This document shows positions 1 to 64,000 of a stretch of 64,000 nt of DNA, in pieces. Under the pieces are notes generated by a model that worked only from the letters and a program-made list of their open reading frames with translations, searched no databases and had not been told where the DNA came from. The first letter of the stretch is position 1, and each line of letters starts with the position of its first letter. The DNA lies in IMG/VR virus record IMGVR_UViG_3300029953_000021; one strand, written 5' to 3'. This DNA is from an uncultured virus (IMG/VR IMGVR_UViG_3300029953_000021) (taxonomy: Duplodnaviria > Heunggongvirae > Uroviricota > Caudoviricetes > Schitoviridae). Both the position numbers and the translations under genes were made by a program.

Positions 1-1
1 G

Positions 2-3000
2 AACCCCAACCAGGATCTCGGTGAGGGTGTTGCCCAGCAGACGGGTCTTGCGGCCTTGGGTGGCTTCGGTTCTGCGGCGATCACTCAGGCTCCTTCGCTC
101 ACTGGCACGCCTCTCAAGATGGCCGGCAAAGCTGCCCTTTCCGGAGCTGGCACAGTAGGGAACGCTGCTCTTGGCCTCGTTGGTTCAGCGGCAGCGAAAG
201 CTGCTGCGCCCGTCAAGGCTGCGACTGAGGCGGCTTCGCCTGTCTCGGATGCCCAAGTGGCTCACCAAGGGGCTGCCGTCCAAGCGACGATGAGCGATCC
301 TATGGCAGCCGTGGCTTTGCATGACGCAGTGCAGAAAAGCCCCGACTTCGCCCCTATTGCCGACAAGATCACCCAGTTGGGTCAGTTCGATCCCGAAGAG
401 ATCGCGAATTCGACCCTCCCTGAACCAGTGAAGAAGCAGCTGGCGGGTTCGGCCAATCGAGTCGACATGCTCCAGAAGCTTGCGAACATCGTCAACGACA
501 AGGGTGTCACCACCCAAGAGGGGCTTTCGGCTGCTTCGTACCTCCATGATCAGATCGGGAAGTACCAAGCCCTCACCGAGAGCGATCCGGCAGGGTTCGA
601 GGCTCTCCCGGATGACCACGTAGCGGGTCAGATCAACGAGCAATTCAATCAGCTGGCCGACAACATCCGGAGCAATCCGACTGTCTCCAAGGCGCTGACG
701 CAAGTGTCTCAGCTCACCCAGGACCAAGTCGAGAAGCTCATCCAGCCGGTGACCCAAGAGAGCCTTCACACTCCTGAAGGCCAACAGAACATCGCCAATG
801 CTGCGACGATCGCTTCTGAGGCCCCGGACAAGGGGAACCTTGAAGCGAACAAAGCGATCTTGGCGCATGTCGAGAACGGCGAAGTCAAACTGGAGCCGGA
901 TCAGCTCAAGGCTCTCCAGAGCTCTGTGGCGATCATGCAGGCTTCCCGAGAGGGAACTCTCGCCCAGCAGGCTGCCGGGCATGAGAGCCCCATGGGTTCC
1001 GTGACCCAAGACATTCTCACCCGGTCTGGAGCCAAGGCAAACCAGGCTCGGTCTGCCACGTCTTATGCGCTGCGCATTTTCCAGTCGGTTCGATCGGGAG
1101 ACATCGAGACTGCGAAGGCGCACCTCGCTGATTTCGGCGACTTCGTGCAGCACATGCAGAACAAAGCAGCGGCTTTGAACCAGCACTACGAGAACGGCGG
1201 CGGCGCCAAAGTCTCGAACCTCGCCATCAATCCGGAGTCTCGGGCCTGGTATCAGACCAAGGGCAACTTCGCCCAGAGCGTCAATCCCACCAATGCCAAG
1301 AGCGTCGAATACGCTCAACGGGTTTCGCTCGAAGCCAAGCAGGTTTCGGACATCTACAACGGTCTCTCGAAGGCTTTCCCCGAACTCGAAGGCGGCCAGA
1401 GCCAGAGCACCCCCTTGACCAAGAACCTTCAAGGGAAGGTCCAAGACGTGCTTGCTGAGCACAAAGCTGGCACCCGTGTTCAGCCTTCCCTGGTTCCAAA
1501 CGCAGATCGTGCTCCCAAGCCCGTTCCGGCGATCACCAGGAACGAAAAGAGTGTGTCCAAAACCGAAGCGACACCGGTTTTGCTCCCCGAGCAAAACCAG
1601 GGAGCGGAGGAGGAGAAAACCAAGCCCCAATCCGAAGCCGACGCGACACCCGCGAAGACTTCACAGACTGAGAAATCGACGGAGGCGCAGCCGGAGGAGC
1701 TTTCGAAGGATGTGAAGACAAGCGAGGGAGCGGAGGAAGCTCCTAAGACGATCCAGGAAGCCTACCCCAACTTGCACCAAGCAGGGGATGGGCCGGTCAA
1801 GAACTGGTTTGAGCACGCCTATAAAGCCACCAAGGAGATCTCCAGCAGGATCTTCGGGGATCACTCGCCTGTCGAGACCGTCAAGAATGCTCTTCGATCC
1901 AATGACGCTCGTGTGGCGTTTGTGGGTGAGGACAAAATTCGGGGCACGCTCACCAAGCCCATGATCCGGACAGTCCAAGCCTATCTGGATTTTGCACCTC
2001 AGCTGATCGACACGCTGAACGAGCGTTTCAACGCAAAGCTGGGCGAAAAGGGTCTCGCTGAGCGTCTGGTGAAGGGGGAACCCCTTAATCGCTGGACCGA
2101 GCTCAAGGCTTCGAACTTGGTCGAGCAGCAGGAAGATGGCTCATTCAAGTACAATCCGGCGATCGCCGGCCAGGCTGTCTTGGCAGGCCTCCAGTGGCTG
2201 CTGGTGTCGAACAATTATCGATCCGACATGGATGCAGACCTGGTGAGTGCGCTCACTGGGATCCCCAGTGATCAGGCCGAGCGCCATGTAGGAATGCTCG
2301 ATGTCGGGCTCTCGCCGGTGGAAGCCGTGCGTTCGCTCGCCAGCAAGATCGTAGATTTCTGGGGGGTCCAGAAAAACCCCAACGTCGACAAGGCCTACAC
2401 TGACGGTATCGCTCAAGCGATGGCAACTGAGGTGCTCAGGGCTCTCGAAGAGACTGTGATCGACAAGTCCCAGCCCAAGGGCGAGCAGGGGCTTCTTCAG
2501 CGGCTGCGTTTCGTGATCGATGGGGATAGCGTCTCTCCCTTGGCCTATGGCGAAGAGACCAAGAAGCGCACTCTCCAGAGGCTCGTTTCGAACCTGGATC
2601 GAGGCAACGCCTCGAAAGATACCCAAGATCCGCTCTTTCAGAACCCGAATTTGATCGAACAGACTGTGCTCACCGAGCCCAAAGAGCGGGACTATTACGC
2701 CGACGACAAGATCCCGGTGGCAAAGACCCAGATGCGAAATCTTGTGGTGCCTCTGACAAGCACCCAGCGTTCCATGATCAAGGTCGCTCAGGGGGTCGAG
2801 CACTTCCTGAACATGGAACTGTTCCAGCTTTACAATGCGCTAGGGGAGAAGGGGCTTCTATCGCTCTTCGGGGCTGGCGACACTGATCGGCCTCTGAATG
2901 CTCAGCACAAGCTCACTCTTGAGGGTCAGAACCAGACGATACGCTCGGCTTGGCGCACTCTTTCGGGACGTGTGGCTGACATGAACACGTTTGGTCAGGA

Positions 3001-6000
3001 GCTGGGGAAGATCCCCATGCGTTATGCCTTCAACGTGTCGAGTGTGGGACGTCTTCAGATGCTGGGGGCTGATAATCCCCAGGCTTCGAAGCTGGTCCGA
3101 GAGATCGTGCTTCCGACTTGGAGCACGCTCGATCTGACTGATCCCGACCAGGAGACGCTATTCAAGACCGCCATCGCCCAGGCTCTTGGGGTCAAGATCC
3201 ACGCTAACAGCACGGAAACGAACCTCGCCAAGGTCGAAGCTCAACTGAACGGCGCATTTGCCGGTACGTTGCAGCTGCTTACTGAGCATCTCAACGATGA
3301 ACGGCTCCCTGACGGCGCTATAGAGCGCATCCAGAGCGAGTTCCAGGCTGCGGGGGAGGACCTTACCCCTAACGCTCTTCATGCTCTTCAGGAATGGGCT
3401 CGATCCCAGACTGTGGGCGACAAGGGTCGCACTGCGTTTCGTACCGGGATTTATCTCGAGGCTGACGGAGTGACGAACGGGATCGTCAACGCTATCCATA
3501 TGCTCACCACCACAGGTTTCACGGGAGACCAGATCGGAAATCTGGCCAAAGGGGGAATGTTCTTCAACGGTCCCACCACGATGAACGAGCATCGGGCGGG
3601 GGACAGCGTAGATCTCTATTCGGTGGCTGCGAACAAGCTCCAGAGCAGTGCAAACTCGCTTTACAGGAATGCCCCTGAAGCCGTCAAAACTCAGGCCGAT
3701 CACCTCTACAAGCTGATGAACCTGCTCTTGCCGAAGGTCGACTTCGACCTTAGCACAGGCACGCTCTCTGTGGATCGTGGCGTCACCAAGAACCCGATGA
3801 CGATCACCGTCTATGGGTCTGGAGCCAATGGCATCGCTGCAAAGATCACGGACATGCTCGCTGAACAGGTCTACGAGCGTCTCTCTCGTGTGGCTGGAGC
3901 GGACAAAGAAGTCTCTTTTGCTGAGGCAATGTTTGGAGACTCCACCGGTGAAGGCCATGATGACCGGCTCGATGCCTTTGACAAGGCCCTCAACGGAATT
4001 CTGACCACCAAAGTGGGAGGAGATCCTTCCGGAGGCAAAGCTCTCTCAGAGATCAACCCCGAGAAGTTCGTCTTTGACAAGAAGCAGATGGCTTCGATCC
4101 AAGAGCATGTGCTCAGTCTCTTCGTCGATCCGATGCGAGATGGGATCACCGAGACTCTAGGCCAGTCCTTCATGGACTCGACCAAGCTTGTGCAACGGTC
4201 CACGCAGGCTCAGTCGATCGTGCTTGAGCATCTGTTCACCCAGAAGGTGAAAGAGGCTGTCGCTCAGCGGGCTGAGAATGACCCGACCTGGCGTAAGGGA
4301 GACTTTCTGTCGGAGAATGCCCTCAAAGGCATTTTGCAAGACCTGCTCAAGACCATGCCCCTGATCGACACAGGAGAGCAGCGCTTCTTCCCGGTCAAGA
4401 ACAACACGAGTGAGTTCGACCAGATCCTCGCCAAGAGCCTTGATGGCAAGCTGGGCACTCCGGCTGAAGTGAATGGCCCTTCGGACTCGGGAGTGAAGGG
4501 CGGAGCCATGCTTAATATCGGCATGGGTGACGGAGCCATGATCCAGCACATGCTGAACAATGGCGCTCGTGGTCTCCCTGTGTTCGACGGCTTCAATTTC
4601 GCTCTCGATCATGTCCTCGAAGGGAGCCAGAAAGCGAACGAGGCTGCTTCTGAGTCCTGGAAGGGGAACCCTCTCCGGGCTGTGCTGGAGAGCTTCGAGC
4701 CCTTCTTGAAGTCGATCAGTTCAGAGATGCTCGACAAAAACGAAAAGATGAAAGACGCCCTCATCAAAGCGCTCTTTCCCCAGGCCGAGCGCAAAAATGC
4801 GACTTCCACTGGTGTGATCGCTATTCTGGAGGGTTTCCGAGATGAACTCTCGGATGGCGCCAACGTCGTGGACGCCCGACACCAGGTGCTCGGCGAGCAC
4901 CAGTTCTACGTTGACCAGATGGCCGGGGCTCAGAGTCCCTACCTGAACAAGGGTATTCCCCTTTCTGGTTCGCCTGAAGAGATCGCCAGCAAACTCAACA
5001 ATCGGCTGGCTGAAGTCCTCAAAGCCAAAAGCGATAAACCGGCCCTCGTGGTAATGACGCCGACCGATCTTGACTTGGGCATTGCCCAGTCGGAGCTGTC
5101 CGCGGATCAACAGGACGTCTGGCAGCATATCAAGGCTGCTGGGGGACTGGATGGTTATCGGATTTTGTCTGGCACTCGCGCCCAGATCGACGAATATCGA
5201 GCCAACAATAACCTGCCGGCCATTGAACAGACTTCTCTCAAGTCTGCCAAGGGCTTGATCGATCCAGGCAGCAAGATGATCTACCTCGTCGGATCGAGCG
5301 CTGAGACGATGCTGCATGAGGCTGTCCACGCTGCTACTTTCAATACGATCCTGACCCACTACGAAGGGGGCGATCTAGGGAAACGAGCCAGTGAGATCAC
5401 TGGTTCTGTGAACCGGCTCGAAGCCCTCATGAGGCAGTTTCTGAGCCCGGAATTCTCAGAAATTGGCGTAAAAGCTGGAGATAGTTTCTTCAACGCTTCG
5501 AAAGCTGTCCGAGACGCTCTGGCCCAGAAGACTCCTCTGGGGAAAGCCACGGCCTTGAATGAGTTCATGGCGTGGACGCTGGCCAACAAAGAACTCACGG
5601 GAGCCCTCAAAAACACCCAAGCCACCGGCTTGGCCAAGATCGCTTCGGACGTCTGGCAGGCGATCAAGACCCTCGTGTTCGGCAAGAACCAGGCTCTCCA
5701 TGTCGGGGACGATATGTTCTCGAATCTGCTCTTCAATTCGGCTGTGGTCATGCAGGCTCAGCCCACGATCGCCGACCTCAATAGGTCTGTGACGCTCTTC
5801 CAGAACCCGTCTTACGGCACGGACGATCGCCTTAGTGCGCTCAATGTGCAATTCGACAAGATCTTCGGCCGCTTCATGAATGTGAGCGACCCGGTGCAGG
5901 CCACGAACCGATCGATTGCCGTCCAGCAAGCGTCGGTCTCGTCGTTCAAACTGGCGAATCTCGCAGAACTGAGCGGCTTCAACGGGATGTCGCTTCAGGC

Positions 6001-9000
6001 TCACAAAGCGTTCCATGCGATTGTGCAGGCGCTCTCCCTGGAGATGAGCCTCTCGCCCACTTCGATGGCTATCGCTGAGGGGCTCTTCCGGCACGCCATG
6101 AAGCAGCTCACCCCCGATATGCTCATCGACCAAAGCGATCCCGACAGGGTTCGGGCCGAGAGCATGGCCAACTCGAAGTTCAATTTCCTGCTGGGCAATC
6201 TGGGCACCGAAACTGATAAATCGGGACGCTCTTCGCTGTTGCCCGTCTTCATGGCTCTGGCCACGGTCGATGACGACTTCAGGGATGCTCTGAGCTTTCT
6301 AGATCTGCCTAAGTCCGAAAAGAGCCATGAGAAAGGCTCTCTCTCTGAGCGTTTCGAGGCTCGCCTTTCGAACCTGGCCCAGCAGGGCCTGGACTCGCTC
6401 TCGGATCGCATGGGCGGAGTGGGCAACTCCAAGAACGTCCAGCAAGCGATCGACGCTCTCACCCAGCATGTAGCGAGGGAGGCGTCAGACACTGCGTCTT
6501 TGATGAGTCAAATCAATCAGATCGCTTCTGCCCCGAACAAGGGGATCAACATCTTGAACGACGGGGTTGTGAACCTCCTCGACAGGGCGAGCGATGTGCT
6601 CCTCCAGGGCGCTGACAAAGTCAAAGCGAGCACGAGCAATTCGCTCGTCCAAAAGGGCGCCGAGGCTGTGAAGCTCTTTGCCAATATGGCGACAGCCGAG
6701 AAAGCCCGAGGGCTCCAGGAATGGGCCAGCGGAATCAATAACAATGTCAAGGGCTGGAAGCCCCTGACAGAAGCTGTGGGCGAAATCATTGGCCGTTCGG
6801 CGAGCAATGCCAGCGTCTACGACATGATCAAGACTGTCCGGGCGATCATCCAAAATGCTCGCCAGCAGTTCGTGGATCACGTCCCGCAGATGTTCGAGAA
6901 GCAGTTTACCCAGAGGATGACCAAAACCGAGTGGAGCGCCCTGCATATGGGCGTCGCCAAGACGGATCTCTCGGCCCTGACGGAAGCGCATTCGCACGAA
7001 GACGTGCTCAAAATGCTGAGCAATCCCAAGGCTCGAAGTTCTGTGATCCAGGGTCTGGAGACCCAGCTCGAAAAGGAAGATCCCCGCTACTGGGCGCTCG
7101 TCAAAGCCAAAGCCGAGCAGCTCGCCACCCACATGACGTCGGGGGCCATTGGCAGGAACCTCTTGCGCAATGCCGATGCGATTGCTCGTCTCCTGGGCGA
7201 GAACCACTCCATGAGCCGACCTGCGCCCACGGAAGCCTATGTGAAAGCGCTCGACCAGCTGATCTCGCTCTATGCCCTGAACAAGCTCGCTCCCGAGACG
7301 CAGGCGCATCTCTCTTCCTTGGTTCAAAGCGAAGCCGAGGGCATGAAGTTCGTGCTTGCCTATGTGAACAACCTTCGTCTGGAGGAGAAAGCCAAGTCCC
7401 TGGGCATGGCCAAGTTCAATAGTTACAAGGGCTTCGTGCCTATGAACCAGAAAGCCGGGATGAGCATTGTCGTCGCCAAAGACAGCGATTCGCCGGCTCT
7501 TCTCGCCAAGAGCATGATCCGGATTGCCGACTACAAAGGCTCGAAAGCCGAGGGGAACCACGAGAGCAAGGGCTACTACTACCAGCCGGCAGCAGGCCGG
7601 GCTGCGTTCACCCAGGGCACGCTGCAATCCATTCACCACACGGCCGGAGGCGTGGATCTTCAGACCGGGCAAACCACAGGTGTGACGGCAGGGCTCATTA
7701 CGAACCCGGTCACCGTCGACAAGATTGCTCGGCAGCTTTCGAGGGAGGGTAAAGCCACTTCCGAGAACCTCGTGCCGTTGTACAACGACTCCGGGAAGGT
7801 GGTCGCCTTCGAGCGGAGCGTCGATCCCAGCCAGCTTGCGCGTCTCGGGCTAGATGACAACCTTGCCAGGATGGCGGGCGTCTGGCGGGGTCGCCAGGTC
7901 GAAGAAGCGGTGGCTCACAAGTTCAACACCGAGCTGATCGACAAGATGCACGAGATGTACAAGAGCGACATCCAGAAGAGCGCTGCGAACAAGTCGCAAT
8001 ATGTGAACCTGTTCGATCCGAAGTCCTACGACAACGATGCGCCTACGAGGCAGGCTGTCTCGCTCATGTCGCCGCAGACGAAGGCCTACATCAAGAGCGT
8101 TTTCGGCAACAAGTTCATGGTGCGCCGGGACATGATCAATGACTCGATCGGCTACCACAAGGCGAGCATTGGTGACGCTTGGACCGGGAATTCCCGATGG
8201 TCTCCCGAGACACTCGATGTTGTAAAGAACATCTCGATGGCGATCTGGGGCAACAAAGCCTACGCGAACCTCGTGAATTCCGAAGGTGTGTGGAAAGAAG
8301 CCGTCAAAGAGGTCAAGTCGATCATTATGATCAAGAGCTTGCTCATGCCGGCAGTGAACCTTGCGGCTGATACTTTTCAGCTCATGGGTCGTGGAGTGCC
8401 ACTGGCGACGATTGCCAAGAGCACTCCCCAGAAACTCTCCGAGATCAACGCCCATGTGAAGGGCAAGCTTCGCAAAATGGATGCCGAGGGTGAGCTCTTC
8501 GCTGCTCAGGGAGCCAAGAACTACAACAAAGTCCAGAAGCTCAAGGCTGAGATCCAGTCGATCAACGACAGTGATCGTCGTCTGTCGATCTGGCCCCTCA
8601 TCAAGGCTGGTGAGTTCGGAATGGTCGCCGACGTAGGCAACTCAAGAGGTGACCTGGCCCTCACAGGAGGCAGGTTGCAGGAGTTCATGGAGGGTTTGAC
8701 GAGCAAACTCCCCGAGGCAGTGCGAACTGCCGGCAACTATGCCCTCATCGGGGAAGACACGCCCCTTTATCAGGGCATCCAGAAGTCGATGGAGTACGGC
8801 GATTTCATCATGAAAGCGCTCTACTACGACCACTTGATGAAGAAGCCGGGCATGACGAGCCAGAAAGCGCTAGGCGAGGTCAGCGAAGAGTTCGTGAACT
8901 TCGATCGGTCTCAGGGACGTTTCCGCGGTTCTCTGGAAGAGCTGGGGCTTGCATGGTTCTACAACTATAAGCTGCGAAGCGCGAAGATCGCTCTGTCGGT

Positions 9001-9190
9001 GGTTCGGGATAATCCCGTCCACACACTGCTGGGATCTCTTGGACCCTTCTCAAGCACCGTGGGCGTCGAGAACTTCCTCGGCGACAACGTGTTCGGCAAG
9101 GCGTTGGAGGGTAACCTCCTGCACTCGATCGGCCCAGGCATGATGCTCAGGGCTCCGATGATGCACCCTCTGGCTCAGCTGCTGCATTGA
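2..9190 (+). CDS. Virion-encapsidated RNA polymerase (N4 gp50-like), 5'-truncated
   Basis: Frame is open from position 2 (NPNQDLGEGVAQQTG...), >3000 aa. Single-subunit RNAP motifs SSVGRLQM, EADGVTNG (A), RGVTKNPMTITVYGSG (B), LPVFDG (C); HEAVH zincin-like motif downstream. I saw no Cys, as in N4 vRNAP. Confidence 0.96.
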   Translation, partial: NPNQDLGEGVAQQTGLAALGGFGSAAITQAPSLTGTPLKMAGKAALSGAGTVGNAALGLVGSAAAKAAAPVKAATEAASPVSDAQVAHQGAAVQATMSDPMAAVALHDAVQKSPDFAPIADKITQLGQFDPEEIANSTLPEPVKKQLAGSANRVDMLQKLANIVNDKGVTTQEGLSAASYLHDQIGKYQALTESDPAGFEALPDDHVAGQINEQFNQLADNIRSNPTVSKALTQVSQLTQDQVEKLIQPVTQESLHTPEGQQNIANAATIASEAPDKGNLEANKAILAHVENGEVKLEPDQLKALQSSVAIMQASREGTLAQQAAGHESPMGSVTQDILTRSGAKANQARSATSYALRIFQSVRSGDIETAKAHLADFGDFVQHMQNKAAALNQHYENGGGAKVSNLAINPESRAWYQTKGNFAQSVNPTNAKSVEYAQRVSLEAKQVSDIYNGLSKAFPELEGGQSQSTPLTKNLQGKVQDVLAEHKAGTRVQPSLVPNADRAPKPVPAITRNEKSVSKTEATPVLLPEQNQGAEEEKTKPQSEADATPAKTSQTEKSTEAQPEELSKDVKTSEGAEEAPKTIQEAYPNLHQAGDGPVKNWFEHAYKATKEISSRIFGDHSPVETVKNALRSNDARVAFVGEDKIRGTLTKPMIRTVQAYLDFAPQLIDTLNERFNAKLGEKGLAERLVKGEPLNRWTELKASNLVEQQEDGSFKYNPAIAGQAVLAGLQWLLVSNNYRSDMDADLVSALTGIPSDQAERHVGMLDVGLSPVEAVRSLASKIVDFWGVQKNPNVDKAYTDGIAQAMATEVLRALEETVIDKSQPKGEQGLLQRLRFVIDGDSVSPLAYGEETKKRTLQRLVSNLDRGNASKDTQDPLFQNPNLIEQTVLTEPKERDYYADDKIPVAKTQMRNLVVPLTSTQRSMIKVAQGVEHFLNMELFQLYNALGEKGLLSLFGAGDTDRPLNAQHKLTLEGQNQTIRSAWRTLSGRVADMNTFGQELGKIPMRYAFNVSSVGRLQMLGADNPQASKLVREIVLPTWSTLDLTDPDQETLFKTAIAQALGVKIHANSTETNLAKVEAQLNGAFAGTLQLLTEHLNDERLPDGAIERIQSEFQAAGEDLTPNALHALQEWARSQTVGDKGRTAFRTGIYLEADGVTNGIVNAIHMLTTTGFTGDQIGNLAKGGMFFNGPTTMNEHRAGDSVDLYSVAANKLQSSANSLYRNAPEAVKTQADHLYKLMNLLLPKVDFDLSTGTLSVDRGVTKNPMTITVYGSGANGIAAKITDMLAEQVYERLSRVAGADKEVSFAEAMFGDSTGEGHDDRLDAFDKALNGILTTKVGGDPSGGKALSEINPEKFVFDKKQMASIQEHVLSLFVDPMRDGITETLGQSFMDSTKLVQRSTQAQSIVLEHLFTQKVKEAVAQRAENDPTWRKGDFLSENALKGILQDLLKTMPLIDTGEQRFFPVKNNTSEFDQILAKSLDGKLGTPAEVNGPSDSGVKGGAMLNIGMGDGAMIQHMLNNGARGLPVFDGFNFALDHVLEGSQKANEAASESWKGNPLRAVLESFEPFLKSISSEMLDKNEKMKDALIKALFPQAERKNATSTGVIAILEGFRDELSDGANVVDARHQVLGEHQFYVDQMAGAQSPYLNKGIPLSGSPEEIASKLNNRLAEVLKAKSDKPALVVMTPTDLDLGIAQSELSADQQDVWQHIKAAGGLDGYRILSGTRAQIDEYRANNNLPAIEQTSLKSAKGLIDPGSKMIYLVGSSAETMLHEAVHAATFNTILTHYEGGDLGKRASEITGSVNRLEALMRQFLSPEFSEIGVKAGDSFFNASKAVRDALAQKTPLGKATALNEFMAWTLANKELTGALKNTQATGLAKIASDVWQAIKTLVFGKNQALHVGDDMFSNLLFNSAVVMQAQPTIADLNRSVTLFQNPSYGTDDRLSALNVQFDKIFGRFMNVSDPVQATNRSIAVQQASVSSFKLANLAELSGFNGMSLQAHKAFHAIVQALSLEMSLSPTSMAIAEGLFRHAMKQLTPDMLIDQSDPDRVRAESMANSKFNFLLGNLGTETDKSGRSSLLPVFMALATVDDDFRDALSFLDLPKSEKSHEKGSLSERFEARLSNLAQQGLDSLSDRMGGVGNSKNVQQAIDALTQHVAREASDTASLMSQINQIASAPNKGINILNDGVVNLLDRASDVLLQGADKVKASTSNSLVQKGAEAVKLFANMATAEKARGLQEWASGINNNVKGWKPLTEAVGEIIGRSASNASVYDMIKTVRAIIQNARQQFVDHVPQMFEKQFTQRMTKTEWSALHMGVAKTDLSALTEAHSHEDVLKMLSNPKARSSVIQGLETQLEKEDPRYWALVKAKAEQLATHMTSGAIGRNLLRNADAIARLLGENHSMSRPAPTEAYVKALDQLISLYALNKLAPETQAHLSSLVQSEAEGMKFVLAYVNNLRLEEKAKSLGMAKFNSYKGFVPMNQKAGMSIVVAKDSDSPALLAKSMIRIADYKGSKAEGNHESKGYYYQPAAGRAAFTQGTLQSIHHTAGGVDLQTGQTTGVTAGLITNPVTVDKIARQLSREGKATSENLVPLYNDSGKVVAFERSVDPSQLARLGLDDNLARMAGVWRGRQVEEAVAHKFNTELIDKMHEMYKSDIQKSAANKSQYVNLFDPKSYDNDAPTRQAVSLMSPQTKAYIKSVFGNKFMVRRDMINDSIGYHKASIGDAWTGNSRWSPETLDVVKNISMAIWGNKAYANLVNSEGVWKEAVKEVKSIIMIKSLLMPAVNLAADTFQLMGRGVPLATIAKSTPQKLSEINAHVKGKLRKMDAEGELFAAQGAKNYNKVQKLKAEIQSINDSDRRLSIWPLIKAGEFGMVADVGNSRGDLALTGGRLQEFMEGLTSKLPEAVRTAGNYALIGEDTPLYQGIQKSMEYGDFIMKALYYDHLMKKPGMTSQKALGEVSEEFVNFDRSQGRFRGSLEELGLAWFYNYKLRSAKIALSVVRDNPVHTLLGSLGPFSSTVGVENFLGDNVFGKALEGNLLHSIGPGMMLRAPMMHPLAQLLH

Positions 9191-9194
9191 CGTG

Positions 9195-9224
9195 AAAAAG
9201 GGGATGATTCCTCATCCCCTTTTT
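9195..9224. terminator. Bidirectional intrinsic terminator between convergent late and middle blocks
   Basis: AAAAAGGGGATGA-TTCC-TCATCCCCTTTTT perfect inverted repeat with A/T tails on both sides. Confidence 0.85.
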
Positions 9225-9364
9225 GGCCTGAAGGTGAACCAGCAAAGCCCCAGAACTACGAGAATTCCGGCGATATATGGGGCCAATGCGATGATCACCG
9301 AAGTGATCATCAACATTGCGATCACCACCAGCACCCCGATGATCAGGATGCCAATGTCGCCCAT
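9212..9364 (-). CDS. Small two-TM membrane protein (50 aa)
   Basis: Read manually: MGDIGILIIGVLVVIAMLMITSVIIALAPYIAGILVVLGLCWFTFRPKRG*; ATG overlaps the upstream TGA. Confidence 0.7.
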   Translation of the reverse strand: MGDIGILIIGVLVVIAMLMITSVIIALAPYIAGILVVLGLCWFTFRPKRG

Positions 9365-9819
9365 CAGCTGTTTTTGGGCCGGCTCAGGCCCTTGAAGAGC
9401 GAACGAGCGCCGGAATTGGCAGGCGCCGCCTCAGTGTGAAGCGTCGTCGTCTCAGCAGTCGTCTCGGTCGAGTTGGCGCTCTGTCCCGACTCCTCGGCGA
9501 CAGTCTCGACATCATTGCCAGTCTGCCCCTGGGATTCGTCGCTGACTTCGGTGGAAGCCTCGGGGGCCGGAACGACAACTGCCGAAGCAACGGTCTGAGA
9601 GCCGGTCCCGAAAGACGGGAAAGCCGGACGAGCAGCCGACTTCGGCTGAGCGATGACCGTCCCGATCGGCAGAATATCGATGACCGCTTTGAAGCCTTCG
9701 GCTCCGCGAGTCGCCGAGAGCTCGATGCCCATGGACATGCCATCGGCAACCTTGAGCTGACGGCCGACGTATTCCCGAATTGCCAATTCCAACTCGGTCT
9801 GAACCAAAGTAATCTGCAT
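9364..9819 (-). CDS. Conserved N4-like hypothetical protein
   Basis: MQITLVQTELELAIREYV N-terminus, low-complexity acidic tail, AGGAG RBS, syntenic position. Confidence 0.75.
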   Translation of the reverse strand: MQITLVQTELELAIREYVGRQLKVADGMSMGIELSATRGAEGFKAVIDILPIGTVIAQPKSAARPAFPSFGTGSQTVASAVVVPAPEASTEVSDESQGQTGNDVETVAEESGQSANSTETTAETTTLHTEAAPANSGARSLFKGLSRPKNS

Positions 9820-9842
9820 GTGTATCTCCTTAGAGTTTGCGT

Positions 9843-10391
9843 TTAGACGTAAAGTTTTCTGAGATTCTGGAACAACGGCGTGTTTACGCCTGCGTGAATG
9901 GCCCCAAGAGCATCTGCAACGTGTTCTGCTGCAAGTGTGATTTTCCCTCTATGCAGCGGGAAGTTCGCTCCTGGATACAGCGAAAGCGCCGAGGCGATCA
10001 TGTCACCTTTGGTCGCATGGCCATTGCCAGTCATCGCCCTTTTCACCTCAGCCGCTGTGACTTCGATGATTTGAATACCTTGTGCCAGCATCGTTCCAAG
10101 AATGCCTACACAGAAGCCATATGACGCCATCGCTCGGGCTGACTGCGAACCTACGGGAACCTCAGCAAAGATGGCTTTAGCCCCTACTGATGCTTCCAAG
10201 ACGGCTACAGCGAGCTGTTTCGTGGCGTCGAGATCCTTTGAGTTCTGCCGAACCTGCTTGTGGGTGATCCTTTCTGGCTCAATGACCTGAAGAAACACAT
10301 CTTCAAGATACCCTGTCGTGAGGTCCAGGTTGCCTTTAGCAACCCCCCAGTGAGTGAGACTGGGGTCGAACCCCACAACAGAGATCTTCAT
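9843..10391 (-). CDS. RuvC-like Holliday junction resolvase
   Basis: Start reassigned to MKISVVGFDPSLTHWG; RNase H-fold acidic motifs GFDPS, FAEVP, EHVADA. Confidence 0.85.
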   Translation of the reverse strand: MKISVVGFDPSLTHWGVAKGNLDLTTGYLEDVFLQVIEPERITHKQVRQNSKDLDATKQLAVAVLEASVGAKAIFAEVPVGSQSARAMASYGFCVGILGTMLAQGIQIIEVTAAEVKRAMTGNGHATKGDMIASALSLYPGANFPLHRGKITLAAEHVADALGAIHAGVNTPLFQNLRKLYV

Positions 10392-10393
10392 GA

Positions 10394-11152
10394 TCAGGCC
10401 TTGGCGCCGAAGAGGCTCTTGCGAGCCGGAGCGCCATTGCCTGCCTGCGGAGGACCGGACTGAGTCCGACCACCCGGCTTGCCGGCCTGGCCACCGGCGC
10501 CGCCCTTGATCGACCGACGATCGCGTTCCTTGCCCTTGTTGCGTTCGAGCCAGGCGTCCCAAAAGATCGCCGTTTCGAGACCCTGACGGGCTTCCGCCAC
10601 GGTCATCTTCGATTCGGTGTGGAAGACCTTCTCGATCACGTTCGAGTTGCGGGTTTCGGCCGTGTCGACATAGCCGCCCTGGCCGTCCTTCTCGCTCTTG
10701 TTTTCGAGCTGCTTGACGATGGCGAGCGAGAGCGACTGACCGAGAAGCTCCGTCAGGACGGGCACCGATTTCGGCACCTCCTTCTTCAGATCCTTGTCGT
10801 AGATCTTGACCATCTTGTCTTCGGCGCTCTGTTCCGCCAACGGCTTGCCGGTCGCGATGATGCAGATGTCTTCGATGGTGGTGAAGCCGGGCAGAGGCAC
10901 CTTCTTGGTCTTGTCATCCTTGTTGATGAACCAGTTTTCGCCCTTCTTGTTCGTGATGTAGACGGTCTCGCGGTACTCCTTGCCGTTCGCCTCGAAAATG
11001 AGGGTCACGTTGCGAGCGCCCTGCTCCGACTGGCCGGCATAGGCCATCTTGATCGGACCCGTGTAGATGTCCGATTCCCAGACCGAAAAGCCGCCGAGAC
11101 GATCCTGCGACTCTTCGAGGCCATCGGATTTCAGATTGCCGAAAAGACTCAT
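10394..11152 (-). CDS. Single-stranded DNA-binding protein (N4 gp45-like)
   Basis: MSLFGNLKSDGLEESQDRLGG start, KKVPLPGF, C-terminal RKSLFG; position after the gp44-like ATPase. Confidence 0.85.
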   Translation of the reverse strand: MSLFGNLKSDGLEESQDRLGGFSVWESDIYTGPIKMAYAGQSEQGARNVTLIFEANGKEYRETVYITNKKGENWFINKDDKTKKVPLPGFTTIEDICIIATGKPLAEQSAEDKMVKIYDKDLKKEVPKSVPVLTELLGQSLSLAIVKQLENKSEKDGQGGYVDTAETRNSNVIEKVFHTESKMTVAEARQGLETAIFWDAWLERNKGKERDRRSIKGGAGGQAGKPGGRTQSGPPQAGNGAPARKSLFGAKA

Positions 11153-11208
11153 GTTCAGTGCTTCTTTCTTGTTGAAGTGGGACTCACCCACGTTGAGTTG
11201 CGGGTAAA

Positions 11209-11952
11209 TTAAGACCCGTAGAAAGCTGTCAGGTGATCCAGGAGGATCTGACAGTCGTTGTCCATGTAGGTCTGGCTCTTGTCGAACAGACCCATGGGAG
11301 ATCGGATCCTCTCTCCGATCGTGGACTTGGTCGGCCGAGTCTGGAACACATGCTTGTATCCCAGATCCCGCTCCTCGTCGGTGATGACCAGAAGGTTTGA
11401 AGCGTAAGGCTCCAAGTCCTTGATGGTCATCTTCTTGGTTCCGACCACCGTCGAGAAGTAGGATTCGACGCCGTTGTTCTTGAGCGAGCCCTTGATCGGC
11501 ACGGAGGTCTTCATCTCCATGGCCTTCTCGTCGAGCTCGTCTTTCACATGGGCAGTGATGATGACGGGCTTGCCGAAGCGGGTGACCTTCTCCTGCATCA
11601 GCGTCTTGAAGAACTGTGCGTAGTTGCTCCAGCCCTTCATCGTGTCCGCCGAATTCAGCACGTACTGCGTTTCCATCATATCCATGAGGAACGTCACCGA
11701 ATCGAGGATGATCCCATCGGTCTTGGCGAGTGCAGTGTACGTGGCGTAGTCGAACGCTTCGTGGACCTGATAAGGGTCTTCGATGCGATAGGGCTGGAAC
11801 TTGTTCTTGAACGGAAGCCGCTTTCCGGCCTCGGTGTTCAAGTGCATCCAGCGTTCTTGGTTCCGAATATTGCGTAGACTGGCGCTCTTGCCAGTGGCTG
11901 AAAACCCAACGACCAACACCAGCTGATCATTGATCTCTAAAACGTCAGACAT
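11209..11952 (-). CDS. AAA/Sak4-like ATPase (N4 gp44-like)
   Basis: Walker A GFSATGKS, Walker B IILDS. Confidence 0.85.
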   Translation of the reverse strand: MSDVLEINDQLVLVVGFSATGKSASLRNIRNQERWMHLNTEAGKRLPFKNKFQPYRIEDPYQVHEAFDYATYTALAKTDGIILDSVTFLMDMMETQYVLNSADTMKGWSNYAQFFKTLMQEKVTRFGKPVIITAHVKDELDEKAMEMKTSVPIKGSLKNNGVESYFSTVVGTKKMTIKDLEPYASNLLVITDEERDLGYKHVFQTRPTKSTIGERIRSPMGLFDKSQTYMDNDCQILLDHLTAFYGS

Positions 11953-12014
11953 ACGTCCTCACTTTGGGGCTTGAGACAGTGAGCCCCGAACCGAAATACG
12001 GCTCGGGGTTTCTG

Positions 12015-14189
12015 CTACGCAGCCAGGAGTTTCTGGTATCGCTTGCCCACGGTGACCATGATCGTGGAGTCGATCTCGTCGGCATCCATGGGATCCGAGA
12101 GCTTTTTGTTGAAGGCATGGACTTGTCGACTGACAGTGACGAGATCCAGACCGCTGTCCAAGAGCGCCAAAGCGAACTTGACCATGTGGTTATTCCGACT
12201 CCCCGTGACGATCCGTTGAGCGAACCACCGCTCAAGGTTGTCGAGTGAAGCCACAGCCTTGAAGTCCTTCTTATGGGCTTCGTTCTTCGAGGTCTTGGGG
12301 ATGAATGGAAGGACGTCGAACAGGTCTCCATCCATGTTGTAGTGGTACTCACCACCCTCGAACGTCATCCACTTCTTGGACCGCTGGCTTGAACTCGCGT
12401 CGACATCGGCTGTCTTGAAGGGCAACCATGAGACGACCTCGTTCACCAGCTCCCCATACTCGTCTTTGTCGAGCTCAAGCCGATAATTGATCGGGATGAT
12501 GAGCCTGAAGCGGTTCTCTTCGGGTGTGCTGCGCTTCGTCGTGTAGATGAAGTGCTTCACTTCCGTGAGAAGGCTGCGCACGAGGTCGACAGAGATGCCC
12601 CCATCCACGTCGAGCACGAGCATATTGAACCCAGGAACGACGTTCTCCTCGGCTCGGTGCTTGTTCTTGAAGTGATGGTTCGCCCAGTGCATGTCCTGCG
12701 CTTGGGTCAGCACATGAAGCTGATCGAAGGGAACAGGTTCCTCCGGGGGAGCATATTCGTAGGCCCAGTTGTCGCTGTACGAGAAGATCATGTCGTTGAG
12801 ATCGGTCTCTTGCAGGGTTTCCCCCTTGTAGAACTCGATCCCGTCGACGAATGTCTTCTTGATGATGACGTTGTTCTTGTAGCCCCAGGCCGTAGCCAGG
12901 GTCATCATCTCGTTTCGCAGAGCGACACCCTTCTTGTAGAAGGGCAGAGCCTCGATCAAGTCCGCCTGAGTGAGGTCTTCACCACAGGTGGCGATGTACT
13001 TCGCCAGCTTCACATGGACTTTCTCGCGCTTGAGAATGGTGGTGAAGGCCACCCCAGACTCTTCGACGAGCAAGATCGCCTGTTGCAGATGAAGGAGTTC
13101 GATCTCGTTGCACTGATCGATAAAGGCCAAGGCCCCTGCCAGTTTCAGCGCCTTGAAGTACCGATGCGATAGCTCGGCCTTCTGGATCTCGGCATGGTCA
13201 GGCATCAACTCGGCTGCCTGTTCGCAGGCAATCTTGTAGCTGACCAGGGCAGTGCCAACTTCCTTTTCGACGACCATCTTCCAGCCGAACATCCCTGGAT
13301 CGGCGAGCGAATGGAAATGCGCTGCCCATCGCTGGATCGTCTCGTTGTTCTGTGGCTCCGTGAGGCGTTCGTAGATCTCTTCCGGGGACTGCGAATTGAA
13401 CGCCTTGCGATCCTGCTGCCCGACGCCAAAGAGACAGCGACGAGCGTAGCCAGTCTCGAGGAACGAGTAGAACTGATCCTCGGTGATGCCTCCGTCGAAG
13501 AGCTTGGCCGGCGTCCCGAACAGAAGCATGTTTGTGGGCGTCTTGCCGTCGAGCTCCTCGGTGCGCTCATTGTCCGCGGTGACCTTGGTCAGCTTGGCCT
13601 TGACCACGCCCTGATCATAGAGCTCCAGAAACAGATTGAGGATGTCGACCGAACCAATGAGGTTCGAACCGATCTCGTCGATCTGGAGATTGATGGAGCC
13701 ACAGTTCGCCAAGAGCAGCTTGTGACGCAGCTGCTTGACCGCAGGAGGGGTGCCAGAGTCGAAGGTGTAGGCGAAGGCGCCAGTACGCTTGTATTCCTTC
13801 TGGACCTTCTCAAACTCCTCCTGGGGATCCGTGTTCTGGCGAACAGCCCGGTCATTGCCGATGACCCAGTGGTTTTGCTCGCTGATCACCGGCATCGTGT
13901 CCTCCAGGAAGCGCTTCTTGAAGCCCCTCATGAATTCGTTTTCGACGACGTTGACGCTGTGGCCTTTGCCAAAGCCCGAAGTGGCCAAGGCGAGAGCATA
14001 GATATTGACCGGGATGTCGCCCCTGTCCTTGGTGACGATGGTGGCCCGCATCGAGCTGGCCATCTTGCCCAGGAAGTAAGCGACTTCGCACCGGAAGAAC
14101 CCACGATCCGTGTTCTGCGTCTTGTTGCAGAGCACCTCGACCAATTCTTCAATGGCCGGGTGGTGGGTGACACCAGTGAGGTCGATCAT
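12015..14189 (-). CDS. DNA primase (N4 gp43-like)
   Basis: P-loop ATSGFGKG, LVLDVDGG, YTTKRS..ENRFRLIIP, C-terminal GSRNNHM (PriCT-like); start at MIDLTG. Confidence 0.85.
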   Translation of the reverse strand: MIDLTGVTHHPAIEELVEVLCNKTQNTDRGFFRCEVAYFLGKMASSMRATIVTKDRGDIPVNIYALALATSGFGKGHSVNVVENEFMRGFKKRFLEDTMPVISEQNHWVIGNDRAVRQNTDPQEEFEKVQKEYKRTGAFAYTFDSGTPPAVKQLRHKLLLANCGSINLQIDEIGSNLIGSVDILNLFLELYDQGVVKAKLTKVTADNERTEELDGKTPTNMLLFGTPAKLFDGGITEDQFYSFLETGYARRCLFGVGQQDRKAFNSQSPEEIYERLTEPQNNETIQRWAAHFHSLADPGMFGWKMVVEKEVGTALVSYKIACEQAAELMPDHAEIQKAELSHRYFKALKLAGALAFIDQCNEIELLHLQQAILLVEESGVAFTTILKREKVHVKLAKYIATCGEDLTQADLIEALPFYKKGVALRNEMMTLATAWGYKNNVIIKKTFVDGIEFYKGETLQETDLNDMIFSYSDNWAYEYAPPEEPVPFDQLHVLTQAQDMHWANHHFKNKHRAEENVVPGFNMLVLDVDGGISVDLVRSLLTEVKHFIYTTKRSTPEENRFRLIIPINYRLELDKDEYGELVNEVVSWLPFKTADVDASSSQRSKKWMTFEGGEYHYNMDGDLFDVLPFIPKTSKNEAHKKDFKAVASLDNLERWFAQRIVTGSRNNHMVKFALALLDSGLDLVTVSRQVHAFNKKLSDPMDADEIDSTIMVTVGKRYQKLLAA

Positions 14190-15172
14190 GGGGTGAAGTA
14201 CCTGTCTTTTTGGGTGCAAATGGCGAATGCCTCGCAGTAGCCGCATCGCTTTGGCTCACCGGGCACGGTTTTGATGATCCCTTGACCACCCTTCGACGTC
14301 TTGAAACTCAAGGCATCATTGAGGTTGTCGAAGTTCTTGGTCGAGCGACCAGAGGTCTTCATGGGGTCAGAATAGAATTTGAAGACCGGCTCCGAACGCC
14401 ACAGCTCTTCGTCTGTGCATTCGGGAAGGTTCGGTTCGGCGACTTCCTTATATTTATCGATGAGGGAAAGCTTGTGGCGAAGCCACTGCTCGGTCTCATC
14501 AAGAGATAGAAGAGAGATCTCCTTAAACTCAACCTTCTTTTGTGGGTAATTGGGATTTTGTTTGGCCTGCATCTTCTGCCAGTCGGTGAAGATGAAATTG
14601 ATGCGGCCATAGTCCTCGGTGATCTTGCGAAGAGGTTGTCCGGCGTCCAGCCAGCGGTACAAACTCATCTGGAGTTTGTAGTCGTCGTCACGGCTTCCCA
14701 GGAGCCAGGCATAAGCGCTCGTGCTCTTCTGATCCTGGACAATGCCTTCGGTGACAAAGTCGAACTTGCCGCCGACCGTCCAACCGTCGATCTCTCGAAA
14801 GAGCCGTTGTTCCATGTAGATCGGGATGATCTCGTTCGAGGCTCGGACTTCGTCGTCGGTGGGATTGATCCGCACCCGGTCGATCAGATGCTGGGGGTAG
14901 CCCAGGAGCTTGAGCGATCTTGCGTAACCATGGACCCAGGCTTTTTCAACCGAGTCGTGGAGAGCATGGCCCATCGAGCGAGCGATGAAGTCTTCGACAT
15001 CGATCACGTTGTCGCCAACGTCCATGCGCCGGGGCAGCAAGATGTGCCGGAGCGGCTTCATGATCGAAGTCGCCGAGATGTACTTGTTGAACTTGCCGGC
15101 TTGAGAGTCGTATTCGTCGTGCAGGAGCCAGACGGCAAGAGCGAGACTGATGTCGGATCGATTGGTAATCAC
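14186..15172 (-). CDS. PD-(D/E)XK / Cas4-like exonuclease (N4 gp42-like)
   Basis: GGKFD...DQKSTS, QMSLY, C-terminal CxxCxxxxxC; GTG start estimated. Confidence 0.8.
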   Translation of the reverse strand: MITNRSDISLALAVWLLHDEYDSQAGKFNKYISATSIMKPLRHILLPRRMDVGDNVIDVEDFIARSMGHALHDSVEKAWVHGYARSLKLLGYPQHLIDRVRINPTDDEVRASNEIIPIYMEQRLFREIDGWTVGGKFDFVTEGIVQDQKSTSAYAWLLGSRDDDYKLQMSLYRWLDAGQPLRKITEDYGRINFIFTDWQKMQAKQNPNYPQKKVEFKEISLLSLDETEQWLRHKLSLIDKYKEVAEPNLPECTDEELWRSEPVFKFYSDPMKTSGRSTKNFDNLNDALSFKTSKGGQGIIKTVPGEPKRCGYCEAFAICTQKDRYFTP

Positions 15173-15248
15173 TTGCGTTGTCCTGCGTTGAGCATGAAAA
15201 AGGGACCACGGCCCGGTCAAAGGCTGTGATCCCTATGGGTTTCTTGGT

Positions 15249-15683
15249 TCAGACGTTGAGAGCGTCTTCGCTCTGCAACGCAGCGTCGGCAGACTGCTGA
15301 TCGAGATCTTTGTTCACCGGTGCGTTGACCGGGGGACGTTCGACCAACACCATGCCTTCGGGGAGCTTGTTGAACTCGGCCTGCGTGAAGACGCCGAGGG
15401 GTATTGCCGCCGTGATCACCACGTCGACGACGGTCAGCTTGATCTCGCTGCCGATCTTCTTGTGGAACTGGCCCTGGAGAGCCTGCTGCGCACGAGCAAT
15501 GTGAGCGACTCCGAGTCGGCCATCGATACTCCGCACGACCGCATTGCAGGCCGCCGAGATCGGTGTCGGCTCTTCGCCGATCGTAAACACGATGTTGCCG
15601 GCGATGAGAAAGTAGTGCTCCAACACGTCCGCCGCTGCCGGAGCCTTGTGGTCAGGCTTCGGCTTCAATTTCGATTCACCCAT
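15249..15683 (-). CDS. Hypothetical protein (N4-like)
   Basis: ORF packed in the replication operon. Confidence 0.7.
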   Translation of the reverse strand: MGESKLKPKPDHKAPAAADVLEHYFLIAGNIVFTIGEEPTPISAACNAVVRSIDGRLGVAHIARAQQALQGQFHKKIGSEIKLTVVDVVITAAIPLGVFTQAEFNKLPEGMVLVERPPVNAPVNKDLDQQSADAALQSEDALNV

Positions 15684-15693
15684 TTAGGTTTTC

Positions 15694-18285
15694 CTAGTTC
15701 GCCAGGGCTTTTTCGATGATCCCTGGCAGTTGAGTTTCAGTGGCGCCATTCGGGATGTGGATCTCCTCAGCCCATGAAGGCCAGAAGATCGAAAGAGCAC
15801 CACCAAGTTTCACTTCGTCATGCCAGATGTCAGGATGATCCTGCCATTGGACTGCCTTGACCAAGTGTTCATTCACATAGGCGATAGCGCCTATGTCATC
15901 TCGAACCAGAGCATAACCGGCATCATGGATCTGAGCGCAGGGGCGAATATCGAGACGATACTTGCTCTTGCGGACTCCCTTCATGAAGTCGACCCAGGCC
16001 CTGGAGTTTAAAAGGCACCAGCTCTGGCCCAGCGCATTGCCTGCACTTCGACCTTCGGCTTCCGCCTCATGAGGTGTTTTGCCATTTCCGCGGATCACTT
16101 GAGCCAGGAGGGGAGTGCGAACTCGCAACCCGAAAGCCACGGTGACGAAGCCGTCTTTGGCAGCCTGGTCGAGCTTGCCGTTCACCCAATCGATCGAGAC
16201 TTTGTAGAGCTTTTTGAAGCTGTCCTCGATACGCTTGGCTTCCTCCATCGAGAATCCGCAGTTCCGCATCAAGGTTTGAAAGGTCCCTTGATAGGTGAGA
16301 GCGAATGTCGGTGGCTTACTATTCTGGCGAAGTGGCTTGTACTTCTTCTGGATCGAATTGATCGACTCGACGCTTGTCGGATCGATGTCAGGCATTTGGT
16401 CTGTCCAGTAGCTGTAAGCCCTCAGAGAGTGCCCATCATAGCCGTCCGTGTAGACCTTGATCTTGTTCGGATCTCTGGTGGTGAGCGCCGAGATCTTGTC
16501 TTCGAGCGAGTCAAAATCCAGGCCGAGAAACACCCAGCCAGGGGGTGCTTCCACGCAGCTCTTGATGAGTTTGGCGTATTTGCTGTGAGCCGGCAGGTTC
16601 TGGAGATTGGGATCAGACGAAGAGAGTCTCCCTGAGAGGGTTCCCCCCAGGTTGAAATTCCCACACAGATAGTGCCAGCCATCAGGCCCAGGGACTGAGT
16701 TTTCGAGCGCCGGGATGAAAGTCTCGAGGATGATCGAGACTCCTGCGTAGTCCAGGAGGGCATCCAGAAAACTGAGAATTTCTGGATCTTTGGTCTCGTG
16801 CTTGAGATCTTTGAGGACTTCAGCCTTGGTGCTGGGTTGCTTCGAGTCGGTGAAAGCGATCACCGGCAGGTCAAGCATCCCATAAAGGAGATCTTGTAGC
16901 TGAGGCCCGGAGTTCGGATTGAAGACCTCCTTGGCATCAGCCAGGATCACACGCTTCTTTTTGAGTGTCGTGTTCTTCTTCTCGACCCACTGCTCATTGA
17001 GCCGGTGGGTAAATGCCACACCGATCGAGCTTTGCTGGAGCCTGGTGATGGCGCTTTGTTCGTCGGCCACCAAGATGGCCTTGACCTCGACGACCCTCTC
17101 CATGTTCACCGGAAGCCCGGTGAGCTGCATCTGGATAATATCGGCTGTCGCCGGCTTGAAGAGCGTCTCGTAGATTTCCAGCTGCTGGTCGTCGACGAGT
17201 GTGTTCCAGTGCTTCTCGTACACGAACCATGTGGAGCAACTGTCCACTAAGTTGTAGCGGAGCAGCATATCCAGCTTGATCCGAGTGATGTCCTTGATCT
17301 CGGACATCCCATAGTTTCCGGCGAATTCCTGAGCTTGATCCTTGAGCGAGAGCCGGTTTCCCGAGCATGAATTCGTAGCGAGGTACGAAATCAGCTTCGT
17401 GCATTCCCAGTTCTTGAGCAACATGCTCACGCCGAAGAGCAAGCCTTTGGTGTCGAGCTGATCCTCCATATACAACTGATAAATCAGCACATACACGTCG
17501 AAGGCGATTAGGTGATAAATGGCTTTTTGAGCCAGCCGAGCAAAGAAATAGCGCAGAAGCTTCCGCTTCGGTTCGCTTCGCACTTGCCGTCCAAAAGGCG
17601 CCTCGGTGGCTCCTTCGATCTCTTCGTAGTCGACGGGGAAGGCGATGCCCTCATGCTTGGACCAAGCGAACGAGATCGTACCGATCCCTGCTTTGTCGTG
17701 CTTGAGGCTGAAGGTCTCGATGTCGATCGTCAGCGGCACATTCATGGCGATCAGCCGATCGAGAGCGGCTTTGATCTCTTCAAGACTTCGGGGGTATTCC
17801 TCGTGCATGAGCACTTCGTTGCCGGGAGCCTGGTAGACACCGGCTCGGTGATCCATGAGAGCCCGGATACCCTGGCCAATCTTGGCTGTGACTTTCTCTG
17901 GGTCATAGAAGATCGAGCGGAAATTCGGGACGTAGATCACTTTCCAGGGGCCGAACACGCAGTCGAGCACGTAGCCCAGGTGGGCTTCGGTCTTCTGGGA
18001 CTTGGTGAGCACCTTGAAATAGTCGCTGTCGGCGACGACGAGATATTCGATGCCCATCTCTTCGAGAATGGGGACGAGTTCCTCGGTGAAATACGCCTTC
18101 ATGTCCTTGGCCGGCGTCTTTTTGGCGTTCGGCGTATAATGCAGGTCGAGGACGATCACATCGTCTTGGGCAAGCCCGAAAGGTTCGATGTAGGCTTTGT
18201 GGATCTCATCCCTGCGGATCGATGGAACCAGGAAGCACACAGGGTACGCCGCCTGCTCAGACGTCGTGTAATACAAGTGGTTCAC
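15694..18285 (-). CDS. Family A DNA polymerase
   Basis: Exonuclease TIDIET; GTLSGRLSSSDPNLQN; motif A DFDSLE; motif B RQNSKPPTFALTY; motif C QIHDA. Confidence 0.95.
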   Translation of the reverse strand: MNHLYYTTSEQAAYPVCFLVPSIRRDEIHKAYIEPFGLAQDDVIVLDLHYTPNAKKTPAKDMKAYFTEELVPILEEMGIEYLVVADSDYFKVLTKSQKTEAHLGYVLDCVFGPWKVIYVPNFRSIFYDPEKVTAKIGQGIRALMDHRAGVYQAPGNEVLMHEEYPRSLEEIKAALDRLIAMNVPLTIDIETFSLKHDKAGIGTISFAWSKHEGIAFPVDYEEIEGATEAPFGRQVRSEPKRKLLRYFFARLAQKAIYHLIAFDVYVLIYQLYMEDQLDTKGLLFGVSMLLKNWECTKLISYLATNSCSGNRLSLKDQAQEFAGNYGMSEIKDITRIKLDMLLRYNLVDSCSTWFVYEKHWNTLVDDQQLEIYETLFKPATADIIQMQLTGLPVNMERVVEVKAILVADEQSAITRLQQSSIGVAFTHRLNEQWVEKKNTTLKKKRVILADAKEVFNPNSGPQLQDLLYGMLDLPVIAFTDSKQPSTKAEVLKDLKHETKDPEILSFLDALLDYAGVSIILETFIPALENSVPGPDGWHYLCGNFNLGGTLSGRLSSSDPNLQNLPAHSKYAKLIKSCVEAPPGWVFLGLDFDSLEDKISALTTRDPNKIKVYTDGYDGHSLRAYSYWTDQMPDIDPTSVESINSIQKKYKPLRQNSKPPTFALTYQGTFQTLMRNCGFSMEEAKRIEDSFKKLYKVSIDWVNGKLDQAAKDGFVTVAFGLRVRTPLLAQVIRGNGKTPHEAEAEGRSAGNALGQSWCLLNSRAWVDFMKGVRKSKYRLDIRPCAQIHDAGYALVRDDIGAIAYVNEHLVKAVQWQDHPDIWHDEVKLGGALSIFWPSWAEEIHIPNGATETQLPGIIEKALAN

Positions 18286-18301
18286 TGAGGGCTTCCTTGG
18301 T

Positions 18302-18805
18302 TCAGTACAGCAGCCTTGTGGCGCTGTAGAGCATCATCTTCGGCAGGAATTTCTCGAACTGTCGCATCGCCCTTACATCATGCGAGATGGTGTAAGCGTG
18401 ATCGTTCGATCGTTCATATTGACTGAGTGTGGGGTCCAGACTCACCAAGCACTCTGGAAGCGCATCCCGGATGTCCTGTTCGGACTCACAGGGCTTGAGG
18501 ATCAGAAAAAGCATCTGCTTGATCAGATCCCTGTCGTCCTGGATGGTCTTCCGGTCCTTGAGCCATCTCTCCATGGCGCTATTCAGCGAGAAGTGGAGAG
18601 TCGCCTTGGCTTGACCGGCTGCTAAGACCACGGTCGAGACGCCGGAGGGCATATAGAACTGCCCTCCGTACAAGAAGCCATCGACTTTGAGGTCCTTCAG
18701 CTTCTTGTTGTCGGCATTGAGTGTGGTGATCATCGCCAGAAGCCTTCGAACTTCCGGTTCGAATAGCTTCGTGGCGAGTTCATTGATCAGTGGGTTCACC
18801 TTCAT
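18302..18805 (-). CDS. Conserved N4-like protein between helicase and polymerase
   Basis: DGFLYGGQFY, QDIRDALPECL; synteny. Confidence 0.75.
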   Translation of the reverse strand: MKVNPLINELATKLFEPEVRRLLAMITTLNADNKKLKDLKVDGFLYGGQFYMPSGVSTVVLAAGQAKATLHFSLNSAMERWLKDRKTIQDDRDLIKQMLFLILKPCESEQDIRDALPECLVSLDPTLSQYERSNDHAYTISHDVRAMRQFEKFLPKMMLYSATRLLY

Positions 18806-18818
18806 AGCGAACCCCCTT

Positions 18819-20138
18819 TCAGTGAGTTAGGCCGCCGTATCGCTGAGCGAGGTCACCGTAAAGAATCACTCGGTTTCGTGCCCTCGTAAAAGCCACGTAG
18901 AGAAGCCGAGCCGCCGTCTGCGGCTGGTGACAGCCGCTGATGTCGCCTACGTCGATGAAGACGACGTCATGAGTTGAGCCTTGCGCCTTGTGAACCGTGG
19001 CTGCGTCACGAGGACGGAGATCGGGCACCCTGTTTCGCAGGTTGAAATAGCGGTCCCACTCCTTGCGCTGGCTGAAGTAGCGAAGCAGCGAGGCGTGATG
19101 ATCTCGATCAACCGGCAGAGGCACGTTCGTGTATAAGTTTCCGAGTCTCGACCGCAGCGTTGAGGTTCTCACCTCAAGCTCGATGTCGGAATTATCGTAC
19201 TTTCCGACGACCATCTGCTGCGTTTCGTCGGCCTGGGCGACAATTTCCACCTCCTCCTCGACGGAAAGCATGGTATTGCCCAAACGAATCGCTTGGTTGT
19301 TAACGAGGAATTCGTTGAGCCCGTACTCAGTCGCCAGGTTCCGGATGTCGCGGACGTGATCGTTATAAAGGACCACCCGCTTGTTCGTGTAAGCCAGGAT
19401 CCGAGCCTCTCGGGTCTGGGTTTTGAACGTGTCTGCGATGAGAGTTTCCATCTCTCCGTCGTCGGCCAGATCGATAACGCCGGGCACGATTTGGATAGGC
19501 TGGAAGACTCCAGTCTCGACAGAGTTCCGAAGCTGCTGGCAGACCGCCATGAGGGCCGGCTGACCGGCATTGCGGACGCTCTCGGTGAGCTCGAAGAACG
19601 TGAGGCCTGCTCGATGGATCGGGCTTACGGCCTCCATCACTGGAGCCAGCTGGCAATGATCGCCGACGAAGACGATCTTGCAGGCGTGGGTTCCCTCCCG
19701 CAGCAGGGCCAAGAGCGCCGTGTCGATCATGTAGGCTTCATCCACGAAGATGATTTTGCGTTCGTGAACCGTCCAAGCGCCTGTTTTGGTGAGCTTCGAT
19801 CGACCGGTCGAATAATCGTCCGTGACCTTGAGGTTCAGGAACGAATGGATCGTCTCGGTGGGACGCTTCGAGGCCAGGCCCAGGACTTCAGAGGCTTTGT
19901 TCGTAGTCGCCGTCATCACCACGGAGTCGAATTCCGGAGCGATCCCCATCATTCGGCAGGACTTGAAATATTCCGGCATTACCCGGTCGATCAGATGCCC
20001 CATCAGGAAGGTTTTTCCCACTCCTCCTGGGCCGCTGATGATGATCTCTTTTTCCGTATTGAATAGAAATTGAAAGAAGCCATCGGCGGCTTCTTGCTGT
20101 CCTTGGTTCAGCTTAGGCGTTTGCACTACATCGAGCAT
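18819..20138 (-). CDS. SF1 (Dda/RecD-like) DNA helicase
   Basis: GPGGVGKT, FVDEA, GDHCQLAPV, TVHKAQGST, LYVAFTRAR. Confidence 0.93.
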   Translation of the reverse strand: MLDVVQTPKLNQGQQEAADGFFQFLFNTEKEIIISGPGGVGKTFLMGHLIDRVMPEYFKSCRMMGIAPEFDSVVMTATTNKASEVLGLASKRPTETIHSFLNLKVTDDYSTGRSKLTKTGAWTVHERKIIFVDEAYMIDTALLALLREGTHACKIVFVGDHCQLAPVMEAVSPIHRAGLTFFELTESVRNAGQPALMAVCQQLRNSVETGVFQPIQIVPGVIDLADDGEMETLIADTFKTQTREARILAYTNKRVVLYNDHVRDIRNLATEYGLNEFLVNNQAIRLGNTMLSVEEEVEIVAQADETQQMVVGKYDNSDIELEVRTSTLRSRLGNLYTNVPLPVDRDHHASLLRYFSQRKEWDRYFNLRNRVPDLRPRDAATVHKAQGSTHDVVFIDVGDISGCHQPQTAARLLYVAFTRARNRVILYGDLAQRYGGLTH

Positions 20139-20151
20139 TGAATTCTCCAAC

Positions 20152-20174
20152 AAAAAACCCTCCAAAAGGAGGGT
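20152..20174 (-). terminator. Intrinsic terminator
   Basis: Minus strand ACCCTCC-TTTT-GGAGGGT followed by a T run. Confidence 0.7.
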
Positions 20175-20236
20175 CATTCGTCATGGTTACGGGGGTGAAG
20201 GATGAGCTACACCCCCGAGAACTCGATGAGCGTAGT

Positions 20237-20614
20237 TTAGGCGGCGACTTCGGTAGGCATAGTCGGCACTACTTCAGTGCTCGTAATGTCTTCAACAGGC
20301 GCCGGAATATGCCGCAGAGCGACGTCAGCCGTGATCAGTTCACGAACATAAGCTTTGATCGAAGAGATATGGCCGGCTTCAAGGTAGTCGGCGATGCTTT
20401 CTTGAAAGTTCAAAGGCAGACTTTCAAGAATTTCTTCCATGAAAGCACGTCGAGTGTCAGCGGGAGTGATCCCGAGAGACTTCAAACGCAGCGTAACCGA
20501 AGTAGGGTGACACTTAAGTCGCGTCCCGATCGCTGAGAGTGAGAACCCAAGACTGTTCAGTCGCGTGATGTCGCGATCAGAGCCCTTACGATTGCGACGA
20601 AACACTGTTGACAT
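20237..20614 (-). CDS. HTH DNA-binding protein
   Basis: SLSAIGTRLKCHPTSVTLRLKSLGI resembles an HTH; flanked by hairpins (20152-20174, 20677-20703). Confidence 0.7.
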   Translation of the reverse strand: MSTVFRRNRKGSDRDITRLNSLGFSLSAIGTRLKCHPTSVTLRLKSLGITPADTRRAFMEEILESLPLNFQESIADYLEAGHISSIKAYVRELITADVALRHIPAPVEDITSTEVVPTMPTEVAA

Positions 20615-20752
20615 ACTGAAATGACCTCGTTGGTCGGCTTGTATACGATTCCTGAGTTATAGCTCTATCTTATGAAAGGGGAACTGTTTTTTGCAGTTCC
20701 CCTCTCATCTGTCCTCCAATTCGTCACGAACTTGTCGTAATCGATATATGTT

Positions 20753-22369
20753 TTAGCTCAGCTGCTGGAGAATCGCTTTCACAGCTGACTCTGGGATACC
20801 CAAAGCTTCCCATCCGAGCTTCGTTGCCTTCTTGTGCTCGGCGAGTTCTTGAGCCGCAGCCTTTTGTCCATTACCATTTCTGGTAGTCTTGAAGGCTTTG
20901 TAGAGGCGCTGGGCTTTGTCCCGACGTGATTCGGCCTCCGCTTTGGCGGCCTTGACCTCGGCGTTCACCTTCTTCGGATCGACCTTGGGAGCGCTGAGAT
21001 CGATACCGCTGGTCTCGTCCGCCAGAGCCTCGGTCGGTTTGACCTCGGCCTTGGTCGCAGGCTGAGCCGGGATCGCTTTCTTGGACAGCTTGCCCTCGAT
21101 CACAGGCAAGATCTGGACGCCTTCGCCCTTCTGGCCAGTGATCTTGACGACCTCGATCGGCTGATCGTGGTCGCCGGCGAGAGCTCGACCCAGGAGGAGC
21201 TGAGCTTCCCCATTGTCGGTGAACGGCTTGTTGTATTTGAGCTTTTGGAAAGCTTCGTCCGACAACTCAAAGAGAATGTGGTAGCCGCACACCCTCATCT
21301 TGTTGGCGTCGTGGTCCGGGACGGCGATCACATCCTCCGGATGGACCTTCGCCAGAACGCAGACGTCTCCACTGAAGCCGCCGACGTAGGCTCGACGAGC
21401 GACATGGAGGCCATAGGAGCACTCGTTCCTGCGGTTCGGATCGACCATAGCCTCATTCATGGTGACGTAGGAGCCGACACGCTGAGTCACTTTGCCGCTG
21501 TGACAATCCACGTAGGTGCCCTTGGTTTGATCCTTGAACCTCAGCACCTTGTAGATGATGATCGAGCCATCCTCGGCGATCGGGAGATCCCCCCGTTCGA
21601 GGAACTTCAGCAGATCCTCGACCGAGTGCCGACGTTTGTCGGCGACGGCCGCCACTCGGGTCATGAAGCTCTGAAGCCCCTTGGCCGAGTTGGTCTGCAC
21701 AGCTCTGGCGATCTGCGGCTTGAGCTTCTCGATGTCGCCGACGACCTTGCCGCCCACGACAGCCACGATGGTATTGTTGCTTCCGACGTCCTTGTCGTCG
21801 AACTCCGGATGACTGACCGGCTGCGCATGGGCGATGATCTCCTCAGTAACTTTGAGGAGATGTGCTGCCTTTGTTGACGCTTCGTTCTCTTCCTGGTCGT
21901 CTTCTTCGACCACGAGAGGCTGATGGACAGGCGTCCGCTCGGCAAAGATCGAATGCCCAGGATTGAGCGGATACCCGCTTCCGACCTTGGGCACCTGGCC
22001 CAGGCTCATGGGCATGGCGACACTTGCCGCCGCAGGCAAAGGCTCGGCCAGAGCTTCGCTGATCACGGCGACAGCTGTGTTCAGGAGGCCAGCGAGCTTG
22101 CCACGATCCAGCTTGAAGAACTGGATCGCCTTGCCGAACAGGTTCTCGAACTCCGAATAGGGGTTTTCGAGCTTGCCGGTGCCGATGTCCACTTCAGCGA
22201 TAGCGCCATTGCCGGTAGCCAGCACAGGCGTGATCGTCTTGATGATCGTGGCGAGCCGAGGGTCACCCTGGAGGATGACCACGGTCTCACCCGTCTCCTT
22301 ATATAGAGTGAGCTGCTGCTGATCGACGACAGCAGCAATCACCCTGATGATGTTGGTTTTCAGTTCCAT
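20753..22369 (-). CDS. rIIB-like protein
   Basis: FLERGDLPIAEDGSIIIYK, DCHSGKV, DPNRRNECSYGLHV, KVHPEDVIAVP, KMRVCGY. Confidence 0.9.
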   Translation of the reverse strand: MELKTNIIRVIAAVVDQQQLTLYKETGETVVILQGDPRLATIIKTITPVLATGNGAIAEVDIGTGKLENPYSEFENLFGKAIQFFKLDRGKLAGLLNTAVAVISEALAEPLPAAASVAMPMSLGQVPKVGSGYPLNPGHSIFAERTPVHQPLVVEEDDQEENEASTKAAHLLKVTEEIIAHAQPVSHPEFDDKDVGSNNTIVAVVGGKVVGDIEKLKPQIARAVQTNSAKGLQSFMTRVAAVADKRRHSVEDLLKFLERGDLPIAEDGSIIIYKVLRFKDQTKGTYVDCHSGKVTQRVGSYVTMNEAMVDPNRRNECSYGLHVARRAYVGGFSGDVCVLAKVHPEDVIAVPDHDANKMRVCGYHILFELSDEAFQKLKYNKPFTDNGEAQLLLGRALAGDHDQPIEVVKITGQKGEGVQILPVIEGKLSKKAIPAQPATKAEVKPTEALADETSGIDLSAPKVDPKKVNAEVKAAKAEAESRRDKAQRLYKAFKTTRNGNGQKAAAQELAEHKKATKLGWEALGIPESAVKAILQQLS

Positions 22370-22379
22370 TGAGGGTCCT

Positions 22380-24881
22380 TCAGCCCAGAAGGGCATGTGT
22401 GAGCTTGGCAATCCGATCGAGACTGCCGTCAGCCTTTGCGGACGGGTTCCGCAGGATCTGCTGAAGCTTTGTGAAGTTCAGCAAATCGACGAAAGCGTTC
22501 GAATTGGCGTTATTTCGAGTATCAGTGATGATCCTCGAAAACGGCTGAGACTTTACATGACGTTCAGCCGCAATAAACGCAGGGTTATCCTTTATTTTGT
22601 GGCTGTAGACACCCGTCTCTACAAGATAACGCCAAAGCGAAAGCACCATCAGATCATGGCTGTTCAGGACAGACTTGAGCCCAAAAGCTGCTCGTACTTC
22701 TTCGATGTCGAATAGAGCCGACAGCAACTGATTTGCTACTGTGCCGTTTGATTTGTTGATGACGTCTCGATTGACGCACTCAGGCCAATAGGCCTGGAGC
22801 GACGGAGACGTGGTGACTTCGTTGCAGACGTAGTTCACCACATAGTCAGTGAGCTCCATTAGACCTTGTTCCTTGAATTTCTTCTCTTGAGGTTCAGTTC
22901 GAACAACAGCGCACACATCTCCGAAGAGCTTGACGATGATGTTCGCTGCACTTGTCTCGAACTGATTGAGGTCGAACCCCCGGATCTCTGCCTTCGAGTA
23001 GATCACTCGAATATAAAAGAGAGGATTGTCTACCCGAGGAGCACCTTCTCGGAAGCAGTTGTCGACCCGAGTCTGCCTGTTCGGCACATGAACGCCGTTG
23101 AGAGCAGGGAAACCTTCAAGCTTGGGCTTGGGAAGCCGAACTTCATCGGTAACGACTGGAGCTTTGTAGGTCTTATGCTTTGCCCAGTTAACTTCCGAGG
23201 TCCAGTCGACCACGATGAAGTTCCGATCAGTGAAGAACTTTCGGATCTCATTGATCTTCGTCCTCGAAAGAGGAGCGTGGTAGAGCCAGACACCACTGGA
23301 TGAACCGTGGGTCAGCACTTCTCGGTCATACCGGACCTTATGCCAAATGTCCTTCTTGGCATAAGTGAGCACCACAACCTTGCGCAGAATGGAGAGATAG
23401 TCTCCATATTCTTTGTAGCGCAAGCTGTGAGGCGGAGCGAGGTGGCCCACTACATAGGAATTCTCATCCCCAATGTAGAGTCTCTGCCGATCCATCACTG
23501 GACTGGCCTCTAAGTCCCGATAAAGGGGACGAAGAACTCGCTTTTTGAACCAGGAATGGGCACTGAGCGGAGTGATGTAGTGCGGATGACCTTTGGCATC
23601 CACCCGAACAGGCCTCTTTTTGGGGAGATCTGTGGTGAGGCGGTGCTTCACTTGGTTCAGCGTGCCACGATCACCCACTCCGAGCTCGATAGCGGTATCG
23701 ATCCGAAGTCCCATGTCCTTCCGATAGAAACTGCTCGTTCCCGGATAGTTTCGACGGGTGTATTGCGCCGTCAGATCCTGGATATTGCCGAGGAACTTGA
23801 TGTCGTCGGTCTGTTTGTTCTTCAGACCGGGCAGGTTCTTCAACGGAGACATCAGTTCACCGATGAGACGCTGCTCCTTGGCGTACTCGATCTGGGTCAG
23901 CAGAAGTCCTTCAGCCTCTTTGGCGATCTGAACGCTGAGCTGTTCACTCAAGAAATCCTGAAAGATCTCTCGGATCGCTTTGATCGTGTGTTCCTGCATG
24001 GACAGGGACTCACGAGATGGGGTGACCGAGATTGTGTCCGGCTTCGCCTGGAACACGATCTTGTAGGCCTCAGCTTCATACCGCCCTGAAAACAAGTTCA
24101 GGAAGGAGATGACTTGCCCATAGAGCGAACGAATCTCTTCATGCTGGGGCACGGGATAGATGACGTTGCCATAGCGCACATAGATCCGGATCCCATGAAG
24201 GTCTCCGATGCCTTCTGTGGCGAGCAGCCAGTTGCCCTGGGCCTTGGAGAGCGGGATGTTGGGCGCCTGCTGGCCGTTGATCAGCACGTTCATCTCGCCG
24301 TTGAAGGCGACACTGCTGAAGTGATGTTCGAAGACTCCACGATCACCGCGGGTCTTCAGAGGAATGGTGACCTGAAGGCCCGTTTCCTGCGTGGGAATGG
24401 AGACAATCGGGGTGATGCCTGGCTTGCCGAACTTGTCGGCCGAGCTCTTCGAGAGGTTGTAGATCGTCTTCGTCCCGCAGTGGTACGAGACGACCTCGAA
24501 GTGATCGCCGTAGGCGAAGGGGCTCTTGCAGCCCAGACCGAAACCGCCCGTTTCCGTGCCGTTGTTCTTCTTGTCGGAGCCGCCATAGGTGCCGTAGAGA
24601 GGCCCCATCATGTCGGGAGCAATGCCGAAAGCGTAGTCCCGGACGACGATCTTCTCGTCGGTGACCTCGACTTTGACCGGTCGATCGGTGATTCCGGCCC
24701 GGATATGAGCATCCCAGGCGTTGCAGAGCACCTCACGAGCGACAGCCAGGCGCTGGTTCGAATAGAGCGAGCTGCTCAGGATCTGAAAGAACGCTGCGTC
24801 GTTGGAGATCCCGAACTCGATGGTCTTGGCGCCTCCGATGACTGCGTGGGTGATGTGGTCGGCAGCGTGAGTGACCTGCAT
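22380..24881 (-). CDS. rIIA-like protein (GHKL ATPase N-terminus)
   Basis: LSSSLYSN...REVLCNAWDAH, VRDYAFGI, GGFGLGCKSPFAY. Confidence 0.9.
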   Translation of the reverse strand: MQVTHAADHITHAVIGGAKTIEFGISNDAAFFQILSSSLYSNQRLAVAREVLCNAWDAHIRAGITDRPVKVEVTDEKIVVRDYAFGIAPDMMGPLYGTYGGSDKKNNGTETGGFGLGCKSPFAYGDHFEVVSYHCGTKTIYNLSKSSADKFGKPGITPIVSIPTQETGLQVTIPLKTRGDRGVFEHHFSSVAFNGEMNVLINGQQAPNIPLSKAQGNWLLATEGIGDLHGIRIYVRYGNVIYPVPQHEEIRSLYGQVISFLNLFSGRYEAEAYKIVFQAKPDTISVTPSRESLSMQEHTIKAIREIFQDFLSEQLSVQIAKEAEGLLLTQIEYAKEQRLIGELMSPLKNLPGLKNKQTDDIKFLGNIQDLTAQYTRRNYPGTSSFYRKDMGLRIDTAIELGVGDRGTLNQVKHRLTTDLPKKRPVRVDAKGHPHYITPLSAHSWFKKRVLRPLYRDLEASPVMDRQRLYIGDENSYVVGHLAPPHSLRYKEYGDYLSILRKVVVLTYAKKDIWHKVRYDREVLTHGSSSGVWLYHAPLSRTKINEIRKFFTDRNFIVVDWTSEVNWAKHKTYKAPVVTDEVRLPKPKLEGFPALNGVHVPNRQTRVDNCFREGAPRVDNPLFYIRVIYSKAEIRGFDLNQFETSAANIIVKLFGDVCAVVRTEPQEKKFKEQGLMELTDYVVNYVCNEVTTSPSLQAYWPECVNRDVINKSNGTVANQLLSALFDIEEVRAAFGLKSVLNSHDLMVLSLWRYLVETGVYSHKIKDNPAFIAAERHVKSQPFSRIITDTRNNANSNAFVDLLNFTKLQQILRNPSAKADGSLDRIAKLTHALLG

Positions 24882-25007
24882 GGTTTCGTTCCTTGGTTCA
24901 GTTTTGGAGAACTAATAGTCATTCGTTGTTTCTGCTAGTCAGAAAACAAATGACAAGCGAAAACCAGCGCGAATCCGTTCCCCTAAGAAAACATAGAGGG
25001 AACAAAT

Positions 25008-25262
25008 TGTGCTGTTTGCTGTGCTGGTTTGTGTACCTTAAAGGAGTCTGACAGGACCCTAAATGCGCAGTATATCTTGTAGGTAGCGCATTGAAATGAT
25101 TACTAAAATCGGATTTCTTAAATTTTGTTGGAAGAAGCCGGAATGGGTTTTCAAGACCGCTGCCTTAAACCACTCGGCCATCCTTCCTAACTCAATGACT
25201 TCAGCTACTTAGTCCTATAACATACCTGCTGAAGCCGTATGATTGTGCTGGTTCTTGTGCTG
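25008..25262. other. attP region: arm-type repeats flanking a tRNA-Ser fragment
   Basis: TGTGCTG pairs with 12-bp period at 25008/25020 and 25244/25256; AT-rich interior; tRNA half at 25146-25187; directly downstream of the integrase. Confidence 0.8.
25146..25187 (-). other. 5' half of tRNA-Ser(UGA), probable att core homology (not a complete tRNA)
   Basis: Minus strand GGAAGGATGGCCGAGTGGTTTAAGGCAGCGGTCTTGAAAACC = acceptor 5' strand, D-arm and anticodon loop CTTGAAA; no variable arm, T-arm or CCA follows. Confidence 0.88.
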
Positions 25263-25265
25263 CTC

Positions 25266-26315
25266 TCACTCCTTGACCCTTTCGGCTTCCTCCGGGGTCA
25301 GGAACTCGAGATAGATCTCCGTTGTCTTGACGCTCGTATGACCGAGGGTTTTTGAGAGCCGATAGATGCTGGCTCTCTCTCCCCGTAGATACTCCACGGC
25401 GAATAGATGACGCAAATCGTGAAAACGGAAGCGTCGAAACGACTGTCCGGCCTTCTCTGCATCGAGAAGCTTTCTACGCCTAAAGTGTGTGTAGTCGGAC
25501 GCCGCTTCGGCAAACGCTTCTCCACTTTCAGCGGGAAAAATCGGATGGGTGGCTGAGAGCCTCTTGGCTTTCTGGCTCTTGAAGAGCTCCAGGGCTCGAT
25601 CCGAGAGGGTGAAGACCCTTCGCTTGTTGCCCTTGCCAGTGACTTCGAGTGTCCCAGCGGCTTCGTTGAAGTCTCGCCACTTGGCATTGACCAGCTCTCC
25701 TTGACGACAGCCAGTGTACCAGGCTCCGCGAACCAGGGAGGCAAAATGGGAGGAGCAAGCCTCGATCATTTCCTCGACCTCATCGGGTTTGGGAAGCACG
25801 ATCGGATCTCGGCGCTCTTTGATCGTTCGTCGCTTGCTGAGTGTGGGATTGCCCTCTCGCCAGCCCTCGCCCTCGGCGAATTCTAGGACACGGGAGATCG
25901 CCGTCAGGTCTCTGCGAATCGTGGCCGGCTTGACGCCAGCAGCTCTACGGGAAGCCATTATGGCGCTGATCGTCGAGCCGTCGATGGCCTCTATGTCTTT
26001 GCCTTGCAGGAAGGGTAAGCACTGCTTGAAGCTGACGCCATACCGTTTGGCCGTCTGGGGACTGAGGTCAGCTTTGGCGTGAGCCCACCATGAGGCTACC
26101 GCCTCATCCCATGTGTGTTGGTGGATGTTGAAGCGTGCGGCGTCCTGGAGCGCCTTGATCCGCTTGTCCCGTCTTTGCCGAGCATCTCGGAGATTGTTCG
26201 TTCTAAGACTTTCTCGGTACTCGACATTGTCGATATACGCTTTGAGCCACCAGACGCCATTTCGCTGGTAGAGGTTTTTCTCATCGCCCTTCGAAGAAGT
26301 CCCTGCTCGTGGCAT
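25266..26315 (-). CDS. int: Tyrosine integrase
   Basis: YTGCRQGEL (R), GKGNK (K), FHDLRH (HxxR), LGHTS (H), TTEIY (Y); N-terminal arm-binding region. Confidence 0.95.
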   Translation of the reverse strand: MPRAGTSSKGDEKNLYQRNGVWWLKAYIDNVEYRESLRTNNLRDARQRRDKRIKALQDAARFNIHQHTWDEAVASWWAHAKADLSPQTAKRYGVSFKQCLPFLQGKDIEAIDGSTISAIMASRRAAGVKPATIRRDLTAISRVLEFAEGEGWREGNPTLSKRRTIKERRDPIVLPKPDEVEEMIEACSSHFASLVRGAWYTGCRQGELVNAKWRDFNEAAGTLEVTGKGNKRRVFTLSDRALELFKSQKAKRLSATHPIFPAESGEAFAEAASDYTHFRRRKLLDAEKAGQSFRRFRFHDLRHLFAVEYLRGERASIYRLSKTLGHTSVKTTEIYLEFLTPEEAERVKE

Positions 26316-26485
26316 AATTTCTCACGGTCGAGGATCCAGCGCTCGAACTTCGCTTTGTCGAATGTCCAGTGCCTTCCGAACTTGGCCGCTCCAGGGATGT
26401 CCCCCAGAGCAGCCATATTGTAGATAGCACGCCGGCTGACACACAGCCTTTCTGCGATCTCGTCAATCGGAACTCGCACGCTCAT
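26096..26485 (-). CDS. xis: Excisionase-like HTH protein overlapping int
   Basis: IDEIAERLCVSRRAIYNMAALGDIPGAAKFGRHWTF, typical MerR/AlpA-like Xis; overlaps the int 5' end by 220 nt. Confidence 0.8.
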   Translation of the reverse strand: MSVRVPIDEIAERLCVSRRAIYNMAALGDIPGAAKFGRHWTFDKAKFERWILDREKLCHEQGLLRRAMRKTSTSEMASGGSKRISTMSSTEKVLERTISEMLGKDGTSGSRRSRTPHASTSTNTHGMRR

Positions 26486-26559
26486 CGACCTTGTTCCACA
26501 ATTTTATCCTCTAAAAGGAATCATGAAACAAGAAGCGAATCAGGTCAAATTAAAGGAAC

Positions 26560-27486
26560 CTAGAGGCACTCGTTCGGGAGTGTCTTCCTAAGTTGGATAA
26601 CCCCAGGGCCAAGGTTTCCACCCAGGTGTTCATTCAGCCACTTACCGTGAAAACCTGAGCCGGGCTCGTCCATTTGGAACTGATGCTCGAACGGCGAAGC
26701 ATGAAGGATGTCGGCCGTCCGGAGCTTGTCGTAGATCGCCAAGGCCCTCTCCAAAGTCATGTCGAAGCCCTCGACGGTTTTGTACGAGGTCGACGCACAT
26801 CGAGCGACAGAGAGCTTTCTTAGACCTTCTTGATAGGCTTCCTCGTCTGGATTGTAGAACCCGGCAAGGTCGGCACGATCCTCATCTGTGATAAATGGCA
26901 GATGCCACTGACCGGGCTGAAGAGTTCGAACATCAGCGCCTTCGATCGCTTTTCGGATCTCGCGAGCGAGAATCTGGATATGCGGTTCGGCGTCCGGATG
27001 GTCCCTAAGAGCCAGGAAGTTCGACCATTGGGTGCTCGTGATCAGCACGGTGATGTGGCTGAAGGGCTCCAAAAGCCTGTTCACGATCTGCTTGTGGTAG
27101 CCGGCCGCATCGAAGGCTTCAGCCATATCGATGGCAAGCCACATAGCCCGTTCCCAGGCTTGTTCACGGGTGAGGCTGCGAGTACGACTGCGTTTAGGCT
27201 GTATCTGGTCAGACACCCAAACCTGGGTGTTGATCTCTTCGCCCGCCTGCATTCCTTTCTGGTTCGCACCCCAATAAAGAGGCACGAAGGGATCATTGAT
27301 CACGTCCTGGATCAGACGTTTTACCGGAAGGGCACGGCTGGAGCCTGCGTTCCGAGAGAACACCTTGTGCGTCAGCACCTCGGCATGGATAGGCCGAGGG
27401 TAGCGACACAGGATCGTGTGGCCGACGATGTTGTGGTCGAGGGCGTGCCTCGAAGCGAGGATCGATTTGGCGCTGATGGTGGTCAT
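26560..27486 (-). CDS. thyX: Flavin-dependent thymidylate synthase, phage type
   Basis: IHAEVLTHKVFSRNAGSSRA, HKQIVNRLLEPF, NFLALR, HASPFEH. Confidence 0.85.
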   Translation of the reverse strand: MTTISAKSILASRHALDHNIVGHTILCRYPRPIHAEVLTHKVFSRNAGSSRALPVKRLIQDVINDPFVPLYWGANQKGMQAGEEINTQVWVSDQIQPKRSRTRSLTREQAWERAMWLAIDMAEAFDAAGYHKQIVNRLLEPFSHITVLITSTQWSNFLALRDHPDAEPHIQILAREIRKAIEGADVRTLQPGQWHLPFITDEDRADLAGFYNPDEEAYQEGLRKLSVARCASTSYKTVEGFDMTLERALAIYDKLRTADILHASPFEHQFQMDEPGSGFHGKWLNEHLGGNLGPGVIQLRKTLPNECL

Positions 27487-28049
27487 AGCAAGTCCGCTGC
27501 GGTGGTATCTTTGAAGGACTGAATGAACCTCCGGTGGCGATCTTCAGCCTTCATGGCTCGATCCCGAAGTTCATTGTTGTGCTTGTGGAGGTCGTCTCGC
27601 TGCCTTTCGAGGTGAGCGATTCGGCGATAAAGTTCGCCGATCTGGCTGATTTCTTTTTTCTGGAAGCGAAGCTGGGGCTTTGTTTTTTGCTTGGCTCGAA
27701 TCTGCTCGACTTTCGTCCAGATCCGGCGAAGCTCAGCCAAGGCTGCCTTGACGATGCTGATCCTGTGCGCGTTGCAAAGTGCAGTCAGCGTGACCATGAC
27801 GCCGCCGACTTCCTGGAATTTCTCGCCGACTGGTCGACCGAACACGTAATCAACAAGAGCATGGGCGTCGTAGCGAGTGCAGCCGCAGGCCTGGACAAGC
27901 TCAAGCGCCTCTTCAAGGAAGCGATGATTACGCTCGTCCGGGTCGTTCACGATGTTGAGATCTTTGCCGGTCTCGGGATCGGAGACGCCGTGAAAGCAAG
28001 CGTGCATCCACTCGCCGATCTCCAGCTCCCAGAGCTTGTCGAGCTGCAT
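27483..28049 (-). CDS. MazG-like NTP pyrophosphohydrolase with coiled-coil tail
   Basis: RFLEEALELVQA...YVFGRPVGEKFQEVGGV acidic helical motifs; start at MQLD. Confidence 0.65.
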   Translation of the reverse strand: MQLDKLWELEIGEWMHACFHGVSDPETGKDLNIVNDPDERNHRFLEEALELVQACGCTRYDAHALVDYVFGRPVGEKFQEVGGVMVTLTALCNAHRISIVKAALAELRRIWTKVEQIRAKQKTKPQLRFQKKEISQIGELYRRIAHLERQRDDLHKHNNELRDRAMKAEDRHRRFIQSFKDTTAADLL

Positions 28050-28249
28050 CAATGGATTTCCTCCCACTTGGTGATGCCGGTCATGGCGAAATAGCGGATC
28101 TCTTTCTTGTCGAGATCCTCGGCTTCGAGCAGCCACTTGGGATGCCACTCGTTGGACCCGATGAACCAATGCAGGGGCCGGATATGCCGGCGAGAAGTCT
28201 CGCCGCGGCAGTTCGTATAGGTGATGTAAACGTCTGAGAACATTTCCAT
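28049..28249 (-). CDS. Stand-alone WYL-like domain protein
   Basis: ITYTNCRGETSRRHIRP...WLLEAEDLDKKEIRYFAMTGI. Confidence 0.7.
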   Translation of the reverse strand: MEMFSDVYITYTNCRGETSRRHIRPLHWFIGSNEWHPKWLLEAEDLDKKEIRYFAMTGITKWEEIH

Positions 28250-28271
28250 TTGTGCCTCCTCTGCTGAAAAG

Positions 28272-28296
28272 AAAAAGGCAGCCAAACTGGCTGCCT
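28272..28296 (-). terminator. Intrinsic terminator
   Basis: AGGCAGCC-AGTTT-GGCTGCCT followed by T run on the minus strand. Confidence 0.75.
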
Positions 28297-28332
28297 CTAA
28301 GAAAAACTGTGGGAGTTTTGGGGAGCGTTAGC

Positions 28333-28470
28333 TCACCACTTCTTGCCGGCCGTGCCGCTGACGGCGCCGATCGCTCGCGAACCCTTGTTGGCCGGCTTCT
28401 GACTGCCGCTCTTCGTCGCGCTCGGGGGAGTCTTGCCGCCGCCGCTCATCTTGCTGCCGCTCTTCGCCAT
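28333..28470 (-). CDS. Small basic Gly/Ser/Lys-rich peptide (45 aa)
   Basis: Read manually: MAKSGSKMSGGGKTPPSATKSGSQKPANKGSRAIGAVSGTAGKKW*; AGGA RBS; terminator downstream. Confidence 0.65.
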   Translation of the reverse strand: MAKSGSKMSGGGKTPPSATKSGSQKPANKGSRAIGAVSGTAGKKW

Positions 28471-28566
28471 ATTCGTTGTCCTATTCGTTGTGAGATCTCA
28501 ACGAGGAAAAGCCTATGACACACTCAAGATGAATGGCAATAGGCTATGTACAACTTCAATGTAAGT

Positions 28567-29013
28567 TTAAGCAGAAATAGCGGCTACGGGTTCATCTGCT
28601 TGGTTCTGATACCGTCCATCGTAAGCAACCGGGTCGGTGACCAGGTGGAAGATGACTTGGGCGATGCCTGAACCAGCAGGGATAACCAGATCTCCGGGAC
28701 CGTGGTAGACGAGCTCCAGGGTCAGAAAACCTTTCCAGCCCGGCTCGATCACTGTGTTGAAGACCGAGAGCCCACGACGAGCCCAGGTGGATTTATCGTG
28801 GACTATGCCCATGAGAGTGTTGGGCATGTCGAACTTTTCGATTGCCGAGGCAATCGAGAATTTATGGCACGCATCCAAGACGATCTTCTGCTTGATGCGA
28901 ATGTCGTAGCCCGCTTCGCTGAAACCATAGCTGACTCCGTGAGCGTATTGCTTCGAAGTCAGCATGTCTTTGATCGGAGCGAGCTCCAACATAGTCTTAC
29001 CGTTGACGGCCAT
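28567..29013 (-). CDS. dcd: dCTP deaminase / dUTPase family
   Basis: GFSEAGYDIR, DKSTWARRGL, VIEPGWKGFLTLEL, IAQVIF, YDGRYQNQ. Confidence 0.88.
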   Translation of the reverse strand: MAVNGKTMLELAPIKDMLTSKQYAHGVSYGFSEAGYDIRIKQKIVLDACHKFSIASAIEKFDMPNTLMGIVHDKSTWARRGLSVFNTVIEPGWKGFLTLELVYHGPGDLVIPAGSGIAQVIFHLVTDPVAYDGRYQNQADEPVAAISA

Positions 29014-29020
29014 GAGTTCC

Positions 29021-30247
29021 CTATCGAATGTGGATGACTTGTCCGAAGGGCACCTTAGCGCCTCGATTACTGATGACAACCCAAAGAATGGGGATTTCGA
29101 AGCCCAAAGGCTCCATCGGAGCACACTGCATATCTGAGAACACGATGGCCGCAGTGGGCCGGTGCTTCAAGATATACTCACGAACAGGCGTGAGATCTGT
29201 GCCGCCCCGACCTTTGATCATGACCTGATCGAAAGGATCCTCCTCGGTGTAGACCTGCTCACTTTGGATGATCGTGTCGAACTGAACGAGGGTCATTTTC
29301 TTGGGCTTGTAATGGTCCTTCACGTACTTAAATTCGCTGTTGAAACGCAGCGCATCCTTGTCCGAGATCGAACCAGACGTGTCCTCGAAATAGATCAGGT
29401 GATCGAGAGCCCCTTCGTCCTCGTAGCGAGAGGGCAGATAGATGTCGGCAAACCTCCGGTTTGGCCTGCTCCAAGTGAAGCCGTTCTCTGCGAGCTCCTG
29501 CATGAAGCGATGCAGGTACTGCTCCCAGGGCACGATTGGAGCCAGGAACTGTGTGAGCAGGGCTTCGATGTCACCTGGCATTTGCCCAGCTCCAGCGAGT
29601 TTGGCCTGCTGCTGAGCCATGATGGCGTTGTTCACGGCCTGGGCCATGTCCTCCTTCGACATGGGTCCGTTGGGGAACATATCGGTGCCGTCATCCGGGA
29701 ATTGGCTCTGGCCTTGTCCTTGAGGATCGGTCGTGGACGAGCCGGCTTGAGGATGGAACTGTCCCCAAGCGCCATGCTGAGGCGCTGTGCCGGCAGTGAT
29801 GAGGGCATCGTAGATGTCCTCTTCCACCATGCCCCGATAGGTCTGGTCCTTCCAACACCATTTGAGCTCTTCGAATGAAAAGCCGTCGTCCTCGAGTTCG
29901 TTGTTGATCTTGATGTCGGTGGCGTAATTCCAGATCTTGGCGTTTCTCTCCCCCTGTCGGTGAAAGTGAAGCAGCGCAGGATGCTTGATTTCGTGAAAGA
30001 GCACGGTGACTCTGGACTTCGGGGAAAGTTTGAGGAACCAATAAGGGTTCCACATGAGGTTCACGCCGTCTGTAGCGGCTGTCCGCATGTCTGGAGTCCA
30101 GAAGAAGTTCAGCGAGCACAGCAGCGGCCCATAGAAGGCCGCATACTTGTGGCTGAACAGCTGGCTCTTGGCTCGATCAAGCTCCCTTGTGAGGAAGTTC
30201 ACATCGAGATCGCTGTAGTCAGTGACGACTTTGCCGGGATCATTCAT
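29021..30247 (-). CDS. Metallopeptidase-like + vWA domain protein (N4 gp25-like)
   Basis: TAATDG, HEIKH (HExxH), MIDAS DTSGS, GRGGTD, FSD. Confidence 0.88.
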   Translation of the reverse strand: MNDPGKVVTDYSDLDVNFLTRELDRAKSQLFSHKYAAFYGPLLCSLNFFWTPDMRTAATDGVNLMWNPYWFLKLSPKSRVTVLFHEIKHPALLHFHRQGERNAKIWNYATDIKINNELEDDGFSFEELKWCWKDQTYRGMVEEDIYDALITAGTAPQHGAWGQFHPQAGSSTTDPQGQGQSQFPDDGTDMFPNGPMSKEDMAQAVNNAIMAQQQAKLAGAGQMPGDIEALLTQFLAPIVPWEQYLHRFMQELAENGFTWSRPNRRFADIYLPSRYEDEGALDHLIYFEDTSGSISDKDALRFNSEFKYVKDHYKPKKMTLVQFDTIIQSEQVYTEEDPFDQVMIKGRGGTDLTPVREYILKHRPTAAIVFSDMQCAPMEPLGFEIPILWVVISNRGAKVPFGQVIHIR

Positions 30248-30251
30248 GGTG

Positions 30252-31310
30252 TCAGTCGCTCAAATATCGCGTGAGTTGGATCATGGCCTTGGAGAAGGCC
30301 GGGTGTTGACGCAGTTCCGGGTGTCGAACCATCGTTGACCTGAAGAAGAGCACACGAAAGTCCATCGAGAACCGGTTGGCATAGTCCGACAGGCCGCCAA
30401 AGTTCTCCTCGGTGACCACTTCCATCATATGAGCGATGGTTGCCCAGCGAATGCCGTTCTCGGTGGGCATCCGGCAGGACTCAGGATCAGCGAGGATCTC
30501 TCGAACGTTGATAAGTTCCTTGTAGATCTTCGTGAAGTTCACGAATTCGACAGCGACTCCCGATGAGATCGTGCCGGCATACATTGCCGTCTTGGAGTCT
30601 TTGACTTCCTTGCCCGATATGAGCCTGTTCATGAACTCCCAGGTCCGAGGGCAGCAGAAGGTCTTGTCGTTGTGGTCAGGACGGAAGTCCATGAGCTTGG
30701 AGTTGTACTGGCTCAGGAACGCAATGATCCGAGGATCGTAGTTCTCCTTGAGAGCGACGTCTTCGAGCCACTCTCGGTAATTGACCTCCATCTCAAGCGT
30801 GATCACTCGGGACTGCATGGCAGTGCCGGCGAGGTTCACGATGGCTCGGTCGGTGACGAGGTTGCCGGCCATGGACAGAACCACACGCTCATGGAGCTTG
30901 TGCTGGCCGATCATCTTGTCGAGCACGACCTTGTAGCTCGCAGCCTGGACTTGCTTCGGAGCAGCGTTGTGCTCGTCGAAGAAGATGCACCAGCCCTGCA
31001 TGAGCCGGCCTTTGAGATCCCTGGGCATGGGTGTGCCTTCGAGCGGGAAGATCTCCCGGAACGGCGCATAACGGGCATAGCCGTCAGCCGTGTACTGGGG
31101 CAGCCCAGTGAAATCGGTGGACTCTGAGGTGGAAATTCGATGATCGATCATCATCAGATCCAGCTCATTGCAGACCTGGCGATGGATGGTGGACTTGCCC
31201 ATGCCTGGCGAAGAGATCACGTTGGGAACGAGGTCAGCTTCGAAGATGTCGATGATGTATTCTCGGACCTGCCGAGGTGTGCAACGGTAGATCTGGAGAG
31301 TTTCAGACAC
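30252..31310 (-). CDS. MoxR-like AAA+ ATPase (N4 gp24-like)
   Basis: SSPGMGKST, IFFDE, AGN, PRTWE. Confidence 0.88.
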   Translation of the reverse strand: MSETLQIYRCTPRQVREYIIDIFEADLVPNVISSPGMGKSTIHRQVCNELDLMMIDHRISTSESTDFTGLPQYTADGYARYAPFREIFPLEGTPMPRDLKGRLMQGWCIFFDEHNAAPKQVQAASYKVVLDKMIGQHKLHERVVLSMAGNLVTDRAIVNLAGTAMQSRVITLEMEVNYREWLEDVALKENYDPRIIAFLSQYNSKLMDFRPDHNDKTFCCPRTWEFMNRLISGKEVKDSKTAMYAGTISSGVAVEFVNFTKIYKELINVREILADPESCRMPTENGIRWATIAHMMEVVTEENFGGLSDYANRFSMDFRVLFFRSTMVRHPELRQHPAFSKAMIQLTRYLSD

Positions 31311-31339
31311 TTGGCGCTCTTCTTCCTGGTTCAGAAATG

Positions 31340-31371
31340 AAAAAAGCCCGCTGCTCTTTCGAGCAACGGGC
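31340..31371 (-). terminator. Intrinsic terminator
   Basis: GCCCGTTGCTC-GAAA-GAGCAGCGGGC-TTTTTT (GNRA loop). Confidence 0.85.
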
Positions 31372-31512
31372 CTGATCGGTCATATGAGTAGAGACCGCAC
31401 TGACTGTACTATCCAGTCCGTCACGGGGTTTAGCGTCACATCCGTCGGGGACATCTCTAGGTGATCGACAATCCTTCCGTAGATAGGTAGTCGATCAGCA
31501 TCGAGATTCTTG

Positions 31513-31551
31513 AAAAGTAATGGGCCTGCCATCTTGTGCTGGCAGGCCCAT
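31513..31551 (-). terminator. Intrinsic terminator or strong hairpin
   Basis: 12-bp stem ATGGGCCTGCCA/TGGCAGGCCCAT followed by TACTTTT. Confidence 0.75.
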
Positions 31552-31552
31552 C

Positions 31553-31950
31553 ATTGGGCAGAGGGTTGCTTATGACGCTTTAACGAGTTTTCTCAGCAAC
31601 ATCCCTTCAGGGGCGTTCATTCCCTGGTCCCAATTTTTACTGGCCGGTGTGGACACTTCGGGTTATCAGCCCTACCCGCCACTCCGTTTACGACAGTTTA
31701 CAAGGCATCCAGATTGATGGTCTGACTTGACTTGCTATATGTCGTCCCCCGTCCCGCTGGGGTCTGCTCCTGCCAGTTTAAATTGATCTGTAGAGTTTAC
31801 TTCCAGACTATCCACAGGCTGACTGCTGCACTTACGTGGGTAACACGGAGCCTTTTAGTTTCGCGTCCTGTTAGGGACGGCACATGCTCGGGTGCTGACT
31901 AAGGGTGAATCTGGCTCCCATCCGGTCCGCCAAATTCTCCAGTTGATCAG
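31553..31950 (-). ncRNA. Candidate structured ncRNA (unassigned family)
   Basis: About 400 nt with no credible ORF in a gene-dense genome, several nested helices, ending at a terminator. Confidence 0.4.
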
Positions 31951-31961
31951 ACTGTTTTCCC

Positions 31962-32276
31962 CTAATTCTGTTGTGTTCGCAGATCCATTTTGATCCCGAG
32001 AGCCAGGCACAGAGCAGCCATCGGGAGATAGCTCCTCCAGTGCTCGCCCATCAGCTGGCCACGGATCTGACGCTTGTTCACCTGGAGCATACCAGCGAGT
32101 TGGTCCTCGGTGAGGCCCCGTTCGGCCATGGCCATCAGCAAGATGCCGCCTGTTCGCATGGCAAAGCGTTTGGCTTCGGCTTCGACCTGTTCAGGGGTGA
32201 TCCCCGTGCTGCTGATCGTGGTGATTTCGAGCCGGTCTTCTTGGGTACTCACGAAAGGATCTCCTTGGGATTTCAC
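31962..32276 (-). CDS. XRE-like HTH protein
   Basis: AMAERGLTEDQLAGMLQVNKRQIRGQL...ALCLALGIKMDL; true start may be about 25 nt downstream. Confidence 0.6.
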   Translation of the reverse strand: MKSQGDPFVSTQEDRLEITTISSTGITPEQVEAEAKRFAMRTGGILLMAMAERGLTEDQLAGMLQVNKRQIRGQLMGEHWRSYLPMAALCLALGIKMDLRTQQN

Positions 32277-32311
32277 CCTTCACCCAAGATACCCTTATTT
32301 CAAGAAAAAGA

Positions 32312-32512
32312 TCAGGTTTCCCGAACCAGTGGGGCAGGATAGATCACAGCCAGAGCCGAGAGACAGTAGTCCTCGTGCTCAGGGTCGATCATAATCGGCT
32401 CTGCGAGAGCTCGGTTCTTTTCGTCCTTGGTCAGCTTGCCGGCGTTGCCGTGGTGCTGAACGGAGATCTCAGGGCCTTTAAGCCCCTTTGACCAGACTAC
32501 CCACTTGGACAT
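32312..32512 (-). CDS. Hypothetical protein
   Basis: MSKWVVWSKGLKGPE..., overlapping-operon packing. Confidence 0.55.
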   Translation of the reverse strand: MSKWVVWSKGLKGPEISVQHHGNAGKLTKDEKNRALAEPIMIDPEHEDYCLSALAVIYPAPLVRET

Positions 32513-32858
32513 TGAGAGATTCCTCGTAGTCGGCGACTGCCGCTTGTGGAGTTGCATAGGCGTTGTTGCCAAACAGGTAGACGACAGTCTGCGTGTTCGT
32601 GGGTTTGAGATGCTTCCAGACTCGAACGACACCGGTCGGCTTCCACTTGGAGAAGCCTTTGAAGGTGTAGAGCTGGTATTGCTGCTCGGACGACCCTTCG
32701 AAGTCGTCTCCGTACATCTGAATGCGCCACTCGTAGTGACGTTTGCCGCTGAGACGAACGAAGAAATCGTCCATCCAGCGACCTAGATCGGAGAACCGCG
32801 GAGGATGAACCTTCCACATGAAGAGCTTCCAGTGAAACCGATCGAGGAGAGCTCTCAC
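32478..32858 (-). CDS. Hypothetical protein
   Basis: ORF in the early minus-strand operon with coupled start/stop. Confidence 0.6.
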   Translation of the reverse strand: MRALLDRFHWKLFMWKVHPPRFSDLGRWMDDFFVRLSGKRHYEWRIQMYGDDFEGSSEQQYQLYTFKGFSKWKPTGVVRVWKHLKPTNTQTVVYLFGNNAYATPQAAVADYEESLNVQVGSLVKGA

Positions 32859-33061
32859 TTCATTGGTTCCCGACCGGAGAAGTCATGGTTTTCGAGCTTC
32901 GCAGTCTGGATGGCGAGACGAGCTGTGCGGAGGGTCGAAAGACTCTGCCCAAACGTGCTTGGGTCAGTCCGTCGTTTCGGATCTGTGTGGGCTTCGAGCA
33001 TCGCAACCGTGTCGATGAGCGAGTCATAGAGACGCTTTACTGTTGAGGGTGAGAGGTTCAT
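32855..33061 (-). CDS. Hypothetical protein
   Basis: ATGA coupling with neighbours. Confidence 0.6.
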   Translation of the reverse strand: MNLSPSTVKRLYDSLIDTVAMLEAHTDPKRRTDPSTFGQSLSTLRTARLAIQTAKLENHDFSGREPMK

Positions 33062-33549
33062 TTCCAGATTGCTCGAACAGAGGTAGCCACGGCTCCGTAA
33101 GAGCCTGGGTGAAAGTTGTGCTTCGTGCAGCCGCCCTTGCAGGAGTAGCTGATGGGGAAAGCGCCAGCTTGCTGGGCCAGCCTGAAGACGCTGGCCCGAG
33201 CTGAGTTGATCGGAGCCGGCAGGATCACGACCTTGATCCGGGCTTTCACTGTCGCCAGGATCTTGCCCACACAGGGACCAGGAGCGTCATTGATGCCGGC
33301 GCTGATCACCACCCGGTCGAACTGAGTTCGAGGCATGTGAGCCAGGATCCAGCACGAACCCATGCTGGTCTTGGCGTAGGTCGAGACACGCAGAGCATGT
33401 CCCGTACCCACTGCAATCGAGTCGCCTATGGCTGCGTCCTGAGCCTTCGCCGGTGGCGTGAACCAGACAGTGAGACACACTCCGAGGAGTGCGACGATGG
33501 CCATGGTCATGAACCAGGTAAGGTAGAGACGCATCGTGTGGGTGTTCAA
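33058..33549 (-). CDS. Exported SGNH/GDSL-like hydrolase
   Basis: N-terminal hydrophobic segment ending AKA|QD; block I IGDSIAVG, block III ISAGIND, block V-like NFHP. Confidence 0.65.
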   Translation of the reverse strand: MNTHTMRLYLTWFMTMAIVALLGVCLTVWFTPPAKAQDAAIGDSIAVGTGHALRVSTYAKTSMGSCWILAHMPRTQFDRVVISAGINDAPGPCVGKILATVKARIKVVILPAPINSARASVFRLAQQAGAFPISYSCKGGCTKHNFHPGSYGAVATSVRAIWK

Positions 33550-33752
33550 ATCTCTGGCTCCATTGGTTGGTCCAGAATATCACCATCAATGTTGATGATA
33601 ACTGGCAGTCGTTGTGGGGTGTCGAATTCTTCCCCACAATTGTCGCAAGTATAATCTCCGAGAAAGTCGGAGATCACCCATGTACGTCGATAAGGATCGT
33701 ACCGTGTTGTTGCATCTCGACTGATGTCGGTGCAACTACACTTTGGGCAACA
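33546..33752 (-). CDS. Zn-ribbon protein
   Basis: CPKC...CDNC; start uncertain. Confidence 0.5.
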   Translation of the reverse strand, partial: CCPKCSCTDISRDATTRYDPYRRTWVISDFLGDYTCDNCGEEFDTPQRLPVIINIDGDILDQPMEPEI

Positions 33753-33975
33753 TGGCCTTGTTCGCTTTTTCACTGGCGATGATCCGGAGAATGAACTGCT
33801 GTCCATTGTCGAGGTGAAAGACGGGATTGTTGGCGTCGCTGACGTCGACGAAGTGGACCTTGCGAGCAGCCTGGTGCTCGACGTCTTTGATGAGGACGCT
33901 GATCCACTGACCTTCGAGAAGATCTCGAATAGCCAGGCCGACGTCTCGGGTAGTGGCTCGAAAGCTCGTGCTCAC
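33736..33975 (-). CDS. Hypothetical protein
   Basis: Coupled ORF in operon. Confidence 0.6.
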   Translation of the reverse strand: MSTSFRATTRDVGLAIRDLLEGQWISVLIKDVEHQAARKVHFVDVSDANNPVFHLDNGQQFILRIIASEKANKAMLPKV

Positions 33976-34553
33976 TTCGCCACACCCGTTTTGGGGATCT
34001 GGCTTTCCAGAGTGCTCAATCGAGCCATGAAGGACGACGAGAGCTTGGCGAACTGATCTGCGAATTCCAGCTTCAGAAGCTCGATGTCTTCCTTGAAGGC
34101 TGTGATCGCCGGATCTTCAGCGAGCTCGCCATACGCTTCCTTGCGGATCGCAGTGACGACCGAGACCGAGACATCCAGCTCTTTGGCGATCTTGGCGTCG
34201 GACCAGCCAGAGTTGTAGACCCGCTTCTTCTCGTTGAAGTGATCATCGAGCGAAGCATAGATCTGTCGGGCAATCTTTGGATTGGGAGCGACTGAGGTTG
34301 AAGTCACTTTGCGTTCACCTTTCTGGCACTGGGCGCAGACTGGAGGGTATTTCAAAGAAATGTCCCAGCCTTCACGTTTGAAGGCCGGGACAAGATGTTC
34401 GGGAATGCAGTTGATCGGTCGACCGATAGTCTGAGACGCTCCACATTTACAGTGGATGTACCAGCCAGATCGACCTGAGTTTCTATAGGTGTAATACAGC
34501 CCGTAGGCTGCATTCATCTTGATGATGTCTTTAGGAGAGTGGGTGCCAGCCAT
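33972..34553 (-). CDS. Zn-finger + HTH protein
   Basis: CKCG...CAQC; WSDAKIAKELDVSVSVVTAIRKEAYG. Confidence 0.65.
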   Translation of the reverse strand: MAGTHSPKDIIKMNAAYGLYYTYRNSGRSGWYIHCKCGASQTIGRPINCIPEHLVPAFKREGWDISLKYPPVCAQCQKGERKVTSTSVAPNPKIARQIYASLDDHFNEKKRVYNSGWSDAKIAKELDVSVSVVTAIRKEAYGELAEDPAITAFKEDIELLKLEFADQFAKLSSSFMARLSTLESQIPKTGVAK

Positions 34554-34685
34554 TACTCACACCTCAGCTTTCCGCACTTCTTGCAGACGTAGCTGGGATA
34601 ATGACCGAACGGGATCTCTGCGTGAGAGCAAGTCGTTCGAACCCACCAGAGCGAGAGATCGTAATAGATCTCCCAGAGGCGCCTT

Positions 34686-35909
34686 CTAAGATAGCGCATA
34701 GTTGCTCTCCAATATGTCCTGAGCCAGTGTGGGATCGAGCTTGCCCACCTGGACTTCGCGATTTACCAGTTGGCTCAACACGAAGCTCAAAAGATCGCTC
34801 TTTGCAATCAAATATAGCTGCATGTTGTACTGTTGCCGCAGATCGTCCCCGTAGTGAGGGAGACATCGGAAGCAATCGTGAATAGACATAACCTTGAAGG
34901 GACGCTTCGGAAGGCTGTCGATCAGCTTGGAGATCTCGGCTCGGTCCACGAAAACGATGGTGTCGCTGTCGAGGTAGTCCAGGATTCTCGCCGAGAGATA
35001 GCCGCTCTTCTGGAAGAGCTTCCAGAGGATGCCCACCATGCGATGAGCCTCTTTGCTGAACTCTGGCGTGCCGAAGTGCGATTCCACTTCATCAGCCAGG
35101 ATCTCTTTGAGCAGCTCGATCCAGTTGGGATCGTAATCGCAGCGCCTGCTGATCTCCCGAACGATCATTCCGTCGATCGAGTGGATGGTGTTGGCGCCGA
35201 GAGATCTTCCCTCTTTGGTCGGAGCGTTGATCTTGCGGGTGATGTCGAACGGCTCGTTCAGGAAGTTCACGACTTCGCTGGCCTGAGCCATGACTTTGAT
35301 GTGTACGTGGAAATTGTCGGGAAGCACCCAGTCATTGCTGAGGGCTTCGCCGTCCCAGATCTCGAGGAAGGTCTCGTTCAGTTCCCATGCAGCCGGCGCA
35401 AGCCGCTTCATGGTGTCGAGGAAAGTGACGAGCAGCTTGCCTTCGCCGAAGACTTCCTTGGGCACAGCGACAGACCCATAGAGAGCCGTCATAATCGCTC
35501 GCTTGGTGTCTTCGCGTTTGATCTTGGCGCTCTCACCGAGCTGCGAGATCATGTCCTCGTAGACGAGTGTGTAGGCGTCAGAGCGCTTGTCATTTCCCTG
35601 GTTCGGCTTCACCACATTGCACAGCTCAGCTGCGCTCCTGTCTCCGGTGAGAGCAGCCAGCAGCTGCAATCCAGAGCTGGTGGCATCGAGCGAGATCGCA
35701 TAGCCGATGGGCTCTCCAGCCAGGACGCTCTCGTAGGCTTTGACGCCGGCGTAGAAGAGAGCAGGCTCTTCAGCCTGGTGGAGCATCTCGTGGAGATGGT
35801 CTTGGTGCTCTTCGAACCAGGCGAGACGCTCAGCCCAAGTGCGTTTGTCGAGCCCGAAGTTATTCGCAATGTCGATCTGTAGATATTGACGACCTGTGAA
35901 CCTTTGCAT
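34686..35909 (-). CDS. RNA polymerase II subunit 2 (N4 gp16-like)
   Basis: MQRFTGRQYLQIDIANNFGLDK, motif A DATSSGLQ, motif B KRAIMTALYGS, ANTIHSIDG, motif C SIHDCF. Confidence 0.93.
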   Translation of the reverse strand: MQRFTGRQYLQIDIANNFGLDKRTWAERLAWFEEHQDHLHEMLHQAEEPALFYAGVKAYESVLAGEPIGYAISLDATSSGLQLLAALTGDRSAAELCNVVKPNQGNDKRSDAYTLVYEDMISQLGESAKIKREDTKRAIMTALYGSVAVPKEVFGEGKLLVTFLDTMKRLAPAAWELNETFLEIWDGEALSNDWVLPDNFHVHIKVMAQASEVVNFLNEPFDITRKINAPTKEGRSLGANTIHSIDGMIVREISRRCDYDPNWIELLKEILADEVESHFGTPEFSKEAHRMVGILWKLFQKSGYLSARILDYLDSDTIVFVDRAEISKLIDSLPKRPFKVMSIHDCFRCLPHYGDDLRQQYNMQLYLIAKSDLLSFVLSQLVNREVQVGKLDPTLAQDILESNYALS

Positions 35910-35935
35910 GGTACGCTCCTTAAGGTTGTGAGGGG

Positions 35936-36136
35936 ATGATGATCAAAAGATTAGGCAGAGTTCTGTACGTCCTCGGCTGCGTCTCAGCAGGAGGATTTCT
36001 AATAACTCTGTTTTTTGTGCTGACGTATAACGAGGACTACGGCATGAATGCGATAGTAATCGCTGGCTTTACCGGGGTCTCTTTTGTGTGTTGGTTTGCT
36101 GGACGAAGCGCTCGTTACATTCTATCGAACGAGTGA
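35936..36136 (+). CDS. Small two-TM membrane protein, antisense to the operon
   Basis: GAGGGG RBS, two hydrophobic segments, AT-richer than flanks. Confidence 0.6.
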   Translation: MMIKRLGRVLYVLGCVSAGGFLITLFFVLTYNEDYGMNAIVIAGFTGVSFVCWFAGRSARYILSNE

Positions 36137-36140
36137 CTAC

Positions 36141-36395
36141 TTACGACTTGTTGTCGCCTCGGTTGGCGTGGATCGAACGGAGGTCCCAGTTGCTTGGGGC
36201 GTTCGAACCGTGATGCCGGAGCGGATCTCTGTGATCCACGTCCTTGCCTTTAAGGGAGCCCTTGATTGCGGTGTGCAAGTGGTGCGCCACATCATAGCGC
36301 GCTTTGTTACGCTCTTCACGCTGCTTGACCTCCTTCGCAGAGTCCTCGAACTTGGTCGCCTGCTTATAGTTGCGCTTTTTGCCGGGCTTCTTCAT
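36141..36395 (-). CDS. Small HNH-motif protein
   Basis: KDVDHRDPLRHHGSNAPSNWDLRSIHANR. Confidence 0.75.
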   Translation of the reverse strand: MKKPGKKRNYKQATKFEDSAKEVKQREERNKARYDVAHHLHTAIKGSLKGKDVDHRDPLRHHGSNAPSNWDLRSIHANRGDNKS

Positions 36396-37255
36396 TCAAT
36401 AAGCTCCTTATCTGCGAACTCTACCACGGCTTTGTTCCAGGGAGTTCCCTGGTAATTGACGTGATAACCTTGGCAGTACACTCGCCCACGCTTGTCATAC
36501 TTGTGGGTGAGGTGGAAGTGATCGCTGTGCTGCATGAGCAAAGCCATTACGTGCTTCGCAGTGCGATCGTACTTATTGAATGCCTTCTTTCGACGCTCAA
36601 AGTCATCTCGAGTTTCACCCTCTTTAGGTTTGTCGAGATGCCGCCACTTGTTCTTCACCATGAGCGCCGTGTCAGCGTTCACTGTGAACCGGATCTCGTT
36701 CATTCGGTTCAGGTGATCGAGACAGACATCATCTTCATGGTGGTTGTTGCGCAGGATCACGCTTCCTTGGTTCAGGAAATATCCAGTGTCCCTGTTCTTG
36801 GTGATCGGCTTGGGCTCGACGACCATGGGAAGAGGGTACTGGAAGCGATCGATGTCCTCTTGGACCTCGGGACTGATCTCGAACTTGACCACGAAGATCT
36901 TGAGGGTCGGCTCCCAGTCGACGAGATCTGCCAGCACAGCCTTGAGCAGCATATCAGCGACGACTTGGGCGTCATTGAAGTGGTGGTACAAGAGTCCCAC
37001 CAGGGTCTGGATGTTGGCTCTCTTGTGAAGAGCCATCTGAACCAGCAGGTCCAAACCAAAGCTCACGGGGATCTCCGACGAGATCAGGAAATCCGTGAAA
37101 TTGGCTTCCTCGCAGTTCTGAAACTCAGCCTTGATGCGAGGGATCGTCTGGTTCTTGGAATAGAGGCGCTCAAGCTCGATCTGATGAGCCACCAGCGTCT
37201 TCTGCGTGTCAGTCGGAGCAACCTCCAACTCTTCGCACTGCATCTCGGTGTCCAT
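36392..37255 (-). CDS. RNA polymerase II subunit 1 (N4 gp15-like)
   Basis: LERLYSKNQ, FQYPLPMVVEP, LTHKYDKRGRVYCQGYHVNYQG (DxRGR); start at MDTEMQ. Confidence 0.92.
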   Translation of the reverse strand: MDTEMQCEELEVAPTDTQKTLVAHQIELERLYSKNQTIPRIKAEFQNCEEANFTDFLISSEIPVSFGLDLLVQMALHKRANIQTLVGLLYHHFNDAQVVADMLLKAVLADLVDWEPTLKIFVVKFEISPEVQEDIDRFQYPLPMVVEPKPITKNRDTGYFLNQGSVILRNNHHEDDVCLDHLNRMNEIRFTVNADTALMVKNKWRHLDKPKEGETRDDFERRKKAFNKYDRTAKHVMALLMQHSDHFHLTHKYDKRGRVYCQGYHVNYQGTPWNKAVVEFADKELIE

Positions 37256-37266
37256 GGTTTCTCTCT

Positions 37267-37539
37267 CTAAAGTTTGAGGAAAGCGTTCAGGTCTCGGCCA
37301 GTCTGAGTCTGGCCAGGATTTTTGGGAGTCTGGTCCTTGGCCGGCACTCCGGCCCAGCCGGTGACCTTGTGGGAAGGTTCGCCGTCGCTGGAGCATCGAT
37401 AGAATTCGAAGGTGCCTTTGGCCTCTTCCATCCAGCAGTAATAGAATCGGTTACCTTCGAAGGTCCGATAGAACATGACACGACAGAACCCATTGTCTTC
37501 GTGCAAGAATGTGAGTTTGTCAGGTTCTGCGGAGGCCAT
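37267..37539 (-). CDS. Hypothetical protein
   Basis: AAGGA RBS within the TGAACCAAGGAA motif; YRCSSDGEPSH. Confidence 0.65.
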   Translation of the reverse strand: MASAEPDKLTFLHEDNGFCRVMFYRTFEGNRFYYCWMEEAKGTFEFYRCSSDGEPSHKVTGWAGVPAKDQTPKNPGQTQTGRDLNAFLKL

Positions 37540-37553
37540 GTTCTTTCCTTGGT

Positions 37554-37799
37554 TCAGGGAGTGATGTCGGAGATCCAGCGCTTCAGAGCAGGGAGTGTGG
37601 TGATCCCAGTGCCGACGATGCCCTTCTCGGGTTCGACGACAGTGGGTAGGGATCGCACCCCATATTTCTGAGCAGCTTCTGAGTTCTGCTCCAGGTCGAG
37701 GTACTCGAAGAAGTGAGGGCTATCGCCGTCAGCTTCGATGGCTCTCCAGAGCGCCTTGCAGCTGGAGCACCAGGTGGCGCCGAAGATGAGAATTTTCAC
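37554..37799 (-). CDS. Thioredoxin-like protein
   Basis: FGATWCSSCK, AQKYGVRSLPT; GTG start. Confidence 0.8.
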   Translation of the reverse strand: MKILIFGATWCSSCKALWRAIEADGDSPHFFEYLDLEQNSEAAQKYGVRSLPTVVEPEKGIVGTGITTLPALKRWISDITP

Positions 37800-38068
37800 G
37801 ATTGGATGTCCTTCCAATATTTCGCGAGGGTCTCCTCGGTATAAGGCTTCCAATACTCGCAGGACTCTTTGTGAAGACGATCCTTTGCATAAACACAATC
37901 TGAACGAGTGTTCGTATCTATGACGCACCCATCAGGTTCAGTGCCTGGCTTCATCGAGAAGAGATCGCAGAAGCACCCATGCTTGACGCCTGTTGGACCT
38001 ATGACGATCCAGCCGGCCTCACGAAGCAGCTTGGCAGCTGCTTCTTCTTCAGTGGTCGGAAGTCTCAT
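37796..38068 (-). CDS. Cys-rich hypothetical protein
   Basis: CFCD...CVID...CVYA...CEYW. Confidence 0.6.
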   Translation of the reverse strand: MRLPTTEEEAAAKLLREAGWIVIGPTGVKHGCFCDLFSMKPGTEPDGCVIDTNTRSDCVYAKDRLHKESCEYWKPYTEETLAKYWKDIQS

Positions 38069-38352
38069 GGGAGCTCCAAGGTGATCGGGACGACTTGCAT
38101 GTCGTTGATGTCACGACTGGGAACGGGACGGATTTGCCCATTCCAGGCGCCTTCATCGGACTGATAGCGACCTCGTACCCAGCAGCGCAGAGCTCCCTGA
38201 GCATCTTTAGCTGTCCGAAAGACTCGAGGGAGATCGTTGGCTTCTGGCTTTCCTGGCTCATAAGCCGTGCTGCCACGTCCAGACTGGCAATAGCCCATGA
38301 GGAGATAGTTCCCCGTAGGCATATGTCGAATGGCAAACATCGAGATGATCAT
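38065..38352 (-). CDS. Hypothetical protein
   Basis: Coupled ORF. Confidence 0.6.
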   Translation of the reverse strand: MIISMFAIRHMPTGNYLLMGYCQSGRGSTAYEPGKPEANDLPRVFRTAKDAQGALRCWVRGRYQSDEGAWNGQIRPVPSRDINDMQVVPITLELP

Positions 38353-38624
38353 GACTTGATCACCTCTTGAACCAAGGAAGGGAGCACACTCACTTGGGTG
38401 TAGTAATCCGTCTTGGGGTAATTCACACGAAGAGTGGGACTTACTATCGCAACGATGACATTGTCATCGTAATCAACGATGGTGACTTCCCCATGCTGGG
38501 TGATGAATATCAGAGCTTTCTGAATAGCCTGGGCTAGAGTGCCTTTGATCGAGCCGATCTTGGCGGTTCGAGAGGACCAAGCTGCGTTCTTGGCTGGTCT
38601 GGTGAAGCAGTAGCGCTTGATCAT
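38349..38624 (-). CDS. Hypothetical protein
   Basis: Coupled ORF. Confidence 0.6.
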   Translation of the reverse strand: MIKRYCFTRPAKNAAWSSRTAKIGSIKGTLAQAIQKALIFITQHGEVTIVDYDDNVIVAIVSPTLRVNYPKTDYYTQVSVLPSLVQEVIKS

Positions 38625-38818
38625 AGCACTCTCTCAAGAGCACCATTGACCCACTTGTAGTTCACTCGCTCATTGACCTCGACAGCACGAGAGTCAGTGA
38701 CTGTGGTCCAACGCCACATGAGAGCTTTGGCATTGTCCTCGGCTTCCTGCTTGGTCTCGAAGACCAGCGCATTGCGAGAGAACTTGCCGTCCACCTCGAC
38801 TTCAGGCTTCCAAGCCAT
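38621..38818 (-). CDS. Hypothetical protein (65 aa)
   Basis: MAWKPEVEVDGKFSRNALVFETKQEAE; start overlaps the upstream stop. Confidence 0.65.
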   Translation of the reverse strand: MAWKPEVEVDGKFSRNALVFETKQEAEDNAKALMWRWTTVTDSRAVEVNERVNYKWVNGALERVL

Positions 38819-39201
38819 CAGACGCTCCCCCAGTAGACCCGACCGTCGCCGAGGATCTGAGCCCACATGCTGTCGAACTCGCAGTTCTTGGGCGCCTCCA
38901 TGAACATCGGAGCGATCTCGGTGGCTTTGAAGCCGGCCAGGCCACAGCCGATCTGCGTCACCCTGAAGGTGAGTTTGCGGTGACCATGAGCGAAGGCGAT
39001 GAAGCCCTGCACGTACTGATGCACCCGCTTGATTGGGAGCGTTTCGAGGTTCTCGTCCTTGGTGGGAATGGCGAAGCTTTCGCCCATGTGCCCATAGCTG
39101 AAGCCCCATCGGGCTCCATGCTTCTTGTAGGCTTCAGCAGCTGCGCCAGCTCCATGAACTCCCGCTTCATTGCTTCCGAATACGAACACGCTTTTCGGCA
39201 T
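38818..39201 (-). CDS. Macrodomain-like phage protein
   Basis: VFVFGSNEAGVHGAGAA, FAIPTK, VTQIGCGLAG glycine-rich loops. Confidence 0.75.
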   Translation of the reverse strand: MPKSVFVFGSNEAGVHGAGAAAEAYKKHGARWGFSYGHMGESFAIPTKDENLETLPIKRVHQYVQGFIAFAHGHRKLTFRVTQIGCGLAGFKATEIAPMFMEAPKNCEFDSMWAQILGDGRVYWGSV

Positions 39202-39379
39202 CTTGGTTGTTCCTTTTTTCAATGAATTCGAGGGTTTGTCGGGATCTCTCAGCCACAACGCAGAAGCTGTGTGCGGTGAAGAGCTTGGTGTAATCTTGGG
39301 GAGAGCCGCCATATCGAGCAGCTCTCTCGGAGGCCGAGGGAACGAGATGGATCTCAGTTCCACAGAGCTTGCATTTCAT
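39167..39379 (-). CDS. Hypothetical protein
   Basis: MKCKLCG...LVPSASERA. Confidence 0.6.
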   Translation of the reverse strand: MKCKLCGTEIHLVPSASERAARYGGSPQDYTKLFTAHSFCVVAERSRQTLEFIEKRNNQDAEKRVRIRKQ

Positions 39380-39720
39380 AACGATTCTAACTTGTAGAAT
39401 CCGGACCTGAAAGAGCTGACGCCGGCATACGTGTAGCGTTTCTGGCGCTGCTTTCGAGGAGGCAATACGAAGACCTTAGCTCTCCAGCCTTGGCCTTTGC
39501 CGTTGCCTTCGATGATCTTCATGATCCGGACACGTCGACCATCCTGGGCAACCCAGAGACTGTCGATCTCGGGTTGAGGATTGAAGTATTTGTCCTGCTC
39601 GATGATCGCTGCATCGAGGTTCGAGGGATAAGCGCCATGCTCATCCAGGATCTTTACTGGGCCACTCATGGCCTCGTATTTGTCCCAGAAGTTGGGCTCT
39701 GTCTTACTGAGAGTGCTCAT
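39376..39720 (-). CDS. Hypothetical protein
   Basis: Coupled ORF. Confidence 0.6.
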   Translation of the reverse strand: MSTLSKTEPNFWDKYEAMSGPVKILDEHGAYPSNLDAAIIEQDKYFNPQPEIDSLWVAQDGRRVRIMKIIEGNGKGQGWRAKVFVLPPRKQRQKRYTYAGVSSFRSGFYKLESL

Positions 39721-39914
39721 GTTCCAGGCTCCTCCTTCATGAGTTCAGGAATGTCGACCTCACGGACGATCTCATAAACGTCAATATCGTTGAAGTTACA
39801 CGCCTGTGCGAAATGCCTTTTGAGATGCACTTTGAGTTCGTCAATAGTCTCAACGTAAGTAATTGCCACCCCCTCGTAAGGGATATACTCGTGAATTTGA
39901 TAGGTGGTGCTCAT
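39717..39914 (-). CDS. Hypothetical protein
   Basis: Coupled ORF. Confidence 0.55.
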   Translation of the reverse strand: MSTTYQIHEYIPYEGVAITYVETIDELKVHLKRHFAQACNFNDIDVYEIVREVDIPELMKEEPGT

Positions 39915-40228
39915 TTGCCGAGTCCCATGCTAAAGCTCCTTTGGGATATATTGAATGAGAGTTGAGCAGTTTACCCTGTTGCTCAGCAGCTTTGCCATCA
40001 TCTGTGGTGCTTTTAAGCGCCCTTGCCAGTGTCCGGACTCCGTTCATGGCTACGCTATGCGTGTCTGCCGTGGATAGGATGCTCTTCGACCTGGGCTAAT
40101 GCTGATGTGGACTTGATTACCTAGCTAAAGGTTCTGTGATGGTGATCAGGAGCGTACACTGTCCGCAGACTTCCAGACCTGGAGAGATACTTAGATCTCT
40201 CGAAGGTGCTGCGATCATACAGTGTTCA

Positions 40229-40415
40229 CTTAGCCGGGCTCACCCCGGCACGGCGGAACGCCAAGTCACATTCTTTCCTCTGGGTTCATGTGCCTGTGCG
40301 TTAGCAGGCGGTCTGACGCTGTTCTCAAGATCGCTTTTTGTCGCTTCTCTGCGTTTAAGCTGGGCTCACCCCAGCTCGGTACACGCCCAAGTCATGGTTA
40401 GTTCCTTGGTTCATG
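40229..40415 (-). repeat. Two-copy unit: RBS + 9-codon ORF + covarying hairpin
   Basis: MTWACTELG* (40366-40395) and (V)TWRSAVPG* (40240-40269), 126 nt apart, each ending in GCYGGG-GTGAG-CCCRGC. Confidence 0.7.
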
Positions 40416-40513
40416 GCGACTCGACAGGCTTTAGGTGCATCTCCGCTAAGATAGCTGAAAAGTTCAACTTAGCTTTTAGATAGTTGAGGGATGCCCTTTA
40501 ACCTATCGGAGAC

Positions 40514-40554
40514 AAAAAAGAACAGGAGAGATCCCGAAGGATCCCCCCTGTGTT
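40514..40554 (-). terminator. Terminator after the gp2 homologue
   Basis: GATCC-TTCG-GGATC core with extended stem and T6. Confidence 0.8.
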
Positions 40555-40557
40555 GTG

Positions 40558-40977
40558 TCAGTCGACGAGCGCGAGCTTGCGACGGAACGGATTTTCGCTG
40601 GGAGCGACAGGCGTCACTTCGCCATTCGCACGCCGGATCTGGATCTGGAGCCCACCGGCTTCGCCGATGATCTTGTCTTCGCCCGGCGCCAAGCCCTTGC
40701 AGGCTTCCATGACCTGATCGAGCAGATCATTCCGAGCGCCCTGGAACGCAGCGAAGTTGACGTTCCTCGAGGTCGTGGTGAGTTTCTCCTGCGTGTCCAA
40801 CGGGATACCCGTTGGCAGCGACACGAAGCGCTGTTCGGTGCCCTCGTCGGTCTCGTAGTCGACCACGTAGCCGATGTTCATCCAGAACTCAGCCTTGGGC
40901 CGATCGTCGGTCTGCTGGGAAGGCGTCTTCACTCCAGCGAACTTCTCGCCGAAGGTCTTCGAAACGGTGATTGCCAT
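40558..40977 (-). CDS. N4 gp2-like ssDNA-binding RNAPII activator
   Basis: MAITVSKTFG, DRPKAEFWMNIGY, FVSLPTGIPLDTQE, ARNDLLDQ, LQIQIRR match the N4 gp2 pattern. Confidence 0.9.
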   Translation of the reverse strand: MAITVSKTFGEKFAGVKTPSQQTDDRPKAEFWMNIGYVVDYETDEGTEQRFVSLPTGIPLDTQEKLTTTSRNVNFAAFQGARNDLLDQVMEACKGLAPGEDKIIGEAGGLQIQIRRANGEVTPVAPSENPFRRKLALVD

Positions 40978-41015
40978 TGCACTAAGCTCCTTATGAGCAA
41001 ACCGGGGAACATTCC

Positions 41016-41035
41016 CCACACACGCCGAAGGCGTG
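41016..41035 (-). promoter_or_regulatory. vRNAP hairpin promoter
   Basis: Template (+) strand CC-ACA-CACGCC-GAA-GGCGTG; +1 at C41017 places loop GAA at -10 to -12. Confidence 0.8.
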
Positions 41036-41096
41036 AGCCACAAAACGAAGCACAAGCGTTGACTCATGCTCCGCTTAATCCAAGAAACGGCTTACG

Positions 41097-41282
41097 CTAG
41101 TCTAAGCGCACATAGCGCTTGATCTTGGTCATACGCTCGTTGAGCACCCGATCAGCTTCATGCTTAGCTCGGATCTCTCGCTCGCCTGTGATCCAGTCGA
41201 TGAAGAGTTCGACCAAAGTGGGCTTATGCTCCACTTCAGTTATGTTGAATTTGGTCACCAAGTGATCGATGTATTGGCCCAT
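41097..41282 (-). CDS. Early hypothetical protein
   Basis: GGAG RBS, MGQYIDHLV. Confidence 0.6.
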   Translation of the reverse strand: MGQYIDHLVTKFNITEVEHKPTLVELFIDWITGEREIRAKHEADRVLNERMTKIKRYVRLD

Positions 41283-41287
41283 TGGGA

Positions 41288-41440
41288 TTACTCCATGAGT
41301 AGGTCGTGACAACGTGAAATGCTGTTGGTTTCCATGCACTTGGCCATAGACTTGCCTCCATCATCACAGATGCACAGGGTGATGGTGATGAGTGAGACGA
41401 TGATCATCAGGTAGCTGACGCCGCAGATGTATGGACGCAT
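41288..41440 (-). CDS. Small early membrane protein
   Basis: GGGAG RBS, MRPYICGVSYLMIIVSLITITLCIC. Confidence 0.55.
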   Translation of the reverse strand: MRPYICGVSYLMIIVSLITITLCICDDGGKSMAKCMETNSISRCHDLLME

Positions 41441-41456
41441 TGGCGTCACTCCCAAG

Positions 41457-41621
41457 TTAAATCTGTGAATTAGACTCATGTTTAGAGTCGGACTTGTCCG
41501 GAAACAGGGATTTCCAGAATACTTTCATCACGATGAACTCGACGATGTTCACGATGATGTAGATGAGCAGCCAGTGAAGCCAGAGCTTAAGCCTGAGCAG
41601 CCCAGCTAGTGAGTCAAGCAT
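41457..41621 (-). CDS. Small early membrane protein (54 aa)
   Basis: Read manually: MLDSLAGLLRLKLWLHWLLIYIIVNIVEFIVMKVFWKSLFP...; GAGG RBS. Confidence 0.55.
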   Translation of the reverse strand: MLDSLAGLLRLKLWLHWLLIYIIVNIVEFIVMKVFWKSLFPDKSDSKHESNSQI

Positions 41622-41662
41622 GGCTTACCTCAAGTTATGTTGGGTTATCGGATGGATATAGG

Positions 41663-41886
41663 ATCACGATGAATCGTGATAGTCATTCGGTGAGTGGACA
41701 TGAGTTGAATCATGATAGTCAACTGGGATAGCGAGACAGATGCAAGGCTCAGTCTCTAGCCATCCCCATTCACTCACACCTAATGCAATCATGATAGTCA
41801 CTCACACTCAGGTGAGCAGACACAGAGTGACCTATCGCTTGAGTCGAAGACCATGATCACTCCGTGATCATGACCTATCGCTCGAG
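41663..41886. repeat. Cluster of short direct repeats and palindromes
   Basis: AATCRTGATAGTCA at 41672, 41708, 41787; TGACCTATCGCTYGAG at 41828, 41871; hairpins 41663-41680 and 41852-41872. Confidence 0.8.
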
Positions 41887-41939
41887 ATGAATGGACTCAC
41901 CCACCCTTGCGAGGTGAGTGAGCCACTGTTGTCTTGGCC

Positions 41940-42287
41940 TCAAGCAGCCTTGAGTCTGGCAGCAGCCGAGTCCGGCTTGCGCAGGATCTTGCTGTACCGA
42001 TCATGAGCCTGCTCGTAGTGGAACCGATGACGCTCGGACTTGGCGATGAACGTCTCCACCTCCAGGTCAATGGCCGTCTGTTCCATTGCCTTCTCTTCGA
42101 TGAGGCGATCAATGAAGGTTTCATTGTCCGCAATGATGCGAGACTGCTGGTTGAGGGCAGCTTGCTCCACGAAGGCATTGGCCATGCCGATCGAAGTGCT
42201 GACTGCGTTGAGCGCACCAGTCACCGTGGTAGCAGCAGTGCTGACAGTGTCGAGCACAGTTCCGAACGTGAGGCGAGCAGTTGCCAT
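41940..42287 (-). CDS. First early gene (N4 gp1-like position)
   Basis: MATARLTFGTVLDTV, GGAG RBS, 50 nt downstream of the vRNAP +1. Confidence 0.75.
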   Translation of the reverse strand: MATARLTFGTVLDTVSTAATTVTGALNAVSTSIGMANAFVEQAALNQQSRIIADNETFIDRLIEEKAMEQTAIDLEVETFIAKSERHRFHYEQAHDRYSKILRKPDSAAARLKAA

Positions 42288-42335
42288 TGAGTTACACTCC
42301 ATCAGGGTAGGAACCAAAGACACCATGTCTTGATT

Positions 42336-42355
42336 CCACACTCCGCGAAGCGGAG
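42336..42355 (-). promoter_or_regulatory. vRNAP hairpin promoter (first early promoter)
   Basis: Template (+) strand CC-ACA-CTCCGC-GAA-GCGGAG; +1 C42337, -8 G, -9 C, loop G-A-A, -13 G, matching N4 promoter geometry. Confidence 0.88.
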
Positions 42356-42659
42356 AGATCCCTCAGTGTCTCTTGAGTGACACTCCGGGGGGGTAGTCCG
42401 GATGGTGGAAGTGTACAACCAACACACTGCCTTCATCTATCTCCACGAAATATCAGCAATGCCCTCCTGCATATATTGCAGAGAGGCTCTCCTATTAGCA
42501 GCTATGTTTGAGGAAGATATTTGATTGGGCCTGCGGAGCCCCTTGGTTTCTCTGAATATGAGCCCTTTAGGGGTCATTTCAGACACACTCTCCCATTACC
42601 TCTCTCTCTAAATTTAAGAGTAGAAGCTGGAAACGCTCGGGTGCTGAAATCATCTGAAC

Positions 42660-43043
42660 CTACGAGAGAGCAAAAGCAAGGGGGAGAGCCTCTGAGAGAG
42701 CCTCCATAAAGAGGGAGTCTCCAAATAAGAGAGCCACCGAGCCTGAGAGGTTCTGAGGCTGGTCGTAGACTCGGTTGAAGCCATCGGCACGAATGAGAGC
42801 TTGGAGCCAGAGCAGGTTCGCAAAGACGTTGGGTTGGTTTTCCCTTCCTGGTTCCGCGCAGCGATAGGCTCGACAGGGGAGGATCTCTCCTTGTTCGAGG
42901 ATGCTGTCGAAGGTCTCGATGAGTTGGGGGGCTCCACCCACGGATGCTTCGATCATGAAAGGCGAAGGCGCCTTGCGTAAGAGCATCAGTCGTTGGGAGC
43001 GTCGGGAGGTAGCCGAGGGAATGACGCGGAGAATGCCCCGCAT
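42660..43043 (-). CDS. Hypothetical protein near the genome-end junction
   Basis: Preceded by TGAACCAGGAA + 7 nt + ATG, like other minus-strand genes. Confidence 0.55.
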   Translation of the reverse strand: MRGILRVIPSATSRRSQRLMLLRKAPSPFMIEASVGGAPQLIETFDSILEQGEILPCRAYRCAEPGRENQPNVFANLLWLQALIRADGFNRVYDQPQNLSGSVALLFGDSLFMEALSEALPLAFALS

Positions 43044-43511
43044 GGTGGTCTTCCTGGTTCAAAAGCTTCGAAGTGAGGAAGGCACCGCATGGCTTTCCAC
43101 CATGCTGGGGGGACGGAGCTAGTCCATCAGCCTCTGCTGCAACGCTGCTTTGGCTTGTCCCCTGGCCGAGGTTCGCCGTGTCAGTGCCCAACGAAACAGA
43201 CTTACAACATAAGTTAGCAATGAGTGCAAATGAAAAGAGACGAGAAGCGGCCAGGCCCCTCGTCTCTTCTAGATGGGCAGCTCAGGCTCTGAACCAAGAA
43301 CACCCTTGGCAGAGTGTTACCTGGCAGGAGGTCGAGACCGCTGCCTGCGGAAGTTATGTCCCCACTATCCGCTAGGGTCGCCATGTACTTCGCCACGCTC
43401 TAGGCGCCACGCAAAGTTATATTTGGATAAATCGGGCTTCACGTCAAGTCTCAAATCTCTTTGACCGGTTGCTATAGATGCCCTAAAGGGTAAATATCAA
43501 AGCAACGGGGA

Positions 43512-43874
43512 ATGCTTTACATGGATATTACTGAGGATGAGTTAGAAGAGCGGGCAGTTGCTAAGAGGGTTACTCTGAAGGACGTCGAGGACAGCATCCT
43601 CTTCTGTTATTTCTTCACGGCTGCGGATGGCGTTCGAGCCACGCAAAAGACCACTGCCCGGATGCAGGGCAAGGCCAAGAATCTGGAGCTGCTCACTTTC
43701 TGTGTGCTCGTCCTTCAGAACGGTTTCACGGTGACTGGCCAGAGCGCCTGCGCCGATCCCGCGAACTACCAGAAGGATATTGGCGATCGTCTCGCCAAGA
43801 CTGATGCGGTCAACAAGATCTGGCCGCTGCTCGGCTTCGTGTTGAAGAACGAGCTCAATGAAGGGGAAGCGTGA
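43512..43874 (+). CDS. N4 gp49/Sf6 gp66-family protein (candidate Acb4-type nucleotide sponge)
   Basis: RVTLKDVE, LTFCVLVLQNGFTVTGQSACADPANY, KIWPLLGF. Confidence 0.8.
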   Translation: MLYMDITEDELEERAVAKRVTLKDVEDSILFCYFFTAADGVRATQKTTARMQGKAKNLELLTFCVLVLQNGFTVTGQSACADPANYQKDIGDRLAKTDAVNKIWPLLGFVLKNELNEGEA

Positions 43875-44125
43875 TGGAATTCGCACTCTATATGTTGGTG
43901 ATCCTGCTGTTCTGCGTGATCGCAGTCGGCGCGTTCTTCCACAACACGATCGTCGCCGGACTCAAAGACGAGCTCTTGACTGCTGAGACCCGGCTGCGGG
44001 CAGCGTTCATGAGCCGCAGCAAAGTGGCCCAGAACACTCTTCAGGCGGATGTCGTCGCCACGGGCGCTGCTGTTTCCGGCGCCGTCACGGATGCTGCTTC
44101 GGGGATTGCGGAGAAGATCTCTTGA
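43871..44125 (+). CDS. Membrane-anchored hypothetical protein
   Basis: N-terminal TM, coupled ORF. Confidence 0.6.
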   Translation: MMEFALYMLVILLFCVIAVGAFFHNTIVAGLKDELLTAETRLRAAFMSRSKVAQNTLQADVVATGAAVSGAVTDAASGIAEKIS

Positions 44126-44442
44126 TCAAGCCCTCGGTCGGCCGAATCGTCTGGTACTACCCGGACCCGAAGAACACTCTCATTGCACCCACGGGCGGAG
44201 CGCCCATGGCTGCGATCATCGCCTACGTGCATAGCGACACGATGGTGAACCTCGCCTTCTTCGATGCGAACGGCGTCGCCTCGAATCAGACTTCGGTGAA
44301 GCTCTTGCAGGATGAAGACAAGCCCAATCCGGGCGAGATCTACTGCGAGTGGATGCCGTACCAGGTTGGACAGGCGAAGGCGGCAGCGGCTGCTTCTCCC
44401 CTGGTTGTTGACCCGCATTCCAACGCCTACATGCGGAGCTAA
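44122..44442 (+). CDS. Conserved phage protein (PSVGRIVWY type)
   Basis: KPSVGRIVWYY, AAIIAYV, VNLAFFDANG, CEWMPYQ. Confidence 0.7.
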   Translation: MIKPSVGRIVWYYPDPKNTLIAPTGGAPMAAIIAYVHSDTMVNLAFFDANGVASNQTSVKLLQDEDKPNPGEIYCEWMPYQVGQAKAAAAASPLVVDPHSNAYMRS

Positions 44443-44447
44443 GTGCG

Positions 44448-45029
44448 ATGATGCGTCCGGTCGTCTTTGTTAATGGTCCTCCCAGCAGTGGGAAAGACAC
44501 GCTCGCTGAATATGTCGTCCGGAAATTTCCGGGTTTCCGACAAGTCAAGTTCAGCGAGATACTCAAAGAGCGCACTCATGCTCTTTATGGACGACCGGAC
44601 CTTCCTCACCATGCGTTCGAGACAGTCAAAGAGACTCCCTGCGATGTCTTCCTCGGGTTGAGTCCGAGGGAAGCCTACATCGAGGTAAGTGAGCGGTACA
44701 TGAAGCCGACTCATGGGGATGAGGTCTTCGGTCGACTCCTTCTTGATCGGATGCAGAACACCTCAGGTCGGGCTTTTATCATCTCGGACTCTGGTTTCGC
44801 CTCGGAGGCCCAGCCTATCCTGCGATCGGTCGGTGCAAGCAAGTGCCAGCTGGTCAGACTTTATGCTGAGGGTCGTGGCTGCTCGTTCAAAGGCGACAGT
44901 CGCACGCACATCAAGTTGGAAGGCGTCCAGACGACGGACATCGCCAACAACTACTCGATCGACGAATTCTATGGCCGAGCCATGAGCCGGCTTTCTCACA
45001 TCTTTCAGCAAATGGTGGGTGGCGAATGA
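44448..45029 (+). CDS. Deoxynucleoside monophosphate kinase-like
   Basis: NGPPSSGKDT, KETP, SPREAYI, IISDSGF. Confidence 0.8.
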   Translation: MMRPVVFVNGPPSSGKDTLAEYVVRKFPGFRQVKFSEILKERTHALYGRPDLPHHAFETVKETPCDVFLGLSPREAYIEVSERYMKPTHGDEVFGRLLLDRMQNTSGRAFIISDSGFASEAQPILRSVGASKCQLVRLYAEGRGCSFKGDSRTHIKLEGVQTTDIANNYSIDEFYGRAMSRLSHIFQQMVGGE

Positions 45030-45289
45030 ACAAGCATGTGAAGGAAACGCAGGGCGAACTGGCTCTGACTCTCGGTTTCGGCGAAGCGATCTCCTACCTG
45101 AAGCTCGGCAGCCGAGTCGCTCGCACCGGCTGGAATGGAAAGGGCATGTGGCTGGAACTCCAGGTTCCCGATGCTCACTCGAAGATGACGCTCCCCTACA
45201 TCTTCATGAAGACGGCGGACCACAATCTCGTTCTCTGGCTCGCGTCGCAGACGGACATTCTGGCCGACGACTGGCTGGTGGTGCTCTGA
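45026..45289 (+). CDS. DUF2829 / Tad2-like protein
   Basis: FGEAISYLKLGSRVARTGWNGKGMWL, PYIFMKT, WLASQTDILADDW. Confidence 0.85.
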   Translation: MNKHVKETQGELALTLGFGEAISYLKLGSRVARTGWNGKGMWLELQVPDAHSKMTLPYIFMKTADHNLVLWLASQTDILADDWLVVL

Positions 45290-45486
45290 TGCAGACCACC
45301 GGCCCCCTCTTTCGAATCGAGAAGTCCACCTGCGGAAACTTCATCCGCGTGCATCTGGGAGGCAAGACTGAAGTGCTCTCGATGAGCACCTGGTCGAAGG
45401 CGATCGGGCATTCTGGGGAGTTTCGCCACAACCCCGAACTGAAGCCGGTCGAGCCGACGACCCCCAACGAACCGGACTGTGCTTGA
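45289..45486 (+). CDS. Hypothetical protein
   Basis: MQTTGPLFRIEKS, TGATG coupling. Confidence 0.55.
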   Translation: MQTTGPLFRIEKSTCGNFIRVHLGGKTEVLSMSTWSKAIGHSGEFRHNPELKPVEPTTPNEPDCA

Positions 45487-46184
45487 TGCTCACGCGCGAG
45501 ATGATCGAAAAAGCGCTCCCCACTAATTTGAGGAGTGCCGCTACCCAGGCTTTCACGGACCAGGTGAACAACCTGTCGGCAGATCCCTTGGTGGCTGAGA
45601 GCATCCGCGAGAATTTCATCTCGTATTCGAGGGTGCTCCAAGAGGGGAAATTTAAGACGGAAGACTACCTGCACGCGGTCGCCTACGTGAGCTTCAAGCA
45701 CATGGGCTACTCGAACCAGGATGCCTATTTCCGGACTTTCCCCCAGCGCCACGCCAATCTCTTGGCCAAGGGCACTTCGGGCAAAGACATTGCGGCTTAC
45801 GTCTCAGCGTTCCACCGGGGCAAGCTCGTGAACCTTGTCATGGAGCAGAGCCTCGTTCCGATCTGGATCCTGAACCAGGACGTCTACCAGAAGGCGATCA
45901 ACACCCAGGTCGAGATCATGGAGGACGACACCCTCCCGGCTGTGGCTCGAACGGCTGCTGCGAATTCGGTGCTCACCCATTTGGCGAAGCCAAAAGAGAT
46001 GGCGAACACCATCAATTTCACGGTCGCTGAGAGTTCGGGAATGTCCGAGATGCGGCAGCTCCTCACCGATCTGGCCCGAAATCAGCGGGCAGCCATCGAA
46101 GGGGGAACTTCTCCTCGGGAGATCGCCAGTCAGAAGCTGATCGATGTCACCCCGAATCCTAGTCCCTCACTGGTTCCAAAATAA
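45486..46184 (+). CDS. Putative terminase small subunit (N4 gp69-like)
   Basis: RENFISYSRVLQEGKFKTEDYLHAV, KLVNLVMEQSLVP, AANSVLTHL; directly upstream of TerL. Confidence 0.8.
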   Translation: MLTREMIEKALPTNLRSAATQAFTDQVNNLSADPLVAESIRENFISYSRVLQEGKFKTEDYLHAVAYVSFKHMGYSNQDAYFRTFPQRHANLLAKGTSGKDIAAYVSAFHRGKLVNLVMEQSLVPIWILNQDVYQKAINTQVEIMEDDTLPAVARTAAANSVLTHLAKPKEMANTINFTVAESSGMSEMRQLLTDLARNQRAAIEGGTSPREIASQKLIDVTPNPSPSLVPK

Positions 46185-47773
46185 TGGAACTCCTCAAGCA
46201 AGAACTCGATATTTGGCTCGATGGCGTCAATTATCAGGCTCTGAATTCGTCGGACTATGTGCCGTCTGAGTTCGCCCTCACCTTCATGAATTTCATCAAG
46301 CTCGTGAACGGCGCCGAAGGCGAAAGCCACAAGACTCCCCCTGTTCATTTGAAGATGCTCGACAAGCTCGTCGAGCCCAGCCCCTATGTGGCGAACCTCT
46401 GTTTCCGTGGAGCAGCGAAAACGACGCTGTTCATGGAGTATTTCGTTCTCTTCCTGGCTTTCTATGGTTACCTGCCGAACTTCGGGAAGATCGAGGGGAT
46501 GATCTACGTCTCCGACTCGATGGAGAACGGCGTCAAGAGCGCTCGAAAGAACATCGAGTTTCGCTACGAATCCAGCCCTTTCCTGCAATACTGGATCCCT
46601 GAAGCCCACTTCACGGACAACTACCTCGAGTTTCGAGCCAAAGAGGGCAATCGACTCGGCGTAAAGATGTTCGGCGCCAAGACAGGCCTCCGCGGAACGA
46701 AGATTTTCGGGAAGCGGCCTCCTCTTGCCGTGCTCGATGACCTTGTGAGTGACGACGACTCCAAGTCCAGGGTCCAGATGGAGGCCATCAAGGACACTGT
46801 CTATAAGGGAGTGAACCACGCTCTTGATCCGACCCGCCGCAAAGTCATCTTCAACGGCACTCCCTTCACCAAAGACGACATTCTCATTGAAGCCGTCGAG
46901 TCTGGCGCATGGGATGTGAATGTCTGGCCGGTCTGTGAACGTTTTCCCTGCACTGAGGAGGAGTTCTCCGGGGCTTGGGAGGACCGTTTCACGTTCCAGT
47001 ACGTCAAAGATCAATATGACATGGCGGTCAAGACGGGGAAGCTCGCTGGATTCTACCAGGAACTGATGCTGAGGATCACCTCAGACGAAGAGAGGCTCGT
47101 TCAAGACGACGAGATCAAGTGGTACAACCGATCGAAGCTCCTTGAGATGAAGGGGAACTTCAACTTCTACATCACCACGGACTTCTCGACCTCGAAAAAA
47201 CAGACTGCGGACTTCTCTGTCATCGCTGTGTGGGCCTACAACTCCAACGGACAATGGTTCTGGGTGGATGGAGTCTGTGCTCGGCAGACAATCGACATCA
47301 CCTTCAATGACCTGTTCCGGCTTGTGAGCGAATATCACCCGCAACAGGTGGGCATCGAGGTCACTGGCCAGCAGCAGGCCTACATTAAGCTCCTCCAACA
47401 AGAGATGATGAACCGGAACATCTGGTTTTCGTTCGCTTCGAGTGAAAAATCAGGTGAAGCAGGCATTCGACCGGTCGTGGATAAGCTCTCCAGGTTCAAT
47501 ATGGTCGTTCCTTGGTTCAAATCATCTCGCATGTGGTGGCCCGAGGAGATGAAACTCACCGTGATCATGGGTCATTTCTTGCAGCAGATTAAATTGGCGA
47601 CTAAGAATGGCCTGAAGGGCAAAGATGATTGCCTAGATACGATCTCGATGCTTGGGTATCTGACGCCGTGGAAACCATCCGAAGGAACTGCTTCTTCAAG
47701 TTCTTCTGAGGGACCTTACGACGAAGACACACCGGAAGCGGACACCAATCGCTTATCCTCTTACGTTGTGTGA
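46184..47773 (+). CDS. terL: Terminase large subunit
   Basis: FRGAAKTT, AVLDD, FNGTP, nuclease YITTDF, KDDCLD. Confidence 0.93.
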   Translation: MELLKQELDIWLDGVNYQALNSSDYVPSEFALTFMNFIKLVNGAEGESHKTPPVHLKMLDKLVEPSPYVANLCFRGAAKTTLFMEYFVLFLAFYGYLPNFGKIEGMIYVSDSMENGVKSARKNIEFRYESSPFLQYWIPEAHFTDNYLEFRAKEGNRLGVKMFGAKTGLRGTKIFGKRPPLAVLDDLVSDDDSKSRVQMEAIKDTVYKGVNHALDPTRRKVIFNGTPFTKDDILIEAVESGAWDVNVWPVCERFPCTEEEFSGAWEDRFTFQYVKDQYDMAVKTGKLAGFYQELMLRITSDEERLVQDDEIKWYNRSKLLEMKGNFNFYITTDFSTSKKQTADFSVIAVWAYNSNGQWFWVDGVCARQTIDITFNDLFRLVSEYHPQQVGIEVTGQQQAYIKLLQQEMMNRNIWFSFASSEKSGEAGIRPVVDKLSRFNMVVPWFKSSRMWWPEEMKLTVIMGHFLQQIKLATKNGLKGKDDCLDTISMLGYLTPWKPSEGTASSSSSEGPYDEDTPEADTNRLSSYVV

Positions 47774-47779
47774 GGCATC

Positions 47780-48493
47780 GTGACGCTTGCTGAACTCTTT
47801 GAAATGCTCTCGTATGACGAGTTGCAGAACCTTTCGATCTCGGCCGAGGGAAATGGCGGGATCATTGCGTCTGCTCAGCCCAGGATCGTCAATTACCTCA
47901 ACGAAGCGCTGCTGAAGCTCTATTCCAGGTTCGTTTTGAAGGAAAACGACATTCTCGTGCAAATGTTCGACTCGGTGACGTTTTATCACCTGATTCCACC
48001 GTTTGCCGTGACTTTCGTCCCTGGAGTTGGGCAAGACAATGAGCGTGTCCGATACATCCTGGACCTGCCGGATGAGCCTTTTACGGGCGGAATTATCAAG
48101 ATTTTGTCGGTTTTCAACAGTGAAGACGCTCTTGAGCTGCCTTTGAATGATGAAAGCGAGCGTTTCTCGGTTTTCACGCCCCAAGCACACGTTTTGCAGG
48201 TTCCAAATCCCATCCATGGTCGCGTTCTCAATGTTCGCTACCAGCAACGCCATGATAAAATTCAAGGCGAATTGGATGAAAACATTTGGATTCCCGATGT
48301 ATTGCTTGGGGCGCTGACTTCGTACATCGCCTACAAGGTCTTTAGCCATATAAATACTGTGCCCAGCACGGCTAAGTCCCAAGAGTTCATGGCGACTTAC
48401 GAGGCGTTTTGTACTGAGGTCGTCGATCGGGATCTCGTGAATTCGAGCATCTCCCAGTCAAACCTTCGATTTGGAAGAGGAGGATGGCGATAA
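47780..48493 (+). CDS. Head-tail adaptor (N4 gp67-like)
   Basis: LSYDELQNLSI, NEALLKLYSRF, ELPLND, C-terminal RFGRGGW. Confidence 0.8.
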   Translation: MTLAELFEMLSYDELQNLSISAEGNGGIIASAQPRIVNYLNEALLKLYSRFVLKENDILVQMFDSVTFYHLIPPFAVTFVPGVGQDNERVRYILDLPDEPFTGGIIKILSVFNSEDALELPLNDESERFSVFTPQAHVLQVPNPIHGRVLNVRYQQRHDKIQGELDENIWIPDVLLGALTSYIAYKVFSHINTVPSTAKSQEFMATYEAFCTEVVDRDLVNSSISQSNLRFGRGGWR

Positions 48494-48723
48494 TGGGATG
48501 CCGATGCACGCTGGACTACTACGGCTCGAACTTTGCCCCGCTTGTGGACAAGCAGATCGGCACTGCGTTCTGGACCGTGAAGTGTGTCCACGACAATCTT
48601 GAGAACATCGCCTACGTCGTCACCAATATGGAAGCGATCATCACGCTGGCGACCCAGGTGACGACGCTCCAGACGCAGGTTGCAGCGCTTCAGGCACAGG
48701 TTGCCGCTCTGACGCCTCACTAA
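48493..48723 (+). CDS. Short tail-appendage anchor protein with coiled coil
   Basis: LVDKQIGTAFWTVKCVHDNL resembles the N-terminus of N4-like fibres; heptads QVTTLQTQVAALQAQVAAL. Confidence 0.65.
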   Translation: MGCRCTLDYYGSNFAPLVDKQIGTAFWTVKCVHDNLENIAYVVTNMEAIITLATQVTTLQTQVAALQAQVAALTPH

Positions 48724-48726
48724 GTC

Positions 48727-49080
48727 GTGGGAATCCTCGCCTTCGTTCCGTTTGCGACGTTCCTTCAGCTCAATCCGCTGAAGAACCACTCCAGTCGCGT
48801 GATCATCCCGAACTTGATTTTCGGGTTGAGCGTCGCTGATGCGTTTTTGCAGACGATAAGCGGGACGAGCCTGGATATTTCAGTGTCCGATGGGACGCTT
48901 GAGACCATTTCGAGTGCAACACTCGAGCTGAGCGGCACCACGCTGACTTTCACCTCGCTTGCAGTCGGTAGCACCTTCGACATGACCTTCACGGTGACCA
49001 ATTCCGGCACCGTGGATCTCATCCTTTCTTCACTTACAGCCACTGGTGACTTCTCGGTCACTTACATCGCGAGGGACTGA
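48727..49080 (+). CDS. Protein ending in the N-terminal half of an ASH/choice-of-anchor-D Ig domain
   Basis: TLTFTSLAVGSTFDMTFTVTNSGTVDLILSSLTATGDFSV; start uncertain. Confidence 0.6.
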   Translation: MGILAFVPFATFLQLNPLKNHSSRVIIPNLIFGLSVADAFLQTISGTSLDISVSDGTLETISSATLELSGTTLTFTSLAVGSTFDMTFTVTNSGTVDLILSSLTATGDFSVTYIARD

Positions 49081-49083
49081 ACG

Positions 49084-49500
49084 ATGGCTAATGCAGTTTA
49101 CCCGAGTTTTCGAACCAAGCTCCTCTCGCCGGGCATCAACCTTGCGACGGTGACCATCAAGGCGATCGGCGTCACGGTGACGTCGGGTTCGACGAACTAT
49201 ACTTACAATGCTGCTCATGCGAACCTGTCGGACATCGCTTCGGGCTCCATCTTCGTTCCGGCTGTCGCTCTCAGTTCGCTGGCGGTCGCTTCCCAGGCGC
49301 TCACTGCGGCTTCTGTCGTGTTCCCCTCGGTGGCCATTTCTGGTTCCCTCAAGGTCGATGCGATCATCCTCTACATCGACACGGGCACGCCCAGCACCTC
49401 GACGCTGATCGGTTACATCGACACGGCGACGGGTCTTCCGGCCACTCCCACCGGGCAGAACATCACGCTCAACTGGTCCGGCGCCGTTCTGACGGATTGA
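49084..49500 (+). CDS. Small virion structural protein
   Basis: MANAVYP, AIILYIDTG...LIGYID..GLPATPTGQNITLNW, a pattern seen in phage tail-associated proteins. Confidence 0.7.
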   Translation: MANAVYPSFRTKLLSPGINLATVTIKAIGVTVTSGSTNYTYNAAHANLSDIASGSIFVPAVALSSLAVASQALTAASVVFPSVAISGSLKVDAIILYIDTGTPSTSTLIGYIDTATGLPATPTGQNITLNWSGAVLTD

Positions 49501-49510
49501 GGCTGAGTCA

Positions 49511-51814
49511 ATGACCGCACCCTCTGTCGTCAGTGAGGCTTATTTTCCCTGGACGGGCGCTTATCCGCTCGCTTCATCGAATTCCTATGACTCGACTGGC
49601 ACAGATGGCCTGATCGTTTTCTTCTTCTCGGCTACGGGTACTTCGTTCGTCCCGGTCGCCACTTATGGTGGCGTGACTGGCACGCTTATTGGCCAAAATA
49701 CGGTTCCGGCTCAGACTTCGGCCGGGACGCTCTGGGCTTGGTCGTTCCGCGGATATACGCCAGGTGCGGGCACCCTCCTGATCTCGTCGTCGACGAACTA
49801 TGCTGACTCGGGTTGTTGCTATGTCGTCGGGCTCACCGGCACGCAAAGCTCGATGCTGGGCAATTCCAGCATTGTGGTCTCCGGAACTCCCTCGGGAAGC
49901 GCCTCGATCACGGCCGCTGGAGCCAACAGCACCTTCATTGGACTGGCGGCGAGCTGTCAGGCTCCTGGCGTCACTGGTTCGGGCTCGCCCGCTCCCACGC
50001 TGCTCGAATCCAACACCACAGCCACAAACAACCTGGGCAATGTCTACTCGCAGGCGAGTGTAAGTTCTGGCGCAACGGTTTCGATCTCGTCGAGCGCCGC
50101 TTACAACTACACAGCGGCTGCTGTTGTCGAGGTTTTGGGCGCTTCGAGCGGTCCAAGCATCACTTCTGGCCCCCTTTCGCTCTCGACGAGCTTGGGTGCG
50201 GCAACTGTGCGTGTGCCCCCTGTTGTCACGGCTGCCCCCCTCTCGCTGAGTGTTTCCCTTGGTTCGGAAACTCTCGTCGTCACGCCCATTCCTCCGAGCA
50301 TTTTGGCTGGGCCTCTCGCTCTGACGATCAGCGAAGGTGGCATCGTCGTCACTTTCCCGAATTCGATCACGGCTCCGCCGCTGGTTTTGTCTTTGGGGCT
50401 GGGCGCTGCAAGCGTCGGCTCCCCGGTCTCGATCACGGCTGGTCCCTTGCCGCTGACGATCGCTCTGGGCAGCGAAACTGTCGGGATTGCAGCCACTCTG
50501 ACGACGCCGATCACCATTCCGGCAGGTGGCAGCGTCACGGTCACGGTTCGCTTCACGCCTACGGTTGCAGGATCTCGCACCGGGGCTCTGTCGATCGTCT
50601 CGAATGCGGCTTCCAGCCCGAATACTGTGGCCCTCACAGGCACAGCTGTGGCGAGTGGATCGGCTCCCCTGTCCAGGCTTTCGATCTCCGGAAACCAGTT
50701 CGTCGACTCCAGCGGCAACAAAGTGCGCCTGAAGAGCGTCAATTGGTTCGGTGGCGAGAGCACGAATTACATTCCTCATGGGAACTGGATCCGTCGCTAC
50801 ACCGACATGCTCTCCCAGATGAAGACGATGGGCTTCAACTGCATTCGCTTGGCGTTCTCAGGAGACACTTGCTCTCCCGGTCGGACTCCTCCGGGCACGG
50901 CTTTCGACGCCACGCTGAACCCCGAATTTGTCGGGCAAACCTCGCTTCAGATCTACGATCTGATCATCGCTTGGTGTCAAGCGAACTCGATGTACGTCGT
51001 GCTCGATCATCACCGTTGCTCGGCAGGCGCTGGAACTGACACAGGCATCGTTGCTCCCTATTCCACGACGCAATGGCAGGCAGACTGGGTGCTCTTGGCC
51101 ACTCGATACGCTGCGAACACCTGCGTTGTCGGCGCCGACGTGCATAACGAGCCCTACGTCTACACCTGGCTCGAATGGAAAGCCCTTGTCGAGCCTCTGG
51201 GCAACGCAATCCTCGCTGCTGCTCCTGCCTGGCTCATCTTCGTGGAGGGCGTTGGCGCCTTCACGGGCACGTCCAATGGTGTCACCTACGACAACGACAA
51301 TACCTGGTGGGGTGGCCAGCTCATGGATGTCGCCAACAATCCGATCACGCTCTCAGTGCCGCACAAAGTCGTCTATTCGCCCCATGAGTATGGTCAGAGC
51401 GTCGGTTCGCAGGCTTGGTTGTCGACCGATAGCTCGCCTGTCACTGGTTACCCGGCCGGGATCTACACTGAGATCCACAAGCACTGGGGCTACATCTACG
51501 AGCAGGGCATTGCCCCGATCTGGGTGGGCGAAATGGGCGGCAAATTCGGGCTTGACGGCTCTGGAGGCGCAACTCAGCCGAATGGCGATGTTGAGACGGT
51601 CTGGATGAGCACCGTGATCAAGGTTCTCAACGGTGACTTCGCCGGAACGGGAACCAGTCAGGACACAGCGGGCAACAAGGGCATGTCGGCTTGCTATTGG
51701 GCCTATCCGCCCATCTCCGGTGACACTGGTGGTCTCGTTCAAGACGACTGGACCACGCCTCAGGCACCGAAACTCGCCGTTTTGGCGCCCTTTCTCACGT
51801 TCACGGGGACCTAA
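49511..51814 (+). CDS. Modular protein with C-terminal GH5 endoglucanase (Acidothermus E1-like)
   Basis: VNWFGGES..PHGNW, GFNCIRLAFS, LDHH, DVHNEP (E547), YSPHEYG, PIWVGEMGG (E674), SGDTGGLVQDDW; five ~22-aa repeats and a half ASH domain upstream; no signal peptide. Confidence 0.92.
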   Translation: MTAPSVVSEAYFPWTGAYPLASSNSYDSTGTDGLIVFFFSATGTSFVPVATYGGVTGTLIGQNTVPAQTSAGTLWAWSFRGYTPGAGTLLISSSTNYADSGCCYVVGLTGTQSSMLGNSSIVVSGTPSGSASITAAGANSTFIGLAASCQAPGVTGSGSPAPTLLESNTTATNNLGNVYSQASVSSGATVSISSSAAYNYTAAAVVEVLGASSGPSITSGPLSLSTSLGAATVRVPPVVTAAPLSLSVSLGSETLVVTPIPPSILAGPLALTISEGGIVVTFPNSITAPPLVLSLGLGAASVGSPVSITAGPLPLTIALGSETVGIAATLTTPITIPAGGSVTVTVRFTPTVAGSRTGALSIVSNAASSPNTVALTGTAVASGSAPLSRLSISGNQFVDSSGNKVRLKSVNWFGGESTNYIPHGNWIRRYTDMLSQMKTMGFNCIRLAFSGDTCSPGRTPPGTAFDATLNPEFVGQTSLQIYDLIIAWCQANSMYVVLDHHRCSAGAGTDTGIVAPYSTTQWQADWVLLATRYAANTCVVGADVHNEPYVYTWLEWKALVEPLGNAILAAAPAWLIFVEGVGAFTGTSNGVTYDNDNTWWGGQLMDVANNPITLSVPHKVVYSPHEYGQSVGSQAWLSTDSSPVTGYPAGIYTEIHKHWGYIYEQGIAPIWVGEMGGKFGLDGSGGATQPNGDVETVWMSTVIKVLNGDFAGTGTSQDTAGNKGMSACYWAYPPISGDTGGLVQDDWTTPQAPKLAVLAPFLTFTGT

Positions 51815-52158
51815 TGGCACAAGAGGCCGTTTTCGTTGTCACTCTCTCGCCGGCTTCGTCGTCTCCACAGACGGTGAACTTCACTACTCGCGACGGAACA
51901 GCCTCCGCGGCGAACGGTGACTACACAGCTGTGAGCGGAACTCTGACTTTCGCACCCGGAGTGACCACTCAGCAGGTCATTGTCCCGGTTCGTCTTCCTC
52001 TTCCGACCGGACATGCTTCGGAATTGTTCTACGTCGACGTGAGTTGGCCGACTGGATCGGGAAATACGACTACTCGTGGCACCGGGATCGGCACACTTCC
52101 AGGGGCTGGGCTCACTGTCTTGCCGGTCGTCTCCATCAACAATGTTTCGGTGTCCTGA
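51814..52158 (+). CDS. Stand-alone Calx-beta domain protein
   Basis: FVVTLSPASSSPQTVNFTTRDGTA..GDYTAVSGTLTFAPGVTTQQVIVPV. Confidence 0.85.
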   Translation: MAQEAVFVVTLSPASSSPQTVNFTTRDGTASAANGDYTAVSGTLTFAPGVTTQQVIVPVRLPLPTGHASELFYVDVSWPTGSGNTTTRGTGIGTLPGAGLTVLPVVSINNVSVS

Positions 52159-52161
52159 CCT

Positions 52162-54624
52162 ATGACCATTTCCACGACTCGTAAGATCTCGTTCCTCGTC
52201 ACGCTCAATGAGGCCAGCGCTCAGACTGCGACGGTCGATTACACGACTGTCTCTGGCACTGCGATTGCCGGCACTGACTTCGGAGCTGTCTCGGGGACGC
52301 TGACTTTCGCACCTGGCGTCACTTCGCAGGGGATCGACGTCTATCTGGGCACGGCTTCCACAGGTGGCCTGGTGTTCCAAGTGGCGCTCTCGAACCCGGT
52401 GAATTGCACCCTTGGTTCGGGCGGAGGCCAAGGCACGATCGGGATCTCGGTCGTTCCTCCCTATTTGTCGCGTTTCAACTATATGTACGCGGCCATCAAA
52501 AACACTGCGAATGGGTATTTTGGTCCCCCGACAGGGCCGAAAGCCTTCCAGATGCCTTATCATTGCCCGGAAAAGCTCATCGCCGAGGCTCCCGACTATG
52601 GCCACGAGAGCGTCTCCGAGACGATCTCTTTCTGGGTCGGACTTGAGACTTGGCAGGGTGTGCTGAACAGCGACTGGACTGGCTACACGGCTTGCTGGAA
52701 TTCGATCACCTCGAACTACATCCCGAGTGCTACGAACCAGCCGATCAGCGCCTATTTGCCTGCGGCGCCGGCGACGTATCAGCCCGAAGAGGATTTGCCG
52801 AGTCTCTATCCGGTGACCAGCGTTGTAAGTGCCCCGGTCGGCACTGATGGGCTCTATGCCGAACTTCTGGCTACCTACGGCACCCCCACGATCTTCCTCA
52901 TGCACTGGCTGATCGATGTCGATGGAGCCTTTGGCTTCTACAATGGCGACACATCGACGCTCGGCACCTACATCAACAACTTCCAGCGTGGAATGATGGA
53001 GAGCACGTTCCTCACCATTACCTTCCCCTGCTGGGACGATTGGCACTTTGGCGGCCCCTACGGCTATTTGCCCCTCTATGGGACGGGAACCGAGCTCTAT
53101 CCGAGCGCTCCCTTCGCTTACGGCAAGCAGTGGCGCTACACCTGTGCGCCTGATGCCGAGGGCCGGGCTCTCCAGTGGGCGTTCCGAGCCACGGACATGA
53201 CTGCGAGTGCTCCTCCCGCAGCTGTGACCGCTGTTGAGACAACTGCTCGGAAGATGGGCGACTATCTCCGCTACGCCACGATGGACAAGTATTTCCGGCA
53301 GATCGGCAACAATCAGGTCGGTTCGACGGTCAGCGCTCCCAAAACGGCCTGTCACTACCTCATCTCTTGGTACATGAGCTGGGGCGGCGAGATCCCTGCA
53401 ACGGGTGTTCCGGCATCCTGGTCCTTCCGTATTGGTTCCAGCGAATGCCATTTCGGTTATCAGGCGCCCAATGCGGCCTACCAGATGGCCACGGGTGGCG
53501 GAGGTCACACGCCTTTGTCGCCGACAGCTGCTGGAGACTGGCTGCTCTCGCTCACTCGTCAGCTGGAGATGATCCGTTGGCTTCAGACTGAACAGGGCTT
53601 TATCGCCGGTGGTGTCTCGAATTCGGTCGATGGCCGCTATTTGACGCCTCTGACGGGGCTTTCTGCCCCCAATGAGGTCAATTATCCCCGAGACGGTCGT
53701 GAAGTGGCGACTTTCTATGGGATGACTTACACTTACAGCCCGGTCTGGCATAACCCGCCCTCGAACAACTGGTTCGGCTACCAGGTGTGGGGTATCGGTC
53801 GTGTCGCTGAGCTCTTCCACACGACTGCGGGCAAGACGAGCACCCTTGCTCTCTCGATCCAGACCAATCTTCAAGTTATCCTGGATCGCTGGGTCAATTG
53901 CGTGCTCGCAAATTGCACGGTCGCCTCGGATGGCAGCTCGTTCTCGCTTCCGAGCAACCTCTCGTGGGTGAGCAGCACCCAAGTTGTCGGCGAGACGACC
54001 ACTGTCGCCAATCTCGAAGGCGACTTCGAGTACCTGCCTAGCCTGAATTGGCCCGGTACGTCCCCGAATTATGCGACTTTCTGGAGCGCTGGATCGGTCC
54101 CGAACCCGAATTTGCAGTTCACGATCACCTCGACGGGTGAGGATCTTGGTGTTGCTGGTTCGCTGGCGTCTACACTTCTTCTGTACGCCCAAGCGAAACG
54201 CAATCTGGGTCTCTTCACGACGCCGATCCCCGGCACACCCAATGGCAAGACGCCAAACGATTGTTATCTGCTGGCCAAAGCGCTCTTGGACTGCATCTGG
54301 ACCAATTACAAAGCCTCTATGGGCGTCGAGGTCTCGGAGCCCCGAGCTGACTACGTGCAGTACGGCAATCCGATCTACATCCCATCGATCTTCACGGGCA
54401 CGACGGGCACTGGAGATCCGATCAACGCCGAGTCCACCTTCGTCTCGGTGCGTTCGTTCATGGAAAGCGATCCTGGCTACGCACAGATCGCTGCCTACCA
54501 TGCCAATCCGACGACTGCCCCGGTTCCGGTGTTCACTTATCATCGGTTCTGGGCTCAGACGGAATACGCCATGGGTTGCGCCGTCATGCACAAGTATTTC
54601 TCTGACTTAGCCGAGGCTGCATAG
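52162..54624 (+). CDS. Calx-beta + GH48 cellulase
   Basis: PYH..EKLIAEAPDYGHESVSE (E142/E153), MHWLIDVD, NNFQRG, QWRYTCAPDAEGRA (D331), KMGDYLRY..DKYF, HYLISWY, HFGYQ, PPSNNWFGYQ, YHRFWAQ. Confidence 0.93.
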   Translation: MTISTTRKISFLVTLNEASAQTATVDYTTVSGTAIAGTDFGAVSGTLTFAPGVTSQGIDVYLGTASTGGLVFQVALSNPVNCTLGSGGGQGTIGISVVPPYLSRFNYMYAAIKNTANGYFGPPTGPKAFQMPYHCPEKLIAEAPDYGHESVSETISFWVGLETWQGVLNSDWTGYTACWNSITSNYIPSATNQPISAYLPAAPATYQPEEDLPSLYPVTSVVSAPVGTDGLYAELLATYGTPTIFLMHWLIDVDGAFGFYNGDTSTLGTYINNFQRGMMESTFLTITFPCWDDWHFGGPYGYLPLYGTGTELYPSAPFAYGKQWRYTCAPDAEGRALQWAFRATDMTASAPPAAVTAVETTARKMGDYLRYATMDKYFRQIGNNQVGSTVSAPKTACHYLISWYMSWGGEIPATGVPASWSFRIGSSECHFGYQAPNAAYQMATGGGGHTPLSPTAAGDWLLSLTRQLEMIRWLQTEQGFIAGGVSNSVDGRYLTPLTGLSAPNEVNYPRDGREVATFYGMTYTYSPVWHNPPSNNWFGYQVWGIGRVAELFHTTAGKTSTLALSIQTNLQVILDRWVNCVLANCTVASDGSSFSLPSNLSWVSSTQVVGETTTVANLEGDFEYLPSLNWPGTSPNYATFWSAGSVPNPNLQFTITSTGEDLGVAGSLASTLLLYAQAKRNLGLFTTPIPGTPNGKTPNDCYLLAKALLDCIWTNYKASMGVEVSEPRADYVQYGNPIYIPSIFTGTTGTGDPINAESTFVSVRSFMESDPGYAQIAAYHANPTTAPVPVFTYHRFWAQTEYAMGCAVMHKYFSDLAEAA

Positions 54625-54631
54625 AACTATA

Positions 54632-54675
54632 TAGGAGGAAAGCCTTGTGTTTTCCTCCTACTTACGTTTGCTTTA
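54632..54675 (+). repeat. Left inverted repeat of the tail-fibre cassette
   Basis: TAGGAGGAA-N11-TTCCTCCTA-CTTACGTTTGCTTTA. Confidence 0.75.
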
Positions 54676-54730
54676 CTTAAATCACTACTTGACGTGAAAG
54701 AAATCAGCTATAAACCCCGATTAACGGGGG

Positions 54731-55096
54731 TTGGCCGACTTGACCAAAATTGAATTGAAGGCCGGCAGCACGTTCAGTTATGCGGGCACAGTATCCAATC
54801 TGGACGCCTCAACTGCGTGGAGTGCTCTCTCGACGCTGCGAAATAAGACTACGAAGGCTGAGATTACGCCTGGAATCATTGTCACCTTGGCGAAAGCCTC
54901 GGATTTCTCTTCGACCCAGAATTGGGTGATCACGCTGTTTGCGCCTTCGGTCTCAACGACTGGATGGCTTGCTCAGCTGCTCAGCGCCAAGGGTGAAGCC
55001 GAGTTTGACATCAAGTTCTTCAATACGGCGGCTCCTGATCCCGTCATCAAGTCGGATACGGTCGATCTGAAGATCTGTCCGGCAGTCAGTCAGTGA
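54731..55096 (+). CDS. Baseplate/tail-associated protein
   Basis: IELKAGSTF...AEFDIKF...IKSDTVDLKI, BppU-like pattern. Confidence 0.6.
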   Translation: MADLTKIELKAGSTFSYAGTVSNLDASTAWSALSTLRNKTTKAEITPGIIVTLAKASDFSSTQNWVITLFAPSVSTTGWLAQLLSAKGEAEFDIKFFNTAAPDPVIKSDTVDLKICPAVSQ

Positions 55097-55590
55097 CGCT
55101 CTCGCTTCAGCCAACATCTACAGCAATTGGGGTCACTCTTGCTGTGCAAGATGTGGTTCCTCCTGTAGTATTGCTCAAGTTGGTGTCGTCTCCGAGCATT
55201 GCTCTCACCGAGCAAGATGCTTCTACACCCTTTGCATTGACTCTTGGGACAGGTGATACGCCCCCCAGTGTCAGTCTGTCTCCACAGGACACGAAGACTC
55301 CTGTCCCCATAACCTTCGCTTCTGATGCGTCTACGGTCTCACTAGCAGTTCAAGCTCTAATGAGAGGCCCCCAGGGTGCCTCCGGTGGATTATCGAACGT
55401 AGATGAGTTCGTCGCGACAGTAGGTGGTACCCAGACTAGGACCTATGAGACGGCTCCGTCGGCTTCAACGATGGTGTTTATCAACGGTCTACGACAGTCA
55501 GGTTCATCGTTCTCGATAACGAATACCTCAATCACGTTGCCAAGTACCCTGAATATCGAAATCGGTGACCTGATTCAGGTCGAGTATTAA
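55093..55590 (+). CDS. Tail-associated protein
   Basis: RGPQGASG then VFINGLRQ...GDLIQVEY module, also present at the C-terminus of the next gene. Confidence 0.65.
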   Translation: MTLSLQPTSTAIGVTLAVQDVVPPVVLLKLVSSPSIALTEQDASTPFALTLGTGDTPPSVSLSPQDTKTPVPITFASDASTVSLAVQALMRGPQGASGGLSNVDEFVATVGGTQTRTYETAPSASTMVFINGLRQSGSSFSITNTSITLPSTLNIEIGDLIQVEY

Positions 55591-55604
55591 AGGATCAATC
55601 TCAA

Positions 55605-56876
55605 ATGGCTCAGACCCAGATCAATGGCGCTACTCAGATCAAGGCGGGGTCAGTCCCGCTGACTGCCCTCGTTTCTGGATATTCGATCCCGACTGCCAAT
55701 TTGGCCCAGGGCGGGCTTTTCATCCAGAGCGGCGGCTCTGTGGCCATGACTGCGGCCCTCAATATGGGCTCGAACCAGATCAACTCCGTCGCGAACCCCG
55801 TTGTGGCGACCGATGCTGCGAACAAGGCCTATGTCGATGGCTTGGTGAACGGCTTCACGCTGCATGGCGCCAAAGTCGTCTCTGTCGCCAACCAGGGCAC
55901 GCTTTCGGGTCTTCTGACGATCGATGGTCACGTCCTCGTCGCTGGCGATGTGGTTCTCCTCACGGCTCAGACCACGGCTGCGCAGAACGGTCCTTGGGTG
56001 GCTGCGTCTACCGGTTGGACTCGTCCGACCTGGTGGGCTTCGGCTGCGGCGCTTCCCGAGGGCAACTACTTCCTGCTCGATCCCGATGGCACGACCTACA
56101 AGAACACGAAATGGTTCGTGACCACGGCTGGCACGATCACCGTCGATACGACCGCAATTGCCTTTACCCAGGATCAGTCGGGTTCGTCCTATGTCGCCGG
56201 CACCGGTCTTGGCCTCGCTGGTTCGACCTTCTCGGTCACTTACGGCACGACTTCTGGCACGGCGGCTCAGGGTAACGACACCCGCATCACCGGCGCTCTC
56301 CAGACCTCTGCCCTCGGCGCCAGTGTTCAGACGGCTCTTGGCGTGGCTGTGGGCTCCGCTGGTTCGGTTGTACTCAACGGCGGCGCTCTCGGCACTCCTT
56401 CCAGCGCCACGCTTACCAATGCTTCGGGCTTGCCTATCTCGACGGGTGTCTCGGGTCTCGGTGCAGGCGTTGCCACGGCTCTCGCAGTCGCTATCGGCAC
56501 GGGCGCTGGTCTCGCCCAGCTTTCGGGCGGCTTCCTCACGGCGGGTGATTTCCCGGCTCTGACGGGTGACGTGACCACGGTTGCCGGCGCTCTTGCCACG
56601 ACGGTCAATCACACGGCGGGCTCTGGTTTCGCGAAATACACCGACTTTGTGAATGCCGAGACGCCTTCGGGCACTGTGAATGGCTCCAATGCGACGTTCA
56701 CCCTCGCCAATACGCCCACCACTGGGTTCGGCAGCGTTAACACGCTCTCGCTCTACCTCAATGGCGTGCTGCTCGAAGCTGGTTCGGGCAACGATTACAC
56801 GCTCTCGGGCAGCACGATCACGGCTCTTTTGATCCCGCAAACCGGCGACAAGTTGCGCGCTTACTACATGAAGTGA
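55605..56876 (+). CDS. Tail fibre-like protein
   Basis: PVVATDAANKAYVD, TIDGHVLVAGDVVLLTAQT..QNGPW, ETPSGTVNGSNATFTL, LYLNGVL..GNDYT. Confidence 0.8.
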   Translation: MAQTQINGATQIKAGSVPLTALVSGYSIPTANLAQGGLFIQSGGSVAMTAALNMGSNQINSVANPVVATDAANKAYVDGLVNGFTLHGAKVVSVANQGTLSGLLTIDGHVLVAGDVVLLTAQTTAAQNGPWVAASTGWTRPTWWASAAALPEGNYFLLDPDGTTYKNTKWFVTTAGTITVDTTAIAFTQDQSGSSYVAGTGLGLAGSTFSVTYGTTSGTAAQGNDTRITGALQTSALGASVQTALGVAVGSAGSVVLNGGALGTPSSATLTNASGLPISTGVSGLGAGVATALAVAIGTGAGLAQLSGGFLTAGDFPALTGDVTTVAGALATTVNHTAGSGFAKYTDFVNAETPSGTVNGSNATFTLANTPTTGFGSVNTLSLYLNGVLLEAGSGNDYTLSGSTITALLIPQTGDKLRAYYMK

Positions 56877-56888
56877 GGTTGAGTTCGA

Positions 56889-57203
56889 ATGGCACAGATT
56901 GATACCCGACATGAGGCGCTGCTCCGCTTGGTGCAGCGTCTCCAGAAGGAATACGGCGAGACTTCGATAGCGAATTTCGCTCTCGATGAGCAGCTCAACC
57001 AGGCCGAGGCTCATATTCAGCATCTTCATGCGCTGGACGAAGAGAAGAACTCGACGATTACTGCCCTGTTCGCTCGCATCAAGCAGGCCGACGAAGACAA
57101 CGAATCCCTGCGCAAGCAGCTCGATCCCAAGCGGGGTGATCGCTTCGCTGGCCCTCGCAAGAAAGCAGCTGTTCGTGGCGCAGACCAAGATCAATCCGTC
57201 TGA
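56889..57203 (+). CDS. Coiled-coil protein (possible fibre chaperone)
   Basis: Charged heptad pattern, GAGG RBS. Confidence 0.65.
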   Translation: MAQIDTRHEALLRLVQRLQKEYGETSIANFALDEQLNQAEAHIQHLHALDEEKNSTITALFARIKQADEDNESLRKQLDPKRGDRFAGPRKKAAVRGADQDQSV

Positions 57204-58143
57204 TCAGATCCCGAGCGGATCTCTCACTCGGGCGATGCTGAATACGACTAACGCCGGGTCTGCGGTCATCGCTAAGGTGATCGCAGGCTGGGGTGTTGGG
57301 CTGACTTCGACGGGAGCCGATAGTGGCACAGGCGATGTCACTCTCGGTCTGACCGGAGATGGCCTGGGTTCTCGGAACCATCTCCGAAATCCGACTTTCG
57401 TCATCAATCAGCGGGCTGTTTCCGGCACAGTTACACTTGCCGCAGGTGTCTATGGCCATGATGGCGTAAAAGCAGGCGCTTCAGGCTGCACTTATACGTT
57501 TTCGGCCTCTGGCCTCGACACGACGCTGACGATTACGGCAGGTTCGCTGATTCTGCCCATCGAGTCGGTGTTTATCGAAGGTGGGTCTTACACACTCTCG
57601 CAAGCGGGCACGGCTCATGCCCGTGTCTGGCAGGGCACTGGCACTACCGGCACAGGCTCCTATGTCGCTGCGCCTTTCACGGTCACAGGGCTCACCGTCA
57701 ACACTCAAACGAACGTCGAGTTCACGACTGGAACTGTTCTACAACCGCAGTTCGAGGCTGGCTCTACGGCTACGAACTTCGAGCGTCGGATCATCACCGA
57801 TGAATGGTCGCTCGCGCTGCGATACTATCTGTCGACCTATGCCGCAGGCGTGAAGCCCGGCACGGCTGGCGCTTCGCCCGCTTTTGCGGTCTTTGCTCAG
57901 ACTGCAATCAGCTATCTTGTTGTGTTCTCGGGGTTCTTTCCAATGCCGATGCACGCAAATCCGACCATTGTTATCTATTCGCCCAACAGCGGAGCTTCCG
58001 GGAATGTCTATGCAAACAATGCCGGCTCCGACCAGGCTGCTTATGTCTCTGGTTCCTCACGTTTTGGTCTCACGGTAAGTTTAAACGGTTCCAGCCTCAC
58101 GGGTGGTTTCCAGATAAACTTCACCGCCAGTTCGGATATCTAA
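57175..58143 (+). CDS. Tail fibre-like protein 2
   Basis: GTG start gives MAQTKINPSDQI, paralogous to MAQTQINGATQI; RNHLRNPTFVINQR, QFEAGSTATNFERR...LALRYY. Confidence 0.75.
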   Translation: MAQTKINPSDQIPSGSLTRAMLNTTNAGSAVIAKVIAGWGVGLTSTGADSGTGDVTLGLTGDGLGSRNHLRNPTFVINQRAVSGTVTLAAGVYGHDGVKAGASGCTYTFSASGLDTTLTITAGSLILPIESVFIEGGSYTLSQAGTAHARVWQGTGTTGTGSYVAAPFTVTGLTVNTQTNVEFTTGTVLQPQFEAGSTATNFERRIITDEWSLALRYYLSTYAAGVKPGTAGASPAFAVFAQTAISYLVVFSGFFPMPMHANPTIVIYSPNSGASGNVYANNAGSDQAAYVSGSSRFGLTVSLNGSSLTGGFQINFTASSDI

Positions 58144-58144
58144 A

Positions 58145-58537
58145 GTGTCTTATACCCTAATGGCCAACTCAACGTCTGTTCGACGCGACTCCGACAATGC
58201 AATGATCCCCAATGATCCGGCCAATATCGACTGGGTGGCATATCAGACCTGGCTGGGGGCGGGAAATACACCCTCGCTAGCACCTTCAGCACCTGAACAA
58301 GTTCCGTCTTGTCAGCTTTGGCAATTGCAAGCTGTGTTGACTGCGGCGCAATGGGTTCTAGTGCAGAATGCGGTCGCAACGCTGAACAATCCTGCCGTCA
58401 GCGCCTTCTTTGCCCATGGTACGAACGTCATCCCGGCCAATTCGACAACGCTCGGGTCACTGGCGACAGCAATCGGCATCGATCCCTCGACACTGCCTAC
58501 CTTGATCGCAGAAGCTGCTGCTATTGCTATCCCTTAA
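58145..58537 (+). CDS. Tail fibre assembly chaperone-like protein
   Basis: IPNDPANIDWVAYQTWLGAGNTP. Confidence 0.7.
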   Translation: MSYTLMANSTSVRRDSDNAMIPNDPANIDWVAYQTWLGAGNTPSLAPSAPEQVPSCQLWQLQAVLTAAQWVLVQNAVATLNNPAVSAFFAHGTNVIPANSTTLGSLATAIGIDPSTLPTLIAEAAAIAIP

Positions 58538-58579
58538 AGTAAACTCTAAGTAGGAGGAAGCAACAATAGCTTCCTCCTA
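58535..58579 (-). repeat. Right inverted repeat of the tail-fibre cassette
   Basis: Minus strand TAGGAGGAA-N11-TTCCTCCTA-CTTAGAGTTTACTTTA. Confidence 0.75.
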
Positions 58580-58663
58580 GTTGTATATAATGTCTATAAT
58601 AGACTACTGCATGTACACTGAGCCAGGTATAAGCCAATTGGCGCTCAGAGAAGGTACTGCACG

Positions 58664-59962
58664 ATGTCTGAAGACACTTGGACCCTCGGAGTCCTTTCCC
58701 CTCCGGCAAGCGATTTGGTCGTTGTTCCGAGCGATATTTCGCTCATTGAAGCGATTGCGGGGGTCGACTCGGCAGGCATCACTGTCGTCAACGTAAATCA
58801 GCTGCTTGGAGCACCCATTGGCCCGGCCAATGCTGTTCCGATGTATGACGCCTATTTGTCGCCTGTGACGACGGCTTGGACGAGCGCCACGGCCCTGAAT
58901 ACGGCCTTTGTGGTCAATACTTCGGGCTACGACACGGTGATCTTCACGGCTGTCGGCGGTGCGACCGTTACAGGCGGCGCCATCACTTTTGAGGTTTATG
59001 ACGGCGCGAACTGGCTGCCCCTGAAGGCGGCTCGAACCGACTCGTATCTTACGGACTCGGTGTTCACCCTCTCGGCGAACTTCTCGAAAGCCTGGCAGCT
59101 CTCGGTTGCTGGCTTCCCTCAGGCCCGAGCCCGTCTGTCTACGGCTCTCACCGGAGCTGGAAGTCTTGGGTTGACGATGGCTGTTTCGTCGGCTCCGGAC
59201 ACTTCGCTTGTGACCGTGGGTTTCGACCCGTCTTCTCCTTTGCCGGCTGGCACGAATGCTCTCGGCACTGTGATCGCTGAGTTGAGCGCTCCTCAAGCTA
59301 CCGCGGATCAAGCTTCGGCTGCGATCACGGCGACCACCACGAGCGCGGCAGTCACGCCCACCTTCGGCGCCGAATATGAAGTCAACCAGGTCGTCACCGC
59401 TGTGACCGGCACTTCTCCGACGATGGATGTTGTTGTCGAAGAGTCCGAAGACGGCACGAACTGGTTTGACGTCTACCACTTCTCCCGAATCACGGCGGCT
59501 GGCGCTTATCGTTCGCCGAAGCTGATCATGAAGGGGACTCGACTTCGTGTTGTCGAGACGATCGGCGGCACCACGCCCTCGTTTACCCGGTCCAGGAACC
59601 GTCTTCAGGGCTCCTCGGGGATGGCTCAGTTCACTCGACGTATCTTCGATCGAGCGATCTCGCTCACCACGCTCTCGGCGACGACCACCACCACTTCCGG
59701 CAATGCCCTGAATGTTCAGGACTGCCGCAATCTCTCGCTGACCATCAACATTGGCGCTGCGACGACTGCTCCGGCTTTGCAGCTCCAGGCTTCAGAGGAT
59801 GGTGGCGCTTCCTGGTTCCTCATTGGTTCGCCTTTGCTCGCAGTCGCCTCGTCCACCGTCTCCATGACGCTCACCAACGTGAATTACGAGCTGGTCCGAG
59901 CCATCGTCACCACGGCTGGAGCTACCGTCACTCCCGGTTACGTCGCCATCAAGGGCTTCTGA
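58664..59962 (+). CDS. Putative virion structural protein with three beta-sandwich repeats
   Basis: Thr/Ala-rich; repeated EVYDGANW, ESEDGTNW, ASEDGGASW. Confidence 0.65.
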   Translation: MSEDTWTLGVLSPPASDLVVVPSDISLIEAIAGVDSAGITVVNVNQLLGAPIGPANAVPMYDAYLSPVTTAWTSATALNTAFVVNTSGYDTVIFTAVGGATVTGGAITFEVYDGANWLPLKAARTDSYLTDSVFTLSANFSKAWQLSVAGFPQARARLSTALTGAGSLGLTMAVSSAPDTSLVTVGFDPSSPLPAGTNALGTVIAELSAPQATADQASAAITATTTSAAVTPTFGAEYEVNQVVTAVTGTSPTMDVVVEESEDGTNWFDVYHFSRITAAGAYRSPKLIMKGTRLRVVETIGGTTPSFTRSRNRLQGSSGMAQFTRRIFDRAISLTTLSATTTTTSGNALNVQDCRNLSLTINIGAATTAPALQLQASEDGGASWFLIGSPLLAVASSTVSMTLTNVNYELVRAIVTTAGATVTPGYVAIKGF

Positions 59963-59963
59963 A

Positions 59964-60665
59964 ATGGCTGATCTCGCCACGATTCTGCCGGTCACCCTCG
60001 CTTTTGAGGGTGGCTGGGCCGACAACCCGAAAGATCCGGGTGGAGCGACGATGAAGGGGATCACCTTCGCGACGTTCAAGCAGTTCTTCCCCGGAAGGAC
60101 GGTCACCCAGCTTCGCGACATCTCGGATGCAGACGTTCAGCACATCTACGATGTCGGGTACTTCACGCCCATTTCAGGCTCTACGCTCACGCAAGGCGTG
60201 AGCATGGTGGCGTTTGACTACGGCGTCAATTCGGGCGTCAGTCGAGCCAAGAATGTCCTTGCCAGCACGAGCGCTCTCTCGGGAGTTCCTCGGGTCACGG
60301 CGATTTCGAACGCTCGCCTCTCGTTTCTGCACGCTCTCAGCACCTGGAAGTATTTCGGCACTGACTGGGGTCGAAGGGTCGGTGAAGCTGAAGCCCAAGG
60401 CATCAAGTGGGAGACGATCTCTCCTGCGGCTGCTTCGGTCACGATGAAGGCGTCTGCCACCACGGTTCGCAAGACTGCAACTGCCCATACGACTGTTGCG
60501 GTGGCTTCCACGGCCACGGTGCCCACGAGTTTCGCTGTTCCCACTCAGATTTCAACGACCACCGAGCTGATCATCTTCGGTGTCGTCATCGCTGTGGCGG
60601 CTGTCTTCGGGATCCTCGCTTTCCACAATTCCCAACGTGCCTCTGCTCTGGAGAAGGCTTCATGA
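59964..60665 (+). CDS. GH108-family endolysin with C-terminal TM
   Basis: FEGGWADNPKDPGGATMKGIT, FDYGVNSG, hydrophobic C-terminus. Confidence 0.88.
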   Translation: MADLATILPVTLAFEGGWADNPKDPGGATMKGITFATFKQFFPGRTVTQLRDISDADVQHIYDVGYFTPISGSTLTQGVSMVAFDYGVNSGVSRAKNVLASTSALSGVPRVTAISNARLSFLHALSTWKYFGTDWGRRVGEAEAQGIKWETISPAAASVTMKASATTVRKTATAHTTVAVASTATVPTSFAVPTQISTTTELIIFGVVIAVAAVFGILAFHNSQRASALEKAS

Positions 60666-61225
60666 ACGTCGCTCTCGATGACCTGAAGCCCATCGTCGAT
60701 CTGCTGCTCACCAATGGTGTGCCGCTGCTGGCGAATATGCTCCTCCCCGGTGTTGGCGGCACGGTCGCAGCTGCTGTGATGCCCTCCTTGGTTCAAGCCT
60801 TTGGCCTGACCCCGGAAGCTTCAGTGTCTGATTTGGCGACAGCCATCCAGGCTGACCCGAATGCCGCCGCCAAACTGGCTGTGCTTCAGGAACGGCACGC
60901 TTCGCAGTTGGATTTCTCCAAGTCTGCGGTCGACGCCAACGAGGAAGCGATCAAGCTGGAGCCCTCGTTCTGGGGCCGGCTTTTCGTCGGTGGATGGCGG
61001 CCTGCTATGGGCTGGGTCGGCGTCTGGGCGGTCATCTATCAGATCGTCGCCTCGGCAACGAAGCTTCCCCTGATGCCGATCGAGATGTTCGGCACGGTGT
61101 TGGGTCTCTGGACTGGCTTGGCCGGTATCAGGGCGGTCGAGGCTGTCAAGGGTGTGGCTCGTAGCTCTCTCAGCGTGGTTCACGAGAATGCAATTGCCGC
61201 TGCTTTCGCCAAAAAGGTGAAATGA
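60662..61225 (+). CDS. Holin (3TM / GTA-type)
   Basis: ATGA-coupled to the lysin; FVGGWRPAMGWV, LAGIRAVEAVKGV. Confidence 0.75.
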   Translation: MNVALDDLKPIVDLLLTNGVPLLANMLLPGVGGTVAAAVMPSLVQAFGLTPEASVSDLATAIQADPNAAAKLAVLQERHASQLDFSKSAVDANEEAIKLEPSFWGRLFVGGWRPAMGWVGVWAVIYQIVASATKLPLMPIEMFGTVLGLWTGLAGIRAVEAVKGVARSSLSVVHENAIAAAFAKKVK

Positions 61226-61542
61226 AGATGGCGGTTGAGGCTGCGGGAGCAGACATCCCCAATTGGATCGTTGCTCTCGGAGTTGGCCTGGGATCAGCGA
61301 TCATCAGTGGCTTCTCAGGCTTCCTTGTTGGCCTCGTCAATCGTGGTCCAGCCATGCAGTTGGCCATCAATGCAGCTTTCGAGCCGCTTCTGGAGGGCTA
61401 CAAGGCGAGGGTTTCTGAACTCATCGCCGAGATACACACCCTCCGATATGAGGTGAAAGAGCTCCAAGAGGCGCTGACCACAGCCAAGCAGGAACTCCAC
61501 CTGGCTCGAACCAACGATACCCCGACTGGATTCGGCGTCTAA
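61222..61542 (+). CDS. Membrane protein with coiled coil (lysis cassette)
   Basis: N-terminal TM followed by heptads. Confidence 0.6.
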
Positions 61543-61552
61543 GGGACTCAAA

Positions 61553-63814
61553 ATGGATACCGGTGATGCAAACCAGGATACCCAGTTCCAGCTTGCTGAG
61601 GACGTGGACACCAAGCTCACGAAATGGATAAACGAGCCGACTGTCGAGATCCTGAAGCGTGATCTGGAGTCGACTCGTAGTGCTCACGACGAGCACGTTG
61701 CCAAAGTCGACACTTGGACGGGTCTCTTGCATGGTCGGCATCATGGGGAGAAGCGTAATGGCCCCTATGAAGGCGAGAGTGAAGGTCGCCGAGAGAAAGC
61801 CCCCAAGGGGCGCTCCAAAGTCCAGCCGAAGCTCATTCGACGTCAAGCCGAGTGGCGCTATGCTGCGCTGAGTGAGCCTTTCCTTGGTTCGAACAAGCTC
61901 TTCAAGGTGGATCCTTGCACCTATGAAGACGCTGCTGCGGCCACTCAGAACGAACTCGTGCTGAATTGGCAGTTCCGAACCAAACTCAATCGCGTCAAGT
62001 TCGTTGATGACTACGTTCGATCGACGGTCGATGAGGGTACGTGCATCGTTCGAGTGGGCTGGAGGCGGCAGACTGTCCATATAAAGAAGACTGTGCCGGT
62101 CTGGGATCACTATGAAATCGACAATGAGCAAGATGCTCAGACCCTGAAGCAGGCTCTTGACCTCAAGCAGGAGAATCCGAGGGCCTACGAAGATCAGGTC
62201 CATCCGGCTGTGAAAGCCGCTGTCGATCTTCACGAGGAGACCGGGACAGCCACCAAGGCCGTGCAGAATGGGACTGAGGAAGTCCCCCACGAAAAAGTCC
62301 TTCAGAACTTTCCGACTGTCGAAGTCCTCGATCCGCGGAACGTTTTCATCGATCCCTCGTGCAATGGAGACATCTCCAAGGCGCTCTTCTGCGTGATCAC
62401 GTTCGAGACCTCGAAGTCTGAGCTTCTCAAAGAACCCAAGAAATACAAGAACCTCGACAAGGTGAACTGGTCGTCCAACGCCCCGGTCAGCGAGCCCAAT
62501 CACAGGACCCAGACCCCCAGTGAGTCGATGATGCTCGACACGATGCGCCGCAAGGTCGTCGCCTATGAGTATTGGGGCCTCTACGACATGAACAAAGACG
62601 GCGTTCTTGTGCCGTTTGTCGCTACCTGGATCGGATCCACTCTGGTCCGGATGGAGCCCAATCCCTATCCGGATGAGGGTCTCCCGATCGTTTTGGTCCC
62701 CTATATGCCGGTGAAGCGTCACCTCTACGGTGAACCTGATGCGGCCCTGCTCGAGGACAATCAGGCGATCCTGGGTGCTGTGATGCGAGGCATGATCGAC
62801 TTGCTCGGTCGCTCCGCCAATGGCCAGCAGGGCATTGCCAAGGGAATGCTCGATCCTCTGAACCGTCGTCGCTACGAGAACGGGCAGGACTACGAGTTCA
62901 ACCCGAATATGTCGCCGGCGAACGGCATTATCGAGCACAAGTACCCGGAATTGCCGCAGTCGGCTCTGTCCATGACGGCCATGGTGAACCAGGAAGCGGA
63001 AGCCCTCACAGGTGTGAAGAGCTTCTCCGGTGGCATCTCTGGTTCGGCCTACGGCTCTGTCGCCGCCAATGCCAAGTCTGCACTCGATGCAGCTGCTCTC
63101 CGTGAGATGGCGATTCTTCGTCGTTTGGCGAAGGGCATGGTCGACATTGGCACCAAGATCATTGGCATGAATGCCGTGTTCTTGTCCGACAAAGAGACGG
63201 TCATGGTCACGAACGAGAAGTTCGTCGAGATCAGCCGTGAAGACCTCAAGGGCAACTTCGATCTCGATGTGGACATTTCCACGGCTGAAGTCGACGACGC
63301 CAAAGGCCAGGATCTGAGCTTCATGCTCCAGACTTGTGGCCCTGCGGCTGGCCCTGAGATCACGATGATGATCCTGGCCGAGATCGCCGAACTGAAGCGT
63401 ATGCCCGTCTTGGCTCAAAAGCTCCGCAACTTCAAACCGAGCCCTCCGCCTCCGCCTTCCCCGGAACAGCAGCAGATCACGCAACTCCAATTGCAGGCTG
63501 CCCAGCTCGCGGTTCAGAAACTTCAGGCCGAGATCGAACTGATCCAGTCCAAGGCAGGCATGGAAGACGCTCGCAAGGACAAGACCAATCTCGATTACGT
63601 CGAGCAAGAAACGGGCACGGCCCATGCTCGCGATATGGAGCTTCAGCAGGCTAATGCCCTAAGTCAGCAGCAGTTGGCTTCCACAAATGCAGAAGGTCAG
63701 CGGCATTTGGCGGTGACGAAGGCGCTCACTACTCCAACAAAGGAAGGAGAGAGCAAGCCTGATATTCATGCCGCCGTAGGTTATAATCATCTCGCGAAGA
63801 CTACTACGCTGTAA
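61553..63814 (+). CDS. Portal protein (N4 gp59-like)
   Basis: [55 protein letters not shown]. Confidence 0.93.
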
Positions 63815-63901
63815 GTTATGCTTTGACTTGGTTCGAAAATGTTTTAACAGTGCCCAAGTCAAGTCGAACTAAGTCAACTTTCCCTCAAGGACCACTCAGA
63901 T

Positions 63902-64000
63902 ATGTCTGAAGTCGCTCAACTCGAGAACCAGCTCGAATTCAACAAGCACTTGCTCGAACAGAAGACCCGTGCGGAGCGTCTTGCTCGCAACATGGACTTC
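63902..64000 (+). CDS. Start of the next late gene (3'-truncated)
   Basis: AAGGA RBS; MSEVAQLENQLEFNKHLLEQKTRAERLARNMDF. Confidence 0.65.
   Translation, partial: MSEVAQLENQLEFNKHLLEQKTRAERLARNMDF

Follow-up and report, generated by a model that had tools for sequence, protein, structure and literature searches.

What are a GH5 and a GH48 cellulase doing in the tail locus of a phage, and would they act from the virion? The two genes lie in a 64,000-nt stretch of DNA, analysed over its whole length and referred to here as the window. Judged by its virion RNA polymerase, terminase and portal genes, the window is an uncultured N4-like (Schitoviridae) phage from peat metagenomes; it is called N4-like because the virion RNA polymerase gene at its 5' end marks it so. 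The portal is approximately 60–61% identical to those of N4-like phages spanning several host genera, and any host named for the phage is putative. All of the runs holding the sequence of this phage (24/24) are labelled peat metagenome. A tRNA search of the 64,000-nt window found none.

2..9190, + strand: virion RNA polymerase, 3062 aa, 5'-open (phrog_2206 virion RNA polymerase, 2300.6 bits)
46184..47773, + strand: terminase large subunit (terL), opening the late block (phrog_38, E 3.9e-97; 62% identity with gp098 of Erwinia phage S6)
59964..60665, + strand: endolysin (GH108) (PF05838, E 7.8e-20; phrog_315)
61553..63814, + strand: portal protein (phrog_1216, E 6e-242)

Organization of the tail locus

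The cellulase genes sit between the terminase and adaptor genes on one side and the lysis and portal genes on the other, in the following arrangement.

47780..48493, + strand: virion structural or head–tail adaptor-like protein, 237 aa (phrog_2125 'virion structural protein', E 1.7e-68; 42% identity with S6 gp097)
48484..48723, + strand: 79-aa protein, with a segment in common with the S6 gp096 N-terminal region, then a heptad-like coiled-coil tail
48727..49080, + strand: 117-aa protein with an Ig-like (HYDIN/ASH-type) half domain (PF22544 match)
49084..49500, + strand: 138-aa phrog_644 protein of the 'minor tail subunit' type (E 4.6e-21)
49511..51814, + strand: 767-aa fibre-enzyme with a C-terminal GH5 endo-β-1,4-glucanase (PF00150, E 4e-38, residues 399–701)
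51814..52158, + strand: stand-alone Calx-β domain protein, 114 aa (PF03160, E 6e-11)
52162..54624, + strand: 820-aa Calx-β + GH48 protein (PF02011, E 5.9e-188; Calx-β at residues 11–62, Pfam)
54632..54660, + strand: hairpin directly 3' of the GH48 stop (stem sequence recurs at 58551–58579)
54731..59962, + strand: second fibre-like gene block (121, 165, 423, 385, 130 and 432 aa), with no counterpart in S6

Reading from the adaptor gene towards the GH48 gene, the first two ORFs share 10 nt, and the next three spacings measure 3, 3 and 10 nt. The GH5 stop then overlaps the start of the 114-aa Calx-β gene (51814) in TAATG, and 3 nt separate that gene from GH48. A 106-nt gap follows the GH48 gene on its 3' side; the hairpin stem sequence has two matches in the window against none expected (100 shuffles).

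The adaptor call draws on phrog_2125 together with a Pfam match to SU10_adaptor below threshold. The 79-aa protein is likely a virion-proximal anchor stub: it has a 45% match with residues 10–49 of S6 gp096 and weak Pfam matches to trimerisation and zipper domains, and its homologue follows the adaptor gene in 5/5 other N4-like loci (L013, L014, L017, L019 and L020). In the 117-aa protein, which has homologues in L020 (a separate 123-aa ORF), L017, L015 and L023, the PF22544 match (E 2e-4, 21.9 bits) is under the cut-off of 25.5. The 138-aa protein is matched by 158 phage records, some annotated as minor tail protein; it is 81% identical in L020, and in L015 and L023 too it stands before the GH5 gene. 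A separate Calx-β ORF just before GH48 is also present in L020 (116 aa, 63.5%), L021/L007 (52%) and L023 (44%). The second gene block probably encodes further receptor-binding proteins, with matches to phrog_2647/11518 (423 aa), to the tail fibre phrog_4492 (385 aa) and, weakly, to F5/8-type C (432 aa, Pfam), and with Atlas matches to viral CBM_4_9 and Mtd_N clusters.

It is extremely improbable that the block is a chimeric assembly or bacterial DNA that was inserted recently. The nearest IMG/VR record (G001) does stop inside the GH5 gene (window position 51537), and GC is slightly raised over 50–54 kb (0.59–0.60). However, two other IMG/VR contigs are 100% identical over 41820–64000, contigs from four further runs, at least 99% alike, cover 30/30 bins, and cultured phages have the same gene order. 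In the test for a chimera set by an earlier note on this DNA, the block proved intact, with all junctions bridged by contigs (49490–53224, 51398–53003 and 52777–56000) and no joints or loose ends.

The GH5 and GH48 proteins

The locus encodes a fibre-tip GH5 glucanase and a full GH48 fold behind a Calx-β domain, with all catalytic residues kept. The 767-aa protein comprises an all-β N-domain (residues 1–212), approximately five 20-aa 'PLSLS' repeats (residues 213–325), an Ig-like domain (residues ~326–380, with Ig-like/ASH Pfam matches at 323–379 under the cut-off) and the GH5 domain (residues ~390–767), and it matches the 'tail protein' families phrog_18474 and phrog_5717. In BFVD, the model of its N-domain (pLDDT ~80) has matches to domains of the 'minor tail protein' type; a large protein search returned only three homologues of the N-terminal region, one being its own 100%-identical cluster, and the Gp77 fibre–tail adaptor domain (PF23148), looked for in this protein, is absent. 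The GH5 domain is nearest to characterised endo-1,4-β-glucanases (CelE2, PDB entry 8fc0, E 1.8e-83; A. cellulolyticus E1 also matched), and its catalytic residues E547 (NEP) and E674 (WVGEMG) do not vary across the 17 GH5 proteins aligned.

The 820-aa protein consists of Calx-β (residues 1–95) followed by GH48 (residues ~100–820; E 1.8e-129 with PDB entry 4fus). Its AF2 model (pLDDT 88.8) shows structural similarity to Cel48 structures (Foldseek TM(target) of 0.92–0.94 and 36–37% identity), and the N-domain to Calx-β folds (Foldseek TM ~0.7). Residues E142, E153 and D331 (in APDA) are present and do not vary among the 40 Calx-GH48 proteins aligned; the phage members form their own clade in the tree (SH-aLRT 100). 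The secreted or cellulosomal GH48 enzymes Cel48F, CelS, C. bescii CelA GH48 and H. chejuensis Cel48 have the same (α/α)6 module and acid/base residues. However, the phage proteins carry the Calx-β head in place of a CBM or dockerin, lie in a tail locus and by inspection have no signal peptide. Neither a CBM nor a dockerin was matched by Pfam in the GH5 or the GH48 protein. Both GH5 and GH48 are monomeric enzyme folds, as opposed to the typical trimeric tailspikes, which counts against their being appendages.

Much of the earlier note is borne out here. Its placement of the genes behind a head–tail adaptor in a tail locus holds (phrog_2125; S6 synteny), and the packing or translational coupling that it described is seen in the 3–10-nt gaps and the overlaps, including TAATG. 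The HMMER-type check that it proposed, run with Pfam, returned both families at the E-values given above; the GH5 residues that it named, E547 in NEP and E674 in WVGEMG, were confirmed by Pfam and alignment, as was its full GH48 with E142/E153 and D331 in APDA. Its statement that neither enzyme has a signal peptide agrees with the N-termini by inspection: the GH5 protein has no basic residue within its first 8 positions, and the GH48 protein begins with the first Calx-β strand (model strands 3–14). Both proteins are predicted from their sequences to be active enzymes.

Relationship to Erwinia phage S6

A search for phages with GH48 near terL or portal, as the earlier note had suggested, leads to Erwinia phage S6 (vB_EamP-S6, Schitoviridae, Waedenswilvirus), which has the same N4-like backbone and gene order: terL, gp097, gp096, GH5 gp095, Calx-GH48 gp094, then lysis and portal genes. 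The domain architectures (a GH5 end; Calx-β + GH48) and catalytic residues agree, at identities of ~52% for GH48, ~43% for GH5 and 62% for terL. E547 and E674 align with S6 E570 and E689, and the catalytic residues of the window map onto S6 E155, E570 and E689, which are named by a commentary on S6 (PMC9544554). The window differs in having three small ORFs (79, 117 and 138 aa) at the gp096 position, a GH5 N-terminal half unrelated to its gp095 counterpart, an extra stand-alone Calx-β gene before GH48, a 5-kb fibre-gene block after GH48, where S6 passes directly to lysis genes, and an origin in peat. By these comparisons the window carries a diverged version of the GH5 + Calx-β-GH48 tail cassette first described in S6.

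According to the commentary (PMC9544554), S6 requires host cellulose for infection and uses it as its first receptor, carboxymethyl-cellulose is degraded by gp095, and infection is inhibited by Congo red. There gp095 is graded 'experimentally verified' and gp094 'predicted', and GH48 activity is described as not demonstrated for any phage protein (PMC9544554). The earlier note put the novelty too high, an N4-like GH5 + GH48 pair being already in print; its remark that it knew of no characterised phage GH48 stands, gp094 being only 'predicted' (PMC9544554). Its proposal that the enzymes cut bacterial cellulose on the way to the host finds support in the published model for S6 gp095/gp094, in which the phage cuts through bacterial cellulose to its host (PMC9544554). 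A 2026 RB-TnSeq paper, in its available part, reports that a subset of Klebsiella phages needs five cellulose-synthesis genes.

A mobile cassette with a Calx-β head

In 17 of the 19 loci examined (16/18 distinct), GH48 is preceded by a GH5 catalytic domain, and a natural GH5–GH48 fusion occurs in P0050. As read from such loci, GH5 and then Calx-GH48 form a cassette that moves among phage backbones, at least four or five in number, which is new here. The GH5 proteins of L009, L016, L018, L021 and the cultured phage PEp14 bear the PF23148 'fiber-tail adaptor gp77' domain, a new observation for PEp14/GP4-type phages. PEp14 (Pavtokvirus), Pavtok, Stean, Klebsiella LASTA/SJM3 and Serratia Parlo resemble the window in having a GH5 cellulase in the tail locus and, after it, appendage proteins whose N-terminal domain is Calx-β. 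They differ in the Gp77 domain on the PEp14 GH5 and in the identity of the Calx-β proteins: one is annotated as an EPS depolymerase, the other as a 'tail protein', and neither is a GH48, for which their records gave no match.

The Calx-β head is common to collagen-type and other tail fibres and to a phrog_2871 tail protein (E 1e-132), and is found on the PEp14 protein annotated as an EPS depolymerase. This sharing suggests that it is a docking module, a proposal made here, though an accessory role in the cellulases is also possible. In the N4-like phage G7C, which has branched tail appendages, gp66 carries gp63.1, an esterase. A virion-anchored appendage protein with a second enzyme docked through its N-terminal domain would be common to both phages, with an esterase there and cellulases in the window, where docking is proposed.

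Their domain architecture suggests that both enzymes are mounted on the virion. It is unlikely, though credible, that they are soluble late proteins freed by lysis, loosening the cellulose biofilm matrix for escape or spread of progeny. Such a role would fit the position of the genes near the lysis cassette (59964–61225), the absence of trimeric β-helix tailspike architecture from both enzymes (model and Foldseek) and the available text of the S6 commentary, which holds no proteomic evidence for virion association (PMC9544554). Against it stand the long non-catalytic, tail-type N-terminal parts of both proteins ('minor tail' fold; Calx-β head), the fusion of GH5 to a fibre–tail adaptor domain in other backbones, and the need of S6 for cellulose in infection itself (PMC9544554).

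Host cellulose as the probable substrate

BcsB is encoded by 4/4 bacterial genomes with the cassette, compared with 15/101 and 8/101 genomes (8–15%, carriers included) in the carriers' orders; these four stand for no more than three independent lineages, and the rates per order are without phylogenetic control. Of the two targets in the earlier note, bacterial cellulose is the better supported and the plant cell wall the less so, because BcsB is present in all four carriers. Since peat is rich in plant cellulose, a non-host substrate is possible, GH48 typifies cellulolytic bacteria, and all 24 runs are from peat; even so, auxiliary metabolic genes or attachment to plant debris, by which the phage would break down or adhere to plant cellulose and so feed its host or wait on particles, independent of host-made cellulose, are very unlikely. 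The genes lie within a tail-appendage locus and not among metabolic genes, the enzymes are without signal peptide, CBM or dockerin, and the host of cultured relatives is the non-cellulolytic Erwinia.

It is quite unlikely that GH48, and perhaps GH5, act on another substrate (acetylated or phosphoethanolamine cellulose, another β-glucan or chitin) or serve mainly as binding modules, in which case the two would form no endo/exo pair on plain cellulose. Some GH48 members are chitinases, and modified or mixed matrices are suggested by extra domains in relatives, namely GH48 + GDSL/SGNH esterase in P0099 and GH5 + alginate lyase in an L009 protein. Both the form of the substrate and the endo or exo mode have yet to be determined, as the commentary emphasises (PMC9544554). 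However, all 40 family members aligned retain the catalytic acid and base, the GH48 model superposes on structures of processive cellulases, characterised endo-1,4-β-glucanases are the nearest matches of the GH5 domain, and BcsB co-occurs in carrier genomes.

A model for the tail locus

The locus is probably a host-recognition and depolymerase module, an S6-type GH5 + Calx-GH48 tail cassette digesting host cellulose. As found for S6, infection would need cellulose from the host Bcs machinery, and GH5 would cut its β-1,4-glucan. Both enzymes would be virion appendages, the GH5 protein attached by its 'minor tail'-type N-domain, together with the 79-, 117- and 138-aa proteins, and the GH48 protein plugged in by its Calx-β head. 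Cel48-type cellobiohydrolases cooperate with endoglucanases; here the endo-acting GH5 would open chains in the host cellulose matrix, and GH48 would then shorten them from their ends. The particle would thus bind and digest its path to the outer membrane and may there engage a second receptor through the fibre proteins encoded downstream (54731–59962).

Organization of the cellulase gene block

The window belongs to an N4-like phage of the Schitoviridae, as seen from a giant 3062-aa virion RNA polymerase encoded by its first ORF (phrog_2206, 2300 bits) and from its N4-type terL and portal. At approximately 61% identity, the portal is equidistant from its counterparts in N4-like phages that infect Erwinia, Pseudomonas, Rhizobium and E. 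coli, so the window phage has no close cultured relative. As to the host, the window contains no tRNA gene, and an Atlas search with one downstream fibre protein matched viral clusters only. The early/middle block includes rIIA-like (833 aa, phrog_2979) and rIIB-like (552 aa, phrog_2886) genes on the minus strand at 20753-24881.

Late genes of the window, all on the plus strand
46184-47773, +, terL, N4-type (phrog_38)
47780-48493, +, virion protein, N4-type (phrog_2125)
48484-48723, +, 79-aa ORF
48727-49080, +, 117-aa ORF, Ig-like match below the Pfam cut-off
49084-49500, +, 138-aa ORF, phrog_644
49511-51814, +, 767-aa ORF, Pfam GH5 'Cellulase' at residues 399-701 (E 4e-38)
51814-52158, +, 114-aa ORF, single Calx-beta domain (E 6e-11)
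52162-54624, +, 820-aa ORF, N-terminal Calx-beta followed by GH48 (E 5.9e-188)
54731-59962, +, six fibre-like genes between GH48 and endolysin, where Erwinia phage vB_EamP-S6 (S6) has one small gene
61553-63814, +, portal, N4-type (phrog_1216)

Six tightly packed plus-strand ORFs occupy 48484-54624. In order, the junctions are an overlap of 10 nt, three gaps (3, 3 and 10 nt), the overlap TAATG and a last gap of 3 nt, with 106 nt on the 3' side of GH48; the two overlaps, and gaps of 3-10 nt elsewhere within the block, bear out the tight packing described in the earlier note. The 79-, 117- and 138-aa ORFs follow one another in a single frame with one stop between each pair (TAA, TGA), and the frame of the 114-aa Calx-beta ORF continues into GH48 after TGA and one codon. 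Stop read-through joining these ORFs was considered and is not favoured. The small ORFs and the 114-aa ORF are separate genes in L020, a related N4-like locus, the stand-alone Calx-beta gene lies in another frame in the related loci L021 and L023, and the 941-aa relative P0095 owes its length to a C-terminal extension and not to a second Calx-beta domain. No variant letters occur at the in-frame stop sites in four sequencing runs. Given the separate ORFs of the relatives and the invariant stops, read-through is not needed, and the ORFs are read as separate genes.

Judged by their relatives, the 79-, 138- and 114-aa genes are real. The 79-aa protein, which ends in a heptad-like stretch, shares an N-terminal segment with the anchor-type protein gp096 of S6 (45% over 40 residues), and each of the five other N4-like loci has a counterpart directly 3' of the adaptor gene; tblastn against the phage collection gave no match at E 1e-3, and the relation to gp096 is visible only by direct comparison. 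The 138-aa protein (phrog_644) matches 158 phage records, part of which carry the annotation minor tail subunit; its L020 counterpart is 81% identical, and in the related loci L015 and L023 it is encoded 5' of the GH5 gene. The 114-aa Calx-beta gene precedes GH48 as a separate ORF in L020, L021 and L023 also. Ig-like matches in the 117-aa ORF and in residues 323-379 of the GH5 protein are below the cut-off here but above it in homologues (93 bits in L016, a podophage-type locus).

Two hairpins with the same stem (AGGAGGAA...TTCCTCCT) lie directly 3' of the GH48 stop (54632-54660) and of the stop of a 130-aa ORF (58551-58579); two matches were observed against none expected in 100 shuffles, and neither hairpin is followed by a T-run. 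The late block is divided by them into three units, and they may act as terminators or RNA-stabilizing elements. The promoter scan returned two sigma-70-like sites, both on the minus strand, against 6.8 expected, and no RNA datasets containing the region are listed.

Contiguity of the block

The block is contiguous with the phage genome. Over 41820-64000 the window is 100% identical to two further IMG/VR contigs, and the exact GH48 protein occurs on 16 contigs, the longest of 74,887 bases. The region is present in 24 runs; each is labelled peat metagenome and dates from 2019, and they may represent a single campaign. Contigs from four runs that carry no flag as a possible source are alike to at least 99% and span all 30 bins; those bridging the block (47000-48973, 49490-53224, 51398-53003 and 52777-56000) have no joints, no loose ends and one variant letter. 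These bridges tell against the chimeric host insertion that the earlier note had named as fatal to its reading, and together with the two identical IMG/VR contigs they leave an assembly artefact extremely unlikely.

The nearest IMG/VR record (G001), 100% identical, stops inside the GH5 gene at window position 51537, so its missing GH48 match carries no meaning. Many run contigs break within 48.3-51.9 kb, perhaps because coverage is low or strains differ in this polymorphic region.

The GH48 protein

The 820-aa protein scores 626.7 bits against PF02011 (cut-off 25) and matches GH48 chains of the Protein Data Bank with E values of 1e-111 to 1.8e-129. E142, E153 and D331 (in APDA), the residues picked out by the earlier note, are all present, are invariant in 40 relatives and align with identical residues in PDB entries 4fus and 6d5d. 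In Cel48F the two glutamates are numbered E44 and E55; the titles of matched structures name an E44Q mutant and a T. fusca D224N mutant. E153 aligns with E155 of S6 gp094 (Calx-beta + GH48), and D331 with the APDA aspartate of gp094, at position 334 in RefSeq numbering. For gp094, a published commentary (PMC9544554) names E155, as proton donor, and D331.

An AF2 model built from a 40-sequence alignment (pLDDT 88.8) adopts an (alpha/alpha)6 barrel and superposes on the GH48 enzymes of C. bescii, C. cellulolyticum and H. chejuensis with a TM(target) of 0.92-0.94 and r.m.s.d. of 2.4-3.1 Å; for entries 4l0g, 1fce and 4fus the r.m.s.d. is 2.4-2.7 Å. Its N-terminal domain matches Calx-beta domains with a TM of about 0.7. 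By profile, residues and modelled fold, the protein is assigned to the GH48 family, with processive cellulase activity predicted.

Literature searches returned no study of a phage GH48 by biochemical or structural means, and of the 20 papers listed among 58 on GH48 and phages, none concerns one by its title or the start of its abstract. The commentary likewise contains no report of processive activity for any phage GH48.

The GH5 protein

The 767-aa protein matches PF00150 with 131.9 bits (cut-off 23.5) and retains the catalytic glutamate pair, acid/base in NEP and nucleophile in GExG. Both glutamates noted earlier, E547 in NEP and E674 in WVGEMG, are indeed there and are invariant in 17 GH5 sequences. 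The closest solved chains are CelE2 (8fc0, E 1.8e-83), followed by Acidothermus E1, the major endoglucanase EngXCA of Xanthomonas and EGPh of Pyrococcus horikoshii, all of them endo-beta-1,4-glucanases. The subfamily is presumably GH5_1, as expected from the E1 and EGPh matches. E547 and E674 correspond to E570 and E689 of the S6 GH5 protein gp095, both named in the commentary PMC9544554.

Residues 1-212 form an all-beta domain (model pLDDT about 80) that matches, over approximately 210-240 aligned columns and with a TM(target) of 0.6-0.8, mycobacteriophage 'minor tail proteins' and proteins of Sinorhizobium phage phiN3 and Roseobacter phage RD-1410Ws-07. Next come about five 20-aa 'PLSLS' repeats, differing in copy number among four homologues. 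L020 has one gene for the N-domain with repeats (641 aa) and another for the GH5 domain (475 aa), an arrangement consistent with a fibre shaft whose enzymatic tip can be exchanged. At 49084-50146, the best phage counterparts of both the phrog_644 gene and the adjoining 212-residue N-domain are mycobacteriophage 'minor tail' genes, which suggests an ancient two-gene tail unit common to very distant phages.

Beta-solenoid matches to residues 213-400 (Z up to 10.4) were set aside, the model having a pLDDT below 50 there. Gp77 (PF23148), the fibre-tail adaptor domain of podophage GP4, has no match in the window proteins even at E 1, and kinship of the 138-aa family or the GH5 N-domain family with Gp77 regions was rejected (hhalign probability approximately 0.1%).

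Proposed tail association and the Calx-beta head

The GH5 protein matches phrog_5717, a 'tail protein', and RefSeq labels its homologue in phage Hena1 a baseplate protein. Gp77 is located at the start of the GH5 protein, or of the ORF just 5' of it, in four podophage-type loci (L009, L016, L018 and L021) and in the cultured phage PEp14. The N-terminal Calx-beta is not peculiar to GH48: it heads neighbouring proteins with a collagen-type tail fibre (L021, 618 aa), with fibre repeats (L018, 716 aa; L016, 654 aa) and with a phrog_2871 tail protein (L018, 1051 aa; E 1e-132), as well as two PEp14 proteins, one annotated as an EPS depolymerase (residues 10-82) and one as 'tail protein' (residues 5-81). 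The same N-terminal head on successive appendage proteins is as expected of a docking module. Prediction of a complex between GH5 residues 300-767 and residues 1-100 of the GH48 protein, its Calx-beta, gave no answer (score 0.00) and weighs neither way.

Neither enzyme has the make-up of a secreted or cellulosomal cellulase. There is no CBM or dockerin Pfam match in either protein, and inspection of both N termini found no signal-peptide features, in agreement with the earlier note. The catalytic domains, a GH5 of the TIM-barrel family and a GH48 (alpha/alpha)6 barrel, are also not right-handed parallel beta-helix tailspikes. From domain architecture we infer that both enzymes are tail parts, on four concordant lines: the phrog_5717 and baseplate labels, Gp77 on related GH5 proteins, the Calx-beta heads of other appendage proteins, and the N-domain and repeats of the window's own GH5 protein. 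That they are instead soluble and set free at lysis is rather unlikely. A literature search for virion proteomics of the Erwinia phage cellulases found nothing relevant.

Cultured relatives and the S6 precedent

A tblastn search of 50,697 phage records with the GH48 protein matched 17, all Erwinia phages, with 49-52% identity and 99% coverage: the N4-like S6, phiEaP8, Kuerle, Pastis and Fifi phages and the approximately 148-kb Hena1/pEp_SNUABM_01 group. The GH5 protein matches 34 records, including the GH48-carrying ones, where it is encoded by the neighbouring gene; further matches are PEp14, Pavtok, Stean, Serratia phage Parlo, Klebsiella phages SopranoGao, LASTA and SJM3, and Pseudomonas phage Skulduggery.

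GH48 near terL, as in the window, is found in S6 with the same gene order: gp098 (terL), gp097, gp096, gp095 ('hydrolase', GH5), gp094 ('glycoside hydrolase', GH48), holin, endolysin and portal. Both phages thus place GH5 directly 5' of Calx-beta-GH48 in the tail locus. Gene for gene, identities are 62% (terL), 42% (the virion protein gp097), 43% (gp095) and 52% (gp094), whereas S6 lacks the six fibre-like genes of the window at 54731-59962. These encode phrog_2647/11518-like (423 aa) and phrog_4492 tail-fibre C-terminus (385 aa) proteins and a 432-aa protein with a weak F5/8-type-C match, and are probably a second receptor-binding set. By these comparisons the window pair is a strongly diverged member of the known S6-type pair.

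According to the commentary PMC9544554, gp095 degrades carboxymethyl-cellulose in experiments, gp094 is predicted only, and Congo red inhibits S6 infection. Work by others on S6 showed its dependence on cellulose, which there serves a phage as receptor. The idea of virion enzymes directed at bacterial cellulose, put forward in the earlier note, was therefore right and is already published for S6. Its assumption that there was no precedent fails against the S6 annotation and the 2022 work (Knecht et al.), although its remark on the lack of a characterized phage GH48 agrees with our literature searches. A 2026 RB-TnSeq paper reports that a subset of Klebsiella phages requires five cellulose-synthesis genes, and a paper on the compost 'Theomophage' cites S6 only.

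Distribution and mobility of the cassette

Of 8000 candidates scored in a large protein search, 432 reach E <= 1e-20. The Calx-beta + GH48 architecture (approximately 800 aa) is present in 109 of the best 120 of these (90%-identity clusters), and contigs of 60-78 kb hold 25 of the best 120 clusters. Few matches carry a name; besides Erwinia phages, these come from Rhodoblastus acidophilus (62%), Novosphingobium, a Pseudomonadota MAG, Roseomonas and Segnochrobactraceae. Profile-guided scans added 15 IMG/VR loci and six loci in species-representative genomes. Of the 19 loci compared with the window proteins, 17 have a GH5 catalytic domain encoded 5' of GH48, or 16 of 18 distinct ones, L007 and L021 being the same DNA. 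The two without it are L026, a classical Bacillota GH48 (27% identity) lacking Calx-beta, and L025, a MAG contig with 1,978 nt upstream and a GH48 match starting from query residue 129.

Genome backbones carrying the cassette
N4-like: window, L013 (= S6), L014, L017, L019, L020
PEp14/GP4-type podophage: L009, L016, L018, L021 (Gp77, phrog_511, phrog_8003, phrog_9667)
Approximately 148-kb genome: L011, L012
Long-tailed element: L024, Azotobacter (tape-measure gene)
53-kb type: L015/L006

In a quick maximum-likelihood tree (LG+G4, SH-aLRT support only), the Calx-GH48 proteins group together with support 100 and are separated from the CBM2-GH48, Big-GH48 and Bacillota proteins. N4-like phages do not cluster within this clade: the window is paired with the Rhodoblastus element (99), L019 with L016, and L014 with L009. 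The GH5 tree repeats the window-Rhodoblastus (93), S6-Hena1 (98) and Azotobacter groups, and differs in other parts. L020 is the closest backbone relative (terL 80%), yet its GH48 is only 43% identical. Given this mismatch and the scattering of the N4-like GH48 proteins, the pair is a mobile cassette swapped between phage families, mostly as a unit.

Other domain combinations occur among the relatives. P0050 (1326 aa) joins GH5, GH48 and Ig in a single chain without Calx-beta, and P0099 (1397 aa) carries Calx-beta, GH48 and a GDSL/SGNH esterase, possibly suited to acetylated cellulose. The GH5 tail protein of L009 (2601-5564) consists of Gp77, Ig, GH5 and a C-terminal alginate lyase (PF08787, E 8e-27), and is by its domains a putative two-substrate depolymerase on one chain. 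Relatives with a fused esterase or alginate lyase hint at mixed matrices; that the window enzymes act on another or modified substrate, or that GH48 has mainly a binding role, nevertheless seems improbable.

Cellulose synthesis in carrier genomes

In the biofilm matrix of plant-associated and soil bacteria, cellulose is a major polymer and is usually regarded as a shield. Four bacterial assemblies bear the cassette: Rhodoblastus acidophilus DSM 142, Azorhizophilus paspali, Azotobacter beijerinckii DSM 378 and a Segnochrobactraceae bacterium. The elements in R. acidophilus (L021) and A. beijerinckii (L024) are prophage-like. BcsB, a cellulose-synthase subunit of the Bcs machinery, is above the Pfam cut-off in all four, which represent at most three independent lineages, as against 15 of 101 genomes in the order of G002 and 8 of 101 in that of G005; these counts ignore phylogeny and the base rates count carriers as well, G002 and G004 among the first 101 and G005 among the second. 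Despite the peat label of the habitat, which would suit a plant-cellulose or auxiliary-metabolic role, this co-occurrence is suggestive of the host's own cellulose rather than plant debris, and such a role is very unlikely. At the BcsB loci of the four genomes (L027-L030 in G002-G005), the Azotobacter and Azorhizophilus matches fall within ORFs of 1481 and 1460 aa, suggestive of a synthase type in which BcsA and BcsB are fused.

Proposed function and implications

The overall reading that we favour, and consider likely, is a virion-borne cellulase pair directed against host cellulose; docking through Calx-beta is held with somewhat less confidence. The particle would bear the short anchor, a GH5 fibre-enzyme and a Calx-beta-docked GH48. 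At a cellulose-embedded host, GH5 would make internal cuts and GH48 would shorten the freed chains, the phage binding the matrix and burrowing through it. The six downstream fibre-like gene products would then recognize a surface receptor.

The window cassette overturns no established view; the same enzyme pair, strongly diverged, is now found in an uncultured peat phage. The breadth and mobility of the cassette, the common Calx-beta head, the adaptor fusion on GH5, the GH5-GH48 fusion and the co-occurrence with BcsB may go beyond what is in print. The cassette offers a simple genomic marker to predict cellulose-dependent phages and a ready source of non-secreted GH48 and GH5 enzymes for biofilm dispersal and enzyme studies, and Calx-beta as a docking plug is a concrete hypothesis for depolymerase swapping among phages.

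More speculatively, the GH5 protein could be a universal base and Calx-beta a universal plug, by which at least four to five unrelated backbones mount interchangeable enzymes (GH48, EPS depolymerase, fibres, fused alginate lyase or esterase) on one appendage, a virion-borne cellulosome-like organ. If so, the cassette would predict cellulose-dependent infection, GH48 would be a processive cellulase that pulls or guides the virus along a fibril and would not serve nutrition, and host-made cellulose would be a widespread primary phage receptor in soil, peat and plant-associated Proteobacteria.
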